Part shown: piece by piece, positions 1-64,000 of the stretch
Layout: every line of letters starts with the position of its first letter
Numbering within the stretch: position 1 is the stretch's first letter
DNA from: Klebsiella pneumoniae
GTDB taxonomy: Bacteria; Pseudomonadota; Gammaproteobacteria; Pseudomonadales; UBA5518
DNA: 64,000 bases
Reading direction: 5' to 3'
Assembly: GCA_945862145.1 (NCBI GenBank)
Contig: CAMAXE010000005.1
Location: 99,314-163,313, forward strand
The notes under the pieces: model-generated
What the model was told of the DNA's origin: nothing
Database searches by the model: none
The model's input: the letters and a program-made list of their open reading frames with translations, nothing else
Program-made: the position numbers and the translations under genes

Positions 1-177
1 GCCGTAAGGGCGGCAAGTGCGACCGCGAGTGCGGTACGGGCAAGGCTGTTATGCGTGTTCATATGTGCTGTTCCCCTGTGGTTGTCCCATGGACGCGGTT
101 GAAGGCTAGGCCAACAACCCTGTGGGCGATTATTCGATCAACGCCTAATGGTTATTCGAAAGCCAGAAATTCCGGGC

Positions 178-660
178 TCAGGGGCTGCCCCCGTTGCTGT
201 TGCCCATGTCGAGAACGATCTTCCAGGTCCCATCGCCCTGACGCTGCCAGATGAACAGGAACTTGCCCTGCTCGACGCCCCAGGGGGACTTGCCATCGGA
301 CTTGTTCACGAACTCGCTGGTGTACTCGCCGCGGGTCCAGGCGATGTTGCCGTCGACCCGCACCTCGGTCACCGTCACGTCGAAGCGCGCGAGACGGAAG
401 TAGCTCTCCACGGCAGCGGCGAATGCGCGGATCGCGGGCTTGCCGGCGTCGGCGGGCCGGCGGTTGTGCATGGCCACGGCGTCGTCGGCGAACACCTCGA
501 GCCAGCGCGCGTAATCCCCGGCCTTGAAGGGAGCTACATAGTCCTCGGCCACCATCCGCCGGAATCCTGCCTCGTCCGGGGCCCGGGGATGGGCGGCGCA
601 GCCCGCGAGCAACAGGAACGGCAGCAGAATCAGCAGCGGGTAAAGGCGCGGGGATTTCAT
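178..660 (-). CDS. Lipoprotein with NTF2-like (SnoaL/DUF4440-type) domain
   Basis: 160-aa ORF. Signal peptide with lipobox LLAGC; the rest looks like a small NTF2-fold protein. Its ATG overlaps the stop of the upstream transporter gene (ATGA, 657-660). Confidence 0.7.
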   Translation of the reverse strand: MKSPRLYPLLILLPFLLLAGCAAHPRAPDEAGFRRMVAEDYVAPFKAGDYARWLEVFADDAVAMHNRRPADAGKPAIRAFAAAVESYFRLARFDVTVTEVRVDGNIAWTRGEYTSEFVNKSDGKSPWGVEQGKFLFIWQRQGDGTWKIVLDMGNSNGGSP

Positions 661-1988
661 GCGGCTTCTCCGGCCTGGCGTTCGGCAAGCTGGCGCCGGA
701 TCTCGGCATGGCGACGCTCGTCGATCGGGTAGTTGAAAAGCACCGCCGCGCCCGGCAGCGCGAGCAGCAGCGGCAGCCCCAGCGCCACGAAGGCGAGCGC
801 CCCGGCGCCTGCTCCCGTGGCGGGCACGAACCCAAGGGCACCGGCGAGCGGCAGTGCGAGACCCACGCCCACTGCCAGCGCCGTTTTCTGCACGAAGAAG
901 TACAGCGCCATGTAGAACGCCGCGTCGTCGCCGGCCCCATGGAGCATGCCGTACTCCACCGCATCGGCCACCAGTGCCGGCGGCATGACCCAGATAAAGG
1001 ACGTGACCGCGCCCATCAGCATGAACACCGCCAGCGCCGCGCCGAAGGCACCCTTGCCCACCAGCAGGAACAGCGGCGCCAGCGCGAAATAGAGAATCGC
1101 CCCGAAAATCAGCGCGCGATGGCGGCCGATGCGATTACCCAGTTGAACCGCCAGCGGCAGGAACGCGATTGCAGCAATGTACTGCCAGAACACGAAGGCA
1201 AGAAACGCCGAGCGCGGCAACTCCAGCGTGAACTGCACCATGAAGAGCACCATCGCGTTCCAGACGGCGCCGCCCAGCCATAACAGGAACACGCCGCCCA
1301 GCAGGCGCAGCAGCGGCGGATTCAACCGCAGATCGGCCACCGCTGTGGCAAGGCTCCGGCGCCCGGTATCGAGGAAAGGGGCCGCCGGCACCGCGTACAG
1401 GGACCACAGCACACCGATCGGCAGAAGCACGCTCGCGGTGATCGAGAACACCCGCAGGATTTCCCGCAGCGGCGGGTCATCGCCCGACAACAGGAGCAGC
1501 GGCAGGCCGGTGGCGAGCAGCGTCCCGATCATGGTGCCCGCCTCGCGCCAACCGTTGATGCGCGTGCGCTCCGCATAGTCACGCGAGAGCTCCGCCCCCC
1601 ACGAAAGGTAGGGGATCTGCACCGCTGCCAGCGCCACGTAGAACAGAAAAGCGGTGACGCCGAGATAAAGCACGCCGGCCCCCGCGGGCGGCTGACAGAA
1701 GGCCCAGATGCCGACCACCAGCAGCGGCATGCCGAGGCCCAGCCAGGGTTTGCGGCGCCCCCAGCGCGAGCGCGTGCGGTCGGAGAGGTTGCCGAAAACC
1801 GGATCGATCACGGCGTCCCAGGCGCGGGCGAGAAAAAACACCAGCCCCACGGTGGCGAGATCAAGGCCTAGCTCCACCGCATAGAGCGCCGGCACGTAGA
1901 CGATCAGTTGCATCATCAACATCGACAAGGGCACCGCTGGCGCCGAGTAGGCCAGCAGCGAAGTGCGCGACGGTCCCGTTCCCTGCAT
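657..1988 (-). CDS. MFS transporter, glycoside-pentoside-hexuronide (GPH/MelB-like) family
   Basis: ORF 657-2027. Polytopic hydrophobic protein with the GPH-type loop 'DPVFGNLSDRTRSRWGRRKPW'. ATG at 1988 has GGGAG 8 nt upstream; GTG at 2027 is the longer alternative. Confidence 0.85.
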   Translation of the reverse strand: MQGTGPSRTSLLAYSAPAVPLSMLMMQLIVYVPALYAVELGLDLATVGLVFFLARAWDAVIDPVFGNLSDRTRSRWGRRKPWLGLGMPLLVVGIWAFCQPPAGAGVLYLGVTAFLFYVALAAVQIPYLSWGAELSRDYAERTRINGWREAGTMIGTLLATGLPLLLLSGDDPPLREILRVFSITASVLLPIGVLWSLYAVPAAPFLDTGRRSLATAVADLRLNPPLLRLLGGVFLLWLGGAVWNAMVLFMVQFTLELPRSAFLAFVFWQYIAAIAFLPLAVQLGNRIGRHRALIFGAILYFALAPLFLLVGKGAFGAALAVFMLMGAVTSFIWVMPPALVADAVEYGMLHGAGDDAAFYMALYFFVQKTALAVGVGLALPLAGALGFVPATGAGAGALAFVALGLPLLLALPGAAVLFNYPIDERRHAEIRRQLAERQAGEAA

Positions 1989-2054
1989 GTTGCGGGCTCC
2001 CTTGGCAGCAATGGGCTGGCGAATCACAGACTAGTGCCAGCGGGCACATCAGCT

Positions 2055-2104
2055 CTTATGCGATACGGAGAGAGCCTTATGCAATGAAACTGCGATCGCA
2101 TAAG
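2055..2104. promoter_or_regulatory. Three CTTATGCRAT half-sites (two direct, 21 bp apart, plus one inverted) in a divergent promoter region
   Basis: CTTATGCGAT at 2055-2064, CTTATGCAAT at 2076-2085, and ATCGCATAAG (exact reverse complement of site 1) at 2095-2104. They lie between the divergent transporter and FAD-oxidase genes. Function is inferred only. Confidence 0.4.
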
Positions 2105-2182
2105 TGCGCCGCGTGCCTGCAAAGGCAGCCCATCGCCAGCCGCACTTATACTCCTCAGGAAGATATCCGCAGGAACCCCGCC

Positions 2183-3670
2183 ATGAGCAGACCAGGCCGG
2201 CAGCAGAAGGATGCGGGCGGCATCACGCGCCGGCAGCTTATGGCGGCGCTGGGACAGCTCGGCATCGGCAGCCTGCTGGGCGCCTGCGCCGCGCCGTCCG
2301 GCAACGCCGCCTGGCGCCTGCCCGGTGCCGGCACGGTGGTGCATCGCGGCGACCCCGACTACGAGACCTGGCGCAGCGCCATGCCCTGGCAGGGCTGGGT
2401 GGCGCCACGCCGACCGGAGTCCATCGTCCGGCCCGCCGACCGCGCGCAACTGCGCGAGGCATTGCAGCAAGCCCGCCGACAGGGACAGCGCGTGGCGATC
2501 AAATCAGGCGGCCACAGCGTGAGCGAAGCCTTCCTGCGTGACGGCGGCATGCTGGTCGACCTGCACGCATTCAGGGGCGTGGACGTCGATGCGGACAGCG
2601 CGATGGCCGCGGTGGAACCCTCTCTTTGGGGGCGGGATCTCGCCCTGCATCTGACCCGGGCGGGACTCGCCTTTCCGGTGGCGCATTGCGCCACCGTGCC
2701 CATGGGCGGCTACCTGCTGGGCGGTGGCGTGGGCATCAACACAGACCAGTGGGGCATTGGCTGCCACGCCGTGACGGGCGCGGAGGTGATGCTCGCCGAT
2801 GGCACCCTCGTGGATGCCGGCTCAGCGGGCCACGAGGACCTGCTGTGGGCCGTACGCGGCGCCGGCACGGGTTTCTTCGGTGTGATCACGCGCTATCGCC
2901 TGCGCTGCGCACCGCTGCCGCGGGACATTCGCGAGAACGTCTTCGTGTTTCCCGCCGCGCGCGCAGCCGAGGTGGTGGAGTGGCTCGAGGCGCTGGTCGA
3001 GCAAGGCATGCCTGATACCGAAGTCATGCTCCTGCTGGCGAACAGCCCGGGGCCCTCGGCCGGAGCGCCGCCGGTGACGCTATGCATCGCGCGGGTGGTG
3101 TTTTTCTGCGCCTCGGAAAACGCGAGCCGCGAGCGACTCGCGCAGGTACTCGCGGGACCCATGGCGTCGCAGGCCCTTTTCAAGGAAACGCTGAAAGCCG
3201 CGACCATCGACAGCCTGATGATCGGCAGCGTCGACGCCGCGCGCGGACTCGGCTTCGGGCGTTCGCATGTGAACACCATCTGGACCGCGCGAACAGCAGA
3301 GGCCGCGACGGCAGCGGCTGCGCAGGTGAGCCGTGCGCCCTCCCCCAAATCACACGCCGTGATTTCCCTGCGCAAGCACACCGCGCTGCGAGATGACGCC
3401 TGCTTCTCGGCGCTGGATCGGGGTTTCGTGGGGTGTTACGGCGTCTGGGACAAGGCGTCCGACGACGCGGCGAACATCGCGTGGTCGGAGGGGTCGCGCG
3501 AGGCCCTGCAGCCCTACGCGAGCGGCAACTACATCAACGAGCTCGATGCCTTCCGGCGCCCCGATCTGTTGGAGCGTGCGTTTTCAGCGCAGGCCTTCGC
3601 CCGCCTGCAGGCGCTGCGCAAGCGCTATGACCCGCAGGGCCTCTTCCACGACTTCCCGGGGCTCAGCTGA
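2183..3670 (+). CDS. Tat-exported FAD-linked oxidase (PCMH FAD-binding domain with BBE-like C-terminus)
   Basis: ORF 2084-3670. ATG at 2183 yields the twin-arginine signal 'GITRRQLMAALGQLGIGSLLGACAA'. 'IKSGGHS' FAD-binding motif; C-terminal 'YINELD...LRKRYDPQGLFH' berberine-bridge-type tail. Confidence 0.85.
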   Translation: MSRPGRQQKDAGGITRRQLMAALGQLGIGSLLGACAAPSGNAAWRLPGAGTVVHRGDPDYETWRSAMPWQGWVAPRRPESIVRPADRAQLREALQQARRQGQRVAIKSGGHSVSEAFLRDGGMLVDLHAFRGVDVDADSAMAAVEPSLWGRDLALHLTRAGLAFPVAHCATVPMGGYLLGGGVGINTDQWGIGCHAVTGAEVMLADGTLVDAGSAGHEDLLWAVRGAGTGFFGVITRYRLRCAPLPRDIRENVFVFPAARAAEVVEWLEALVEQGMPDTEVMLLLANSPGPSAGAPPVTLCIARVVFFCASENASRERLAQVLAGPMASQALFKETLKAATIDSLMIGSVDAARGLGFGRSHVNTIWTARTAEAATAAAAQVSRAPSPKSHAVISLRKHTALRDDACFSALDRGFVGCYGVWDKASDDAANIAWSEGSREALQPYASGNYINELDAFRRPDLLERAFSAQAFARLQALRKRYDPQGLFHDFPGLS

Positions 3671-5189
3671 GGGCAGGCCAGGCGAACTCCACGGCCTGCT
3701 GGCGGGTGTAGCTCTCGAGGCCGCGCATGCCGCCCTCGATGCCGTAGCCCGACTGCCCCGCGGGCTCCGCGCTGTGCGCGAACCCTGCGGCAGGCACGGG
3801 CGGCACGGGGGCACAACACACGCGCACCTTGCCGGCACGCAGCTGCGACGACACGCGGTGGCCCCGCGCGAGATCGCGCGTCCAGACGCTGGCGGCCAGC
3901 CCGTAGCGGCTGTGGTTGGCGAGCGCCACGGCTTCCTGCTCGCTGCGGAAGGGAAACACCGTGATCACGGGACCGAAGATTTCCTCCTGCGCCAGCGAGC
4001 TATCGGCATCGGCGCCTGCAAAGACCGTGGGCCCGACATAACAGCTGCCAGCCCCGCCCGGGGCACCGACAGGAGCGCGACCATCGAGCAACAGGTCTGC
4101 ACCCTCGCCGATGCCCGCCTCGATGAAACCGCGCACGCGCGCGGCCTGCGCGGGACTGGCAAGCGGGCCGAAGCCCGTCGCAGGATCGCGCGGATGACCA
4201 ACCCGCACCGCGCCCGTCTGCGCCAGCAGGTAGCCGAGGACACGATCGAAGATCGAGGCCTCCACCAGAAAGCGTGTACGCGCGACGCAGACCTGCCCCT
4301 GGTTCCACAGCGCGCCACCGGCGATCTGCGCCACCACCATCTCGAGCTCCGGCCCGTCCATGTCCGCGAAAAGTAGTTCCGGCGATTTGCCGCCGCACTC
4401 CAGCAACAGCGGCTTGATCGTGCTCTCGCCAGTGGCGCGCAGCAGTGCGCGGCCGGTGGCCGTGGAGCCGGTGAAAGTCAGCATGTCGACCGCGGCGCTG
4501 CGCGCGAGCAACTCACCGGTCAGGCCATCGCCCGGCAGCACGTTCAGCACACCCGGCGGCAGCCCTGCCTCCAACGCCAGCTGCCCGAGCAGCAGGGCCG
4601 AGGCGGGCGAGAGCTCGGAGGGTTTGAGCACCACGGTGTTGCCCGCCGCAAGCGCGGGGCCAATCTTCAAAGCGGCGTTGATCACGGGGAAGTTCCAGGG
4701 CGTGATCGCCGCCACCACGCCGCGCGGCCGGCGCAGCTGCAATTCGAGGGCGCCAGGGCCCGTGGGCGCGGTCGCACCGTAGTGCTTGTCGATCGCTTCA
4801 GCGTAATAGCGCACGAAACCCGCGGCCACGTAGGCCTCGCCCATGGCGGCCGATATGGGTTTGCCGACGTCCACGCTGTCGCGCAGCGCGAGCTCCTCGG
4901 CCTGAGCCTCGATCCCCGCGGCAAACGCGAGGAGCATGCCGCGTCGCTCCATCGGCCCGGTGCGACCCCAGGGGCCTGCATCAAAAGCGTCCCTGGCCGT
5001 CCGCAGTGCGGCCACTACGGCTTCATCGCCGGCGGCCTCATACACCGGCAGTGCGCCTTCGCACGCCGGATCCGCGCGCTGCACCAGACGCCCCGAGGAC
5101 GCCTCATGGTGGCGCCCCGCCACCAACGGGCGAAGCTCCGGTGCGAGCGCGGCGGCGCGTTGGTGCCAGTCAGTCGGGAGCTGGTTCAT
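3663..5189 (-). CDS. NAD(P)-dependent aldehyde dehydrogenase
   Basis: ORF 3663-5312. ATG at 5189 overlaps the stop of the upstream GMC gene (ATGA, 5186-5189). Motifs 'FTGSTATGR', catalytic Cys in 'LECGGKSP', and 'EEIFGPV'. Confidence 0.9.
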   Translation of the reverse strand: MNQLPTDWHQRAAALAPELRPLVAGRHHEASSGRLVQRADPACEGALPVYEAAGDEAVVAALRTARDAFDAGPWGRTGPMERRGMLLAFAAGIEAQAEELALRDSVDVGKPISAAMGEAYVAAGFVRYYAEAIDKHYGATAPTGPGALELQLRRPRGVVAAITPWNFPVINAALKIGPALAAGNTVVLKPSELSPASALLLGQLALEAGLPPGVLNVLPGDGLTGELLARSAAVDMLTFTGSTATGRALLRATGESTIKPLLLECGGKSPELLFADMDGPELEMVVAQIAGGALWNQGQVCVARTRFLVEASIFDRVLGYLLAQTGAVRVGHPRDPATGFGPLASPAQAARVRGFIEAGIGEGADLLLDGRAPVGAPGGAGSCYVGPTVFAGADADSSLAQEEIFGPVITVFPFRSEQEAVALANHSRYGLAASVWTRDLARGHRVSSQLRAGKVRVCCAPVPPVPAAGFAHSAEPAGQSGYGIEGGMRGLESYTRQQAVEFAWPALS

Positions 5190-6805
5190 GCCGTGTGTTC
5201 CCCTTGCATGTCTGCCCGCAGGAAATCGGCCGCTCGCTCGCCGATCATGATGCAGGTAGCGTTGATATTGCCCGCGCTGATGGACGGGATCACGGAGGCA
5301 TCCGCCACCCACAGCCCCTGCATCCCACGGACTCGCAGTTGCGGGTCGACCACGGCAAGATCGTCCTGTCCCATGCGCGCGGTGCCGCAGGGGTGGTACA
5401 TCAGGCCAGTGTTGGCGCGCAGGTAGGTCTCCCAGTCGGCATCGGTCTGAACGCCAGAGCCCGGCGCGAGTTCGGTATCCAGCAACCGGGCAAAGGGACC
5501 CGTGTTCACGATCTGCCGCGCAAGGCGGCTGCCCTCGGTGAGATCACGGACATCGTCGGGATGCTCCAGCAGACGGTGCTCGATCACCGGCGGCGCTGCA
5601 GGATCTGCGGAACGCAGGCGCACGCGGCCGCGTGAGCGCGTGCGGCAAAGCCCTACCCCGATGGACACCGTCGGCTCCCGGCAGGGCACGGCACCACGCT
5701 CGGTGAGACGATGGTCGGAAGGTGCAAACAGCAATTGCACATTGGGCTGTGCGAGTTCCGGCCGCGTGCGCACCAGTGCATGTACGTGGGCAATGCTGGT
5801 GGTGAGCGGGCCACGGCGACGGAACAGGAAATCCATGCCGTAACCGAGCGAGACCAGCGGGTTCAGGGCACTGGTGAGCGTGCTGCAACGCAACGAGATA
5901 CCGAAGCGCGCAACTGCGTGCTCCTGCAGGTTGGCACCCACGCCGGGCAACGCATGACGCACATCGATACCGTGCGTTGCCAGTTCCTCGGGCAGGCCAA
6001 TGCCCGAACGGATGAGCAGCAAAGGCGTCGCGAGGGCGCCCGCGCAGAGCACGATCCGGGGCGCACGGAATTCCCGGCGCACGCCGCCCACGACACACTC
6101 GACACCGACTGCACGATCCCCCTCGAGAATGAGGCGCTCCGCGAGGCAGTGATAAAAGACGCGAAGGTTGTCGCGGCCCCGCGCCGGGCGAATGTAAGCC
6201 TGCGCAGTGCTGTGCCGAAGCCCGGCACGCTGCGATGCCTGCACGGGGCCCACGCCCTCCGCAAGTTCGCCGTTGGTGTCAGGGTTGAACGGTATGCCCG
6301 CCTCGATCGCAGACGCGATTAGCGCCTCGTTGGCAGGGTGACGCACGCGTACGAAGGCCACCGACTGCGGGCCACCCGTGCCACGGAAGGCATCCGGCCC
6401 TCCCTCGAAATTCTCCATACGCCGGAACACGGGCAACACCGAGGCGTAGTCCCATCCCGTCGCGCCTTCCCGGGCCCAACGGTCGTAATCGGCCCGGTGA
6501 CCGCGCACGAACATCATGCCGTTGATGGAACTGCCACCGCCCAGCACCTTGCCCGCAGGCCAGATATGCACCTGCCCACCGAGCGTGGGGTCGGGTTCCG
6601 CGTTGTAGAGCCAGTTCATGTCGGGGCGCGTGAAGGCGGGCATCTGCCCGGCCGGCACACGTGTGTAAGGGTGGTTATCCGGGCGTCCTGCATCGAGCAG
6701 CAGGACACGACAGGCGGTATCTTCGGACAGGCGTCCGGCCACTGCGCAGCCGGAAGACCCGCCGCCAACCACGATGCAATCCCACATCTCCGAGGCTTCA
6801 CCCAC
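5186..6805 (-). CDS. GMC-family FAD oxidoreductase (choline/alcohol dehydrogenase-like)
   Basis: 'DCIVVGGGSSGCAVAGRL' dinucleotide fold, 'GKVLGGGSSINGMMFVRG' GMC signature, C-terminal 'YHPCGTARMG'. Start is GTG 6805 or ATG 6787. Confidence 0.9.
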   Translation of the reverse strand: MGEASEMWDCIVVGGGSSGCAVAGRLSEDTACRVLLLDAGRPDNHPYTRVPAGQMPAFTRPDMNWLYNAEPDPTLGGQVHIWPAGKVLGGGSSINGMMFVRGHRADYDRWAREGATGWDYASVLPVFRRMENFEGGPDAFRGTGGPQSVAFVRVRHPANEALIASAIEAGIPFNPDTNGELAEGVGPVQASQRAGLRHSTAQAYIRPARGRDNLRVFYHCLAERLILEGDRAVGVECVVGGVRREFRAPRIVLCAGALATPLLLIRSGIGLPEELATHGIDVRHALPGVGANLQEHAVARFGISLRCSTLTSALNPLVSLGYGMDFLFRRRGPLTTSIAHVHALVRTRPELAQPNVQLLFAPSDHRLTERGAVPCREPTVSIGVGLCRTRSRGRVRLRSADPAAPPVIEHRLLEHPDDVRDLTEGSRLARQIVNTGPFARLLDTELAPGSGVQTDADWETYLRANTGLMYHPCGTARMGQDDLAVVDPQLRVRGMQGLWVADASVIPSISAGNINATCIMIGERAADFLRADMQGEHTA

Positions 6806-6887
6806 TGTTGTCAGACGCCACCTTATCCAGCCGCAGCGCCCCCGTGGCGCGCGTGAGCGACCACTCTATCGAGCGCCTGTTCGAGCG

Positions 6888-6897
6888 CCTATGCGAT
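6888..6897. promoter_or_regulatory. CCTATGCGAT motif copy upstream of the GMC/ALDH operon
   Basis: This 10-mer is identical to the one at 10154-10163 and differs at one base from 2055-2064. It lies in the 148-nt gap upstream of the GMC gene start. Confidence 0.3.
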
Positions 6898-6953
6898 GCG
6901 ATCTATTTGTTTTGCAACTACCTGCGGTGTGGCAGCGTGGACGCGGCGCACCG

Positions 6954-7792
6954 TCACCGTGGCCGGTCACCGAGGATGGTGGCCCGGTGCATCACGCGAC
7001 GGTGCGGCATGTAATCGGCCGTGGCGTAGTGCTGCGTCAGGCGGTTGTCCCAGAACGCGAGATCGAAGGGTTTCCAGCGCCAGCGCACGGTGAACTCCGG
7101 CTTCGCCACGTGGGCAGCCAGGAATTGCAGCAGGGCCGCGCTCTCGGACTTGGAGAGTTCGCAGATCCGTGTGGTAAACGAGGCGTTCACGAAAATGCCC
7201 GGTCTCCCCGTCACCGGGTGCGTGCGGACCACCGGGTGCACGACGGACGGGTTCTTGCGACGCGCCTCGCTCAGTGCTCGCGCGCTTCCGCGGTGCTCCC
7301 GTAATCCTCGTCGGTAAAGGCCGCGCTGATGTCATGGATCGCGGTCAGGCCACGCAGCAGGCCCTGCATCGGCGCCGACAACGCCTCGAAGGCGGCAATG
7401 CAACTGAGCCACAGTGTGTCACCCCCGTGCGGCGGCAACACCCGCGCCGACAGCAGCGCACCCATCGGCGGGGTCTCGATGAACGTGACGTCCGTGTGCC
7501 AGGTGTCCGAGTCGGGCGGATTGCGGTCGCCGGTATCGAGCACGATGATCTCCGGAACCTCCGGCACCGCCCGGTACACGGGGTGGATGTGGAGACGGCC
7601 GAACTGTGCCGCGAGGTCGCGGTGCTGCAGCGGCGTTAGCGGCTGATTCTCAAAAAACAGCACGTGATGGGTGTGTAGTGCGTCGAGCAGAGCCTGCCGC
7701 TGCGCGGCGGAGATGCCGGCGCAGAGGTCGATGCCGCTCACCGTGGCGCCGATGGCGGGAGACAGGGCTTCAAGTTCCACAAACACCGCCAT
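6954..7792 (-). pseudogene. tauD: Taurine/2-oxoglutarate dioxygenase (TauD/TfdA family) split by a single frameshift near 7270
   Basis: Two adjacent ORFs in different frames. The N-terminal part (7271-7792) carries 'LHIHPVY...WHTDVTFIETPP'. The C-terminal part (6954-~7268) carries '[12 protein letters not shown]...[24 protein letters not shown]...RVMHRATI'. Both are collinear with E. coli TauD. The frames meet at 'AEAREH*' / '[15 protein letters not shown]'. Confidence 0.8.
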
Positions 7793-7841
7793 CACCGGCA
7801 GCGCCCGCGCGGCACCCGTCCTCCGGTCGTCCGGACGGGGT

Positions 7842-8945
7842 CTACTGCGTGGCGGCCGGAAGCGGCAGCAAGCCCCAGCCGCCGAAGACCGCGCGGAGCT
7901 CCTCGCCCGACAGGCCTTCGGTGATGAACACAAGGGTGGATGTAGCGGGCACTCGGGCGGCCAGCGGCAGCTCCACGGGCGCGTGCAACTGGTGGTGCAC
8001 CGCGTGGATGGCAACTGCCTGCGGGTGATCCCTCAAGCGCAACACGCCCTTCACGCGCAGGATGTGCTCGCCCTGCAGCGTGAGCAGCGCGAGCAGGCAG
8101 GCATGCAGGCGTTCCCAGTCGGCGGCGGGGCTCAACTCGAGCGCAATGGTCTGTAGCGCGGAGCCGTGCCGCGGCAACGCCTGCGCGGGCGGCACCCGCA
8201 GCCAGCCGAGGGCATCCGGCCCCGCAGCCGACCCGGCCAGCCCCAAGCCGAAGAGCCGCGCAGCCCGCGCCGGCAGACTGCGCCGGTCGAGCACGGGAGC
8301 GCGAGGATTCAACGCCCGCGCGAGCCGCCGTGTGTGCCTTGCCTCGCGCGGCTCCACCAGATCCGTCTTGGTGAGAACCACACGATCCGCGAGCGCGAGT
8401 TGCCGCGCAAACTCCGGGTAGCGCAGGGCCTGGAGACCTGCATGCCCGGCATCAACGGTGACCACCACGCCATCGAGGCGGCAGCGCATGGCAAGGGTGG
8501 GGTCGCCAAGCAGGCTCATCAGCACTGGCCCGGGATCCGCGCGGCCCGAGAGCTCGATCAGTACACGCCGGAATGGCGGACGGCCTGCGGCGATGCGCAG
8601 GGACTCAAGCCGCGCGAAAGCCTCCGGCAAGTCCGTGCGCAGCGCGCAGCACAGGCAGCCGTTGTCGAGCAACGCGAGCGATTCCTCGCGCACATCGATC
8701 AGCAGGTGATCGACACCGACAGCACCGAGTTCGTTCACGATGACGGCTGCGTCACGGCACTCAGGCCGCCCGAGCAGCGTATTCAGCAGGCTGGTCTTGC
8801 CGCTGCCGAGAAAGCCCGCGAGCAGCGTGACGGGTATGCGTGCGGCCGCGCTCAGAAGGGCGCCTCGCCAGCGAGGAATCGCGGCGCTCCGGGCACCGGC
8901 CCCGGGCGCCCCAGGAGGGCGTGGACGTCGTAGCCGTCTTTCCAC
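7842..8945 (-). CDS. COG0523/CobW-family G3E GTPase (putative metallochaperone)
   Basis: Walker A 'GFLGSGKTSLLN' and metal-binding 'GCLCC' motif. The only canonical start is GTG 8945, which overlaps the upstream amidohydrolase gene by 94 nt; the true start is uncertain. Confidence 0.85.
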   Translation of the reverse strand: MERRLRRPRPPGAPGAGARSAAIPRWRGALLSAAARIPVTLLAGFLGSGKTSLLNTLLGRPECRDAAVIVNELGAVGVDHLLIDVREESLALLDNGCLCCALRTDLPEAFARLESLRIAAGRPPFRRVLIELSGRADPGPVLMSLLGDPTLAMRCRLDGVVVTVDAGHAGLQALRYPEFARQLALADRVVLTKTDLVEPREARHTRRLARALNPRAPVLDRRSLPARAARLFGLGLAGSAAGPDALGWLRVPPAQALPRHGSALQTIALELSPAADWERLHACLLALLTLQGEHILRVKGVLRLRDHPQAVAIHAVHHQLHAPVELPLAARVPATSTLVFITEGLSGEELRAVFGGWGLLPLPAATQ

Positions 8946-10099
8946 ACCCCGCGGTGATGCCGCGGATCCGCGGCGGCGGCGATATCCGCCACCGGATCAC
9001 CCTCGACCAGCAGCAGGTCCGCGGCATAGCCCTCACATAACCTGCCGCGATCGGCGAGTCCCAGCAGCTCCGCCGCCGCCGCGGTGGCAGCGTGCAGGGC
9101 CCGTGCGGGAGACATGCCGAGCGCCGTCATCTCGAGCAGTTCCTGAGCATTGCAGCCGTGGAAATTGAACGGTGTCCCGGCATCGGTGCCCATCGCGATG
9201 CGACCGCCCGCGGCGAGGAAACGGCGAAAGGACTCGCGCTGCATATCGCGGAAACGCAGGGATTTCTCGAGGAGATGGGCAGGCATCCGCCCCTCGGCGT
9301 TGTCCAGCGTGCGGGCAATGGCCGATAGCGTAGGCACCAGGAACACGCCACGGGCGACCATCAAGGCAGCCAGTTCGTCGGTGATCTGGAATCCGTGCTC
9401 GATGGAATCCACGCCCGCCTCGACCGCGTTCAGGATGCCGGGCGCGCCCTGCGCGTGAGCCGCGGAGCGGCGCCCGAGCCTGCGCGCTTCCTCCACAGCC
9501 GCCGTGAGTTCCTCGCGCGTGAGGTGGGCCGCGAGCGGGTCGAGGCCGGGCGTGGCCACTCCGCCGGTGGCGATCAGCTTCACCACGTCCGCGCCCCTTT
9601 TGATGTTCTGCCGCACGGCGCTGACGGCCGCAGCAGCGCCGTCGATCTCGATGCTGAGCAGGTAAGCGTGCCCACCGGTCATGGTGATGGATTTCCCGGC
9701 GCAGACCAGCGTGGGCCCGAGTTCACGTCCCTCGCGGAAGGCGTCCCGCACGGGCATCTCGGTGAACTCGAAACCACCGAGGTCGCGCAGGCTGGTGACG
9801 CCGCCACGCAGGCTCTGCCGGGCCGCCTGCAGCACCTGCAGGCTCGCCCGCTCGCGCGGCGTGGAGAGGATGGTGGCGAAGAAACCCGGATCGCTGCTGC
9901 TGCAGAGGTGGACGTGGCAGTCGATCAGACCGGGCATCAGGGTCGCGCCGGTGGTGTCGATGCGCGTGCAGGCCACACCCTCAAAAGCCGCAAGCGGCGC
10001 CACGCGCAGAATGCGTCCATGCTCGGCCAGCAAGCCAAGGCCCGCGTGGGGACCTGATTCGCCGTCGAACAACAACCCGCCGCCGAAAAGTGTCGCCAT
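8852..10099 (-). CDS. Metal-dependent amidohydrolase superfamily protein
   Basis: 'PGLIDCHVHL' HxH motif, then 'AAHAQG', 'SIEHG' and 'GTDAG' ligand regions typical of the imidazolonepropionase/Xaa-Pro-dipeptidase-like group. Confidence 0.85.
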   Translation of the reverse strand: MATLFGGGLLFDGESGPHAGLGLLAEHGRILRVAPLAAFEGVACTRIDTTGATLMPGLIDCHVHLCSSSDPGFFATILSTPRERASLQVLQAARQSLRGGVTSLRDLGGFEFTEMPVRDAFREGRELGPTLVCAGKSITMTGGHAYLLSIEIDGAAAAVSAVRQNIKRGADVVKLIATGGVATPGLDPLAAHLTREELTAAVEEARRLGRRSAAHAQGAPGILNAVEAGVDSIEHGFQITDELAALMVARGVFLVPTLSAIARTLDNAEGRMPAHLLEKSLRFRDMQRESFRRFLAAGGRIAMGTDAGTPFNFHGCNAQELLEMTALGMSPARALHAATAAAAELLGLADRGRLCEGYAADLLLVEGDPVADIAAAADPRHHRGVWKDGYDVHALLGRPGPVPGAPRFLAGEAPF

Positions 10100-10153
10100 G
10101 TACGTGCTCTCCCCGCTTGCATCGCCAGCATAGGGGAGCGCGGCGGCGGCCGC

Positions 10154-10179
10154 CCTATGCGATCCGGAAAATCGCTTAT
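10154..10179. promoter_or_regulatory. CCTATGCGAT-N7-ATCGCTTAT imperfect palindrome in the amidohydrolase/araC divergent region
   Basis: Read directly from the sequence. Same core (TATGCGAT) as the sites at 2055-2104 and 6888-6897. Confidence 0.3.
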
Positions 10180-10292
10180 TCGCCCCCGGCGCGCGTGCAA
10201 GGGGCCGTTTGACAGGCGCGCGGCACGGACGACATCATGCTTGGCCGTCGCGCAACCGCGGCGCCGCCCACAGGCAGACCGCCACTCAGCCG

Positions 10293-11327
10293 ATGAACGC
10301 CGAGCAAGAGCAAACCACGTCGCCGCAGCCGCTCTGCGTGGAACCGCGCTCGGTCTATTCCTACTACCACCTTGCGCCGCCACCTGAAGGCACCGAACCG
10401 CGGCAGAGCCTGCGTTTCGAGCCCAGCTTCGAGGGCGCCGAGGGCTTCCGCGAGCTGATCGAGCTGCGCCCGGGTTTTCAAGTCCTGCTCGGTGACCTGC
10501 ACTACGGCAGCAAGGTCGAGTTCAATCTGCGCGAGAACGCCAGCCTCAAGTTCCACTACCGGCTTTCGGGCGTGAGCGATATCCGCGTCAGCGAAGACGG
10601 ACTGATCCATATCGACGACCATACGGGTGGTGTGCTCCTGCACCCCGACGGCATCGTGAAGCAGGAGTCCTACCGCGCAGGGCAGCACGAGCGCTCGGTC
10701 ACGCTGATCTGCTCGGCCGCATTCCTTGCCGAACGGCTGGCCCGTCTGGGCGCACATCTGCCGGCGGCCATCGCGGCCTATATCGCCGGCGAACCGGCCA
10801 GGCACTACAGCCAGCACGTGCCCCTGCGGGCCGGGATGGCCAGCGCGGCGGCAGCGCTCTTCGGGCTGCCGGCCGCAAGCCCGATCCGGCCGCTGATGGT
10901 CGAGGCGCGGGCACTCGAACTGCTGGCGCTCAGCCTCGAATCCCTTGGTGGCGACGGCCTTGAGGTGGAACGCGCGGATCGGGGCCTCGGCAGCCGCGAC
11001 CTGCAGTGCCTGCAACAGGCACGCCGTATCCTCGAGCAGGAATACCTGTCGCCGCCGACCATCACCGCGCTGGCGCGTGCGGTGGGTATCAACGAAGCCA
11101 AACTGATGCACGCCTTCAAGCAGCTCTTCGGGCAGACGATCTTCGATTTCACCCAGTTGCTCCGGATGGACAAGGCCAAAGGCCTGCTCGAGACCACCGA
11201 CCTCAGCATCACCGAGATCGCTTTTGAGGTGGGCTACGAGTATTCCAGCAATTTCACCACGGCGTTCAAGCGTCACTTCGGCATCACGCCGAGCACCGCG
11301 CGCGATGCCCTGCGCCACAGCGGCTGA
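10293..11327 (+). CDS. AraC/XylS-family transcriptional regulator
   Basis: ORF 10209-11327. C-terminal double HTH 'ITALARAVGINEAKLMHAFKQLFG...ITEIAFEVGYEYSSNFTTAFKRHFGITP'. N-terminal sensor domain of about 240 aa. ATG 10293 chosen; TTG 10209 is the alternative. Confidence 0.85.
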   Translation: MNAEQEQTTSPQPLCVEPRSVYSYYHLAPPPEGTEPRQSLRFEPSFEGAEGFRELIELRPGFQVLLGDLHYGSKVEFNLRENASLKFHYRLSGVSDIRVSEDGLIHIDDHTGGVLLHPDGIVKQESYRAGQHERSVTLICSAAFLAERLARLGAHLPAAIAAYIAGEPARHYSQHVPLRAGMASAAAALFGLPAASPIRPLMVEARALELLALSLESLGGDGLEVERADRGLGSRDLQCLQQARRILEQEYLSPPTITALARAVGINEAKLMHAFKQLFGQTIFDFTQLLRMDKAKGLLETTDLSITEIAFEVGYEYSSNFTTAFKRHFGITPSTARDALRHSG

Positions 11328-11388
11328 GGCGGAATCGCAAAGCAGTTTTTTTCTTTTCAATAAGCCCCGCCATCCGGCCGCTGCTAGC

Positions 11389-11415
11389 CTGCGGATCGCG
11401 ATGCGGGATCCGCAG
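11389..11415. promoter_or_regulatory. 9-bp perfect inverted repeat CTGCGGATC-N9-GATCCGCAG upstream of the operon
   Basis: Read directly. Lies 30 nt upstream of the GTG at 11445 and downstream of a T7-C-T4 run (11346-11357). Could be an operator or an RNA hairpin. Confidence 0.3.
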
Positions 11416-11444
11416 CAACCTGCATCAACGAGGAGTTCCGAACC

Positions 11445-12440
11445 GTGACAGACAATATCCGGGCAATCGTGGCACGCGAGGTCGAGGGCCGCACACGCGG
11501 CAGCGTCGAGGAGATCGACGCGCTCTCGCTGCCCGCCGGCGACGTGGTGGTCGACATCGCCTGCTCCACCCTGAATTACAAGGACGGCCTCGCCATCACC
11601 GGCAAGGGCAAGATCTGCCGCAGCCTGCCCATGGTCTGCGGCATCGACCTCGCGGGCACCGTGCGCGAGAGCCGCAGCCCGGACTGGCAGATCGGCGATC
11701 GCGTGCTGGTGAATGGCTTCGGGCTCTCGGAGCGTTACTGGGGCGGGCTCGCGCAACGTGCGAGCCTGCAGGCGGGTTGGCTGGTGCGCACGCCGGCGGC
11801 CTTCAGCGCCGAGCAGGCCATGGCCCTCGGTACCGCCGGCTACACCGCCATGCTCTGCGTGCAGGCCATCACCGACCACGGCGTCAGTCCCGAGGCCGGC
11901 CCCGTGCTGGTAACGGGCGCAGCCGGTGGCGTGGGCTCCGTCGCCGTGATGCTGCTCTCGGCATTGGGTTACCGCGTGACCGCCGCTACGGGACGGGTTG
12001 AGGAAACCGGGGAATTTCTGCGCGGCCTGGGCGCTGCGGAGTTGATCGGGCGCGAACAACTCGCCCGTGATGCCAAGCCACTCGAAGCCGAGACCTGGGC
12101 TGCAGTGGTCGATACCGTGGGCGACAAGGTGCTGGCCACGGCCATCGCCCAGACGCGCTATGAGGGCATCGTGGCCGCGTGCGGCCTGGCCGGAGGCGTC
12201 GGCCTGCCACTCACCGTGATGCCCTTCATCCTGCGCGGCGTGACGCTGCGGGGCATCGATTCCGTGATGGCCTCGCTGCCGCGGCGCCAGCAAGCGTGGG
12301 ACCGGCTCGCCGAACTCGTCGATCCCGCCATGCTGGCGCGCATTTACCGCGTGGAGCCATTGGCGAAGGCCCCTGAACTCGCTGCGGAACTGTTGGCCGG
12401 ACGAGTGCAGGGCCGCATCGTCATCGACGTGAACGCCTGA
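11445..12440 (+). CDS. YhdH/AcuI-type NADPH-dependent MDR oxidoreductase (acrylyl-CoA reductase-like)
   Basis: 'STLNYKDGLAITGKG' and 'VLVTGAAGGVGS' motifs of the YhdH/YhfP subgroup. GTG start with GAGGAG 9 nt upstream. Confidence 0.85.
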   Translation: MTDNIRAIVAREVEGRTRGSVEEIDALSLPAGDVVVDIACSTLNYKDGLAITGKGKICRSLPMVCGIDLAGTVRESRSPDWQIGDRVLVNGFGLSERYWGGLAQRASLQAGWLVRTPAAFSAEQAMALGTAGYTAMLCVQAITDHGVSPEAGPVLVTGAAGGVGSVAVMLLSALGYRVTAATGRVEETGEFLRGLGAAELIGREQLARDAKPLEAETWAAVVDTVGDKVLATAIAQTRYEGIVAACGLAGGVGLPLTVMPFILRGVTLRGIDSVMASLPRRQQAWDRLAELVDPAMLARIYRVEPLAKAPELAAELLAGRVQGRIVIDVNA

Positions 12441-12450
12441 GGAGGCAGCG

Positions 12451-13998
12451 GTGCCGGAACCCATGCCAATGCGACAGGCTCCCGTCGGGCTGGTGAGCGG
12501 CAACCGCCTGCTTGACCACGCCCGGCTGGGCGCCAATGCACGACGCGCTGCCACCGCGCTGCATCGCGCCGGCATCTGGCAGGGCGATTCCGTGGCGCTG
12601 CTACTGCGCAATGATTTTCCCTGGTTTGAAGCCACTCAGGCGGCCAGCATGCTAGGCGCCTCCACGGTGCCCCTCAACTGGCACCTCACACCGGATGAAC
12701 TCGCCTACATCCTCGACGACTGCGACGCCCGCGCGGTAGTCGCGCACGCTGACCTCCTCACGGAAGCCGTACTCGCCGTGTGCTCGGGCCGCGAGGTGAT
12801 AGCGGTGGAGACACCACCCGAGGTTGCTGCGGCGTATCGCATACCGCCGGAGCGCTGCCGCGCGCCGGGTGCAGTACCGGAGTGGTCTGGCTGGATCGCA
12901 GCGCATGAGGAGTGGAGCGTGGCGCCGCCCGTGATGGCGCAACCCCTGTTCTACACCTCCGGCACCACGGGACGCCCCAAGGGCGTGCGACGCAAATCGG
13001 TAGCCCCCGAGGTTGCCATGACGGCGGTGCGTCGCGGCGCGCTCGCCTTCGGTCTTGAGGGCGAGGATCTGCGCGCGGTGATGACCGGCCCGCTCTACCA
13101 CTCCGCTCCCAACTCCTACGCAATGCGCGTCGTGGCACTGGGCGGCACGCTGGTGCTGCAGCCGCGCTTCGATGCCGCCGAGCTGCTCGCCCTGATCGAG
13201 CGCTGGGGCATCACGCACCTGCATATGGTGCCGACGATGTTCGTGCGGCTACTCGCGCTGCCCCCGGCACTGCGCGCGCAGTACGACATCTCCAGCCTGC
13301 GCTTCGTCTGCCACGGCTCGGCACCCTGTCCGCCCGACATCAAGCGGCAGATGATCGCGTGGTGGGGGCCGGTGATCCACGAGTACTACGCGATGACCGA
13401 GACGGGGATCATCAGCGTCTCCGACAGTGCCGGCTGGACCGCGCATCCGGGCAGCGTGGGGCACGCGGCACCGGGGGTGAAAATCCGCATCATCGCGGAA
13501 GACGCCAGCAGCTGCGCCGAAGGCGTGGCAGGCGAGATACAGGTGAGCTCGGAGACCACCCCGTACTTCGCCTACCACCACGCCGAGGAAAAAACCGCCG
13601 CGGCCCGCGAGGGCGATTTCGTGCGCACCGGCGACATCGGCTACCTGGACGCTGATGGCTACCTTTACATCAGCGACCGCAAATCCGACATGGTCATCTC
13701 GGGCGGCGTGAACATCTATCCCGCCGAGGTGGAACACGAGCTCGTGAATCTCGAGGGCGTGCGCGACTGCGCCGTCTTCGGCATCCCGGACGCCGAGTAC
13801 GGCGAGCGCCTGGTGGCGGTGGTGGAATCCGAATCTGACCTGAGCACCGAGTCGCTGGTGAGCGCGCTGCGCCACCACGTGGCGGGCTACAAGGTGCCGC
13901 GTGAATTCCGCTTCGTGCGGCGGCTCCCGCGGGAAGACTCCGGCAAGATCAAGAAACGCCTGCTGCGCGCCGACTGGCTCGCCGCCCACATCGCGTGA
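12451..13998 (+). CDS. AMP-dependent acyl-CoA synthetase/ligase
   Basis: 'LFYTSGTTGRPKGV' AMP-binding loop, 'TGDIGYLDADGYLYISDRKSDMVISGGVNIYP', C-terminal 'GKIKKRLL'. GTG start 5 nt after AGGAGG. Confidence 0.9.
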   Translation: MPEPMPMRQAPVGLVSGNRLLDHARLGANARRAATALHRAGIWQGDSVALLLRNDFPWFEATQAASMLGASTVPLNWHLTPDELAYILDDCDARAVVAHADLLTEAVLAVCSGREVIAVETPPEVAAAYRIPPERCRAPGAVPEWSGWIAAHEEWSVAPPVMAQPLFYTSGTTGRPKGVRRKSVAPEVAMTAVRRGALAFGLEGEDLRAVMTGPLYHSAPNSYAMRVVALGGTLVLQPRFDAAELLALIERWGITHLHMVPTMFVRLLALPPALRAQYDISSLRFVCHGSAPCPPDIKRQMIAWWGPVIHEYYAMTETGIISVSDSAGWTAHPGSVGHAAPGVKIRIIAEDASSCAEGVAGEIQVSSETTPYFAYHHAEEKTAAAREGDFVRTGDIGYLDADGYLYISDRKSDMVISGGVNIYPAEVEHELVNLEGVRDCAVFGIPDAEYGERLVAVVESESDLSTESLVSALRHHVAGYKVPREFRFVRRLPREDSGKIKKRLLRADWLAAHIA

Positions 13999-15200
13999 CG
14001 CGAAAGACCATGCCCGGCATAGCGATCATTGGCGCGGCTGCAACACCCGTAGGACGCCTCGCACCGCGCGCCGGCGCCATGGCCGAGGGCTTCGATCACG
14101 ACGTGCTCGGCGCCGTGGCGCTGCAAGCCATGAGCGAGGCCGGCATCACGCCGCGTGACATCGACAGCGCGGTCTTCACCGCGCCACCACCGACCACCCG
14201 CCAGCTCGGCTTCGGCAGTTTCATGGCTGCGCAACTGGGCCTGCGCCTGCGCGGCCAGCTCGCGGAAGTGCAGGAAATGGGCATCACCGGCGGCCTCGCT
14301 TTCGACCAGGCGGCGGCGGACGTGATGCTGGGCCGCGCGGATTTCGCACTGGCCTTGGGCGTTGCCATCCAGAGTGGCGCCGACAGCGGCATGGCCATGG
14401 ACCACTCGGTACGCGTGGTCGGTGACGTCGACTTCCAGTCGCCGTTCGGTCTCACGCCCATCGCCTGGTACGCCTTCGACGCCGCACGCTACATGCATGA
14501 GACGGGCGCCACGCGTGCCGATATCGCGCATGTCGCGTTGAAGAGCCGCGGCTTCGCCAGACACAACCCGCTCGCCCAGTTCCGCGAGCCACTCGGCCTA
14601 GACGAAGTCCTGCGACAACCGATGGTGGTGGAGCCGTTGGGTCGACTCGAGGTGCCCGCGCGTGCCGACGGCGCGATCTGCCTGGTGCTGTGCTCACCGG
14701 AACGGGCGCGCGCACTCGGTGTGCCGGCCGTCGAGGTCACGGGGCGCGGATTTGCCAGCGATGGCCACCACCAGATGGGCGATCACCACCACGACATCAC
14801 GGCGTTCCCCGCTGCACATGGTGCGGCAGCAGCAGCACTCACCGAGGCACGCTGCTCGATAAAAGACATTGATATCGCCGAACTCTACGCACCCTGCACC
14901 ATCACCGAGGTGCTGGTGAGCGAGGCGCTCGGCATGTTTCCGCGCGGGCATGGCGCCGCAGCCGCGCGCGAGGGGCGCACCGGCCCCGGTGGCGACCGGC
15001 CGCTGAACACCTCGGGCGGCTGCCTCGCCCGCGGCCATCCGCCCTCACTCACCGCGCTGTACGGTTTGCTGGAGCTGCGCGAGCAATTGCTCGGCAGGGC
15101 GGGAGCGCGCCAGTTGCAGGGCGCACGTCGCGGCCTGCACATCTGCGAACTGGGTAATTACAACGCGGCTCTGGCGCACGTGCTGGAGCGACTCGCATGA
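13995..15200 (+). CDS. Thiolase-like protein, SCP-x/Ltp type
   Basis: Thiolase-fold protein with 'IAIIGAAATPVGR' N-terminus and C-terminal 'NTSGGCLARGHP'. Overlaps both neighbours by 4 nt. ATG 14010 is an alternative start. Confidence 0.8.
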   Translation: MTRKTMPGIAIIGAAATPVGRLAPRAGAMAEGFDHDVLGAVALQAMSEAGITPRDIDSAVFTAPPPTTRQLGFGSFMAAQLGLRLRGQLAEVQEMGITGGLAFDQAAADVMLGRADFALALGVAIQSGADSGMAMDHSVRVVGDVDFQSPFGLTPIAWYAFDAARYMHETGATRADIAHVALKSRGFARHNPLAQFREPLGLDEVLRQPMVVEPLGRLEVPARADGAICLVLCSPERARALGVPAVEVTGRGFASDGHHQMGDHHHDITAFPAAHGAAAAALTEARCSIKDIDIAELYAPCTITEVLVSEALGMFPRGHGAAAAREGRTGPGGDRPLNTSGGCLARGHPPSLTALYGLLELREQLLGRAGARQLQGARRGLHICELGNYNAALAHVLERLA

Positions 15201-15628
15201 GCCTGCCACAGGTAGTGCTCCCGGGCCGGCGCGGCATACCGCCACGCGTGAACACCTTCACCGCGCGGTTCTGGAGCGCACTCGAAGACGGCGCATTGCC
15301 GGGCACCCGCTGCAACGCCTGCGCGCATCTCACATTCCCGCCGCGCCGCATCTGCATTGCCTGCGGCGCGCAGGATCCGGAGTGGATCGAGCTTTCAGGC
15401 GCAGGCACGTTGTATTCGGCCACGGTGATCCACGCCGGACCCTCTCTCTACTGGGCGGGCGGGCCTTACACCGTCGGGATCATCGATCTCGCCGAGGGGC
15501 CGCGCCTGGTGACGCGCGTGCTGGGCGCATTGCCCCCACCGATCGGCAGCCCGATGCAGATGGTCGTGACGCGCCACGACGACGGCTGCCTATTCGCGGC
15601 CACGCTGGCCGCAGCCGCAGACAATTGA
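15197..15628 (+). CDS. DUF35 OB-fold/Zn-ribbon protein (partner of the thiolase-like protein)
   Basis: 'CNACAHLTFPPRRICIACG' CxxC...CxxC ribbon followed by an OB-fold-like region. ATGA overlap with the thiolase-like gene. Confidence 0.8.
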   Translation: MSLPQVVLPGRRGIPPRVNTFTARFWSALEDGALPGTRCNACAHLTFPPRRICIACGAQDPEWIELSGAGTLYSATVIHAGPSLYWAGGPYTVGIIDLAEGPRLVTRVLGALPPPIGSPMQMVVTRHDDGCLFAATLAAAADN

Positions 15629-15642
15629 GGAGAGGACATTCC

Positions 15643-16731
15643 ATGGAGATCGCGGTACTCGGTGGAGGCCACGGCTGCTACGCCGCCGCGGCAGAACTCT
15701 CGGAGGCGGGGCATCGCGTACGGCTCTGGCGCCGCGACCAGGAAGCCTTCGCGCCCGTGCTCGCCGCACGCGCCATCAGCGTGAAGGATTTCGCGGGCGA
15801 GCGTGACGTGCCGATCGCCCTGCCGACCTGCTCGCTGAAGGAGGCCGCGGAAGGCGCCGCACTCATCGTGATCCCGCTTCCCGCCACAACCCACGAATCG
15901 CTCGCCGCGGCCCTGGCGCCCCTGCTGGCCGACGGGCAGGTGGTATTCCTGCCCCCGGGAACTTTTGGCGGCTTCCTGATGGCCAGTGCGATGCACGCAG
16001 CGGGCAACCGCGCCGATGTCTCCTTCGCCGAGACCGGCACCCTGCCCTACCTCGCCCGCAAGCACGGGCCGCGTCACGTGGTGATCAGTGGTTTCGGCAA
16101 GCGGCTGCCCACCGGCGTGTTCCCGCTGCGTAACGCCGCGCACGCACTCGGGGTCATCCGTATGGCCTACCCCGCGGTGGAAGACTGCGGCGACCTGCTA
16201 TCCGGTGCGCTGATGAATGCGGGCCCCATCATCCACCCGCCGCTCATCGTGATGAACGCGGGCCCCCTGGAGCACTTCCCCTCGTGGGACATCCACAACG
16301 AGGGCACCCAGCCGGCGATCCGTCGCGTCACGGACGCACTTGATGCCGAGCGCATCGCGGTGCGCGAGGCACTGGGCTACGGAGCGCCGCACTTTCCGCT
16401 GAAAGACCACTACGCCAAAGAGGGCGAGGAGTGGATGTATGGTCGCGGCGCCCACGACAAGCTCACCGACAGCGGTGACTGGCGCGAGAACATCGTGCTC
16501 ACCGAGCACCGCTACATGCTGGAAGACACGCGCCTGAGCCTGTCATTCATCAGCTCCGTCGGCCGCTGGGCCGGCGTTCCGACACCACTGTGCGACGGCT
16601 TTCTCGCCATCGGCGCGGCCATCACCGGCCGTGACTTCCGCGCCGAGGGTCGCACGCTGGAAAAGCTCGGCCTGCACACACTGACGCGGGCGTCCATGCG
16701 GGAACTGCTCGCCACGGGGCTGCGCGCATGA
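15643..16731 (+). CDS. NAD(P)-dependent octopine/nopaline (opine) dehydrogenase-family protein
   Basis: ORF 15382-16731. ATG 15643 is preceded by GAGGAGAGG. Rossmann 'IAVLGGGHGCYAAAAELSEAGHRV'. The rest is collinear with opine-dehydrogenase-family proteins. Confidence 0.8.
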   Translation: MEIAVLGGGHGCYAAAAELSEAGHRVRLWRRDQEAFAPVLAARAISVKDFAGERDVPIALPTCSLKEAAEGAALIVIPLPATTHESLAAALAPLLADGQVVFLPPGTFGGFLMASAMHAAGNRADVSFAETGTLPYLARKHGPRHVVISGFGKRLPTGVFPLRNAAHALGVIRMAYPAVEDCGDLLSGALMNAGPIIHPPLIVMNAGPLEHFPSWDIHNEGTQPAIRRVTDALDAERIAVREALGYGAPHFPLKDHYAKEGEEWMYGRGAHDKLTDSGDWRENIVLTEHRYMLEDTRLSLSFISSVGRWAGVPTPLCDGFLAIGAAITGRDFRAEGRTLEKLGLHTLTRASMRELLATGLRA

Positions 16732-17720
16732 GCAGCATCGATTGCGTTGCCTCCGTAGGTGCGGGACGCATGGGCCGCGGGATCGCGCTCAGCTTCGCCT
16801 TCGCGGGGCTGCCGGTACGGCTGATCGATCTCAAGCAACGCGCAGCCGACGAGGCAGAACGGCTCTTCGCCGAGGCGCATGCGGAATTGCGCGCAGACCT
16901 CGCGCTGATGCAGCGCCTCGGCCTGCTGGATGCCACACAGGCAGCGCGCGTGGAAGCGCTGGTCGAGTACGTGGGGCATGAGGGCGCAGCCGCCGCGCTG
17001 CAGGCACCGCTGATTTTCGAGGGCGTGCCCGAGCGGATGGACGCCAAGCGCGAGTGCCTCGCCTTCATCGGGGCTCACGCACCCGCGGACGCGATCGTCG
17101 CCTCCACCACCTCCACGTTCCTCGTCACGGAGCTCGCCGGCCTGCTCCCCGGACCCGAGCGATTCCTGAACGCGCACTGGCTGAACCCCGCGCACCTGAT
17201 GCCGCTGGTCGAGATCAGCCGCTCGGCGCTCACGGCAGACGCTGTGGTGGAACGCCTGGCAGATACCTTGCGCGCCATGGGCAAGGTGCCCGTGGTCTGC
17301 GGCCCGGCGCCGGGCTACATCGTGCCCCGCATACAGGCCCTCGCCATGAACGAGGCCGCGCGCATCGTCGAAGAGGGCATCGCCACGGCGGAGGCCGTCG
17401 ACCTCGCAGTGCGCACCGGTTTCGGTCTGCGCTTTGCGGTACTCGGCTTGCTCGAGTTCATCGACTGGGGCGGCGGCGATATCCTCTACTACGCCTCGCG
17501 CTACCTCAGCACCGAACTCGGCGATCGCTACCGCGCACCGGAGATTGTCGAGCGCAACATGCACGAGGGACGCAACGGCCTGCGCGATGGTGCCGGTTTT
17601 TACGACTGGCAGGGTCGTGATGTCGCGGCTTACCGCGAAAAGCGCCTCGGCGACTTCAGCCGCATGCTCACCCATGCAGGCTTGCTGCCGCAGCCGGGCG
17701 CGGCACGCGCACTCGACTGA
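16728..17720 (+). CDS. 3-hydroxyacyl-CoA dehydrogenase family protein
   Basis: 'VASVGAGRMGRGIA' Rossmann, 'HWLNPAHLMPLVEI' and 'PGYIVPRI' family motifs. ATGA overlap with the preceding gene. Confidence 0.85.
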   Translation: MSSIDCVASVGAGRMGRGIALSFAFAGLPVRLIDLKQRAADEAERLFAEAHAELRADLALMQRLGLLDATQAARVEALVEYVGHEGAAAALQAPLIFEGVPERMDAKRECLAFIGAHAPADAIVASTTSTFLVTELAGLLPGPERFLNAHWLNPAHLMPLVEISRSALTADAVVERLADTLRAMGKVPVVCGPAPGYIVPRIQALAMNEAARIVEEGIATAEAVDLAVRTGFGLRFAVLGLLEFIDWGGGDILYYASRYLSTELGDRYRAPEIVERNMHEGRNGLRDGAGFYDWQGRDVAAYREKRLGDFSRMLTHAGLLPQPGAARALD

Positions 17721-17737
17721 GCAAGAGGAAAAGCATC

Positions 17738-18739
17738 ATGCACGCGGAACTCGGGCTGGCTGAACTCGAACGGGTGCGCGCAAGCATCGCTCCTTACATC
17801 GTGGAGACGCCATCGCTGCGCTGGGGGGGCGGCTCGCTAGCCGCGCGTCTCGGTGCAGGCACCGTGGTGGAGGTGAAACTGGAGTTGTTCCAGCGTACGG
17901 GCACCTTCAAGGCCCGCGGCGCGATCAATACCATGCTGCATCTGGACGCGGCGCAGCGTACACGCGGCGTCACGGCCGTGAGCGCCGGCAACCACGCCGT
18001 TGCTACCGCATGGGCGGCACAACAACTCGGCATCGGCGCGAAGATCCTGATGCCGCAGGGCGCCAACCCCTATCGACTCGCACTGGCGCGCTCCTTCGGC
18101 GCCGAGATCGTGATCGCACCCTCGCACCACGCCATGTTCGAGATGGTGAAGGTCCTGCAGGAGCAGGAGGGACGCTACTTCGTGCATCCCTTCGAGGGAC
18201 CGCTGGCGGTGCAAGGCAGCGCTTCCGCGGGGCTCGAGTTCACGGAGCAGACAGAGCCGGTGGACGTCATGATCCTTCCGGTGGGCGGTGGCGGCCTCTG
18301 CGCGGGTTTTGCCGCGGCGATCAGGCAGCGCTGGCCCGATGTGACGATCTACGGGGTAGAGCCAGAAGGCGCCAATGCCATGTACCGCAGCTTCCGCAGT
18401 GGCAAGGCCGAGGTGCTGGAATCGATGAACTCCATCGCCGACAGCCTGTCTCCGCCACGCGCCGAGCCCTGGACCTTCGCGGCCTGTCGTGAACTGGTAG
18501 AAGACATCGTACTGATCGACGACGCCATGTTGCGCGATGCCATGCTCGAGGTTTTTTACGGCCTGAAACTCGCGGTGGAACCCGCGGGCGCCGCCACTAC
18601 CGCGGCACTCCTCGGACCACTGCGCGAGCGCTGTGCGGGCAAGCGCGTGGGCCTGATCGTCTGCGGCGCGAACATGGACGCCGAGGGCTACTGCCGCCAT
18701 ATCACCCAGGCGCTGGCAGACCGTGCCGCCGGCGGTTGA
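17738..18739 (+). CDS. PLP-dependent serine/threonine dehydratase-family enzyme (fold type II)
   Basis: PLP-lysine motif '[11 protein letters not shown]', 'SAGNHA', and glycine loop 'PVGGGGL'. Confidence 0.85.
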
Positions 18740-20045
18740 GGCGCGCGTCCGCGCCTGCCTGGCGCAGACGGAGCACTTCCGCGACCGCGGGGCCTTCATC
18801 ACCGTTGACGCGAAGACTGCGCTGGCTTGCGCGCGCGCGATCGACAGCGCGCCTGGCGACGGCATGCTCGAGGGCATGACGCTCGCCATCAAAGACAATA
18901 TCCATGTAGCCGGTTTGCCGAACACGGCAGGCACACCGGCGCTGCGCAACTTCGTGCCCACGCAGGACGCCACAGTGGTGGCGCGGCTGCGGGCGGCAGG
19001 CGCCGTGATCATCGGCAAGACCAACCTGCATGAGCTCGCCTTCGGCATCACCAGCCACAACGTAGCCTTCGGCGCTGTCCGCAACGCGCTGGATCCGGCG
19101 TGCATCGCCGGTGGCAGCAGCGGCGGCACTGCTGTGGCCGTAGCGCTGGGGATGGCGCGCGCGGGCCTGGGCACCGACACCGCGGGTTCGGTGCGGATTC
19201 CCGCGGCGCTGAACGGCATCGTGGGCCTGCGCCCCACCACCGGTCGCTATCCACACGACGGCATAACGCGCATCACCTGGAGCCGCGATACTGCCGGGCC
19301 CATGGCACAGACCGTGAGTGATGTCGCGCTGCTCGATGCCGTCATCACCGGCGAGGATCCGGTGAGCGAGGCTGCAACGCTGCACGGGCTGCGGCTCGGA
19401 CTGCCCACGGCGCACTTCTTCGATAATCTCGATCCAGCATTGGCCGCACGCGTCGATCACTGCCTGCAATCCCTGCGGGCAGCCGGCGTGGAGCTGATCG
19501 ACGTGGACCTCGCGGAAATACCCGTGCTAGATGCGCGCACCGGCCCGGCCGCACTTTTCGAGACGGCGAGCCTGCTGCCCGCCTATCTGCGCGATAACGG
19601 CATCGACATCAGCCCCGCGGAGTTCGCGTCGCAGATCGCAAGCCTCGATGTGCGTGGCATCGTGGAGGCGGCGTTTGCCGGCGCGGTAAGCGAATCGACG
19701 TTCCGCGAAATCGAGGACGAGGTACGGCCTGCGATGCGACAGCTCTACGCGGAGTGCTTCCGCTCACAGCGGATCGAGGCCCTGCTGTTTCCCACCACGC
19801 CACTGCCCGCACGGCCACTGCTGGACGCGCTCGACGCAGTGCAGCACGGGGGCGAAATAGCCTCTGCATTCCGCAACTACGTGCGCAACACCAACCCCGG
19901 CAGCAACGCGGGCCTGCCAGGCATCAGCCTGCCTGCGGGCTACGCCGAAGGCATGCCCGTGGGTTTGGAGCTCGACGGTCCGGAGGGCTCTGACCGGCGC
20001 TTGCTCGCGATCGCGCTGGCGCTGGAGTCGCTCCTGGCTGCATAG
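18723..20045 (+). CDS. Amidase-signature (AS) family amidase
   Basis: 'AIKDNI' (Lys), 'GGSSGG', '[13 protein letters not shown]'. 17-nt overlap with the preceding gene. Confidence 0.85.
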
Positions 20046-20177
20046 AGCACACGGATCTTCGGGTAGCCCGAACATGCCGATCGAATAAAAACCCGACGCG
20101 GACGCATAAGAGCGGCATCCCGACGCGCCCGTATACTGCGGCGCTCCATGTAATCGTCCCTCTCCGGATCCGACCCC

Positions 20178-21161
20178 ATGAGCACACCGCTACGCATCAT
20201 CGACGCCGCCACCGTGCGCCGGCTCGCGCCTCCGGAAAAATTGATCGCGTGGATGAAACCCGCGATGGTCTCGACCAGTCGGCGCGCAGTGGAATTACCG
20301 CTCCGTCGCGGCATGGTGTTGCCGGGTGGGCTCGGTGTCATCGGGATGATGCCGGGCTACGTGGGCGAGGACACCGCCTCGGCCGGCGTGAAGCTCGTCA
20401 GTCTCGTGCCTCCCGAGCGGCGGCGGGGATCGAGCCATCTCGGATTGATGGTGCTTTACGACGCTGACGGCCTGGTACCTCAAGCCATTCTCTGCGGCGC
20501 GACCGTCACGGCCTTGCGCACGGCGGCCGTGAGCGCGCTCGCCACATCCGTTCTCGCGCGCCCCGAGGCGAGCGTGCTCGCGATACTCGGTGCCGGCGAG
20601 CAGGCCGCCGCACACATCCCGGCGCTGATGGCAGTGCGCCGCTTCAAGAAGATCGTGATCTGGGCCCGCCGACGTGAACAGGCCGATGCGCTCGCCGCCA
20701 GCTTGCAGATTCCTGCGGAGCTCGTGGTCGCCTCCAGCGTGCAGGAGGCCGTGGCAGCGGCAGATGTGGTGTGCACGCTCACCTCATCCAGAGAGCCGAT
20801 CCTGCAAGGCGAATGGCTTGCGCCCGGCGCGCATATCAACCTCGTGGGCTCCAGCAGCGCCGATGCGCGCGAGGCAGACGACGCCGTCGTCCAGCGCAGC
20901 CGTTTCTTCGTCGATTACATCCCCTCGACGCTGGATCAGGCAGGCGAGTTCCTGCACGCGAAAAACGCAGGTCTCGTCGATGACTCCCACATCGTGGCGG
21001 AACTGGGTGCCGTCCTCGAGGGCACCGCAAAGGGTCGTCGACACGCGGAAGAAATCACGGTGTACAAGTCACTCGGCATAGCAGCCCAGGACGTGGTGAC
21101 GGCACGAGAGGTCTACCGCGCCGCCTGTGCAGGAAATCTCGGGGTCATGGCCGCCGTCTGA
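20178..21161 (+). CDS. Ornithine cyclodeaminase/mu-crystallin family protein
   Basis: 327 aa. 'VTALRTAAVSA' and Rossmann 'LAILGAGEQA' typical of the OCD/mu-crystallin family. Confidence 0.85.
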   Translation: MSTPLRIIDAATVRRLAPPEKLIAWMKPAMVSTSRRAVELPLRRGMVLPGGLGVIGMMPGYVGEDTASAGVKLVSLVPPERRRGSSHLGLMVLYDADGLVPQAILCGATVTALRTAAVSALATSVLARPEASVLAILGAGEQAAAHIPALMAVRRFKKIVIWARRREQADALAASLQIPAELVVASSVQEAVAAADVVCTLTSSREPILQGEWLAPGAHINLVGSSSADAREADDAVVQRSRFFVDYIPSTLDQAGEFLHAKNAGLVDDSHIVAELGAVLEGTAKGRRHAEEITVYKSLGIAAQDVVTAREVYRAACAGNLGVMAAV

Positions 21162-21225
21162 GAGGCGGCGCGTCACGCGGGTCCGCGCCACGCCCGGCTC
21201 TGTCTCGTCCATCAGGGAGAGTTGA

Positions 21226-22527
21226 ATGCACCCGTATTGCCGTATGTCCCCGCTGCTTATCCTGCTGCTGACGCCGCCTGCCAGTGCCGCTCCGGCAGAC
21301 CCGGCGCAGACCTGCGCCAGCTACAACCAGCAGTCACACCGCGCAGCCGAGCGACTGGACCGAGAACTGCAGATCGCCAATAGCCCGCTGCTTGCCGCGG
21401 ACCTGGCGGCAGGCCGCAACCCAAAGCTCGCGGCCTACCTGGATCAGTTCGCGGCCGATGTGGCAGTGCATGGTTTGCAGGGGAGACCGGAGCCTGCGCG
21501 CATCCAAGACGTGAAGGCGCACTACCAGCACGTGATGGGAGCTGCCACCCCCGCAATCCGTGATCCGGACAGCGCGCTTCAGGAAGACGTTCGTGTCGTC
21601 GCCGGGCCAATGGCTGCGCACCGCTATCACGCCGCCCTGCACGTGCCGGGCTTTCCGCCTGATTTCGCGTACTACGACACGCAGCTTCCCCTGCAGTTGC
21701 GAGGGCAGACGCTATTCGACTACGGCGGGCCTGAAGGGGCAATTCGGGAACGCTGGTCCAACCACGACAACAAGTTCCGCACCGGGCAGCTCTGGCGATA
21801 CATGCTGAACCATCCGCGTGACGCTGATCCAACGCGCTTCCGAACGGACCTGCGTCCGGGAAGCGATGCCACAGGCGCTGCGATCGATCGCGACGGGGAG
21901 CGGTTGAATGCCGTCTTCAATGGCGAACTCGCGCTGGTGGCGGGAGATTTCACGTTGGTCGACGGCGCCTTCCGATACGGCCCGCCAAGCCTGCCAAAGG
22001 GCGTTGAACGCCCGGTCACGGAGGCCGAGGGCCTGCAGTTCGTGAAACGCTGGTTCAGCCGCGATCAGCTTCCGGTCGATGCCGACTCAGACTTCGGCTG
22101 GCTAGCCGACGATGCCATCCTGCACGGGGCGGGCTGCGACGACGCAGCGGCAGCCAACGCGCCCGCGATCGCAGGAGGTGCGGGATCAGGCCGACTTGCA
22201 GCGCAAACACTGCAGCGCATTCTCATGGAGCGCGTGGGGCCGAAAATCCATCATCGGCCGCTGGAAGCCGTCGCCCCGTCTGCGCCTTATGACCGGCTTC
22301 CTGTCTCCGGCTGGTCGCGCGTCGCGTTCCGGATGCAGCTCGGTGGAACACACCCGACCGGGGGCGCCACGGGCGTTGCCCGGGGCGTGCCCCTTCAGTA
22401 CTGCGCTCAGTGGATCATGAGATTGCGCACGGTATCGCCCACAGATGTCAGGGCGCAGGAAATCTGGCTCGACCTCAGGCCGCTTGAGGCGCCTGCGGCC
22501 GGTTGTGCCGAGTTGCAGGCGCACTGA
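21226..22527 (+). CDS. Hypothetical secreted protein (no family recognised)
   Basis: 433-aa ORF with GGGAGAG 4 nt upstream of the ATG. Signal-like 'LLILLLTPPASAAPA'. Third codon positions look less GC-biased than in the neighbours. No motif I can name. Confidence 0.5.
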   Translation: MHPYCRMSPLLILLLTPPASAAPADPAQTCASYNQQSHRAAERLDRELQIANSPLLAADLAAGRNPKLAAYLDQFAADVAVHGLQGRPEPARIQDVKAHYQHVMGAATPAIRDPDSALQEDVRVVAGPMAAHRYHAALHVPGFPPDFAYYDTQLPLQLRGQTLFDYGGPEGAIRERWSNHDNKFRTGQLWRYMLNHPRDADPTRFRTDLRPGSDATGAAIDRDGERLNAVFNGELALVAGDFTLVDGAFRYGPPSLPKGVERPVTEAEGLQFVKRWFSRDQLPVDADSDFGWLADDAILHGAGCDDAAAANAPAIAGGAGSGRLAAQTLQRILMERVGPKIHHRPLEAVAPSAPYDRLPVSGWSRVAFRMQLGGTHPTGGATGVARGVPLQYCAQWIMRLRTVSPTDVRAQEIWLDLRPLEAPAAGCAELQAH

Positions 22528-22561
22528 CACGCTGAGGGTCACGACGGGAGCTGAGCAGCCC

Positions 22562-23251
22562 CTACGGCAACCCCAACCAGTCCGCCCCCATGTGCCCCTC
22601 CTTCACATACAGAAGCACCCCATCCTCACCTGCACGCGGCGTGTGGCGGCTGCCAGCGGGCAGACGCAACCACGTGAGTGCCGGGTAATCGCCGTCCTCG
22701 TCGTGCAGGGAGCCTTCCAGCACCAGGATCTCCTCGCCCCTCTCGTGCACGTGCTCCATGAACACGGTCCCCGGCGCCGAGCGCGAGAGCCGCGTGCGCA
22801 CGCCGCCGTGCTCGTGCAGCGGCAGGATCCGGTGCCCCGGTACGAAGCCTTCCTGCCACTGCGCCGCACCGGCATCAACGCGCACCGCTTGCGTGTCACC
22901 CTCGGCGAACTGCCAGAGCTTCACGAAGATGGTGCAGCCACCTTCGGAATACGGCGAGTGACCGCTGCCGGGCGGATTGCGCACATAGCTGCCGGGCGGA
23001 TTGTGGCCGTGCTCGTCCGAGAACACGCCTTCCAGCACGAGGTACTCCTCGCCACCGCCGTGCACGTGCCGCGAGAAACGCGAGCCCGGCGCATAGCGCA
23101 CGATGCTGGTGGCGCGCGCCACCTCCCCACCGATGCGGTCCAGCATGCGCCGCTCCACGCCCGCCATGGGCGAGGGTGACCACGGCAGGTCTACTGTATG
23201 CAGCACCACGCGCCGGGAAAAATCGTGATTGATCTCCGTGGCGCCCGACAT
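22562..23251 (-). CDS. ChrR-like bicupin (two cupin domains, no anti-sigma ZAS domain)
   Basis: Two repeats of the cupin core ('SRHVHGGGEEYLVLEG' and 'MEHVHERGEEILVLEG'). The N-terminus resembles the ChrR C-terminal cupin. Confidence 0.7.
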   Translation of the reverse strand: MSGATEINHDFSRRVVLHTVDLPWSPSPMAGVERRMLDRIGGEVARATSIVRYAPGSRFSRHVHGGGEEYLVLEGVFSDEHGHNPPGSYVRNPPGSGHSPYSEGGCTIFVKLWQFAEGDTQAVRVDAGAAQWQEGFVPGHRILPLHEHGGVRTRLSRSAPGTVFMEHVHERGEEILVLEGSLHDEDGDYPALTWLRLPAGSRHTPRAGEDGVLLYVKEGHMGADWLGLP

Positions 23252-23254
23252 GCC

Positions 23255-24385
23255 TCAGTTCCCTGTGCTATCCGCCAAGCCCGCACCGGTGAGGTAATAC
23301 ACCGCGAAACTCGCCAGCCAGTGCTCGCCCTCGTAATGACCCGAGGACACCAGCGGCAGGCCTGCTGCAGCGTGCGCCTGCATCGCAGACTCGAGGTTGC
23401 CGCGCCGGCGGTCGCGCGGATCGAGCGCGCTGGCGATGCCCTGCATCGCCGAGGCGCGGCTCAGATTCAGGCCCACCAGATGCACGATCTGCGGGTCCTC
23501 GAGATCGCTCACCACCGCGGGCGTGGCCCAGGCGCCAAGCCGCGCGCGGCGCAGCCCGGGCGCGAAGCGGTTAAGCCATGAGGAGAACGGCTTCGGCTTC
23601 AGCACGCGGCGCATCAGGTCAGCGACATTAAGCCCGGGCGAGAAGAAATCCTGGCCCGAGGGCTCGAAATTCGTGGGGTAGCCGGCGTCCTTTTCGTAGT
23701 AGTCCCTCGCCCGCTGCACGAGCAGCGCCTCGAATTCCGCGTTTTCGGTAGCGCGGGCGTAATCGATCATCTGCGCGAGCGCCCACGCGGTATCGGGATG
23801 GATGCCGCTGCGTACCGGGTAGGTGAGACGCGGCAGATAACCCTGCGCAAGCGAGACGATGCGCTCCTCGAGCGGCCGCAGGTTCGCGGCCCAGGCGCGG
23901 GCATCAGGGTCATCGAAACCGCGCAACTCCTGCGCGAGACGCAACAGCCAGGCCCAACCGTACATGCGCTCGAAGCTCTGGTTGTGGCGCGGCTCGAAGT
24001 ACGCCGCTTCGGCAAGGAGGTTCGCGGCCGTGAGATGCGCCGCGATGCGCGTGCGGATCGCCGTGGCCTCGGGCAAATCGGGGTGAAGCCGCAGCAGCCG
24101 TGCCAGCATCCAGTGCGCATGCACCGAGGAATGCCAGTCGAAATGCCCCCAGAACGCCGGGTGCAGTTCGCGCGGGGTTTTCAGATCCGCTGGCCCGTTG
24201 AGAAGCTCATTGGGTTTGTTGGGATACTCGCGGTCCAACCCCGCGAGCGACATCCGAGCGAAGTGCGAGGCCTGTTCCATATCAACTCCCAGCGCCAGCG
24301 CCGACTTCGCATCATTGCCCATAAAACTTGCCAGCACGCCCAGTACGAGCGCGGCGAGCCGCGCGACAGCCTTTGTCACTCGCAT
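23255..24385 (-). CDS. DUF2891-family protein, probably exported
   Basis: ORF 23255-24655. ATG 24385 gives a hydrophobic N-terminus 'VARLAALVLGVLASF'. 'HPAFWGHFDWHSSVHAHW' block typical of DUF2891. Confidence 0.7.
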   Translation of the reverse strand: MRVTKAVARLAALVLGVLASFMGNDAKSALALGVDMEQASHFARMSLAGLDREYPNKPNELLNGPADLKTPRELHPAFWGHFDWHSSVHAHWMLARLLRLHPDLPEATAIRTRIAAHLTAANLLAEAAYFEPRHNQSFERMYGWAWLLRLAQELRGFDDPDARAWAANLRPLEERIVSLAQGYLPRLTYPVRSGIHPDTAWALAQMIDYARATENAEFEALLVQRARDYYEKDAGYPTNFEPSGQDFFSPGLNVADLMRRVLKPKPFSSWLNRFAPGLRRARLGAWATPAVVSDLEDPQIVHLVGLNLSRASAMQGIASALDPRDRRRGNLESAMQAHAAAGLPLVSSGHYEGEHWLASFAVYYLTGAGLADSTGN

Positions 24386-24439
24386 CGCCGCCCCCGCGCG
24401 CCTATGATCCTGCCGGGATTCTGGACCGGTACCTCGGGC

Positions 24440-25351
24440 ATGACAACGAAAACGCAATTCAACGGGCGCAGCACGGCCGATCAGGTGCTCGCGGGGCGCG
24501 ATCTTTCCGCCCGCACGGTACTGGTCACCGGCGCGAACGGCGGCATCGGCTTCGACACGGCGCGCGCGCTCGCCGCCGCAGGGGCGCGCGTGTTGCTCGC
24601 TTGCCGCAACCGCGAGGCGGGAGAGAACGCGGTTGCGCGAATTCGCACTCGCCACCCGCAGGCACGCGCAGAATTCTTGCCGCTGGACCTGGCCTCGCTC
24701 GCGAGCGTGCGCGCGGCCTGCGCCACGCTATCCGCGGACGCGCTGGACACCATCATCTGCAACGCCGGGCTCATGGCGCCGTCCTATGCACTGACCGCAG
24801 AGGGCTTCGAGAAAACCGTGGGCGTGTGTCACGTCGGCCACTTCGCGCTCGTGCAGGGGCTGCTGCCGCAGTTGCTCGCCAGCGGCGCGCCACGCGTGGT
24901 GATGGTGGCGAGCGAATCCCATCGCGCACCCGCCACGCTCGACTTCGACAACTTCCCCACTCGCGAGAAGGGCTACTTCGCGATGCGCTCCTACGGGCAA
25001 GCCAAGCTCTGCAATGTACTGATGGCGAACGAACTGCAACGCCGCTACGGCGCGCAGGGCCTGATGTCCTGCTCGCTGCACCCGGGCACCATGGTGACCA
25101 CCAATATCGGCAGCGAATCCGCGCTGGTGCGTTTCGCGATGAAACTGGTGAGCCCCTTCACCAAGGACTGCAATCAGGGTGCGGCCACCTCGGTATGGGC
25201 TGCGGTGCACGAGCCGGCGGTAGAACTCGCGGCGCAGTACCTGCGCGATTGCCGCATCGACCGCGCCACGCCGGAAGGCCGCGATGCGCAGGTGGCGGGC
25301 AAATTGTGGGATCTCTCCGAGCTCTGGCTCGCGGAGCACGCGGCGCGCTGA
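24440..25351 (+). CDS. Short-chain dehydrogenase/reductase (classical SDR, WWOX/retinol-DH-like)
   Basis: ORF 23798-25351; the upstream part is antisense to the DUF2891 gene. 'VLVTGANGGIGFDTA', 'NAGLMA', 'YGQAKL' (YxxxK). ATG 24404 is an alternative start. Confidence 0.85.
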   Translation: MTTKTQFNGRSTADQVLAGRDLSARTVLVTGANGGIGFDTARALAAAGARVLLACRNREAGENAVARIRTRHPQARAEFLPLDLASLASVRAACATLSADALDTIICNAGLMAPSYALTAEGFEKTVGVCHVGHFALVQGLLPQLLASGAPRVVMVASESHRAPATLDFDNFPTREKGYFAMRSYGQAKLCNVLMANELQRRYGAQGLMSCSLHPGTMVTTNIGSESALVRFAMKLVSPFTKDCNQGAATSVWAAVHEPAVELAAQYLRDCRIDRATPEGRDAQVAGKLWDLSELWLAEHAAR

Positions 25352-25360
25352 GCCCGCGTC

Positions 25361-26521
25361 TTACCAGCTGGCCTCGAGCCGCGCGGGTCCGCGCAGCAGC
25401 GCGCCGCGTGGCTCTGCTCCTGTAGCGTCTGCAAGTCGCAGCCCCGGCAAGCGCTCCAGCAGCACATCCAGCGCGACGCTGAGCTGCCGGCGAGCCAGGT
25501 GCATGCCCGGGCAGAGCCGCGGTCCCGGGCCAAAGCTCAGCAGTTTGCGGCTGCTGTCGCGGTGGATATCGAAGCGGTCGCCATCTTCGAAAACCGCAGG
25601 ATCGCGGTTCGCTGCGGCCATCGCGAACAGCGTGAAGGTCGAGGGCGGTATCTGCACGCCGCAGAACTCCACCGCGTGCGGCGCGGATATTCGCGGCAGC
25701 ACAGCAACCGGCGTTTCCCAGCGCAGCAACTCCTCGATGGCATTGGCGCGCAAGCCGGGCTCCGCGCGCAGTTGCTCCCAGAGCGAGGGCTCCCTGAGCA
25801 GCGCCCATAGCAGGTTGCCGAGGGCATCGGTGGTGGTGGAAGCACCCGCGCTGAAGAGCAGCCGGATATGGGCGAGGATTTCCTCGTCATCGAGTTGGTG
25901 ACCTTCGGCGTCTGCCAGCACCAGAGCGGAGATCACGTCATCACGCGGCTCGCGCCTGCGCTCGGCGATGATCGGTGCGAGGTACTCGTTGATCAGCGCG
26001 GCGCAGCGGCGCGAATGCTCCGGGTCGCGCGGGAACTCGAGAAAGCCCACCGCCCAGTCGCGGAACACATCCTCACGCCACGGCGGAATGCCGAGCATGC
26101 GGCTGATCACGAGGAATGCCACGCGGTGCGTGAAGGCCTCGGCAAGGTCGGCGCTGCGCAGTCCCTGCAGGCGGTCTATCAACTCGTGCGCGATCCGCGC
26201 GAGCCCTTCCTGCTCCATCGCCTCGACGGCACTCGAGCGGAAGGCCGGCGTGGCAAGCCTGCGGTAGAGCCGGTGCTGCTCGTCCTCCATGGTCTGGAAG
26301 GTCACGCCCTGCACGGGTTCGATGGTGATGCGGTAGGCATCGGCAGGCGGGAAGCGGTCGTTGTCTTTGAAGGCCTCGGCGAGCGCCGCGTGACCCGTTA
26401 TCACGAAGGCGTCCTGCCCGCCGAAGCGCGCGGGCGCGACGGGGTGCTCGGCACGCATGGCGCCGAGGGTGCGGTGCAGCTCGGCGCCGGGGAGGAGGTC
26501 TAACGCGAAGTCGAGGCTCAT
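25361..26521 (-). CDS. Cytochrome P450
   Basis: Heme-thiolate loop 'FGPGPRLCPGMHLA', ExxR 'ELLRWETP', I-helix 'AGASTT'. ATG 26521 is preceded by GAGGAAG (the track start is TTG 26536). Confidence 0.9.
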   Translation of the reverse strand: MSLDFALDLLPGAELHRTLGAMRAEHPVAPARFGGQDAFVITGHAALAEAFKDNDRFPPADAYRITIEPVQGVTFQTMEDEQHRLYRRLATPAFRSSAVEAMEQEGLARIAHELIDRLQGLRSADLAEAFTHRVAFLVISRMLGIPPWREDVFRDWAVGFLEFPRDPEHSRRCAALINEYLAPIIAERRREPRDDVISALVLADAEGHQLDDEEILAHIRLLFSAGASTTTDALGNLLWALLREPSLWEQLRAEPGLRANAIEELLRWETPVAVLPRISAPHAVEFCGVQIPPSTFTLFAMAAANRDPAVFEDGDRFDIHRDSSRKLLSFGPGPRLCPGMHLARRQLSVALDVLLERLPGLRLADATGAEPRGALLRGPARLEASW

Positions 26522-26545
26522 GGCTTCCTCTTGCAAAGGACAGGA

Positions 26546-26599
26546 ATCGCGGGCATGGCCCGCTCCTACAAAGAAATAGCGGGCATGGCCTGCGACCAG
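26546..26599. repeat. REP-like hairpin pair (REPIN-like doublet)
   Basis: Copy A: ATC-GCGGGC-ATG-GCCCGC-TCCTACA at 26546-26570. Degenerate copy B: GCGGGC-ATG-GCCTGC-GACCAG at 26579-26599, in the opposite orientation. The same element recurs at 58361-58437. Confidence 0.6.
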
Positions 26600-26606
26600 A
26601 AGGGAA

Positions 26607-28442
26607 TCACCACCCGCACTGCTGCCCCTTGTTCTGCTCTTCGAGCCAGGTCTGCAGCGGCGCGAAATAGGCCACCACCGCCTTGCCGCTCATATCGGGC
26701 GATCCGGCGAAGGCCTCAAGCGCCTCGGGCCACGGGCGCGAGCGGCCCATCTCGAGCATCGCGTTCAACTTCGCGCCCACCTCCTTGTTGCCGTAGAAGG
26801 AGCAGCGGTGCAGCGGACCTTGGGAGCCCGCGATCTCGCAGGCCTTCTGATAGAACTGGAACTGCAGCATCCGCGCGAGGAAGTAACGCGTGTAGGGCGT
26901 GTTGCCGGGAATGTGGAACTTTGCGCCCGGATCAAAGTCGTCCTCGCTGCGCGGCACCGGTGAGACGACACCCATGTATTTGAGCCTGAGATCGGTCCAG
27001 CCCTTGTTCATCTCCGAGACGGGAATGCTGCCGTCGAAAACGCCCCAGCGCCATTTGTCGACGAGCAGGGTCCACGGGAGGCCGGGCACTTTCTCGAGCG
27101 CCTGGCGCAGCAGCAGGCCGATATCGCGCGATGCGTCCGGCACCTTCGATTTTTCCAGCAACCCGATCTGCACCAGATATTCCGGCGTCACCGAGAGCGC
27201 GATCATGTCGCCGATCGCCTCGTGGAAACCGTCGTTGGCGCTGCCCAGATACAGATAGGGTTGTTTGTTGTAAGCACGCTGGTAGAAGTTGTGACCGAGC
27301 TCGTGATGCACGGTCACGAAGTCACTCGCGTCCACCAGCGTGCACATCTTGATGCGCAAGTCGTCCTTGTTGTCGAGATCCCAGGCCGAGGCGTGGCAGA
27401 CCACCTCACGGTCACGCGGCTTCACGATCTGCGAGCGGGTCCAGAAAGTCTCCGGCAGCGGCGCGAATCCGAGCGAGTTGAAGAAGTTCTCGCCCGTCTT
27501 CACGATCTTCACCGCGTCGTACTGTTTCTTCACGAGCAGATCGCTGAGGTCGTAGCCGATGTCACCGGCACCAGCGGGCGCGGCAATGTCGTAGATGGAA
27601 TCCCACTGCTGTGCCCACATATTACCCAACAGGTCGGCGCGGATGGGGCCGGTGGCGAGCTGCACGCCATCACCATATTTCTGGTTCAGCTTACGGCGCG
27701 TGTAGCAATGCAGCTGGTCGTAGAGCGGTTTCACCTCACCCCAGAGCGAATCCGTGAGCGCGGCGAATTCCTCGGGCTGCATGTCGTAGTTGGAGCGCCA
27801 CATCGCGCCCAGATCCGCAAAGCCGAGTTCCTTCGCACCCTGGTTGGCGATATCGACCAGTCGCACGTAGTCCGCACGCATGGGCTTTCCTACCGCGTGC
27901 CAGGACGTCCACATCTCCTTCAATATTTCGGGGTCCCGCTCGGCGCCCATCAGCGCTTCGAGTTCAACGCCCGGCGTGGGCGTGCCCTTGTAGGTGCCCT
28001 TGCCCTTGCCATAGGCAGACTGCAGCCCCGTGGCAAGTGTGGCGAGTTCCTCGGCGGCTCCCGGCGTGGCGGGCGCGGGCAGCACGATCATCTGCTTCAG
28101 GGTGTCGAGCTTGCGGCGCGTGTCGAAAGAGAGCCCCGGCACCGCATCGAAACGCGCGGCATCCTTGGCGTAACGCACGGATTTCTGCACGCTCTCTGCG
28201 CCCACACGCGCCGATAGCCAGTCGGTGTCGTCGGTGAGGTAGGTGGCATTGATCCATGCCACCTTGGCCTCGTAGATCGCGAAGTCACCGAGGGATTTTT
28301 CCGCTTCCTGCACGAAGGCGTCGGCCTCGGCTGCGGTGGGCGCCACGGCTGCGGGCGCGGCGGCAACGCTCTCTTGCTTTTTGGCGCAGCCCGCGATGAG
28401 AGAGGCGCAGGCAACGGCGAGCGCAAGGGAGCGGATCTTCAT
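26607..28442 (-). CDS. Peptidase M2 (angiotensin-converting-enzyme-like peptidyl-dipeptidase), lipoprotein
   Basis: 'HHELGHNFY' HEXXH plus 'FHEAIGD' third zinc-ligand region, characteristic of the ACE family. Lipobox 'LIAGC'. Confidence 0.85.
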
Positions 28443-28484
28443 GGCGTATTCCTGTTGTTGCTCTGGAGAAGGGGCTGCGCGGCT

Positions 28485-30185
28485 TCAATAACCCGCCGCC
28501 TGCCCATCGAAACGCGACTCCGACGCGCCAAGGTACACGTCCTCGGCGGCATCGTAACGGATGGCCTGATAGCCGCCGTAGTTGCCGGGTGCGCGGCGGA
28601 TTTGATGGCCGAGTGCGGCAAGCGCTTTCGCCACGTCATCACCATAGCCGCTCTCGAGGAAAACCTCACCGCCATTGCTGATCGGGATGCCCACGCCCGG
28701 ATCGGTGGAACCCTCGTGACGCCAGCGCGGCGCGTCGCCAGCCTCCTGCGCGTTCATGCCGTAGTCGTGCATGTTCACGAGAATCTGCGTGTGCCCCTGC
28801 GGCTGCATGTCGCCACCCATCACGCCATAGCTCATCCACGGCTGGCCGTCCTTGGTGATGAAGGCGGGGATAATGGTGTGGAACGGACGCTTGTGCGGCG
28901 CGAAGGCGTTGGGGTGCGCGGGATCGAGGTTGAACATCTGGCCACGGTCGTGCAGCACGAAGCCAAGCCCATGCGGCGTCATCCCCGAGCCCATACCCTG
29001 GTAGTTGCTCTGGATCAGCGAGACCATGTTGCGCTCGCTGTCTGCGACCGTGAGGTAGACCGTGTCAGCGCCGGGCCTCGGCATGCCCGGTCCGGGGCGC
29101 AGCGCTGCGGAATCCTCCTTGATCAGCGCGCGGCGCTCGGCGGCATATTCCTTGGAGATGAGCCACTCCACCGGCACCTTGGCGAACTCAGGGTCTGCAT
29201 ACCAGCGGCCGCGGTCCTCGTAGGCGAGTTTTTTGGCCTCGAGCATCCAGTGCAGGGCCTTGGGCGAGCCGAAGCCTGCGCCCGCAAGATCGAAGCCCTC
29301 GAGAATGTTCAGGATCTGCAGCGCGGCAATGCCCTGTCCGTTGGGGGGCAACTCCCAAAGATCGAGCCCGCGGTAGTTAGTGGAGACGGGCTCCACCCAT
29401 TCGGCGTGGTGATCAGCGAGATCGCGCATGCCAAGGTAGCCGCCCTGCTCCTTCATATAGGCAGAAATGCGCTCGGCGATCTCGCCCTTGTAAAACACGT
29501 CCCGGCCCCCGCGGGCGATCTTGTCCAGCGTGGCGGCGAGGAAGGGGTTGCGGAAGCGCTCACCCTTGAGCGGCGCTCGCCCCTTGGGCATGAATATAGG
29601 GGCGTAGCCCGGGAAGTCTTTCAACAGCGGGACATCGTCTGCCCAGCCGGCAGCGATCACCTCGCTCAGGTGGAAGCCCTCCGTCGCGTAGGCGATGGCG
29701 GGATCCAGGATATCGGTCATGGGCAGCTTGCCGAAGCGCCCGTGCAACGCGAACCAGCCGTCCACGCAGCCCGGCACCGTGACCGGCAGTGGGCCATAGG
29801 GCGGCATCACCTTCACTTTGCCACGCAACGCGTCGAGCGTGAGCGAATAGGGCGAGCGGCCACTGCCGTTCAGCCCGTGGAGGCGTTTCTCGCGGGCATC
29901 CCACACGATGGCGAAGATATCGCCGCCAATACCCGCGCCGGTGGGCTCGGTCAGGCCCAGTACGGCGTCGGCGGCAATCGCGGCGTCGACCGCAGAGCCA
30001 CCTTTCTGCAGGATGCGCAGCGCAGCCTGCGTAGCGAGCGGCTGGCTGGTGGCTGCCATGCCGTGACGGGCAATGACCTCGGAGCGGGTGGCGAAAGGGC
30101 GGCCCACGTAACGATCGCCGCCGCGGGCGAGCGGTGCGGCCATCAGCGCGAGCGAGCCTTGCATGAAGCGGCGTCGGGTAGGCAT
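28485..30185 (-). CDS. ggt: Gamma-glutamyltransferase family protein
   Basis: Signal 'RRRFMQGSLALMAAPLA'. Autoprocessing-Thr region 'GADTVYLTVAD' and 'GVMGGDMQPQGH' motif of YwrD-type GGTs. Confidence 0.9.
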   Translation of the reverse strand: MPTRRRFMQGSLALMAAPLARGGDRYVGRPFATRSEVIARHGMAATSQPLATQAALRILQKGGSAVDAAIAADAVLGLTEPTGAGIGGDIFAIVWDAREKRLHGLNGSGRSPYSLTLDALRGKVKVMPPYGPLPVTVPGCVDGWFALHGRFGKLPMTDILDPAIAYATEGFHLSEVIAAGWADDVPLLKDFPGYAPIFMPKGRAPLKGERFRNPFLAATLDKIARGGRDVFYKGEIAERISAYMKEQGGYLGMRDLADHHAEWVEPVSTNYRGLDLWELPPNGQGIAALQILNILEGFDLAGAGFGSPKALHWMLEAKKLAYEDRGRWYADPEFAKVPVEWLISKEYAAERRALIKEDSAALRPGPGMPRPGADTVYLTVADSERNMVSLIQSNYQGMGSGMTPHGLGFVLHDRGQMFNLDPAHPNAFAPHKRPFHTIIPAFITKDGQPWMSYGVMGGDMQPQGHTQILVNMHDYGMNAQEAGDAPRWRHEGSTDPGVGIPISNGGEVFLESGYGDDVAKALAALGHQIRRAPGNYGGYQAIRYDAAEDVYLGASESRFDGQAAGY

Positions 30186-30472
30186 GTGGCGGTTCTCCTC
30201 ATATCGGGTTTCCCCGAAGGAACGCTAAGGATCAAGGGCGCTAAGCGCCAACAGCTCAAGCCTAACCGAAGCCAGTCTGCAAGCGCACCACCGGGATGGA
30301 TCCGACCGGGTCGGGTTCCCCCACACCCAGACCCGAACGCAGTAGTCGGAAATCTGCCGCAAAGGACATCCCGGGTATGACACAGCCGCTCGGGAGGGCT
30401 TGTCTTGGTCTATGCTGATATAGATCAATGTTTAACCGCCGATCAACTGCACGATCTGTTGAGGGATTCTGG

Positions 30473-31621
30473 GTGCTGGAGTGGCTCCAACGCAGGCGCA
30501 ACATCCGCCAGCGGCTGTCGGTTTGCCCGACGCCGGGGGGAGTTTCGCTGGCGCTCGCCGATCGCGACGAGAACGATGCGCTGGTGATTCGCTGGGCAGA
30601 GCATCTCACGCTGGAACCGGAGGCCGGTGACTCAGCACCCGGCAGCGCAGCCGCCGCAACGGAGACTGCAGCCACCCCCGACCAGCGCGCAGAGCAGCGC
30701 AGCAGCGACCGGCGCGGCAGCGACCGGCGTGCGACCGATCGCCGTCAGGGCGACCGCCGCCAGATGGACCGCCGCGATGGCGCGCAGGCAACCTCATCCG
30801 CAAGCCAGGCTACCGCGGACCCGCGACTCGTGGATCTTCTGCAGCGCTTTGTCCGCGAACGCAACCTGAAGAACATTCCCTGCACCGGCTTGCTGCGTGC
30901 CGGCGACTACAGCCTCGTCCTCGTCGATTCGCCGGACGTGCCACCCTCCGAAATCCGCTCGGCAATGCGCTGGCAGATCCGGGAGTTGATCGACTTCCAC
31001 ATCGATGACGCCGTGATCGATGTCTTCGACTTGCCCGAGCGAGACGGCCACCGTGCAAGACGCATGTACGCGGTGGCGGCGCGCCGGGAGCGCGTGCTCC
31101 AGCTCATAAGCCTGACGAACCTCTCAGGCCTCAACCTGCAGAGCATCGATATTCCCGAACTGGCGCTGCGCAACATCGCGGCACGCCTCCCGGAGGATGC
31201 GGGGGGAGTGGCACTCATAGCCCTCGATCGTCAGCAGGGCCTGATGACCGTGACGCGGCAGGATGCGCTCTATTTCTCCCGACGAGTCGACTGCAACACC
31301 GAGCGCCTGCTGGCAGCCTCGGAGGGCGAGGACCTCACCCCGGCCCTCGAGAGCCTGCTCGACGGCCTGACCATCGAGATCCAACGCTCACTCGACTTCT
31401 ACGAGCGACACTTCAGCCAGTCCTCGGTGGCGGGCATCGTGATCAGCCCTGTGCCGGGGTTATCCGACAAGGTGTGCGCCTATCTGCAGGCACAGCTCGG
31501 GATACCCACGCGCTGGCTCGATGTGGCCGCCCAATGCGTTGCGCCGGTCCCGGAGGCGGTGCTGGTGGAGGGGATCAGCGTCCTGGGTGGCGCCCTGCGC
31601 GAGGAGCAGGTCGCGCTATGA
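30473..31621 (+). CDS. mshI: MSHA-type pilus biogenesis protein MshI (PilM-like)
   Basis: ORF 30428-31621. GTG 30473 has GAGGGA 6 nt upstream; ATG 30428 has no RBS. The C-terminal ~260 aa resemble PilM/MshI. First gene of the msh-like locus. Confidence 0.7.
   Translation: MLEWLQRRRNIRQRLSVCPTPGGVSLALADRDENDALVIRWAEHLTLEPEAGDSAPGSAAAATETAATPDQRAEQRSSDRRGSDRRATDRRQGDRRQMDRRDGAQATSSASQATADPRLVDLLQRFVRERNLKNIPCTGLLRAGDYSLVLVDSPDVPPSEIRSAMRWQIRELIDFHIDDAVIDVFDLPERDGHRARRMYAVAARRERVLQLISLTNLSGLNLQSIDIPELALRNIAARLPEDAGGVALIALDRQQGLMTVTRQDALYFSRRVDCNTERLLAASEGEDLTPALESLLDGLTIEIQRSLDFYERHFSQSSVAGIVISPVPGLSDKVCAYLQAQLGIPTRWLDVAAQCVAPVPEAVLVEGISVLGGALREEQVAL
30704..30778 (+). repeat. Five degenerate 15-bp tandem repeats inside mshI encoding xDRRx
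   Basis: Codons read SDRRG-SDRRA-TDRRQ-GDRRQ-MDRRD, with the nucleotide unit (NNN)GAYCGNCGN(NNN). Embedded in an Ala/Ser/Gln-rich insertion. Confidence 0.8.
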
Positions 31622-32232
31622 GGCAGCAGATCAATCTCTACGACCCCATCCTGCGCCAGCCGAAACCGGTGTTTTCCGCGGTGGCGACGTTGCAGACTTT
31701 GCTGGTCGTGCTGACGGCACTGATTCTCTTCCACACCTATGCCCAATGGCAGGTGGCGGCACTCGCGGCCAGCGTCAAACAACTGCAGGCGAGCCACACA
31801 CTGGCCGGCCAGCGCTATCAGGAACTGCAGACCCGCAATCCCCGCAAGACTGCCGACACGGGCCTCGAGACCCGCGTCATGGTCCTGGCCACGGAGGTCG
31901 GCCGCGCCCACAAGCTGGCCGATGCGCTGAGCGCGGGGGCCTTCGGGAATGCCGCCGGCATGTCGGATTACCTGGTGGCGCTTGCGCGGCAGCGCATCGA
32001 GGGGCTGTGGCTCACCCGGATCGACATCCTCCAGGGTGGCCAAACCCTGAACCTCTCGGGCAGGAGCCTTGAGGCCGAGCGCGTGCCCCAGTACCTGCAG
32101 GGACTGTCGACGGAACGGGTCTTCAACGGTCGCACCTTTGGTCAATTAAAGCTGCAGCGCGACGATACCGGGCTGGATTTCATACTGGGCACGGCGGCCA
32201 CCAAGCCCGGCCCGGGAGGAAGCGGCGAATGA
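31618..32232 (+). CDS. PilN-like MSHA biogenesis protein (MshI2/PilN family)
   Basis: ORF 31474-32232. ATG 31618 overlaps the mshI stop (ATGA). N-terminus 'MRQQINLYDP' followed by a single TM helix, as in PilN-type proteins. Confidence 0.7.
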   Translation: MRQQINLYDPILRQPKPVFSAVATLQTLLVVLTALILFHTYAQWQVAALAASVKQLQASHTLAGQRYQELQTRNPRKTADTGLETRVMVLATEVGRAHKLADALSAGAFGNAAGMSDYLVALARQRIEGLWLTRIDILQGGQTLNLSGRSLEAERVPQYLQGLSTERVFNGRTFGQLKLQRDDTGLDFILGTAATKPGPGGSGE

Positions 32233-32960
32233 ACCAGATCCTTGCACCGCTGCTGGTTCGGCTGCGTGATCTTGGCAAACGCATCGATGCGCTGACGCTG
32301 AAAGAGCGCCTGCTGCTGGTCGCCGCCGCGCTGCTGCTGATGGTGTATGGCTGGAACCAGTGGTTCCTCGGACCGCTGGAGACCCAGCGCGCCACCCTGG
32401 TGGCCGAGCGCGATGCCGTGTCGCAAGAACTGTCCCGCTTCGATGCCCTCACCATCGAGTGGTCCGCCGCGGCTGCAGTAGACCCGGACGCGGAAAGCAA
32501 GCAGCGCATGGAGACGCTGACGCGCGAACTGAGGGAGATCGCCGCGACGATCGAGCAACGGGCCGGGCGCATGGTACCGCCAGAGCAAATGCCAGAAGTG
32601 CTGCATAAAGTGCTCTCTGGCCTGTCCGACCTGCGCTTCGAGAGCCTCGAGGGCTTGCCCACGCAACCGGTCATCGCCGAGGCCGAGCCCGGCGCCGCGA
32701 CCACCACTGGGGCGACGCAACCCGCCGCAGCCGACACCGCATCGGCCCGGGGCACGGCCCACTCCGCCTACCGCCATGGATTCCGCATACGCTTCAGCGG
32801 AAGCTACCGCGCCGTCACACAGTATCTGCAGCAACTGGAGAAATTGCCCTTCGGGTTTTTCTGGGACGAGTTGAGCCTGGATGCCAAGGAATTCCCCCAA
32901 CTGCGGGGTTCGCTCGTGGTCTACACTGTTAGCTTGGATCAGGGGTGGATCGGTGTCTGA
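32229..32960 (+). CDS. mshJ: MSHA biogenesis protein MshJ (PilO-like)
   Basis: ATGA overlap with the preceding gene. N-terminal TM helix plus coiled-coil, then a PilO-like C-terminal domain. Position matches mshJ. Confidence 0.7.
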   Translation: MNQILAPLLVRLRDLGKRIDALTLKERLLLVAAALLLMVYGWNQWFLGPLETQRATLVAERDAVSQELSRFDALTIEWSAAAAVDPDAESKQRMETLTRELREIAATIEQRAGRMVPPEQMPEVLHKVLSGLSDLRFESLEGLPTQPVIAEAEPGAATTTGATQPAAADTASARGTAHSAYRHGFRIRFSGSYRAVTQYLQQLEKLPFGFFWDELSLDAKEFPQLRGSLVVYTVSLDQGWIGV

Positions 32961-33316
32961 GCAGAGATGCTTGGCCGTAGCTGCGTGTCTGGCGGCCTGT
33001 TTGGCGGGCGGTCATGCACTGCCTGCGTGGTCCCAAGAGCGGCCCACCGAGGAACTGGGAGACCCCATGCGTCCGCCCCAAGTGCAGGCCGCACCCACCG
33101 TGGAGGGCGACGCGGCGCCGCAGGCGCAGGCAGTGCTGCGCCTGCAGGCCATCAAGAGCGAGCGCGGTCGGCGCGTGGCTGTAATCAACGGCAAGGTCGT
33201 CCGCGTGGGCGACGAAGTGGACGGGGCAACGATCACAGGTATCGCTGCCAACAGCGTTGTCATTCTTGCGGAGGGGAAGTCGTCGGTATTGAAGCTGCTG
33301 GGGCAGGACGTAAAGC

Positions 33317-33339
<23 letters not shown>
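32953..33339 (+). CDS. mshK: MshK-like small exported protein
   Basis: In-frame GTG 32953 overlaps the mshJ stop (the track ORF starts at 32881). Signal 'LAVAACLAACLAGGHALPAWS'. C-terminal 'RRVAVINGKVVRVGDEVDGATITGI' resembles MshK. Confidence 0.65.
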
Positions 33340-35089
<1,750 letters not shown>

Positions 35090-35119
35090 GACACGCGGAC
35101 ACAACACCCGGCATCGCTC

Positions 35120-36064
35120 ATGTACCTACAGCATTTCCGGTTGAACGAGCTGCCCTTCACCCTAACGCCGGACACGGCGTTCTTCATGGGCAGCGCAGGC
35201 TATCGCGACGCGCTGAACGTGTTGTTGGTGGCGCTGCGCAGCGGTGAGGGCTTCACCAAGGTGGTCGGCGAAGTCGGCACGGGCAAGACGCTGCTCTGCC
35301 GCACACTCCTGAAAACACTGACACCCGAGTTCCATATCGCCTACCTGCCCAACCCGTATCTGCGACCCTCGAGCCTGCTGCTATCGATCGCCGACGAACT
35401 AGGGATCAAATACCCCAAACGCGCCAGCCAGCACGAATTGCTGAGCCGCATAAACGACGGACTGCTGGCCTCGCACACGGAAGGACGGCGAGTGGCGCTG
35501 TGCATGGACGAAGCCCAAGCGGTGCCCCTGCAGACGCTGGAGACGCTGCGCCTGCTGACCAATCTCGAGACCGAAAAGACCAAGCTGCTGCAGGTGGTTC
35601 TTTTCGGCCAGCCCGAATTGGACAAAGTGCTCGACGACCCCGCCATCCGCCAGCTGCGCCAACGCATCACCTTCAGCTACCAGCTGCAGCCGATGGGCCG
35701 TGAAGGCGTGGAGGAATACCTGCGGCACCGACTCGCCGTGGCCGGCTACGACGGTCCGCGACTCTTTGACTCCCGAGCGGTGGATCTCATCTACCGAGGC
35801 AGCGGTGGCGTTCCGCGCCTGATCAACATCCTGGCGCACAAGTCCCTGATGGCCGCCTTCGGTGAGGGGGAAGCTCGGGTGGGCAAGGTCCACGCGCGTC
35901 GCGCAGTGGAGGATACCGATGATGCCCGCTCGGTCACGAGGACCGGTGTCAGCGTGTTGTCTTGGCTGAAGCGGCTCTGGAGCCGCTTTGCAGGCCTGTT
36001 CGGCGCCATCGCCGCAATCGGGATCGCTCTCGAGCTGCGACACCTCTCAGGGTTGATCGGATGA
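35120..36064 (+). CDS. mshM: MshM, ExeA-like AAA ATPase
   Basis: Walker A 'GEVGTGKT' and Walker B 'VALCMDEAQ'. N-terminus 'FRLNELPFTLTPDTAFF' typical of ExeA/MshM. Confidence 0.85.
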   Translation: MYLQHFRLNELPFTLTPDTAFFMGSAGYRDALNVLLVALRSGEGFTKVVGEVGTGKTLLCRTLLKTLTPEFHIAYLPNPYLRPSSLLLSIADELGIKYPKRASQHELLSRINDGLLASHTEGRRVALCMDEAQAVPLQTLETLRLLTNLETEKTKLLQVVLFGQPELDKVLDDPAIRQLRQRITFSYQLQPMGREGVEEYLRHRLAVAGYDGPRLFDSRAVDLIYRGSGGVPRLINILAHKSLMAAFGEGEARVGKVHARRAVEDTDDARSVTRTGVSVLSWLKRLWSRFAGLFGAIAAIGIALELRHLSGLIG

Positions 36065-37215
36065 GCCTGATCAACCGCATGCTGACCGACCTTGAGGAGC
36101 GTCGGGGCGGCAACCTTCGCAACGTCGATCACGCGCTGGACGGCCTGCGACCCACCTCGGGCGGGCCGCCGAAGTCTCGCCCGCGAAGCCGTCGGGGGAG
36201 CGCGGCCGCCATTGCCGTCATCGCCGTGCTGGCCGCGCTTTCAACCTATATTTTCCTGCGCGTTGATGCCGCCGTTGCCCCCGCGCCGACCGTGACTGAG
36301 ACCGCCGCACGCAGCGACAACGCCGCGGCTCCCGCAACCGCCCAAGCCCCTGCGCAACCGCCTGCCGTTACGCCCCCAGCCGCAGCAACGGGAGAGCAAT
36401 CCGTAGCGGTCGTCCTGAATGATGTTCCCCGTAAAGCCGTGACGGATGAGCCACAACCCGCGGCGCCCGTTACACCAGTGGAGGAGCCGGCGCCGATGCC
36501 CGGGGCCACGCAGGAAACCACAGCAGCCACACCATCACCGCCTGCCGTGGCAACACCGAAACCCATGCTGTCCCAGCCGAACACCGAAGAGCACCGCGAG
36601 CCGCTGGTGAACACCTCACCAAAATCCGACGCCAGGCGCTCGGGTAGTCGCAAGGCGGAGCGCTCCACCGCGACAAACAGCACAAACCCCGCCCCCGCAA
36701 CGCAAGTCGAGAGTGAGGGCAGCTTCTTCCTTGCCGATGCCGCACCGCCGACCGGCGCCGCCGACCGGGCAATTACCATGCTGGAAGAGGGCGACACCGA
36801 AGGCGCCGAAGCAATGCTGCGCGAGGGCCTGGCCACGGCGCCCGGCGACACCTCCATGGCGCGGGTGCTGGGGCATATCCTGCTCGCGCGCAACGATGCG
36901 TCCGGCGCGGTGCAGGCACTGCGCCCCGCGGCGCCCACACTGGAGTCAGATCCCGATTACCACGCGTTGCTGGCAGCGGCCGAGCAGCGCAGCGGCGCAC
37001 ACGGCGCGGCCATCCGCCGCTACCGCGAGCTGCTCCGGCTGCAGCCGGCCAACGGACCGTGGCTCGCAGGACTGGGGATCTCGCTGCAGGCGAGCGGCGA
37101 TGAGCCCGGCGCGGCAGAGGCGTTCCGCAAGGCGCTGGCAGATCCTGCACTGCCGCCACCGCTACACGATTTCGCCATGCAGCAGGCAATGCAGATCAAG
37201 GAGCGGCAGCCGTGA
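36061..37215 (+). CDS. mshN: MshN, TPR-repeat pilus biogenesis protein
   Basis: ORF 35962-37215. ATG 36061 overlaps the mshM stop (ATGA). N-terminus 'MSLINRMLTDLEERR', one TM helix, an Ala/Pro-rich linker and C-terminal TPR-like repeats. Confidence 0.75.
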   Translation: MSLINRMLTDLEERRGGNLRNVDHALDGLRPTSGGPPKSRPRSRRGSAAAIAVIAVLAALSTYIFLRVDAAVAPAPTVTETAARSDNAAAPATAQAPAQPPAVTPPAAATGEQSVAVVLNDVPRKAVTDEPQPAAPVTPVEEPAPMPGATQETTAATPSPPAVATPKPMLSQPNTEEHREPLVNTSPKSDARRSGSRKAERSTATNSTNPAPATQVESEGSFFLADAAPPTGAADRAITMLEEGDTEGAEAMLREGLATAPGDTSMARVLGHILLARNDASGAVQALRPAAPTLESDPDYHALLAAAEQRSGAHGAAIRRYRELLRLQPANGPWLAGLGISLQASGDEPGAAEAFRKALADPALPPPLHDFAMQQAMQIKERQP

Positions 37216-38990
37216 ACATAGCCCGCAAGAAGCTGCGCCTCGGCGATCTTCTGGTCGAAAGCAAGATCATCTCGCAACTCCAACTGGACACCGCACTGGA
37301 GGAACAGCGCAAGCTCGGCCGCAAGCTTGGGCGGATACTGGTCGACAAGGGTTATCTCACCGAGGACGGCCTGCTCTCTTTCCTGTCGCGCCAGCTCGCG
37401 GTGCCCTTCGTCGAGCTGAGCCACTACCAGTTCGAGCCCGCGGTGATTGCCCTGCTGCCCGAGATCTACGCCCGGCGGTTCCGCGCCATCGCCCTGAAAG
37501 ACAAGGGCGACTCGCTGCTGCTCGGGATGTCCGATCCCACCAACCTGTTCGCCTATGACGAGCTAGCGCGCATCATTGGCCGACCGATCGACATAGCCGT
37601 GGTGCGCGAGCAGGAACTGCTCGACATCATCGAGCGCGTCTACAAGCAGACCGATCGTATCAGCGGTATCGCCGAACAATTGAGCGACGAGCTCCGGGAA
37701 GGGGATTTCGACGTCGCGCAGCTCGCGGCGGATGCCGACCTCAGCGAAGCACCGGTGGTGAAGCTGCTGCACACGCTGTTCCAGGCCGCCGTGCAGGCGC
37801 GCGCCTCGGACATACACATCGAGCCCGATGAATCGGTGCTGCGCATCCGTCAGCGCATCGATGGCGTGCTGCTCGAGCAGGTGCTGAACGAACGCCGCAT
37901 CGCGCCGGCGCTGGTGCAGCGGCTGAAGCTGATGTCACAGCTCGATATCGCCGAAAAACGCCTGCCGCAGGATGGCCGTTTCAGCATCAAGGTGGGCGAC
38001 CGCCTGATCGACGTCCGTGTCTCCACCATGCCCCTGCAACACGGCGAATCCGTGGTGATGCGTCTGCTCGACCACCGCGAGGGTGTGAAGGATCTCGATG
38101 CCCTCGGCATGCCGGCCAATATCCTGCGCCGCTTCATGACGTCCATCCGCCGGCCCCACGGCATGGTGGTGGTGACCGGGCCCACCGGCAGCGGCAAGAC
38201 CTCCACGCTCTATTCAGCGCTCAAGCTGCTGAACGAGGCACGCTCGAAGATCGTCACCGTGGAAGACCCCGTGGAATACCGCCTGCCGCGCGTCAACCAG
38301 ATCCAGGTGAACCCGCAGATAGGCCTCACCTTCGCGCGCGTGCTGCGCACCACCTTGCGACAGGATCCCGACATTATCCTGGTGGGCGAAATGCGTGACC
38401 AGGAAACCGTGGAGATAGGTCTGCGGGCTGCCATCACGGGCCACTTGGTGCTCACCACGCTGCACACCAATGACGCCATCAGCACCATCACCCGCCTGCT
38501 CGACATGGGTGCCCCGAACTATCTGCTCGCCTCGGCCCTGCACGCCGTGATCGCGCAACGGCTGGTTCGTAAGGTCTGCGACAACTGCGCGCAACCCGAG
38601 CAGCCTACCGGGGCCGCACTCGGCTGGCTGCGCCTGAAGACCGGTCAGCAGGAACCCACCGGACTGTGGCGGCATGGCACGGGCTGCCACCAGTGCAGCA
38701 ACACCGGCTACAGGGGTCGTGTTGGCATCTACGAGATGCTGGTGGTCAGCCCGGCAATGAGCACCGCGTTGGCGGCCGGCGACTTCGTGGGTTTTGCCGA
38801 ACTCGGACGCTCGAGCCCGGGGTACCGCTCGCTGGAGCTGGCCGCACTGGATCGCGCGGCCGAGGGCGTAACCAGCATAGAAGAAGCCATCCGCGTCGCT
38901 GCCGAAAGTCTGCTGGCCGGCGACGAGGGCGAAGATGAAGACCTGCTTCCCGCACCACACGCCCCGCTCGAGCCGGCTGAATTGACGTGA
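37212..38990 (+). CDS. mshE: MshE, GspE-family pilus extension ATPase with N-terminal MshEN (c-di-GMP-binding) domain
   Basis: Tandem 'RLGDLLV...LEEQ' and 'KLGRILV...LSRQ' motifs, Walker A 'GPTGSGKTST', Walker B 'ILVGEMRD', His box 'GHLVLTTLHTN', and tetracysteine 'CDNC...CHQC'. GTGA overlap with mshN. Confidence 0.9.
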   Translation: MNIARKKLRLGDLLVESKIISQLQLDTALEEQRKLGRKLGRILVDKGYLTEDGLLSFLSRQLAVPFVELSHYQFEPAVIALLPEIYARRFRAIALKDKGDSLLLGMSDPTNLFAYDELARIIGRPIDIAVVREQELLDIIERVYKQTDRISGIAEQLSDELREGDFDVAQLAADADLSEAPVVKLLHTLFQAAVQARASDIHIEPDESVLRIRQRIDGVLLEQVLNERRIAPALVQRLKLMSQLDIAEKRLPQDGRFSIKVGDRLIDVRVSTMPLQHGESVVMRLLDHREGVKDLDALGMPANILRRFMTSIRRPHGMVVVTGPTGSGKTSTLYSALKLLNEARSKIVTVEDPVEYRLPRVNQIQVNPQIGLTFARVLRTTLRQDPDIILVGEMRDQETVEIGLRAAITGHLVLTTLHTNDAISTITRLLDMGAPNYLLASALHAVIAQRLVRKVCDNCAQPEQPTGAALGWLRLKTGQQEPTGLWRHGTGCHQCSNTGYRGRVGIYEMLVVSPAMSTALAAGDFVGFAELGRSSPGYRSLELAALDRAAEGVTSIEEAIRVAAESLLAGDEGEDEDLLPAPHAPLEPAELT

Positions 38991-40213
38991 CCACCTACCA
39001 GTACCGCGGACGCGGTCGCCGCGGCGATCTGCTCGAGGGCGCGCTGGAGGCCGCCTCCACCGAGGCGGTGGCGCGCCAGTTGATGAACAGCGGCATCACC
39101 CCGATCGATATCAGCGAAGCCCGCCCGCGCGCGGACGTCTTTGAATCACTGCGTCGCCGGCGCGACCCGGTGGCGCCGGAACTCTCCGAGCTGGTGCTGC
39201 TCTCGCGGCAGATGTACACACTCATGAAAGCAGGGGTTCCGCTCGCGCAGGCACTGCTCGGTCTGGCCAGGTCAAACCGCAACAATATGCTCCGCGAGGT
39301 ACTGGAGAACGTCAAAGCCACCGTGGAAGGCGGCCGCGAGCTGTCGGCAGCACTCGCCCAGCACCCGAAGATATTCTCGTCGCTCTACGTAAACACGGTG
39401 AAAATCGGCGAGAACACGGGGCGGCTGGACGAGGCGTTCCTGCGGCTCTCGGAGTATCTCGACCGAGATCGTGATACGCGCAGCCGCATCAAGACGGCCC
39501 TGCGCTACCCCTCCTTCGTGCTCGTGGCGATCTCCATCGCCATCGGCGTGATCAACGTGATGGTGATCCCGCAATTTGCCAAGATCTTCGAGCGCGCACA
39601 TGTCGCGCTCCCGCTGCCCACCCGGCTCATCATCGGCACGTCCAATTTCTTCGTGAGCTGGTGGCCGGCGTTGATAGCGCTCGCCATAGGGGCTGCGGTG
39701 GGATTCCAGGTCTGGCGCCGAACTGAGGAAGGCACCTACCGCTGGGACGGGTTCAAGCTGCGGATTCCCATCGTCGGCGACATCATCTACCGGGCCACAC
39801 TGGGCCGCTTTGCGCGGGGGTTTGCGATGGCACTGGCGGCCGGCGTACCCCTCACGCAGGCGCTCTCGATCATGGCGCAGGCAGTGGACAACGAGTACAT
39901 CGGCGAACGGATCCGCAATATCCGCACGGGCGTCGAGCGCGGCGAGTCTCTGACCCGCACTGCTACGGCCACTGGCATGTTCACGCCGCTGGTACTGCAA
40001 ATGCTTGCGGTGGGGGAGGAAGCCGGGGCCATCGACACCCTGCTAACCGAGGTCGCAGGTTTCTACGAGCGGGAAGTAGATTATGACGTCAAGAACCTGA
40101 GTCAGGCGATCGAGCCCATCCTGATCGCGGTGCTGGCGGGTTTTGTGCTGATTTTTGCCTTGGGGGTCTTCCTGCCTTTGTGGGACCTGGCACTGGTGAA
40201 GACGAAGGGCTGA
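38987..40213 (+). CDS. mshG: MshG, GspF/PilC-family platform protein
   Basis: 408 aa, with the duplicated GspF domain architecture and three hydrophobic segments. GTGA overlap with mshE. Confidence 0.9.
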   Translation: MTTYQYRGRGRRGDLLEGALEAASTEAVARQLMNSGITPIDISEARPRADVFESLRRRRDPVAPELSELVLLSRQMYTLMKAGVPLAQALLGLARSNRNNMLREVLENVKATVEGGRELSAALAQHPKIFSSLYVNTVKIGENTGRLDEAFLRLSEYLDRDRDTRSRIKTALRYPSFVLVAISIAIGVINVMVIPQFAKIFERAHVALPLPTRLIIGTSNFFVSWWPALIALAIGAAVGFQVWRRTEEGTYRWDGFKLRIPIVGDIIYRATLGRFARGFAMALAAGVPLTQALSIMAQAVDNEYIGERIRNIRTGVERGESLTRTATATGMFTPLVLQMLAVGEEAGAIDTLLTEVAGFYEREVDYDVKNLSQAIEPILIAVLAGFVLIFALGVFLPLWDLALVKTKG

Positions 40214-40254
40214 GAGATACGCGTGCCGAGGCCGGAAAAAATACCGGCTTGGTG

Positions 40255-40270
40255 CGGCATTCAGCGAGCA
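40255..40270 (+). promoter_or_regulatory. Possible sigma-54 (-24/-12) promoter for the pilin block
   Basis: CGGCAT-TCAGC-GAGCA versus consensus TGGCAC-N5-TTGCA. The GG (40256-57) and GC (40268-69) dinucleotides are at the correct 12-nt offset, about 48 nt upstream of the pilin GTG. Weak match. Confidence 0.25.
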
Positions 40271-40317
40271 CCGTGCTAGTATCAAATCCGGCTCATGAAC
40301 CATGGCGAGGTTTCTGC

Positions 40318-40761
40318 GTGCAACGTCAATCCGGTTTTACCCTGATCGAACTCATCACCGTGATCGTGATCCTCGGCGTACTCGCCGCCTTCGCGGTCCC
40401 GCGGTTCTCCGGTCTGGAGACCCAAGCCCGCATCTCCGCCGTCAACGCACTGGCCGGCAGCGCCCGCAGCGGGGCGGCGTTGGCGCATGCAATCTGGCTC
40501 GCCAACGGCGCGGCGAGCAATGCCTCCGTCACCATGGAAGGTTCGACGGTAGCCATGACCTTCAGCTACCCCTCGGCCCTGTCGACCGGCATAGAAGCAA
40601 CCCTGCAGGACATCACGGGGTTCACTGGCGCGGTGGTCGGCTCTACTTACGTTTTCAGCTTCACCGCGGCACCCACCGCTGCCAATTGCAAGGTCACGTA
40701 TACCCCGGCGGCCTCTCTCACGACCGCGCCAAGCTTTAGCACCACGACCGGCGGGTGCTGA
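40318..40761 (+). CDS. mshA: MshA-like type IVa major pilin, paralogue 1
   Basis: In-frame GTG 40318 inside ORF 40180-40761. Leader MQRQSG|FTLIELITVIVILG with Glu5. Cys pair 'ANC...GGC*' reaches the C-terminus. Confidence 0.85.
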   Translation: MQRQSGFTLIELITVIVILGVLAAFAVPRFSGLETQARISAVNALAGSARSGAALAHAIWLANGAASNASVTMEGSTVAMTFSYPSALSTGIEATLQDITGFTGAVVGSTYVFSFTAAPTAANCKVTYTPAASLTTAPSFSTTTGGC

Positions 40762-40792
40762 TAGGCACACCTCCAAACGACACCCCGCTCCG

Positions 40793-41311
40793 TTGGCAGC
40801 GCAGGTTCGTTTCGAACTGTGCCGCGGCCGCTCGGGTGGCGCGCGTAGCGACGGCGGCTTCACTCTGGTAGAACTGGTCACCGTGATGGTGATTGCAGGT
40901 ATCCTTGCCGCGGTGGCCAGTCCCAGGTTTTTCTCCAACGACAGCTTCAAGATCGCCGGCTTCGCAGGAGAGGTGCGCTCGGGACTGCGCCATGCACAGG
41001 CCGTGGCCATGGCTTCGGGCTGCGATATCCGGGTGTCTCTGGGATCGAGCGACTTCGTGCTGCAGCGCTGGTCGGGGGGCTTGGGCTGCAATGACCACAG
41101 CGGATCGCTGGTCACCCTGACACGCCCTGGCGGAGGGAGTTTCCTGGCCAGCGTGCCCGCGAACGTCTCCATCGGCACCGCAAACGTTTATTTCGACAGC
41201 ATGGGCAAGCCCCACGATGCGGCTTCGGGCGCGCTGCTCGGTTCAGCGCTGTCGCTTGCCATCGGCACCGACACCATCACGGTCAACGCCGAAACGGGCT
41301 TCGTCCAGTGA
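40793..41311 (+). CDS. mshC: GspH/FimT-like minor pilin (MshC-like)
   Basis: 'GG|FTLVELVTVMVIAGILA' prepilin N-terminus followed by a GspH-type 'FAGEVRSGLRHAQAVAMASG' region. TTG start gives an unusually long 22-aa leader, so the start is uncertain. Confidence 0.7.
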   Translation: MAAQVRFELCRGRSGGARSDGGFTLVELVTVMVIAGILAAVASPRFFSNDSFKIAGFAGEVRSGLRHAQAVAMASGCDIRVSLGSSDFVLQRWSGGLGCNDHSGSLVTLTRPGGGSFLASVPANVSIGTANVYFDSMGKPHDAASGALLGSALSLAIGTDTITVNAETGFVQ

Positions 41312-41871
41312 GAGGCCCCGGATCCCAGCGCGGACTCACTTTCATAGAACTGATCGCCAGTATCGTCATCATCTCGGTGGCTACCATCGGGCTCATGGCA
41401 GCCGTATCGGCAGCGGTAGGCCGCAGCGCCGACCCCCTGATCCAGATCCAGGCGACTGCCATTGCCGCAGCCTACCTGGAGGAGGCTACCCTCGCGCCGC
41501 TCTGCGACCCTTCCTATGGTCCCGACGGCAACGCCTCCACCACCTGTCGCGACGAGTGCACCACCAGCCCCTGCAGCGGCGGCTGCGGCGGCGCGATCTT
41601 CGGCGCCGAAACCGGGCGCTCCTCGTTTGACGACGTCTGCGACTACAGCGGCCTGCGCGACAGCGGCGCCAAGGACCGCCAGGGCGCGGCACTGAGCGGC
41701 CTGTCCGGCTACACGGTGAATGTCTCGGTGCTGGACGGCAGCAGCGTCTCGCTGGGCAGCCCGGCCCTTAGCGCCACCGCAGGGCGGGTGGTGCGGCTAG
41801 AGGTTCAGGTGTCTAATCCGGGCCTTAACTCCCCGATCACCCTCGTCGGCTACAAGGCAAACCTCGAGTGA
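41308..41871 (+). CDS. mshD: Minor pilin, MshD-like
   Basis: 'RG|LTFIELIASIVI' prepilin N-terminus. Cys-rich central segment. GTGA overlap. Confidence 0.7.
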   Translation: MRGPGSQRGLTFIELIASIVIISVATIGLMAAVSAAVGRSADPLIQIQATAIAAAYLEEATLAPLCDPSYGPDGNASTTCRDECTTSPCSGGCGGAIFGAETGRSSFDDVCDYSGLRDSGAKDRQGAALSGLSGYTVNVSVLDGSSVSLGSPALSATAGRVVRLEVQVSNPGLNSPITLVGYKANLE

Positions 41872-42764
41872 GGCACGCAGCGGGAAGCACGGCGCGCGGA
41901 TTCACGCTGATCGAACTGGTCACGGTGATCACGCTGAGTGCGATCCTGAGCGTGGTGGTGTGGCGTAACATCAGCCTGCCCATAAGGGCGTTTTCCGATA
42001 TCACACGCCGCGCGGAAACAGTAGCAACCGCCCAACTGGCCATGGAACGAATGGCTCGTGAAATCCGCCTTGCGCTGCCTAACAGTCTGCGGGTATCGGG
42101 AGACGGCTCGGCCATCGAACTGCTGCGCACGTCATCAAGCGGGCGCTATCGCGCCGAGCTGAATCCGAGCGACGCCGCCTCCGACGCGCTTAACCTCAGT
42201 GCCAGCAGCGACACCTTCCAGGTGCTCGGAAGCTGGAGCATGCCAGCCGGCCTGCGCACCGGTAGCGGGCTGCCCCAATGCCTTGCGGGTACGGCCGATT
42301 GCCTCGCGATCTACAACACCGGAAGTCCCGCAACCTGCAGCAGCCAGACAGCGGGCACACGCACCAATGCGTGGTGCGGCGACAATCTGGCTGGCATCCT
42401 GAGCGCCAATTCGACAACCGGCGTGGTATCTGCAAGTCGCGCCTCGGCAGGCACCGCATGGCCGACCGGTTCACCGCAGCAACGCTTTTACGTGGTCGAT
42501 ACGGCGCTCAGCTTCGTCTGCGCCGACGGCATGCTGCGCCGATATTCGGGTTATGCCATTGCCAGCACCCAGCCGGTGCCGCCTGCCGTGACCGGGGCGC
42601 TGCTCGCCGATCACATCGGCGCCTGCACCTTTAGCTACGAGGCTGGCAGTGCATCGCGCGCGGGGCTGTTATCCATCCAGCTGACCCTGTCCTACTCGAC
42701 GCCCGACGAAACCACCGAACAGTTATCCCTGCTCGAACAAGTACACGTGCCCAACTCGCCATGA
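41868..42764 (+). CDS. mshO: Minor pilin/biogenesis protein, MshO-like
   Basis: 'RG|FTLIELVTVITL' prepilin N-terminus. 298 aa; size and position match mshO. GTGA overlap. Confidence 0.7.
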   Translation: MRHAAGSTARGFTLIELVTVITLSAILSVVVWRNISLPIRAFSDITRRAETVATAQLAMERMAREIRLALPNSLRVSGDGSAIELLRTSSSGRYRAELNPSDAASDALNLSASSDTFQVLGSWSMPAGLRTGSGLPQCLAGTADCLAIYNTGSPATCSSQTAGTRTNAWCGDNLAGILSANSTTGVVSASRASAGTAWPTGSPQQRFYVVDTALSFVCADGMLRRYSGYAIASTQPVPPAVTGALLADHIGACTFSYEAGSASRAGLLSIQLTLSYSTPDETTEQLSLLEQVHVPNSP

Positions 42765-43171
42765 ACAGCCCAAAGTACCCGCGGGGATTCTCCCTGGTCT
42801 CGGCCGTATTCCTGCTGGTCGTAGTAGCACTTATCGCGGGCTATGCCGTGTCGATCGGCACCTCGCAGCAGGCGGACAGCTCGCTCGCGCTGCTGGGCAA
42901 GCGAGCAGACTTTGCGGCGCGCAGCGGTCTCGAATGGGCCATCGCCCGGGTCCTGCAGGACAGCAGCTGTCCCCCAAGCGGCACGACGTTCTCCCCTGCG
43001 GGCACCGGAATCGGCAATTTCGTGGTGTCAGTGAGCTGCAGTTCGACGACGGTGTCCGAGGGCGCGAGCACCTACCCTGTTTACAGCCTGGGCGTGACTG
43101 CGACCCTGGGCAGCGAGGGTACCGAGGACTTCGCGAGACGCAGCCTGAGCGCCCAGGTGAGCGGTACCTGA
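42761..43171 (+). CDS. mshP: MshP-like protein (pilin-like N-terminus lacking Glu5)
   Basis: 'PRG|FSLVSAVFLLVVVALIAG'. 136 aa. ATGA overlap with the preceding gene. Confidence 0.6.
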   Translation: MNSPKYPRGFSLVSAVFLLVVVALIAGYAVSIGTSQQADSSLALLGKRADFAARSGLEWAIARVLQDSSCPPSGTTFSPAGTGIGNFVVSVSCSSTTVSEGASTYPVYSLGVTATLGSEGTEDFARRSLSAQVSGT

Positions 43172-43262
43172 AAAAGTCCCTGCGCTTGACGCTGCCGTGG
43201 CTGGCCTTCCCGCAAATCAGTGCTATTCTTCACTTAATCAATCTGCCTAGGAGATCGCTTCC

Positions 43263-43703
43263 GTGCAACGTCAGTCTGGCTTCACGCTCATAGAACTTAT
43301 CACTGTCATCGTCGTACTCGGCATTCTTGCCGCGTTCGCCATCCCGCGATTCGCGGGCCTCGAAACGCAAGCCAGGATAGCAACCGTCAAAGGGATGGCA
43401 GGAGCGGTCAAAAGCGGTGCGGCACTTGCCCATGCACTGTACATCGTTGACGGCAGCAACCCCGCGACCGTCACGATGGAAGGCCAAGCGGTCGCTATCG
43501 TCAATGGCTACCCCTCCGATGCGGTAGCGGGGATCGTGAAAACCATACAGGACACCACAGGCTTTACCTCGGCAGCAAATAGCAACGGCTGGCTCTTGTC
43601 CTTCACGAATGCACCGACCGCGGCCACCTGCTCGGTTGAATACATAGAACCTGCGGCACTCAACACGCCGCCCACGGTTACCATTCTCGACGGCGGCTGC
43701 TAA
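43263..43703 (+). CDS. mshA: MshA-like type IVa major pilin, paralogue 2
   Basis: GTG start 9 nt after AGGAG. Same leader as paralogue 1 (MQRQSG|FTLIELITVIVVLG) and same '...TC...GGC*' Cys pattern. More A/T-ending codons, including four ATA Ile codons. Confidence 0.85.
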   Translation: MQRQSGFTLIELITVIVVLGILAAFAIPRFAGLETQARIATVKGMAGAVKSGAALAHALYIVDGSNPATVTMEGQAVAIVNGYPSDAVAGIVKTIQDTTGFTSAANSNGWLLSFTNAPTAATCSVEYIEPAALNTPPTVTILDGGC

Positions 43704-43996
43704 AGGCTCACTGTCGGAGCTATCCAGCGGCAGCGTTGAGCTGTCGCTGGTGGCGGCCAGACAGGTTTGCACTCGACTCAAGCCAATTCCCTGCCCTCGC
43801 CTTTTGCCCACTACGCGCTTTGAATTGTTGCCGACGCAGGTCTGTTGAGCTGCGCTGCTCGTATTTCCCATCGAAGCCAGAAATCAAGGCGAACGGTTCG
43901 GCAGGAATTCTGGCCGCGCCAGCGGAGCCCCCGCTAAATTGCCCCGCCCCGCCCACGCCCGTATGATTCTCGGCTCGTTAACGGGGATCACCGCAC

Positions 43997-46900
43997 ATGC
44001 TTTCGCTCGCTTTCGGCCTGCAGTTCACCGACCTCTACGCGCGTGACGGCCTGCTGCGAATTGACCAGGCTTTCCTCGAGCACCTGGCGGCCGCGGACGC
44101 ATCCCTCCGGGACACCCTGCGGGGTGCCCGACAGGCGCCTGCAGCGCTCGCCCGCAAGGCCGAATCCGAACTCCTGATCGCGCTCGCCTCGCATTTGGAA
44201 GACTTCATCGCGCGGCTCTTTGGTATCGAGTCCGAAGCACGCGCACTGGCCGCGACTCACCACGCACTCGCCCCGCTCTACACCGTGAAGCGGCTCTTCG
44301 TGCAGCGCTTCGCACTCACGAAAATCAAGGAAGCCGATCTGGCCGGATTTGATCCGGAAGCTACGCGCACGTCGCTCTTTGGTACGGATTTCAGCGAACT
44401 GGGGTTTGCCCATCAGGTGCTCGTCTGGCAACGGGACGAGACGGCCAACGCCGCCGAACTCGGTCTTGCCGCACGCTATGCCGCATGGGCCGCAGGCACG
44501 GCCGCAGGACGTGCCCTGCACGGCCAAGGCGTGCTGTTCAAGGCGCCCAAAAAACTGGATCACCAGCGACTGGTGCCGCTGGTCACCGAGGAAACTCTCG
44601 GCTTCTCCCGTCACAGCCTGGAACACACACGCCGGCGCGAGGGCTTTGCACTCACCGATGAAGGCACGGATCTGGCCGGGGCGCTGGACGAGGCGAACTA
44701 CTGCATCTGGTGCCACGAGCAGGGTCGCGATTCCTGCTCCAGCGGCCTGCGCGAGAAAGCCGCCAAGGGCGCCCCGCCCGAGAGCGCGCCCTTCCGCAAG
44801 AGCCCCTTCGGCGTGACGCTCGCGGGCTGCCCGCTCGAGGAAAAAATCTCCGAATTCCACCTGGTGAAGACCCGCGGCGAACCGCTCGCGGCGCTGGCGA
44901 TGATCGTGGTGGATAACCCGATGGCAGCCGCCACCGGGCACCGCATCTGTAACGACTGCATGAAGTCCTGCATCTACCAGAAACAGGATCCGGTCAACAT
45001 CCCGCAGGCCGAGACCCGCACGCTCAAAGACGTGCTAGAACTGCCCTGGGGCTTCGAGATTTACTCGCTGCTCACACGCTGGAATCCGCTCAATATCCAC
45101 CGCCCCGTGCCGCTGCCAGACAGCGGCCGCAAGGTGCTGGTCGTGGGCCTGGGGCCGGCGGGTTTCACGCTGGCGCATCACCTGATGAACGACGGCCATA
45201 CGGTGCTCGGCATCGACGGTCTGAAGATCGAGCCACTGGAGCCGGAGCTCTCGGGCGTGGGCGGCACGGGGCGCACACCCTTTGTGCCAGTGCATCGCAT
45301 CGAGGACCTGCGCGAACCGCTCGATGCGCGCGTGATGGCGGGTTTCGGCGGCGTTGCCGAATACGGCATCACGGTGCGCTGGGACAAGAACTTCCTGAAG
45401 CTGGTGCGGTTGCTGGTGGAGCGACGCGAGCAGTTCGCGATGTTCGGCGGCGTGCGCTTCGGCGGCACGCTCACCGCAGACGACGCCTGGCGCATGGGCT
45501 TCGACCACATCGCGCTCTGTATCGGCGCGGGCGGTCCCACGGTGCTCGACATACCCAACGGTCTGGCGCGCGGCGTACGCGCGGCATCGGATTTCCTGAT
45601 GGCGCTGCAGCTGACCGGTGCGGCCAAGCAGGATTCCATCGCCAACATGCAACTGCGCCTGCCTGTGGTGGTGATTGGCGGTGGACTCACTGCCATCGAC
45701 ACCGCCACCGAATCGCTCGCCTATTACGTGGTGCAGATCGAGAAATTCTTGGCCCGCTACGAGACGCTGGCACGGGAAAACAGCGAGGAATCCGTGCGCG
45801 CAAGCTGGGATGACTACGAGCGTGAGATCGCCGAGGAATTCCTCGCCCATGCGCGCGCCATCCGCCAGGAACGCGCGCAGGCCGCCACCCAGGGGCGCAA
45901 TGCGCGGGTGGTCGAGATGCTGCGCCACTGGGGTGGGGTGACCATCGCCTACCGGCGGCGTCTGATCGACAGCCCCTCCTACACGCTGAATCACGAGGAA
46001 GTCGAGAAGGCGCTGGAGGAAGGCATCTGGTTCGCCGAGGGGCTGAGTCCCACCGGCGTCGACGTTGACCACTATGGCGCGGCCCGCGGCATACGCCTGA
46101 AGAACGGCCAGACCGGCACCGAGCACTGGTTCCCTGCACGCACGGTATTCGTGGCCGCAGGCACGCAGCCCAACACCGTGCTCGCGCGCGAATTCCCCGG
46201 CAGTTACACGCTGGACAGAAAGTACTTCGCGGCGGTCGACGAAGCGGGTCATCCGGCAAAACCCGAGAAAGGCGCGGCCAAACCTGCCACCCCGCAGGTG
46301 CTCATGAAGCGCGAGCCTGACGGGCGCTTCATCAGCTACTTCGGTGACGTGCACCCCAGCTACTTCGGCAATGTCGTCAAGGCGATGGCTTCCGCCAAAC
46401 AGGGCTATCCGGTGGTCTCACGCGCGCTCGCCGGCCGTACACCGCAGGCAGCCACAGGTGGCGTGGAATTCCTCGCCGCTTTCGGGCCACAGTTGTTGGC
46501 GACGGTGCACCATGTCGAGCGGCTGACGCCCACCATCGTCGAGGTGGTGGTGCACGCACCGCTCGCGGCAGCCCGCTTCCAGCCCGGGCAGTTTTACCGC
46601 CTGCAGAATCTCGAAAACCGGGCGCCGGCAATCGATGGCACCCGCTTGCAGATGGAAGGCCTCGCCATGACCGGCGCCTGGGTCGACCGCGAGCAAGGGC
46701 TGGTGTCGGTGGTCGCGCTGGAGATGGGCGGCTCGAGCAACCTTTGCGCGATGCTCCAGCCCGGTGAGCCGGTGATTCTGATGGGCCCCACCGGAGCGCC
46801 CACCGAGATCGAACCCAACGAGACCGTGCTGCTCTGCGGCGGCGGTCTTGGCAATGCGGTGCTGTTCTCGATCGGCGCGGCATTCCGCGCCGCGGGCTCG

Positions 46901-47473
46901 CGGGTGCTCTACTTCGCCGGCTACAAGAAAGTGCAGGACCGCTACAAGGTGGCCGAGATCGAGGCCGCCGCGGACATCATCGTGTGGTGCTGCGACGAGG
47001 AACCCGGCTTTGCCCCCTCCCGGCCGCGGGACCACAGCTTTGTGGGCAATATCGTGCAGGCCATGGACAGCTATGCCGAGGGCCGCCTCGGCGACATCCC
47101 GATCCGTTTCGAGGACGTCGACCGCATCATCGCCATCGGCTCCGATCGCATGATGGCCGCAGTGGCTCGCGCGCGACACGAGGTGCTGAAACCGCGCCTC
47201 AAGCCCCACCATTTCGCAGTGGGCTCCATCAATTCACCCATGCAGTGCATGATGAAAGAGATCTGCGCACAGTGCCTGCAGCCGCACCGCGACCCGATCA
47301 CCGGCGAGACCAGCTACGTCTTCTCCTGCTTCAACCAGGATCAGGAACTCGACAAGGTCGACTGGAAAGTACTGAACGAGCGGCTGCGGCAGAACTCACT
47401 CGGAGAGAAGCTCACCGTGCAGTGGCTGCGGCACTGCATGCCCGAGGCACGGGCACAGCGGAGTTTCGTGTGA
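43997..47473 (+). CDS. Large multidomain iron-sulfur flavoprotein: unique N-domain + GltD/NfnB-like + PyrK/NfnA-like modules
   Basis: 1158 aa. Cys clusters 'CIWCHEQGRDSC', 'GCP' and 'CNDCMKSC'. Rossmann folds 'VLVVGLGPAGFTLAHHL' and 'VVVIGGGLTAIDTA'. C-terminal 'FQPGQFYRL', 'LLCGGGLGNAVLFSIG' and 2Fe-2S-type 'CMMKEICAQC...FSC'. Confidence 0.85.
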   Translation: MLSLAFGLQFTDLYARDGLLRIDQAFLEHLAAADASLRDTLRGARQAPAALARKAESELLIALASHLEDFIARLFGIESEARALAATHHALAPLYTVKRLFVQRFALTKIKEADLAGFDPEATRTSLFGTDFSELGFAHQVLVWQRDETANAAELGLAARYAAWAAGTAAGRALHGQGVLFKAPKKLDHQRLVPLVTEETLGFSRHSLEHTRRREGFALTDEGTDLAGALDEANYCIWCHEQGRDSCSSGLREKAAKGAPPESAPFRKSPFGVTLAGCPLEEKISEFHLVKTRGEPLAALAMIVVDNPMAAATGHRICNDCMKSCIYQKQDPVNIPQAETRTLKDVLELPWGFEIYSLLTRWNPLNIHRPVPLPDSGRKVLVVGLGPAGFTLAHHLMNDGHTVLGIDGLKIEPLEPELSGVGGTGRTPFVPVHRIEDLREPLDARVMAGFGGVAEYGITVRWDKNFLKLVRLLVERREQFAMFGGVRFGGTLTADDAWRMGFDHIALCIGAGGPTVLDIPNGLARGVRAASDFLMALQLTGAAKQDSIANMQLRLPVVVIGGGLTAIDTATESLAYYVVQIEKFLARYETLARENSEESVRASWDDYEREIAEEFLAHARAIRQERAQAATQGRNARVVEMLRHWGGVTIAYRRRLIDSPSYTLNHEEVEKALEEGIWFAEGLSPTGVDVDHYGAARGIRLKNGQTGTEHWFPARTVFVAAGTQPNTVLAREFPGSYTLDRKYFAAVDEAGHPAKPEKGAAKPATPQVLMKREPDGRFISYFGDVHPSYFGNVVKAMASAKQGYPVVSRALAGRTPQAATGGVEFLAAFGPQLLATVHHVERLTPTIVEVVVHAPLAAARFQPGQFYRLQNLENRAPAIDGTRLQMEGLAMTGAWVDREQGLVSVVALEMGGSSNLCAMLQPGEPVILMGPTGAPTEIEPNETVLLCGGGLGNAVLFSIGAAFRAAGSRVLYFAGYKKVQDRYKVAEIEAAADIIVWCCDEEPGFAPSRPRDHSFVGNIVQAMDSYAEGRLGDIPIRFEDVDRIIAIGSDRMMAAVARARHEVLKPRLKPHHFAVGSINSPMQCMMKEICAQCLQPHRDPITGETSYVFSCFNQDQELDKVDWKVLNERLRQNSLGEKLTVQWLRHCMPEARAQRSFV

Positions 47474-47483
47474 GAAGGCCACG

Positions 47484-47960
47484 CTGATAGCCGGGAAAAC
47501 CCGCAAGGGCGTCCGCGCCGTTGCCCTGCTCGAGCTCACCAAGGGCATCCTCGCGTTGCTGGCGGGCGCAGGGCTGCTCTCGGCACAGCACCCGGGGATG
47601 CGCCGCGCGCTGCTCGACATCGCCCAGCATGCGCACCTCAATCCGGCGCACGAGCATCCCAGCGTCTTCATGCAGGCGGCCAACACGCTCACCGATCGCC
47701 ATCTGCTGATGATGGCAGCAGGCGGACTGCTGTACGCCTCGGTGCGGTTCACCGAGTCCTACGGGCTCTGGTTCGAGCGACGCTGGGCCGAGTGGTTGGC
47801 GGCACTGAGCGGCGCCGTCTACATCCCCTTCGAGATCGTGGAGATCTGGCGCGAGGTGAGCTGGGTGAGCTTGGGCGTTTTGGGCGTGAACGTGCTGATC
47901 GTGGGCTACATGTCCTGGGTGCTCTACCGCTCGCGGGCGCTCGCCGCGGCGCAGGTCTGA
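47484..47960 (+). CDS. DUF2127-family membrane protein
   Basis: The track ORF starts at TTG 47556, but the conserved first helix ('GVRAVALLELTKGILALLAG') lies upstream in the same frame. The only candidate start there is CTG 47484, so the start is uncertain. 'RWAEWLAALSGAVYIPFEI' is typical of the family. Confidence 0.65.
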   Translation: MIAGKTRKGVRAVALLELTKGILALLAGAGLLSAQHPGMRRALLDIAQHAHLNPAHEHPSVFMQAANTLTDRHLLMMAAGGLLYASVRFTESYGLWFERRWAEWLAALSGAVYIPFEIVEIWREVSWVSLGVLGVNVLIVGYMSWVLYRSRALAAAQV

Positions 47961-47976
47961 GCGGTCTCGAACAGGC

Positions 47977-48444
47977 TCAGCCTGAATCTGCAGGACGCCG
48001 CCGCGCCCGCGCGACAAAACCATCCAGCGCGTTGGCGAAAGCCTGGCGGTCACGCTGATCAAGCGCCGCAGGGCCGCCCGTGTGCACCCCGCTCGCGCGC
48101 ATGGTGTCGAGGAAATCCCGCATGTTGAGGCGCTGGCGCACATTCTCGCGGGTGTAGAGCTCGCCGCGCGGATTGAGCGCCGTGGCGCCCTTGTCGATGA
48201 CTTCTGCTGCCAACGGGATGTCGGCGGTGATCACCAGATCGCCGGGCGCACAGCGCCGCACGATCTCGTTGTCGGCGATGTCAAAACCCTGCGCGACCTG
48301 CACCGCCTGCAGGAAGGGGCTGCGCGGCAACGGCACCGGCTGATTGGCCACAAAGCTCACCTGCAACTGCGCACGCTCGGCTACGCGAAAAAGAATCTCC
48401 TTCACCACCTTGGGGCAAGCATCGGCATCGACCCAGATCTGCAC
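47977..48444 (-). CDS. yaiI: YaiI/YqxD-family protein (UPF0178/DUF188)
   Basis: ORF 47977-48582. GTG 48444 gives the family-typical N-terminus '[10 protein letters not shown]'. '[13 protein letters not shown]' motif. Confidence 0.8.
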
Positions 48445-48449
48445 CGCGC

Positions 48450-48968
48450 TCAGGCCTGCCTTGCGGGATCGTCCAGCTCCGCGGGTGCGTTGCGGCCGGC
48501 GAAGATCACCTTGGCGATTCCCGCACACAGGTCCATCACCTCGGTGGATGTGCAATGGAAGGCCGACGCCGAGATTTTCCATTCGCCATCGAGCTTGGTG
48601 TACTCATCGATGTAGAAGCCGCCGAGCTGCGTGACGTTGCGGTCACGCGTGTTGATCATGAAATAGTAGAGACCCCAGGTGGCTTCGGCGCGGGTTGCGT
48701 CCAGCACGCTAACCTGCGGATTCTGCGCGTGGTGCATCTCGACGATGTGCTCCTGGCAGGCGAGCTCGGTGAAAATCGCCACCATGTCGGCGGCGGCGCT
48801 GAATTGTCCGATGCGCCCGTAGTCGAGCCGGATTTCCCCGGGTGCAAAGCACGACAGCACCTCGGCCGGACGCTTCTGGTCGCAGGCGAAGAAGTAGCGG
48901 TGCTTCAGCTGACGGATGGCCTCGATGTCCTCGAGGCGGGTGATGCGGTGTTCCAGCGATGTGGTCAT
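48450..48968 (-). CDS. NTF2-like (SnoaL_4-type) protein
   Basis: 172 aa. '[20 protein letters not shown]' N-terminus typical of SnoaL_4/NTF2-family proteins. Confidence 0.75.
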
Positions 48969-48974
48969 GGTTTG

Positions 48975-49883
48975 TCAGGCCTTCTTGAGAAGTTGTGGCC
49001 CGAGCGCCTGGATCATCTCGCGCATGCCATCCTTCCAGTCGACCTCGGTAGGCCCGGCAATAGCGTCAAGTTTAGTGGTGTCTATCTGCAGGCTGCCGAA
49101 GCCCTTGGGGTTCTCCTTGAACACCGGCTGGAAGCCCGTCAACTCCGCCAGATACGCGCACCATTCCTCGATACTCACCGCCTGCGAGCCACCGAAGTTC
49201 ACGGTGGTGGCATCGGTGGAAGCTGCCGCCAGCAAGGCGGGAATCTTGGCGAGGCAGTCGCTCTCGTGCAACGGGTTGTAGACATTGGGACGGTCCGGGT
49301 GCAGCTCGATTGGCACGCCGTGCTGCATCATCATCACGTGGTACCAGGGCCAGCCCCCGTTGTTGCCGTAGGGCACGCTGAGGCGTGCAATCGTGGTGGG
49401 GATACCGAACTCGCGTGCGGTGAATCGCGCTACCGTCTCGGCGGCGATCTTGGCGATGCTGTAGGTCGGGTACATCGCACGGTGGTTGTCGCCGAGCGGT
49501 GAGTCCTCGCGGCGCGGTTCGTGGCCGGCGTACTCGTATACCGCAGTGGACGAGAAGTGCAGGAAACCCTTCACGCCACGCGTGCGCAGCATCAGGCGGC
49601 CCACGCCCTCGGCGTTGGCGCGCAGGTCGTAGTCGAAATCACCGCTCTTCACCACGGCGAGGTTCAGCACGTAGTCGAGATCCTGCGGCACCTCGGTGAG
49701 CGCATCGGTGGCGAGATCAGCCGCGATGGTATGCGCACCGAGCGCCTCGATCGCCGCACGATCCTCGGCTTTCGAGAAGCGCGCCAACGTGAACACCTCG
49801 TTTGCCGGCGCGAGTGCTGCAACCAGCGGCCGCGCAACCTGCCCCGTAGGCCCCGTGATCAATATCCGCTTGCCAGTCAACAT
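48975..49883 (-). CDS. NAD-dependent epimerase/dehydratase family protein
   Basis: ORF 48975-49970. ATG 49883 is preceded by AGGAGG. 'ILITGPTGQVARPL' Rossmann and 'YSIAK' (YxxxK). Confidence 0.85.
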   Translation of the reverse strand: MLTGKRILITGPTGQVARPLVAALAPANEVFTLARFSKAEDRAAIEALGAHTIAADLATDALTEVPQDLDYVLNLAVVKSGDFDYDLRANAEGVGRLMLRTRGVKGFLHFSSTAVYEYAGHEPRREDSPLGDNHRAMYPTYSIAKIAAETVARFTAREFGIPTTIARLSVPYGNNGGWPWYHVMMMQHGVPIELHPDRPNVYNPLHESDCLAKIPALLAAASTDATTVNFGGSQAVSIEEWCAYLAELTGFQPVFKENPKGFGSLQIDTTKLDAIAGPTEVDWKDGMREMIQALGPQLLKKA

Positions 49884-49941
49884 CAGTAACCCTCCTTTTC
49901 GTGAATACCCTTCCAGCACAGACCCGGTAGACGCCGCCGCA

Positions 49942-50232
49942 TCAGCGGCGTTGCCACCAGGGGCGGGCACACGCAGGCAAAGCGGGCACCACTGCGAGGT
50001 TCTCGTGGTAGAGCACCTCGGTAAAGGCGCTCACCGCGAACTTGCTCGCATTGTAGGCGCCAACACCGAGCATGGGCAGCCAGCCGGCAAGCGAGGAGAA
50101 ACTGATCAAATCACCGGCGCCGCGCGCGACCTTGGCCGGTAACGCCGCCTGTGCGGCCATCATCCGGCAGGCGAGACGCCCCATGCCGCTCCCGGCTCCC
50201 GTCACCAGAACAATACGTCCCCGCATTGCCAT
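49942..50232 (-). pseudogene. Remnant of a classical SDR gene (internal deletion and truncated 3' end)
   Basis: 96-aa ORF. 'IVLVTGAGSGMGR' cofactor motif is followed after only ~35 aa by the active-site region 'SSLAG...YNASK', where intact SDRs have ~130 aa between them. The usual C-terminal third is absent. Confidence 0.6.
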
Positions 50233-50375
50233 CTGCCTGCTGCCCCCCTGCGGTTGCGAGTGCGAGTCTACGCTACCCGCCGCAACCGCGGTGCGGGGCG
50301 CTTTTTCGCCCCGCTGCAGTGCCGCTGTCGTACACTGATCTTGGCTCGCAAACCCGCACCCCGACCGGAGACACG

Positions 50376-51197
50376 ATGAATCTGATGACCTGGATCGCCC
50401 GCCTGCTGCGGAGCGTGATCGGGCTGGCGCTGCTGGCCTTCAGCCTCGTGAGCGCGGTGATCATCGCCGTGGTGGTGTTCATCGGCGGCATCCTGCTCGC
50501 GCTCTCTGTCGGCCGCGGTCGCGGCCCTTGGCGCACGGTGATGCGCGACGCGAGCGCCGCCCGTAAAACCTTCTTCGAGACCGCCTTCCGGCTAATGGGC
50601 CGCATCGCCAAGAGCGATGGGCACATCAGCGAGGAGGAAATCGCGCTCACCGAGCAGCTGATTTCACGGCTTGGGCTGACACCGGACCATCGCCAGGAAG
50701 CCATCGGGCACTTCAAGCGCGGTGCCGACCCTGCCTTCGACATCGACGCCCAGCTCCGCGAGTTCGGCATTCACTGCGGCAAGCACCCGAATCTACGGCA
50801 GATGCTGATGGTGTTTCTGTTCAACACGGCCATTGCTGATGGCAGCATTTCCCCGGACGAACATGCGCTGCTGCGGCGCATCGCACTCGGGATCGGTTTC
50901 GCGGAGCAGCAATTCGAGCAGCTGCTGCGGATGTTCACGGCCCAGGAACAGTTTGCCGGCGGCGGCAGTGGAGCGCCACGCACCAATGCGCTCGCAGAAG
51001 CCTATGCCGCGCTGGGCGTCGAGGCGAGCGTCAGCGATCGCGACGTGAAGCACGCCTACCGCAAGCTGATGAGTCAGTACCATCCCGACAAACTGATCGC
51101 CGAGGGCATGCCCGAGGATATGGTGCGCATGGCGACCGAACGCACGCAGGACATACAGAACGCCTGGGAGCCGGTGCGCAAGGCGCGCGGACTCTGA
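50376..51197 (+). CDS. djlA: Co-chaperone DjlA (TM helix, TerB-like domain, C-terminal J domain)
   Basis: ORF 50151-51197, ATG at 50376. 'GRIAKSDGHISEEEI' TerB-like repeats. J domain 'AYRKLMSQYHPDK'. Confidence 0.85.
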   Translation: MNLMTWIARLLRSVIGLALLAFSLVSAVIIAVVVFIGGILLALSVGRGRGPWRTVMRDASAARKTFFETAFRLMGRIAKSDGHISEEEIALTEQLISRLGLTPDHRQEAIGHFKRGADPAFDIDAQLREFGIHCGKHPNLRQMLMVFLFNTAIADGSISPDEHALLRRIALGIGFAEQQFEQLLRMFTAQEQFAGGGSGAPRTNALAEAYAALGVEASVSDRDVKHAYRKLMSQYHPDKLIAEGMPEDMVRMATERTQDIQNAWEPVRKARGL

Positions 51198-51222
51198 TCA
51201 AAGCACAGGGGAAGCAGCGCGC

Positions 51223-52119
51223 ATGGAGACCGTGATGGCGTGGGGCATCGCCCTCATTCTGGATATCCAGTCGCTGCGCACGCCCGGCATTGATGCCTTC
51301 TTCCGCGCTGTCACCCAGCTCGGTGGCGTCGGCCAGCTGTGGATAGTTCCCGCGCTGGTCTGGTGCCTCAGCTACCGCATGGGCTCGCGGGTACTGCTGG
51401 CGATGCTGGTATCGGCAGGAATCAACTTCGGGCTGAAGGATCTTTTCGCCCAGCCACGGCCTTTCCTGCTGGAGCCGCGTATCGGACCCGACCGGGAGCT
51501 GGGCTACGGCATCCCGAGCGGCCACGCCCAGCACACGGCGCTCGAGTGGGCGCTGGTGGCGGCCTGGTCCGGCCGCCGGTGGTGCTTCGCGGCGGCGGGC
51601 ATCCTGATCGCGCTGATCGGCTTTTCGCGGGTTTATCTGGGGGTGCACTTTCCCAGCGACGTACTCGCCGGCTGGGCTATGGCGGCGTTCCTGGTGTGGC
51701 TGCAACTGCGTCACGGCGACCGGCTGGCCGCATCGTTAGCGCAGCGCGCAATCACCCAGCAGATCCTGCTGGCGGCAGCGGCTTCCGCGCTGTTTGTACT
51801 GGTCTACCTTTTGCTGCCCCGCACGACCTGGCTGGTGGGCACCGGCGGGCTTTTCTTCGGGTCGGCAGCGGGCATGGCGCTTTGCGCCCGCTGGCTGCGC
51901 GCACCAGAAGGCGGCGCCTGGTGGCATCGCCTGCTACGCTATGCAGTGGGCATGGTGCCGCTGGTGCTGTGGGTGAAACAATCAGGGGGCTGGGTTCCCG
52001 ACGCCCACGGAATCGCTTATTTCGTAGTGATCTACGCAAACTGCGCCGTGGGTGGTTTGTGGGTCACCGCAGGAGCGCCGGCGGCTTTCCAGGCCCTCGG
52101 CCTTAGTCCGTCCAACTAG
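51223..52119 (+). CDS. PAP2-family phosphatase (membrane)
   Basis: Tripartite PAP2 motif: 'KDLFAQPRP', 'PSGH', 'SRVYLGVHFPSD'. Confidence 0.85.
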   Translation: METVMAWGIALILDIQSLRTPGIDAFFRAVTQLGGVGQLWIVPALVWCLSYRMGSRVLLAMLVSAGINFGLKDLFAQPRPFLLEPRIGPDRELGYGIPSGHAQHTALEWALVAAWSGRRWCFAAAGILIALIGFSRVYLGVHFPSDVLAGWAMAAFLVWLQLRHGDRLAASLAQRAITQQILLAAAASALFVLVYLLLPRTTWLVGTGGLFFGSAAGMALCARWLRAPEGGAWWHRLLRYAVGMVPLVLWVKQSGGWVPDAHGIAYFVVIYANCAVGGLWVTAGAPAAFQALGLSPSN

Positions 52120-52132
52120 CGGGAGACACGGG

Positions 52133-53659
52133 TTGCGCGACGACGAATACATACGCCACGACGCGACCGCGCTGGCCGAACTGGTACGCAGCGGCGAGAC
52201 CACTGCGGGCGAGTTGCTCGATGCGGCTAACGCGCGGCTGGCGCGCTGGAACCCGTTGATCAATGCGGTGGTGATCCCGCTCGAGGAGCGGGCGCGCGAG
52301 CAGATCCGCCGCGGCGTGCCGCAGGGCCCCTTCGTCGGCGTGCCCTTCCTGATCAAGGACCTGGACGGCTTCCTGGCCGGCGCCGAGTTCACGGCATCGT
52401 CCCGCTCCCTCGCCGGCTTCGTGCCTGAGCGTGACAGCGAACTCTTCCGGCGTTACGAACAAGCGGGACTGCTCATTTTCGGCAAGACGAACACACCGGA
52501 ATTCGGACTGCTGGGCACCACCGAGAGCCGCTTTCGTGGCCCTGCCCGCAACCCCTGGCAGACATCGCACACGCCAGGCGGCAGTTCCGGAGGCTCGGCC
52601 GCAGCGGTAGCCGCGCGCATCGCACCCATGGCGCACGCCGGCGATGGCGGCGGCTCGATCCGCATCCCCGCCTCGGCCTGCGGCCTGTTCGGCCTCAAGC
52701 CCTCGCGCGGGCGCACCCCGATGGGCCCCGACGAGAGCGAGCAATGGAGCGGCCTGGTGCAGCGGCACGCCGTGACCGTGAGCGTGCGCGACAGCGCCCG
52801 CTTACTGGACGCAACGCTGGGGCGCGATATCGGTGCCCCCTACATGGCGCCGCCCCCGGAGCGGCCCTACGCTGAAGAGGTCAAACGCAACCCAGGCGTG
52901 CTGCGGATCGCATTTTCGAAAGGCTCGCTGTTCGGGAACAGCGTGCATCAGGAATGCGCCGATGCCGTGGAAGACACGGCAAAACTGCTCTCGCAACTGG
53001 GCCATGAGGTCGTCGAGGCGGCACCGCCCATCGATCGCGAGGCTCTCAGTCACGCCTTCCTCGTGACCTTGGCGGCATGCACAGCGGCGATCGTCCGCAA
53101 GGTGGAGCGCATGCGTGGCCGCCAGGTTCGCGCCCGCGAGATCGAGCCTGCCACCCAGTTCCTCGCGCGTTTGGGAGAGTCGCTGACGGCGGGCGAATAC
53201 GAGAGCGCCCGGCTCTGCATGCAGGCGGGCTCGCGTGCTATAGCGCCGTTCTTCGAGGAGCATGACGTCTTCCTGGACGCCACCATGACCTACCCCCCGG
53301 CACGGATCGGCGAGTGGGCACTCCCGCGCCCGCTGGAAGCCGCGATCCGCGTGCTGGCACCGGTGGCGCCGCGACGCCTCATGCTCGAGGCCTTGGAGAG
53401 GTTTGCGGCAGATGCGCTAGAGCACACCGCCAACACCATGCTGTTCAATATGAGCGGACAACCCTCGATGAGCGTACCGCTGGCGTGGAGCAAGGCAGGG
53501 CTGCCGGCCGACGTGAAGCGCATCTGGAGTAACGACGGACTTCCGCTCGGGATGCAGTTCACCGCCCGCTACGGCGACGAGGCAACGCTCTTCCGGCTCG
53601 CTGCACAACTCGAGATGGCCCGCCCGTGGCGCGATCGTATACCGCAGGATCCCTCCTGA
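52133..53659 (+). CDS. Amidase-signature (AS) family amidase
   Basis: ORF 52052-53659. TTG 52133 lies 6 nt after GGGAGA and just downstream of the PAP2 stop. 'FLIKDL', 'GGSSGGSAAAVAA', 'GDGGGSIRIPASACG'. Confidence 0.85.
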   Translation: MRDDEYIRHDATALAELVRSGETTAGELLDAANARLARWNPLINAVVIPLEERAREQIRRGVPQGPFVGVPFLIKDLDGFLAGAEFTASSRSLAGFVPERDSELFRRYEQAGLLIFGKTNTPEFGLLGTTESRFRGPARNPWQTSHTPGGSSGGSAAAVAARIAPMAHAGDGGGSIRIPASACGLFGLKPSRGRTPMGPDESEQWSGLVQRHAVTVSVRDSARLLDATLGRDIGAPYMAPPPERPYAEEVKRNPGVLRIAFSKGSLFGNSVHQECADAVEDTAKLLSQLGHEVVEAAPPIDREALSHAFLVTLAACTAAIVRKVERMRGRQVRAREIEPATQFLARLGESLTAGEYESARLCMQAGSRAIAPFFEEHDVFLDATMTYPPARIGEWALPRPLEAAIRVLAPVAPRRLMLEALERFAADALEHTANTMLFNMSGQPSMSVPLAWSKAGLPADVKRIWSNDGLPLGMQFTARYGDEATLFRLAAQLEMARPWRDRIPQDPS

Positions 53660-53662
53660 GAC

Positions 53663-54085
53663 TCAGTCCGCGGCGGCCGCTGCCGCAAGGCGCGCGTACA
53701 GCGCCTTCAGGGCATCGGCATCGCGCTTGATCATCGCCTTGATCTGCAAGCCGCTCTCGAAATGGCCCGGCGCCAGCCCCGGGGAACTCCAACGCACCTG
53801 CACGCCTATGCGAGCGTGGTGAGCGGGATCCTCAGGGGTGGAGCAGTCGATCAGCAGATCGAGGGCCATCCCGTTGCGCAGCGCCCCGGCGCTCTCGAGG
53901 CGCAGTCCTGTCTCCGAGAGATCGAGAATGCGACCGAGCTCATCACGGGTAGTGGTATCGAGAACCTTGGTCCTTGCCCGCGGCCGGCGCCTCGCGCTGC
54001 TGCGCCGCTGCTCGCCGGTGAGGGCGGCGGGCGCCGGCACGGCTGCCGCAACTGTTACCGGCTTCTTGCTCGCACGCTTGGCCAT
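53663..54085 (-). CDS. PilZ-domain protein (putative c-di-GMP receptor)
   Basis: 'RRSSAR' (RxxxR) followed ~24 aa later by 'DLSETG' (DxSxxG), the two PilZ signature motifs. 140 aa. Confidence 0.7.
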   Translation of the reverse strand: MAKRASKKPVTVAAAVPAPAALTGEQRRSSARRRPRARTKVLDTTTRDELGRILDLSETGLRLESAGALRNGMALDLLIDCSTPEDPAHHARIGVQVRWSSPGLAPGHFESGLQIKAMIKRDADALKALYARLAAAAAAD

Positions 54086-54146
54086 CTGACACCCTCCCGA
54101 CGAACGGAGAACATAGCGCAGTAATCGCAGTAGCGCGAGAAAACAC

Positions 54147-54974
54147 TCACGCGCGGTTCAGATAACCAGTGAGGGGATCGCCACCGCGGTAGGACCCCAG
54201 CGCGTCGATGAAAAGATGAAACAGCTCCGCCTGCGAGGAGACATCGAGCTTGGCGTAACTGTGCTTGCGGTGGAGCTTCACAGTCTCCGGAGATATTCCC
54301 AGCCGTGCGGCGATCGACTTGGTGGAATGTCCGCGCAACAGCAGCTGGATCACCTCGGTTTCGCGGTCGGTGAGAAAATCCCGGCCAAAGAACTTGAGTG
54401 CGGAATCGAGCTGCGTGGTGAGCATCCGGTTGCCGCCGGGCTCAGGCGGCGCCCAGTGACGGCGCAGGAGTTCATCGACCAGCGGCTGGAAATCCAGCAG
54501 TAACCGGTAGTCAGCCGCACTGAAGCGTGCGCTTGCGCCACGCACCCCGAGCGAGAGGTGCACGCAACTGCCGCCCGCGTCCGGCACCAGATAGCCGATC
54601 TCGTCGGCGATGCCGGTGCGCGCAAAGTGCAAGCGGAAGTACTCCGAGGAACGGAAAGCGCTCGGCGCCAGCTGCTGCAACCGGTAGCAGCCCGGAGCCA
54701 CGCCATCGGCGAAAGCGCGGTAGAAAGGGTCGAGCAGATAGGCACCCTTCAGGTAGGTCGCCAGGTTGACAGCGGCCTGCGGCCCCGCGCTGAGATCATG
54801 CGCCAGTTCGGGCGCGAGGCCATGGCGGTAGAGCACCACCATCACGTCATCGGCAGGCACCAGCGCCCGCAGCGCCCGCACCAGCCCGCCCACCAGCGCA
54901 GGCGTGCCGGCCTCGCGCACAACACTGGCGAGTGCATCTCCGAGCGCACGGTGATCGGGCTTGGTGTCGCGCAA
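54147..54974 (-). CDS. LuxR/FixJ-type HTH transcriptional regulator with an uncharacterised N-terminal domain
   Basis: ORF 54147-55349. TTG 54974 lies 6 nt after AGAGGG and 12 nt downstream of the OPT stop. C-terminal HTH 'TDRETEVIQLLLRGHSTKSIAARLGISPETVKLHRKHSYAKL'. Confidence 0.75.
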   Translation of the reverse strand: MRDTKPDHRALGDALASVVREAGTPALVGGLVRALRALVPADDVMVVLYRHGLAPELAHDLSAGPQAAVNLATYLKGAYLLDPFYRAFADGVAPGCYRLQQLAPSAFRSSEYFRLHFARTGIADEIGYLVPDAGGSCVHLSLGVRGASARFSAADYRLLLDFQPLVDELLRRHWAPPEPGGNRMLTTQLDSALKFFGRDFLTDRETEVIQLLLRGHSTKSIAARLGISPETVKLHRKHSYAKLDVSSQAELFHLFIDALGSYRGGDPLTGYLNRA

Positions 54975-54985
54975 CTGCGGCCCTC

Positions 54986-56965
54986 TTACACCAGAAGGAC
55001 GTTGACGATGGCGTTGCCGATGCCCACCAGTGCGGCACCCGAAATCAGGCCCGCGCAGATGGGCTCCATGCCATCGACCCACAGATCGTGCGCACGGCTG
55101 CCGGGCGCGGGATTGCGCCGGCCCATCAGCCAGAAAAACAGCGCGCCCAACCACATCGCAAACACCGACTCCGGCGGCAACACCACCCCGAGCCCCACGG
55201 ATACCGCGGAAAGCGGGAAAGCCCCTTTGGTGCGTAAACGCAGGAACTCGAACACCAGCGCCACGGCCGCCGCCAACGCCATCGAGATCACCGCGCTCGG
55301 GGGCAACTGCGACACGCCCTTGGCGATCAGGTCCGCCACACCCTTCCACTGCAGCGCGCTCGGCATGGCGAACTGATCGCTCACCAGCGTGCTCACCGAG
55401 CGATTGCCCGTAGCATCCTTCGGCAACAGCAGCAAGAAGAAAAGCGGCGTGGCAGCGAGCGAGCCGGCGATGATCCCGATCACATGGCCGATCGCCTGCT
55501 GGCGCGGCTTGGCGCCCAGCATGTAGCCCGGCTTGATGTCGGAGAGCAGGTTGGCCGCGTTAGAGGCGATTTCTGCAGTCATTCCAGCGGGAATCAGGTT
55601 GCTGGCGGGATTGACGCGGTCGATGGCACCGATGGAGAACTGCGTGATCTTGCTCAACGCGCCAGTGGGTGTCCACGAGGTGAGCGCCATGGAGTTGGTG
55701 CAAATGATCGTGAGCACGAAAATCAGCGGGAAGGAAATGAACGCGAGCAGCCAGGGCACGCCGAAGAAAAGGTGGGAGATGGTGGCACCTGCCACCATCA
55801 GCACCGGCACACCCACCCACGACACCATGAGTGGCAACTCGATGCCGGCCAGCACGTCGGGCCCTGCGACCGGACGCGGCGCGCGGCGCCCGAAAAGACC
55901 GCGGAAGATCTCGGGTTTGGCAAACAGCCCCGCCAGCGAACCCACCACCATCATCGTCACGGCCCACCACAGCGACCACTGATTGACGATCTCGCCACGC
56001 GACACAGGCACCAGCACACCCGCGGCGTTGGTGTAGGCATGGATCTCGCCGCGCTGGATCATGATCGGGGCCAACACGGCGAAATTGAGCAGCGCTCCGA
56101 GCATGCAGCTGGTGGCCACGCGCATGCCCATCAGGCCACCCACGCCGAGCATGGCCGTATCGAGCGTGAGCCGCAGTCCCAGCGTGCGGATGTCAGTGCC
56201 CAGGATCGTGGGGGTCCACCAGGTGAACCTGGCGGCGAGATCGTAGTAATAGGTGTCCAGCCGGTCCATCAGGTACCAAGGCTCCTTCATGCCGGCCCAG
56301 CCGTCCATGCGCAGCAGCTTGAACTGCAGGAGCCGCTGCCAGCCGTCGCTTACCAGAAACTGCCAAAGGGCCGAGGCGCCGCCGGCAACAGCAAGCAGCC
56401 GCGCCTTGAACATGCCGGTATCAGCATGGCCGTCATAGAGGGAATCCAGCACCACACCGCAGGCGCGGCCCTCGGGAAACGGAAGTTGATCGTCGTTGAT
56501 GAAGCGTCGCTTCAGCGGAAATGCCACCAGCACACCGAGCAGCGAGATGGTGGTTGACCACACCATCATCTGCCACCACGGGGGGATCACCCCGGTAACC
56601 AGCATGTAAGCCGCAAGGCTGGAGACCAGCGGGGTGATCATGTAGCCGGCCGCGGTGGCGATGGACTGGGTGCAGTTGTTCTCGAGGATGCTGAGATCAG
56701 TCACCAGCCCGGCGCTCGCCAGGGCGCGGAAAATCGCGAAGGCAAGGATCACCGAGGTAAGACCGACACCTATCGAAATGCCCGTCTTGGCGCCGATGTA
56801 CAACGCCGTGGCCGCAAGTATGCCGCCGAGCAGGAAACCGGTAAGTCCCGAGCGCAAGGTGAGCTGCGGCATGTCACCGCGATAGACATTGTCGAACCAC
56901 CACTGGTCCTTCTGCGCGCGGCTCCAGCTGCGGATCTCGTCGTCGGTGAGGCTCTTCAGCGCCAT
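54986..56965 (-). CDS. OPT-family oligopeptide transporter
   Basis: 659-aa polytopic protein. N-terminus 'QWWFDNVYRGDMPQLTLRSGLTGFLLGGIL' and overall architecture typical of the OPT superfamily. Confidence 0.9.
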   Translation of the reverse strand: MALKSLTDDEIRSWSRAQKDQWWFDNVYRGDMPQLTLRSGLTGFLLGGILAATALYIGAKTGISIGVGLTSVILAFAIFRALASAGLVTDLSILENNCTQSIATAAGYMITPLVSSLAAYMLVTGVIPPWWQMMVWSTTISLLGVLVAFPLKRRFINDDQLPFPEGRACGVVLDSLYDGHADTGMFKARLLAVAGGASALWQFLVSDGWQRLLQFKLLRMDGWAGMKEPWYLMDRLDTYYYDLAARFTWWTPTILGTDIRTLGLRLTLDTAMLGVGGLMGMRVATSCMLGALLNFAVLAPIMIQRGEIHAYTNAAGVLVPVSRGEIVNQWSLWWAVTMMVVGSLAGLFAKPEIFRGLFGRRAPRPVAGPDVLAGIELPLMVSWVGVPVLMVAGATISHLFFGVPWLLAFISFPLIFVLTIICTNSMALTSWTPTGALSKITQFSIGAIDRVNPASNLIPAGMTAEIASNAANLLSDIKPGYMLGAKPRQQAIGHVIGIIAGSLAATPLFFLLLLPKDATGNRSVSTLVSDQFAMPSALQWKGVADLIAKGVSQLPPSAVISMALAAAVALVFEFLRLRTKGAFPLSAVSVGLGVVLPPESVFAMWLGALFFWLMGRRNPAPGSRAHDLWVDGMEPICAGLISGAALVGIGNAIVNVLLV

Positions 56966-56987
56966 GCCATGGCTCCTGTGGTGTGGA

Positions 56988-58265
56988 TCAACGGACGCGG
57001 CGATCCTTCACCAGCTGGCCGCCCTTGATCACCACCGGAACGGACTCCAGCAGCGTTACATCAGCGGTGGGATCACCCTCGACTGCCACGATATCGGCGA
57101 AGCGCCCGGCCTCGAGCAGACCCACATCGCTCCGGCCCAGCGCTTCGGAGGCCACGATCGTGGCGGCTTGTATCGCCTCCACCGGTGTCATGCCGTAACG
57201 CACCATCCAGGCGAACTGCTTGCCGTTGTAGCCGTGCGGCGAGACGCCGGAATCGGTGCCAAAGACGATTTTCACGCCCGCCTTGTGGGCTTTACGGAAG
57301 CCCTCGCGCTGCGCCTCGGCCACTTCAAGGTCCTTGCGCATGTATTCCTCGAGAACGCCGTTCCTGCGACCCTCGGCCTGCGTGTACTCGGAGTTGTAGA
57401 TATCCATGCTGAGATAAGTGCCGCTCTTCTTCGCGAGCGCGATGCCCTCGTCGTCGACAAGGCTCGCGTGCTCGATGGTATCTATCCCTGCACGGATCGC
57501 GGCCTTGATGCCAGCCGCACCGTGCGCGTGCGCTGCCACCCGCAGGCCCTGCATATGCGCTTCCTCGGCCACGGCACGCATTTCCTCTTCGCTCATCTGC
57601 TGCTGGCCCACGCCGGTGTTGGACGAGAACACGCCGCCCGTGGCGCAGATCTTGATCACCTGCGCGCCGTATTTGCGCAATTCGCGCACGGTGTGACGCG
57701 CCTGGTCAGGGCTGTCGGAGTTGTAGGGCCACTTCTCGCCCATCGAGGGCGGGAACATGTTCTCGTCGCAGTGTCCGCCGGTAGAGCCGAAACTCCATGC
57801 GGCGGTGACGATCCGGGGCCCCGGCACCTTGCCGGCGTCTATGGCCTGTCGCAGGCCGATGTCATCCCAGAAACGCGAGCCCACGTTGCGCACGCTCGTG
57901 AAGCCCGCATCCAGCGTGGCGGCTGCGTTGGGCACCGAGATCACCGACCAGAAACGGTCGCTGAACTGCAGCCCCGTGTAGCCGCCGTAGCTGGGGTCTG
58001 AATCGAGGTGCACGTGCATATCGATCAGGCCGGGCAGAATCGTCATGCCGTCCAGACGGATCTCCTGCGCACCGGCGGCGGCGAGTGGGCGCTTGCCGGC
58101 CGAGCCCACCTCGACGATATGCCCGTCACGCACCAGCAGGACCGGGTCGGGAATGAACTTGCCGGTCCGCACATCGAGCAAGCGCGCGGCGCTCACGAGT
58201 GTGTCGGCGGCAAGTGTGGTGGCGCTCGCAGCGGCGAGCAGAAGTGCGGGGATCAGTCGGTGCAC
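56988..58265 (-). CDS. Periplasmic metal-dependent amidohydrolase (Xaa-Pro-dipeptidase-like)
   Basis: ORF 56988-58535. GTG 58265 lies 8 nt after GGAGG and gives the signal 'HRLIPALLLAAASATTLAA'; ATG 58310 is the alternative. 'PGLIDMHVHL', 'AAHAHG', 'DTIEHA', 'FGTDSG'. Confidence 0.85.
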   Translation of the reverse strand: MHRLIPALLLAAASATTLAADTLVSAARLLDVRTGKFIPDPVLLVRDGHIVEVGSAGKRPLAAAGAQEIRLDGMTILPGLIDMHVHLDSDPSYGGYTGLQFSDRFWSVISVPNAAATLDAGFTSVRNVGSRFWDDIGLRQAIDAGKVPGPRIVTAAWSFGSTGGHCDENMFPPSMGEKWPYNSDSPDQARHTVRELRKYGAQVIKICATGGVFSSNTGVGQQQMSEEEMRAVAEEAHMQGLRVAAHAHGAAGIKAAIRAGIDTIEHASLVDDEGIALAKKSGTYLSMDIYNSEYTQAEGRRNGVLEEYMRKDLEVAEAQREGFRKAHKAGVKIVFGTDSGVSPHGYNGKQFAWMVRYGMTPVEAIQAATIVASEALGRSDVGLLEAGRFADIVAVEGDPTADVTLLESVPVVIKGGQLVKDRRVR

Positions 58266-58360
58266 GGGCGAGGCCTCCGGGACGGTGGGCGCAAAGGTAT
58301 CACGCGTCATCCCCGAGATCGCGCGCTTCCGGAGACGGTCTGGGTAAGCCGCGTGTTCCG

Positions 58361-58437
58361 GTCGGGGGCATGGCCCCCTCCTACACGAAACAGCGCAGAG
58401 GTCCGCCCCCGGTAGGAGCGGGCCATGCCCGCGACCA
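58361..58437. repeat. REP-like hairpin pair in head-to-head orientation (REPIN-like doublet)
   Basis: GGGGGC-ATG-GCCCCC-TCCTACA at 58364-58385, a 26-nt spacer, then GTAGGA-GCGGGC-CAT-GCCCGC-GACC at 58412-58436. Same family as 26546-26599. Confidence 0.6.
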
Positions 58438-58465
58438 TCAGTGGCCTGACGCAGGCGCTGGCCGA

Positions 58466-59809
58466 TCAGAGCTCGAGGTACGCGTCGTACTCGAGCGTGG
58501 AGACACGGGAGTTGAATTCCTCGAGTTCCTGCCACTTCGACATGAGGAGCACACGGCGCATTTCCTCGCCGATGTACTCCCCCACGAAGGCCGAGCCCTC
58601 GAGCGCACGCAGCGCGTCTGGCCAGAAGCGCGGCAGAGTGTGCGGGTAGTGCGAGTAGGCGTCACCTTCCGTGGGCGCAGGCGCCGTCATCCGGCGCTCG
58701 ATGCCCATCAGAGCGCCGGCGAGAATTCCCGCCACTGCAAGGTAGGGGTTGGAGTCGGCGCCGGAAACCCGGTGCTCGAGGCGGATGGCCTTGCGCGAGC
58801 CGCCCGGGATTCGCACGGAGCAGGTGCGGTTCTCGTAGCCCCAGCACGGCGCATGCGGTGCGTGCGAGCCGAGCCGAAAGCGGCGGAAGGAGTTCAGGTT
58901 GGGCGCGAAGAGCGCCATCGATTCGGCCATGGTGGCAAGGCAGCCGGCCACCGCGTGACGCAGCATCGCGGAGCCTTCATCGGTACCGTTGTCGAAGACG
59001 TTGTTGCCCTCGGCGTCGAGCAGGCTGAAGTGCACGTGCATGCCGTTGCCCGCGGAGTCCCCGAAGGGCTTGGCCATGAACGTGGCATGCCGGCCGTGCT
59101 GGCGCGACACGCCCTTGATGGCGCGCTTCAGCATCATCGCCTGGTCGCAGGCGAGCACCGCATCGGGCTGGTGGTAGAGGTTGATCTCGTACTGCGAGGG
59201 TGCGTTCTCGGTGATGAGCGTATCGACCGGGATGCGCTGCGCGATGCAAGCTTCGCGGATGCCATGCATCAGCGGGGCCACGTCCTGCATGGCCTCGATG
59301 CCGTAGGTCTGGCCACCGACCATCGCGCGCCCGCCGGGTGCGACCTGGCTGTGGCGGGGTGAACCGTCGGCGTTGCGCTCGCGCTCGAAGAGATAGAACT
59401 CGAGTTCGGTGGCCACCACCGGTGTCAGGCCCAGCGCGGCAAAGCGCTTCACCACGTTCGCGAGGACCGTGCGCGGATCGCCCGCATAGGGGGTGGCGTG
59501 CACGGTACCCATCTGCACCATCACCTGACCGGTGGGGTGATCGAGCCATGGCACCGGCGCGAGCGAGGCGGCATCCGGCAGGCAGATGCCATCGGCGTCA
59601 CCGTCGTCGAACACCGTGGCCATGATGTCGCGGCCCCAGATATCGAAGGCCACCGTGGACACCGGCAGCTTGTAGCCGTGCTCGAAGACTTTGATGAGGT
59701 TGTCGCGGCTCACCCATTTTCCGCGCCACTGCCCGTTGATGTCGGGCAACAGGACCTCGAAGGTCTCAAGCGTGGGATGCGCCGCCAGGAAAGTCTCGAG
59801 TTCAGTCAT
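58466..59809 (-). CDS. Glutamine-synthetase-family gamma-glutamylpolyamine synthetase (PuuA/SpuB-like)
   Basis: 'KPFGDSAGNGMHVHFSL' and 'NRTCSVRIP' GS catalytic motifs. 447 aa. Lies next to PuuD-like and SpuC-like genes. Confidence 0.85.
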   Translation of the reverse strand: MTELETFLAAHPTLETFEVLLPDINGQWRGKWVSRDNLIKVFEHGYKLPVSTVAFDIWGRDIMATVFDDGDADGICLPDAASLAPVPWLDHPTGQVMVQMGTVHATPYAGDPRTVLANVVKRFAALGLTPVVATELEFYLFERERNADGSPRHSQVAPGGRAMVGGQTYGIEAMQDVAPLMHGIREACIAQRIPVDTLITENAPSQYEINLYHQPDAVLACDQAMMLKRAIKGVSRQHGRHATFMAKPFGDSAGNGMHVHFSLLDAEGNNVFDNGTDEGSAMLRHAVAGCLATMAESMALFAPNLNSFRRFRLGSHAPHAPCWGYENRTCSVRIPGGSRKAIRLEHRVSGADSNPYLAVAGILAGALMGIERRMTAPAPTEGDAYSHYPHTLPRFWPDALRALEGSAFVGEYIGEEMRRVLLMSKWQELEEFNSRVSTLEYDAYLEL

Positions 59810-59844
59810 GTTCGCTCACGCATCCCGCAAAGATCAGCCTCGGT

Positions 59845-59907
59845 GGGAATAAATGGGGTCAGACCCCATTTATCAGGAGTAAATGGGGTCTGACCCCATT
59901 TATTCCC
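59845..59907. repeat. Perfect 63-bp nested palindrome (two 28-nt arms, each containing its own AAATGGGGTC-N-GACCCCATTT hairpin)
   Basis: GGGAATAAATGGGGTCAGACCCCATTTA (59845-59872), spacer tcaggag, then TAAATGGGGTCTGACCCCATTTATTCCC (59880-59907). Located between the TonB-receptor stop and the PuuA-like start. Possible bidirectional terminator or operator. Confidence 0.75.
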
Positions 59908-59921
59908 GACCCCGGTTTCTC

Positions 59922-62255
59922 TCAGAACTTCATCGTGGCGCTGACACCGAAGCTGCGCGGCTTGGCGGGCCACACCAGGGTGTTGGTGATGCCGTAGCCG
60001 TACTCGCCTGCCGCATCGGCGTTAGCCCAACCGCGCTCGAAATGCTCCTCGTCGAAGGCATTCTGGACATAGGCGCTCACGCTCCACGTCTCGGCATCGT
60101 AACCGGCACGGAAGTTCCACTCGTCCCATTCGTTCACCGCGATGGTGCTGATGTTGTCGAGATCACTGAACATCCGGTCCTGATAGTGGTACTCGGCCTT
60201 GGCGTAGAGCTCGCCGCCGGCAAGCTCGGTGTACCACTTGAGGTGCACCGTGCCACTTGCATCAGGCGCGAAAGGCAGACGGTTGCCGCCGCAATCGGTG
60301 CTGCAGACGCCGATATCCACCATGTCCGCGGCATCGGTTATCTCGGAGTCCATCACCGAGGCCGCTACGAAGAGATCCCAGTGCTCGCCGATCAGCCAGT
60401 GGGCGTCGAGCTCGAGGCCCTGATTCTCCGCCTCGCCGAGATTCTGCACCTGCGAGGAACCCTGATCGAAGTACAGGAGCTGCAGGTCCTCGTAGGTGTA
60501 GAAGAAATACGAGGCGTTCAGCTGCAGCGTGTCATCGAGCAGGCGGGATTTCATACCCACCTCGTAACTGGTGGAGGTCTCGGGATCAAAGGAGATGGGC
60601 TTGCTGTCGGCCGATGCCTGCCCGCTCGGCGAGACCGAGGGCGTGCTGATGCCGAAGGTGCCGTAGCCACCCGACTTGTAACCACTGGACACGTTGCCGT
60701 AGAACGAGATCGACTCGTTCAGCGTGTAGTTCACGGCAAGGCGGGGCGTCAGTTCGCTCCAGTTCTCCTTGTCACCCACGTAGCCACGGGTATGGAACTC
60801 CCAGTTGAAGTTGTTGCCCAGCGCCCCGGGGCTTTTCGCGACGCGGGTGCGCATGTCTTTCTCGTCGTAGGTGAAACGCGCGCCCAAGGTGACGTCGAGC
60901 TGGTCAGTGATGGACCAGGTCACATCGCCGAAGACAGCGTAGCCGCGGCTTTCCATGTCGTTGTAGCTGTTCTCCGCGGTACGCCCGAGGATGCTGCCCG
61001 GGGCGAAGCTGTCGTCGGCGATGCCGTCGCCGTCCTCGTCGCCAAACCAGTAGAGCTCGAAGTTCGGATCCCTGCAGCCACCGGTTACCGGACCGGCGAA
61101 ATCACCGCTGTCGGTGCGGCCGAGAGCGTTGCAGAGATCGTTCTCGTTGTAGTCGTAGACGAACTTGCCATCGATGACTTCATCATAGACAGCAGCGCCC
61201 AGAAACCAGTTCACCGCGTCGCCGCTGAAGTTCAGCCGCACTTCCTGGCTGAAGTAGTCGATGTCGTTGTACTGCCCGTAGTGGTTGATGCGCTCGGGGC
61301 GTGCGTCGTAGTCCTCGAGGTAGTCGAACTTGTAGGTCTTGTAGCCGGTTATCGAGTGCAGCGAGTAGGCGTCGCTGATATCCCAGTCCAGCGTGGCGTT
61401 GATGTTCAGGATTTCGGAGCGGTCATAGCCTTTGTCGCCAAGGTCGGTGTCCACCTCGTCCTTGTCGAGGCCAAGCTGCGGATCCCAGTACACCGAGGCG
61501 TCCTGCTGGCGGTCCTCGTAGATCAGCTCGATCAGGCCCTTCACATCGTCGCCGACGTAGCCCAGTTGCTGGCGCGTCGAGTATTGCTTGTGGTACCCGA
61601 GATCATCGCCGCCGGCCAGGTTGTTCAGCCAGCCGTCATCGAGATTGGCGTAGACGTTGCCGCGGTAGGCCCACCCATTGCCGAGCGGGATGTTCACCAT
61701 GCCGTGCAGGTCGTAGTGGCCGTAGTTGCCAACGCCGGCGCTCACTTCGCCTTCGAATTCATCAATGGGTTTGTTCGAGATGATGCTCACTGCACCGGCG
61801 ATGGCGTTGCGCCCGAAGAGCGTGGCCTGCGGACCCTTGACCACCTCGACGCGCTCAATGTCATAGAAATTCATCTGCACGCCGCCGTTGCGACCCTGCC
61901 ACACGCCATCGAAGAAGATCGGGATCGAGGGGTCACCGCCGATGCCGAAGTCGTTGGTCACGATGCCGCGGATCGCTAGGGCATCGATGAAGCTGTCCTC
62001 GGTGCGCCCGGTGAAGCCGGGGGTGAGATCGACCAGGCCGCGGATATCACCGATGCGCGCCTCGGCGATGAATTTTCCGGTGAAGGCCGACACCGCCACC
62101 GGCACATCCTGCAGCGATTGCTCGCGCTTTTGCGCGGTGACCATGATCTCTTCGATTTGCGGCTGGGCCATCGAGGCGGCGGATCCCGAGAGCAGGATCG
62201 CTGCGATGGCGGCAGGCAACATGCGGCGGCAAGCCGGGCTGGACCGAGTGTTCAT
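59922..62255 (-). CDS. TonB-dependent outer-membrane receptor
   Basis: ORF 59922-62300. ATG 62255 lies 9 nt after AGGAG. Signal 'AAILLSGSAASMA', plug region 'EEIMVTAQKREQSLQDVPVAVSAF', beta-barrel repeats, C-terminal '...ATMKF'. Confidence 0.9.
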   Translation of the reverse strand: MNTRSSPACRRMLPAAIAAILLSGSAASMAQPQIEEIMVTAQKREQSLQDVPVAVSAFTGKFIAEARIGDIRGLVDLTPGFTGRTEDSFIDALAIRGIVTNDFGIGGDPSIPIFFDGVWQGRNGGVQMNFYDIERVEVVKGPQATLFGRNAIAGAVSIISNKPIDEFEGEVSAGVGNYGHYDLHGMVNIPLGNGWAYRGNVYANLDDGWLNNLAGGDDLGYHKQYSTRQQLGYVGDDVKGLIELIYEDRQQDASVYWDPQLGLDKDEVDTDLGDKGYDRSEILNINATLDWDISDAYSLHSITGYKTYKFDYLEDYDARPERINHYGQYNDIDYFSQEVRLNFSGDAVNWFLGAAVYDEVIDGKFVYDYNENDLCNALGRTDSGDFAGPVTGGCRDPNFELYWFGDEDGDGIADDSFAPGSILGRTAENSYNDMESRGYAVFGDVTWSITDQLDVTLGARFTYDEKDMRTRVAKSPGALGNNFNWEFHTRGYVGDKENWSELTPRLAVNYTLNESISFYGNVSSGYKSGGYGTFGISTPSVSPSGQASADSKPISFDPETSTSYEVGMKSRLLDDTLQLNASYFFYTYEDLQLLYFDQGSSQVQNLGEAENQGLELDAHWLIGEHWDLFVAASVMDSEITDAADMVDIGVCSTDCGGNRLPFAPDASGTVHLKWYTELAGGELYAKAEYHYQDRMFSDLDNISTIAVNEWDEWNFRAGYDAETWSVSAYVQNAFDEEHFERGWANADAAGEYGYGITNTLVWPAKPRSFGVSATMKF

Positions 62256-62406
62256 CAGTGGGCTCCTTTTAAAGCTGTTGTTGATCCAGACACACTGCAT
62301 CCGGGGGGTTTCAGGTCAGTTGCGCGACGCGCAGCGGCACGCATCAGACAAGGGTAAAAAGAGTCTTGTACTCAAATCCGCGAGACGAAACTCTGATGTT
62401 GGGTAC

Positions 62407-63201
62407 TTATACCGCCGCACGCGCCGCGTACCGTTTACGCACTGCCGCACCGAAGGCTGCAAACATGGCCACTGACAAAGCGTTCTCGCGGAACCGCCAC
62501 TCGGGGTGCCACTGGACCCCGAGCGCAAAGGCCCGGCTGTTCGCCACACTCACCGCCTCGATGAGGCCATCAGGGGCGCGGGCCTCGACCCGCAGGGCCG
62601 GCGCCAGCAGGTTTATGCCCTGCCCGTGCAGGGAATTGACGCGCGGGCGGCGGTCAGCGATCAACTCCGCCAGTATCCCGCCCTCCTCGACCAGGATCTC
62701 GTGAGCGAGGGCGTATTGCAGCTCGCGCGGATCGTTGTCGTCGTCGCGGTGATCGAGCATGCCGGGGACTTCATGGACCCGCTGGTGAAGGGTGCCGCCG
62801 AGAGCGACGTTCAGCTCCTGCAGGCCACGGCACACGCAGAACAACGGCACCCCGCACGCGATCGCCAGCCGCAGCAGCGGCAAGGTGGTGGCATCGCGCT
62901 GCGGGTCATGGAGGGTGCCGGGCGCGCTCGGCTCACCACCATAAAGACTCGGCTCCAGGTTCGAGGGGCTGCCGGTAAAGAACAACCCGTCCAGCGACAG
63001 CACCAGCCGCTCGGGATCCACGAGGCCGGCCAGCGCCCGCAGATCCCGGCCCTCGGCGAGCGTGGGCAGCAGCACCGGCATCACGCCCGCGCCGTGCGCC
63101 ACGGCGTCGATGTACTTTTCCCCCACGCCGTGGAACGGGTAGGGACCACGCTCGAAGGCGTCACAGGGAATTCCGACCACCGGCAGACCGAGTGCGTGCA
63201 T
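62407..63201 (-). CDS. Gamma-glutamyl-GABA hydrolase-like class I amidotransferase (PuuD/SpuA, peptidase C26)
   Basis: Nucleophile motif 'CVCRGLQELNVALGG' and 'LGVQWHPEW' His region. Confidence 0.85.
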   Translation of the reverse strand: MHALGLPVVGIPCDAFERGPYPFHGVGEKYIDAVAHGAGVMPVLLPTLAEGRDLRALAGLVDPERLVLSLDGLFFTGSPSNLEPSLYGGEPSAPGTLHDPQRDATTLPLLRLAIACGVPLFCVCRGLQELNVALGGTLHQRVHEVPGMLDHRDDDNDPRELQYALAHEILVEEGGILAELIADRRPRVNSLHGQGINLLAPALRVEARAPDGLIEAVSVANSRAFALGVQWHPEWRFRENALSVAMFAAFGAAVRKRYAARAAV

Positions 63202-63364
63202 GCGGATGCTCCGGATTACGGGCGCGTACCCCTCGGGGGGTAGCAGCGTTGACCACGCGATTGTAGAGGTCCCATTCTAGGGATCACCGGAGCATTTCCG
63301 ACATACCACCCGCGGGTTAGGCGCCATAGCTGCCGCGGTTCCCGATGTGCAGCAGGAACAAGCC

Positions 63365-64000
63365 ATGAACACGAGCGCGACCAAACAGCATCTGCAGGCA
63401 CTCGACCGCGCGCACCACCTGCATCCATTCACGGATTTCCATGACCTTGCCGACCGCGGCACCCGGGTGATCAGCCGCGCCGAGCACATTTACATCCACG
63501 ATTTCGAGGGCAAGGCCTACCTCGATGGCATGTCGGGGCTCTGGTGCTGCAACCTCGGCTACAGCCAGCCGGCCATCGTCGAGGCCGTCGCGCGCCAGTT
63601 GGGCGAGCTGCCCTTCTACAACAACTTTTTCCAGTGCGCGCACCCGCCGTCGATCGAACTCGCACGCACGCTGGCGGAGATTGCACCGCCGCACATGCAG
63701 CACGTGTTCTTCACCAACTCGGGCTCCGAGGGCAACGACACGGTGCTGCGCATGGTGCGCCGCTACTGGGACCTAAAAGACCGGCCCGCCAAGCGCATGG
63801 TCATCAGCCGGGTGAACGGCTACCACGGCAGCACCATCGGCGCCGCGAGCCTGAGTGGCATGAGTTTCATGCACAAGCAATTCGAAACACTCCCCTACAT
63901 CACCCACATCCGCCAACCGCACTGGTACGGCGAGGGCCGGGCGCACTCGCGCGAGGACTTCGGCCTGATCGCGGCGCGTGCGCTGGAGGACAAGATCCTC
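63365..64000 (+). CDS. Class III (omega) aminotransferase, SpuC/putrescine-pyruvate aminotransferase-like; 3' end outside the window
   Basis: Not in the ORF track because there is no stop inside the window. My translation from ATG 63365 (AGGAA 7 nt upstream) reads 'MNTSATKQHLQALDRAHHLHPFTDF...GMSGLWCCNLGY...FFTNSGSEGNDT...NGYHGST'. Confidence 0.85.
   Translation, partial: MNTSATKQHLQALDRAHHLHPFTDFHDLADRGTRVISRAEHIYIHDFEGKAYLDGMSGLWCCNLGYSQPAIVEAVARQLGELPFYNNFFQCAHPPSIELARTLAEIAPPHMQHVFFTNSGSEGNDTVLRMVRRYWDLKDRPAKRMVISRVNGYHGSTIGAASLSGMSFMHKQFETLPYITHIRQPHWYGEGRAHSREDFGLIAARALEDKIL

Follow-up and report, generated by a model that had tools for sequence, protein, structure and literature searches.

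On the forward strand of the window, which is the whole 64,000-nucleotide stretch of DNA that was analysed, a single open reading frame of 1158 codons runs from an ATG at 43997 to a stop codon ending at 47473 (Table 1). It encodes one uninterrupted 1158-residue polypeptide, as claimed in an earlier sequence-only reading, and the peptides quoted there are all present, at residues 380–396 (VLVVGLGPAGFTLAHHL), 557–570 (VVVIGGGLTAIDTA), 861–869 (FQPGQFYRL) and 945–960 (LLCGGGLGNAVLFSIG). With more than 8000 homologues in the databases (up to 97% identity) and matches to Pfam and NCBIfam models, this is not a chance reading frame. The full-length protein was modelled by AlphaFold2 with a pLDDT of 90.3 and a pTM of 0.91.

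The gene is probably monocistronic and transcribed from its own promoter; one promoter-type site was found, as against 0.8 expected from shuffled sequences. A DUF2127 gene (47556–47960) does lie 3′ of it as described, but it has no counterpart at any of 81 loci and is not a conserved neighbour. No ferredoxin, cys, pnt or ctaA genes are present in the window, and no pyrD lies near the gene. The genome has the look of an aerobic heterotroph, as had been noted, with genes encoding a GMC oxidoreductase, aldehyde dehydrogenase, acyl-CoA ligase, thiolase and amidases.

Table 1. Positions of the gene, its protein modules and associated features in the window.
Feature	Coordinates	Strand	Evidence or remarks
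Sigma-70-like promoter match TTGCCC-17-TATGAT	43939..43967	+	Weak; 30 nt 5′ of ATG
Complete ORF, RP005_N + GltD/NfnB-like + PyrK/NfnA-like, 1158 aa	43997..47473	+	ORF, Pfam/NCBIfam, AF2
RP005_N domain, aa 1–232	43997..44692	+	PF27156, precomputed annotation
Two-[4Fe-4S] domain, GltD/NfnB/DPD type, aa 233–345	44693..45031	+	Fer4_20, alignments
FAD + NADPH two-Rossmann core, aa 376–812	45122..46432	+	Pyr_redox_2, Foldseek, invariant columns
Helical-hairpin insertion (~70 aa) in NADPH-binding Rossmann fold, aa 578–645	45728..45931	+	AF2
PyrK/NfnA-like module, aa 835–1130	46499..47386	+	phmmer, Foldseek
[2Fe-2S] motif C1084-x5-C1090-x2-C1093-x17-C1111	47246..47329	+	All-Cys, PyrK-like; four Cys invariant

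Family membership and distribution

The protein is not unique; it is a member of the large, catalogued RP005/PRK06567 family and has the family architecture, in which RP005_N, GltD-like and PyrK-like parts are joined in one chain of ~1000–1200 residues. Known as a 'chimeric GltD-UbiB' signature of Rickettsiales, the family is described as occurring in nearly all of them (PMC3641634). The family also occurs in Nitrosomonadaceae, Gallionella, Acidithiobacillus and alphaproteobacterial MAGs, and the same cofactor ligands recur in homologues from alpha-, beta- and gammaproteobacteria and Acidithiobacillia. The NCBIfam model PRK06567 (NF005128) matches residues 3–959 with 779.6 bits, below its 1072-bit equivalog cut-off, and by the NCBI threshold the window protein is a relative and not an equivalog. 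Compared with the profile (1031 positions) it is a long form, with a larger and better conserved NAD-type domain. In the literature searched we found no biochemical characterisation of any family member.

The names attached to PRK06567 and used in JGI annotations, glutamate synthase small subunit and/or 2-polyprenylphenol hydroxylase (UbiB), are all that favours either function, and we consider both highly improbable. 'UbiB' is in this case a legacy COG0543 name for the FNR/PyrK fold and denotes no hydroxylase. The GltD models contradict the annotation, TIGR01317 scoring 59 bits against a cut-off of 447.7 and TIGR01318 31 against 483; Glu_synthase/GltB is absent among the neighbours in the window and in annotated relatives, and Ehrlichia has a homologue but lacks GOGAT (PMC4251998).

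Domain organisation of the protein

The N-terminal ~330 residues had been described as a Cys-rich domain of no recognisable family. An extra domain does exist, but it spans only residues 1 to ~230 and is catalogued as RP005_N (PF27156), which precomputed Pfam annotation assigns to the exact window protein (E <= 1e-5) and to every homologue listed. It consists of a helical bundle (helices 10–175) followed by a β-hairpin and a linker region with an invariant RxGFxLTD motif (214–221), and it contains no cysteine; the cysteines lie in the standard GltD/NfnB cluster domain that follows. A phmmer search of 1.84 billion representatives with RP005_N gave 1166 matches, the long ones (1014–1195 residues) sharing the same architecture, and a fold search of the PDB gave no match (best E = 5). 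Ten polar residues are invariant (D23, R45, K98, R99, Y161, W164, R214, T220, D221 and D231), and we propose that the domain may have a docking or regulatory role. These residues, together with the near confinement of RP005_N to this one architecture, would also suit an enzyme in which the GltD- and PyrK-like modules supply electrons to RP005_N for the binding and reduction of some small molecule, much as the catalytic domains of DPD and GOGAT receive electrons from GltD-like modules. Such a role is improbable for an all-helical, Cys-free domain that has no cofactor-binding motif and resembles no solved enzyme fold, and whose genes have no metabolic pathway genes as conserved neighbours, ferredoxin-dependent systems excepted.

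Residues ~233–345 align with the GCP and TG(R)xC..C...C motifs of NfnI-L and B. subtilis GltD, and Fer4_20 matches residues 276–339 with 23.2 bits, just short of its 25.8-bit cut-off. Taken together, these matches indicate that the CxxCx7C, GCP and CxxCxxxC groups, which had been taken to mark a unique domain, are canonical GltD/NfnB cluster ligands. The candidate ligands are C236, C239, C247, C278, C318, C321, C325 and E339, all invariant in 77 sequences, so that seven cysteines and a glutamate would be available for two [4Fe-4S] clusters. The Nfn cluster motifs are RCx2Cx4Cx3CPV and GRVCPQExQCx3Cx13Gx2ER (PMC6405883); those of the window protein, YCx2Cx7Cx30CPL and GHRICx2Cx3Cx13ETR, retain all ligand positions but differ in spacing, with ~27 more residues between the third and fourth cysteines (Cx2Cx7Cx30CP vs Cx2Cx4Cx3CP).

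The two-Rossmann core is GltD/NfnB-like, as had been claimed, both in sequence (phmmer matches to 5jca_L and 4ylf_B; Pyr_redox_2 over 379–751, 1.2e-11) and in fold (Foldseek TMt of 0.80 to Xfn 5vj7_A, 0.78 to NfnB 4ylf_B, 0.77 to NfnI-L and 0.72 to GltD). DPD is also among the Foldseek matches, as is adrenodoxin reductase at ranks 23–27. Like NfnAB, the core has FAD and NADP(H) motifs that include the Y-R-R element (GxGxxG 384–389, GGG 561–563, Y652-R653-R/K and G783-D784), and these motifs are among the positions conserved across the homologues. R461 aligns with the Arg of 'FRL' in NfnI-L, where B. subtilis GltD has Lys. The helical insertion in the NADPH domain (predicted helices 563–595 and 606–632) is a candidate difference from NfnAB, as the PDB alignments end just before it. 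On both sequence and fold, this part of the protein carries predicted sites for NADPH, FAD and two [4Fe-4S] clusters. An Fe-S domain joined to a FAD/NADPH core is shared with GltD and with the N-terminal half of DPD, although the window gene is accompanied by neither GltB nor a DPD catalytic partner.

The C-terminal part is likewise PyrK/NfnA-like in sequence and fold, with predicted sites for FAD (β-barrel; PGQFYRL 863–869 and E887-G-L-A-M-T892), NAD(H) (Rossmann fold; LLCGGGLGNAVL 945–956) and one [2Fe-2S] cluster, followed by a long helix as in NfnA. The best phmmer matches are NfnA (4ylf_A, 1.8e-11) and NfnI-S (5jca_S, 3.2e-11), and Foldseek gives TMt values of 0.85 for 5jca_S, 0.81 for 4ylf_A and 0.78 for PyrK 5ksw_B. 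PyrK has the same FNR-like fold and C-terminal all-Cys [2Fe-2S] motif, but its sequence match is weaker than that of NfnA (9e-3 vs 2e-11), the PyrK model NF000799 scores 32 against 314 bits, and the cysteine spacing is one residue longer in the window protein, where the first interval is x5 and not x7 as had been reported. Across 77 sequences the NAD-type fold keeps its GGGxG with at least 90% conservation. In three short-form relatives (P0181, P0195 and P0234) the glycine motif is degenerate and the NAD-type domain shorter, which suggests that the NAD(H) site may not be family-wide.

Relationship to NfnAB and other Nfn homologues

Both NfnAB modules are thus represented, and the closest solved structures for the two halves are Xfn, NfnI and T. 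maritima NfnAB, which bears out the fused Nfn-like build that had been suspected. Identity is only ~20%, however, and the window protein differs from NfnAB in being a single chain with B-to-A order, in its extra 230-residue RP005_N domain, and in its aerobic proteobacterial hosts. The Nfn [2Fe-2S] motif, DGTGMCGxCRx10CV, is Asp-ligated, and the Asp ligand is responsible for the +80 mV potential employed in bifurcation (PMC6405883), whereas in the window protein the first ligand, like the other three, is Cys (Cx5Cx2Cx17C). The a-FAD strand, ERxPxT in Nfn, reads EGxAxT, with Glu and Thr kept and Arg and Pro replaced by Gly and Ala, a variant conserved in the RP005 family. The all-Cys cluster, the altered FAD strand and the fused B-to-A order argue against strict Nfn membership. 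P. furiosus Xfn/NfnII, structurally the closest match, reportedly does not use NAD+ (PMC6405883). The same B-to-A order is found in the fused 'Pattern C' Nfn homologues (Mobiluncus curtisii type; PRK12779/PRK12775), in which the a-FAD/NAD/[2Fe-2S] part is C-terminal and for which there is no biochemical characterisation (PMC6405883); the window protein resembles them weakly (89 and 78 bits), is ~200 residues longer, and has an RP005_N domain that is not described for them.

Gene context in relatives

All of the gene-context evidence comes from relatives of the window gene. An fdxA gene lies immediately 5′ on the same strand in 10 loci, with gaps of 5–140 bp in most; in one of them, plasmid pTcM1 of A. 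caldus, the gene follows an AprAB-like/ferredoxin module that adjoins a sulfonate transporter. At three loci in genomes of 41–56% GC (L088, L090 and L094) it stands at the end of cysI-cysG'-cysH-cysD-cysNC operons that contain no cysJ and have gaps of at most 2 bp, and at two others (L056 and L064) it is directly 3′ of a NirA-family sulfite reductase gene. The Nitrosomonadaceae order is sir-cysH-cysD-cysN-X-pntAA-pntAB-pntB, and pntA also adjoins the gene in Nitrotoga (L060) and at L020. A divergent COX15/CtaA gene is the neighbour at L086 and at L091/L093; yeast heme A synthase, according to Barros et al. in 2002, reportedly requires ferredoxin and a ferredoxin reductase. On this evidence the partner candidates can be narrowed to an FdxA-type ferredoxin and ferredoxin-dependent enzymes.

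The cys operons and the NirA neighbours also suit a dedicated substitute for CysJ, in which RP005_N or the distal cluster would provide the direct docking site for the siroheme sulfite reductase hemoprotein, and six electrons would pass to it from NADPH with no free ferredoxin involved; there is precedent in proteins such as DUF2849, which serve other cysJ-less bacteria (bioRxiv 10.1101/072470). As a role for the family this is improbable, given its presence in nearly all Rickettsiales (PMC3641634), the many genomes in which the gene stands beside ctaA or alone with no adjacent cys gene, and the absence of cys genes from the window. At L092 the gene comes straight after a Peptidase_A24 gene, whereas at L088 and L090 the cys operon sits between the two, and the fdxA adjacency favours a soluble carrier.

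Proposed electron flow

Our preferred reading, to which we give a probability of about 45%, is that the protein is a single-chain Nfn-type iron-sulfur flavoprotein that oxidises NADPH and acts as a low-potential electron donor, possibly by bifurcation. NADPH would reduce the FAD of the GltD-like module, from which one branch may lead, by way of the proximal and then the distal [4Fe-4S] cluster, to a low-potential acceptor outside the enzyme, either an FdxA-type 7Fe ferredoxin or, directly, a ferredoxin-dependent enzyme such as assimilatory sulfite reductase or heme A synthase, and the other, via the [2Fe-2S] cluster and then the second FAD, to NAD+. Beyond the two nucleotide sites, the invariant [4Fe-4S] ligands point to a third redox partner. 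Since the NADPH pool of aerobes is reduced and their NAD pool oxidised, the enzyme would run the Nfn reaction 'backwards' (2 NADPH + NAD+ + 2 Fd(ox) -> 2 NADP+ + NADH + 2 Fd(red)), and PntAB, adjacent in nitrifiers, could recycle NADH to NADPH.

A non-bifurcating reductase that passes electrons linearly from NAD(P)H to ferredoxin (or to a hemoprotein) is a doubtful but serious alternative, in which NADPH, and possibly NADH via the PyrK-like module, would be alternative inputs and electrons would leave singly via the Fe-S chain, as in FNR, adrenodoxin reductase and CysJ. The fdxA, sulfite reductase and CtaA contexts fit it equally, and the all-Cys cluster and altered FAD strand, the degenerate NAD-type motif of the short forms, the structural kinship of the core with adrenodoxin reductase and the aerobic hosts all speak for it. 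It leaves unexplained the family-wide retention of a complete NfnA-like module with GGGxG conserved in the window clade, and accounts less specifically for the PntAB adjacency. Plant-type FNR, adrenodoxin reductase and CysJ are proposed functional analogues in their NADPH-driven single-electron supply to sulfite reductase, ferredoxins or heme A synthase. All three lack Fe-S clusters and a second nucleotide module; adrenodoxin reductase shares its core fold with the window protein, whereas CysJ and FNR are unrelated to it in sequence and cofactor content.

Nfn-type bifurcating enzymes are considered a hallmark of anaerobes, and a review lists an Nfn homologue in a single aerobe (PMC6405883). 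To our knowledge bifurcating flavoenzymes are almost absent from aerobes, and the aerobic hosts here count against the preferred reading. The RP005 family is a divergent Nfn-like enzyme widespread in strict aerobes. It is unlikely, though conceivable, that in aerobic Proteobacteria, Rickettsiales and nitrifiers included, its members are single-chain, oxygen-tolerant, flavin-based bifurcating enzymes in which NADPH, its pool kept reduced by the proton-driven transhydrogenase PntAB, reduces NAD+ and a low-potential FdxA-type ferredoxin together. Such enzymes could be the missing low-potential source for assimilatory sulfite reduction in cysJ-less bacteria, heme A synthesis and other ferredoxin-dependent steps. 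If the family enzyme does reduce ferredoxin with NADPH, this would explain how sulfite reductase is supplied with electrons in cysJ-less Proteobacteria, identify the donor to bacterial heme A synthase, and show how aerobes that lack Rnf and Fix can attain the potentials of ferredoxin. The window gene itself adds one more member, with no partner encoded nearby, to a catalogued family, and it is the contexts in relatives that give concrete, testable partner candidates. That Rickettsiales have kept the gene despite the reduction of their genomes suggests an important housekeeping role.

Organisation and relatives of the fused protein

The gene is an uninterrupted ORF whose translation contains every peptide quoted in the sequence-only reading. 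A protein database search returned at least 8000 homologues at E <= 1e-10, with identity of up to 97% over the full length, and a genome scan located 596 loci encoding homologues; the ORF is therefore certainly a gene. The protein had been thought unique, but it is one member of a catalogued, uncharacterised family. It scores 780 bits against PRK06567 (NCBIfam), under the 1072-bit equivalog cut-off, and its own precomputed annotation, like that of every homologue listed, includes the newer Pfam family RP005_N (PF27156). A sigma-70-like pair of hexamers is present 30 nt 5' of the ATG, a weak signal (1 site against 0.8 expected).

By sequence, the solved relatives of the centre of the protein are the P. 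furiosus NfnI large subunit (NfnI-L), Xfn, T. maritima NfnB and B. subtilis GltD. The C-terminus matches T. maritima NfnA (1.8e-11) and the NfnI small subunit (NfnI-S, 3.2e-11), whereas the match to PyrK proper is far weaker (9e-3). An AlphaFold2 model built on a 77-sequence alignment is confident (pLDDT 90.3, pTM 0.91), and Foldseek comparison with the PDB gives the same families for each module, so that the proposed GltD/NfnB-like and PyrK/NfnA-like modules are borne out in both sequence and fold. The NADPH domain carries an inserted helical hairpin of about 70 residues.

Features of the gene, its product and its surroundings (nt, window positions; aa, protein residues; TM normalised to target)
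Feature	Position	Strand	Basis or remark
Gene under study	nt 43997-47473	+	ATG to stop, 1158 codons
Peptidase_M2 gene	nt 26607-28442	-	angiotensin-converting-enzyme family, 703 bits
MSHA-type pilus cluster	nt ~28400-43700		MshEN/T2SSE ATPase, T2SSF, TPR and AAA proteins, five N_methyl pilins
ORF, 213 aa	nt 43230-43871	-	no Pfam match
N_methyl pilin, 146 aa	nt 43263-43703	+	public gene calls
TerB-DnaJ fusion	nt 50151-51197	+	
PilZ-domain protein	nt 53663-54085	-	
LuxR-type regulator	nt 54147-55349	-	
PRK06567	aa 3-959		NCBIfam
RP005_N helices	aa 10-175		AlphaFold2 model
Fer4_20 (GltD/DPD 4Fe-4S domain)	aa 276-339		Pfam, slightly below threshold
Pyr_redox_2	aa 379-751		Pfam
FAD GxGxxG	aa 384-389		invariant
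NADPH-domain GGG	aa 561-563		invariant
Inserted helical hairpin	aa 578-645		AlphaFold2 model
Core			Xfn 5vj7_A, TM 0.80 (Foldseek of model)
Core			T. maritima NfnB 4ylf_B, TM 0.78 (Foldseek of model)
Core			NfnI-L, TM 0.77 (Foldseek of model)
Core			GltD, TM 0.72 (Foldseek of model)
C-terminal module			NfnI-S 5jca_S, TM 0.85 (Foldseek of model)
C-terminal module			NfnA 4ylf_A, TM 0.81 (Foldseek of model)
C-terminal module			PyrK, TM 0.78 (Foldseek of model)

A literature search for an orthologue characterised by biochemistry or genetics yielded annotation-level mentions only. In an Ehrlichia paper the homologue is merely listed as a putative glutamate-forming enzyme, GOGAT being absent (PMC4251998). 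We regard the legacy annotation as GltD/UbiB as scarcely credible. Fused B-to-A homologues of Nfn have been reviewed as the uncharacterised 'Pattern C' (PMC6405883); the PRK12779 and PRK12775 models, which we take to be of this type, also have the B-to-A order and match the window protein weakly.

The N-terminal region

The N-terminal part had been described as a unique Cys-rich domain, a description we rejected. Residues 1-~230 are without any cysteine, and residues ~233-345, where the cysteines lie, are, judging from alignment to GltD and NfnI-L, a conventional two-[4Fe-4S] domain such as the GltD/NfnB/DPD family has. The counterparts of 'AGCPLEEKISEF' are 'GCPVHINIPGF' in NfnI-L and 'SGCPIYNLIPEW' in GltD, and 'ATGHRICNDCMKSC' aligns with 'ITGRVC..QCEGAC' of NfnI-L, its counterpart in the GltD alignment being FTG-x7-PCEGSC. 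E339 pairs with the Glu in '...Gx2ER' of Nfn (Nfn cluster motifs from PMC6405883), and C236, C239, C247, C278, C318, C321, C325 and E339 are all invariant among 77 diverse homologues. The spacings differ from those of Nfn, with Cx2Cx7Cx30CP in place of Cx2Cx4Cx3CP in the first cysteine group and Cx2Cx3C in place of Cx5Cx3C in the second. Since both [4Fe-4S] clusters are invariant, we infer that the protein must have, in addition to its two nucleotides, a third redox partner.

RP005_N itself is modelled as a helical bundle followed by a hairpin and linker, the latter two confident in the full-length model only. A search of the PDB for relatives of its fold found none (best E = 5). Exhaustive phmmer against 1.84 billion representatives identified RP005_N in 1166 proteins; all of the long ones (1014-1195 aa) share the architecture of the window protein, and the remaining short matches look like contig-end fragments, with P0255 and P0259 being truncated copies. 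That the protein is an enzyme with a small-molecule substrate bound at RP005_N we think improbable.

No other architecture with RP005_N was found among the long matches. The sole oddity is P0124, a metagenomic protein of 556 aa in which residues 11-243 resemble RP005_N and pentapeptide repeats take the place of the flavoprotein; it may be an artefact, either a chimeric or a frameshifted gene call.

Cofactor motifs of the core and C-terminal module

In the core, Y652-R653-R/K and the FAD motif G783-D784 are invariant, as are the two glycine motifs, and R461 aligns with the Arg of the NfnI-L 'FRL', a position that is Lys in B. subtilis GltD. R461 is a candidate for the Arg that contacts N5 of the flavin in Nfn. 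In the C-terminal module 'LLCGGGLGNAVLFSIGAAFRAAGSRV' matches 'LLVGGGVGIATLYPIAKALKEAGNNI' of NfnA, and across the 77 homologues the conservation of its glycines is 90% or higher; in short-form relatives (1014-1080 aa) the glycine motif is degenerate and the domain smaller. Two motifs depart from Nfn. The a-FAD strand is E887-G-L-A-M-T892 rather than ERxPxT, and the [2Fe-2S] motif, C1084-x5-C1090-x2-C1093-x17-C1111, has all-Cys ligands as in PyrK, whereas that of Nfn is the Asp-ligated DGTGMCGxC...C, which gives the cluster a potential of +80 mV (PMC6405883). The earlier proposal, that an aerobe encodes a fused enzyme of Nfn-like type with an additional domain, is partly supported. Strict Nfn membership fails on these two defining motifs and on how the subunits are organised.

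According to a review, homologues of Nfn occur almost exclusively in anaerobes (PMC6405883). Homologues of the window protein occur in Nitrosomonas, Nitrosospira, Nitrosovibrio, Gallionella, Nitrotoga and many 'Burkholderiales' MAGs, in gammaproteobacterial MAGs (the closest, 77-97%), in alphaproteobacterial MAGs and on an Acidithiobacillus caldus plasmid. The main rival explanation is that the protein has the electron-donor role proposed below, but without bifurcation. The all-Cys [2Fe-2S] cluster, the altered FAD strand, the NAD motif degenerate in short forms, the reported NAD-independence of the closest structure, Xfn, and the aerobic lifestyle of the hosts all favour this, and we consider it a possible, if lesser, explanation.

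Recurrent neighbours of homologues

A gene for an FdxA-type 7Fe ferredoxin (Fer4 and DUF3470) lies immediately upstream of the homologue on the same strand at 10 loci, with a gap of 5-140 bp in most; one of these is on the A. caldus plasmid pTcM1. At three loci (L088, L090 and L094) the homologue ends a cysI-(sirohaem synthase)-cysH-cysD-cysNC operon with gaps of 2 bp or less, in genomes of 41-56% GC with differing flanks. The CysI of these operons passes NF010029 (676 bits), and no cysJ is present in the three operons. At two further loci (L056, L064) the homologue is directly 3' of a gene for a NirA-family (ferredoxin-type) sulfite reductase, and in Nitrosomonadaceae the order is NirA-like sir, cysH, cysD, cysN, homologue, pntAA, pntAB, pntB. 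The pntA gene also adjoins the homologue in Nitrotoga (L060) and at L020. Short forms (L086, L091/L093) have COX15/CtaA (heme A synthase) as a divergent neighbour 30-120 bp away, with LytB/IspH 2 kb away at L086. A dedicated replacement for CysJ would suit the cys operons lacking that gene; with fdxA and COX15/CtaA among the other neighbours, we give it little credence. Several of these arrangements are lineage-specific, each representing one or a few evolutionary events; even so, the neighbours together point to ferredoxin, to enzymes that depend on it and to the supply of NADPH.

Some loci have further features. The pTcM1 module (L081, 3809-11483) encodes a GntR regulator, an AprA-like flavoprotein, a 4Fe-4S dicluster protein, a HEAT-repeat protein, FdxA and then the RP005-family protein; it adjoins a sulfonate ABC transporter of NitT/TauT type and looks like a mobile sulfur-assimilation cassette. 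The order at L088 and L090 is Peptidase_A24 (prepilin peptidase), cys operon, homologue, and at L092 (5280-9270) a 1089-aa form directly follows Peptidase_A24, which would fit loss of the cys operon with retention of the homologue. The NirA-family sulfite reductases (NIR_SIR proteins) beside the homologue at L017 and L064 are 720-722 aa, about 150 aa longer than typical, with NCBIfam matches stopping near residue 540 and an unassigned C-terminal extension beyond.

A proposed route of electron transfer

Alignments and model together show conserved, predicted sites for NADPH/FAD, two [4Fe-4S] clusters, a [2Fe-2S] cluster and a second FAD, with an NAD-type fold, in a compact protein predicted with confidence. 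To our knowledge Nfn offers the only logic for such a cofactor set, and a mode of action like that of Nfn is still the simplest reading. We tentatively propose that it is an Nfn-like NADPH-oxidising donor of electrons to ferredoxin (probability roughly 0.45). The central FAD would take a hydride from NADPH, one electron then passing to [2Fe-2S], FAD and NAD+ and the other to ferredoxin by way of the two [4Fe-4S] clusters. Oxidation of NADPH, yielding reduced ferredoxin, would be the favourable direction in aerobes, and PntAB, encoded alongside some homologues, could regenerate NADPH from the NADH formed. True bifurcation by the window protein is rather doubtful; it would be of high interest if demonstrated, as would donation of electrons to sulfite reductase or to heme A synthase.

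Surroundings of the gene in the window

The gene is flanked by an MSHA-type pilus cluster on one side and by DUF2127, DUF188/YaiI, SnoaL and epimerase genes on the other. When all 16 window neighbours were compared by tblastn with 81 other homologue loci, none matched within 8 kb of the homologue, and a control search using the protein itself succeeded; DUF2127, suggested earlier as a neighbour to check, was therefore rejected as a conserved partner. The relative with 77% identity keeps only DUF188 and the epimerase, further downstream. A tblastn search of the window for an FdxA gene gave nothing significant, and a search of the + strand for a terminator separating the ORF from DUF2127 was negative.

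The Peptidase_M2 gene is 15.5 kb upstream of the ORF. Because the homologue of the 77%-identical relative (L083/L084, 5338-7839) has a Peptidase_M2 and a Hexapep gene immediately upstream, the pilus cluster looks like an insertion between Peptidase_M2 and the ORF. The minus-strand ORF just upstream of the gene is probably spurious, as public gene calls place an overlapping + strand N_methyl pilin there. The TerB-DnaJ fusion, PilZ-domain protein and LuxR-type regulator lie downstream and are unrelated to the finding.
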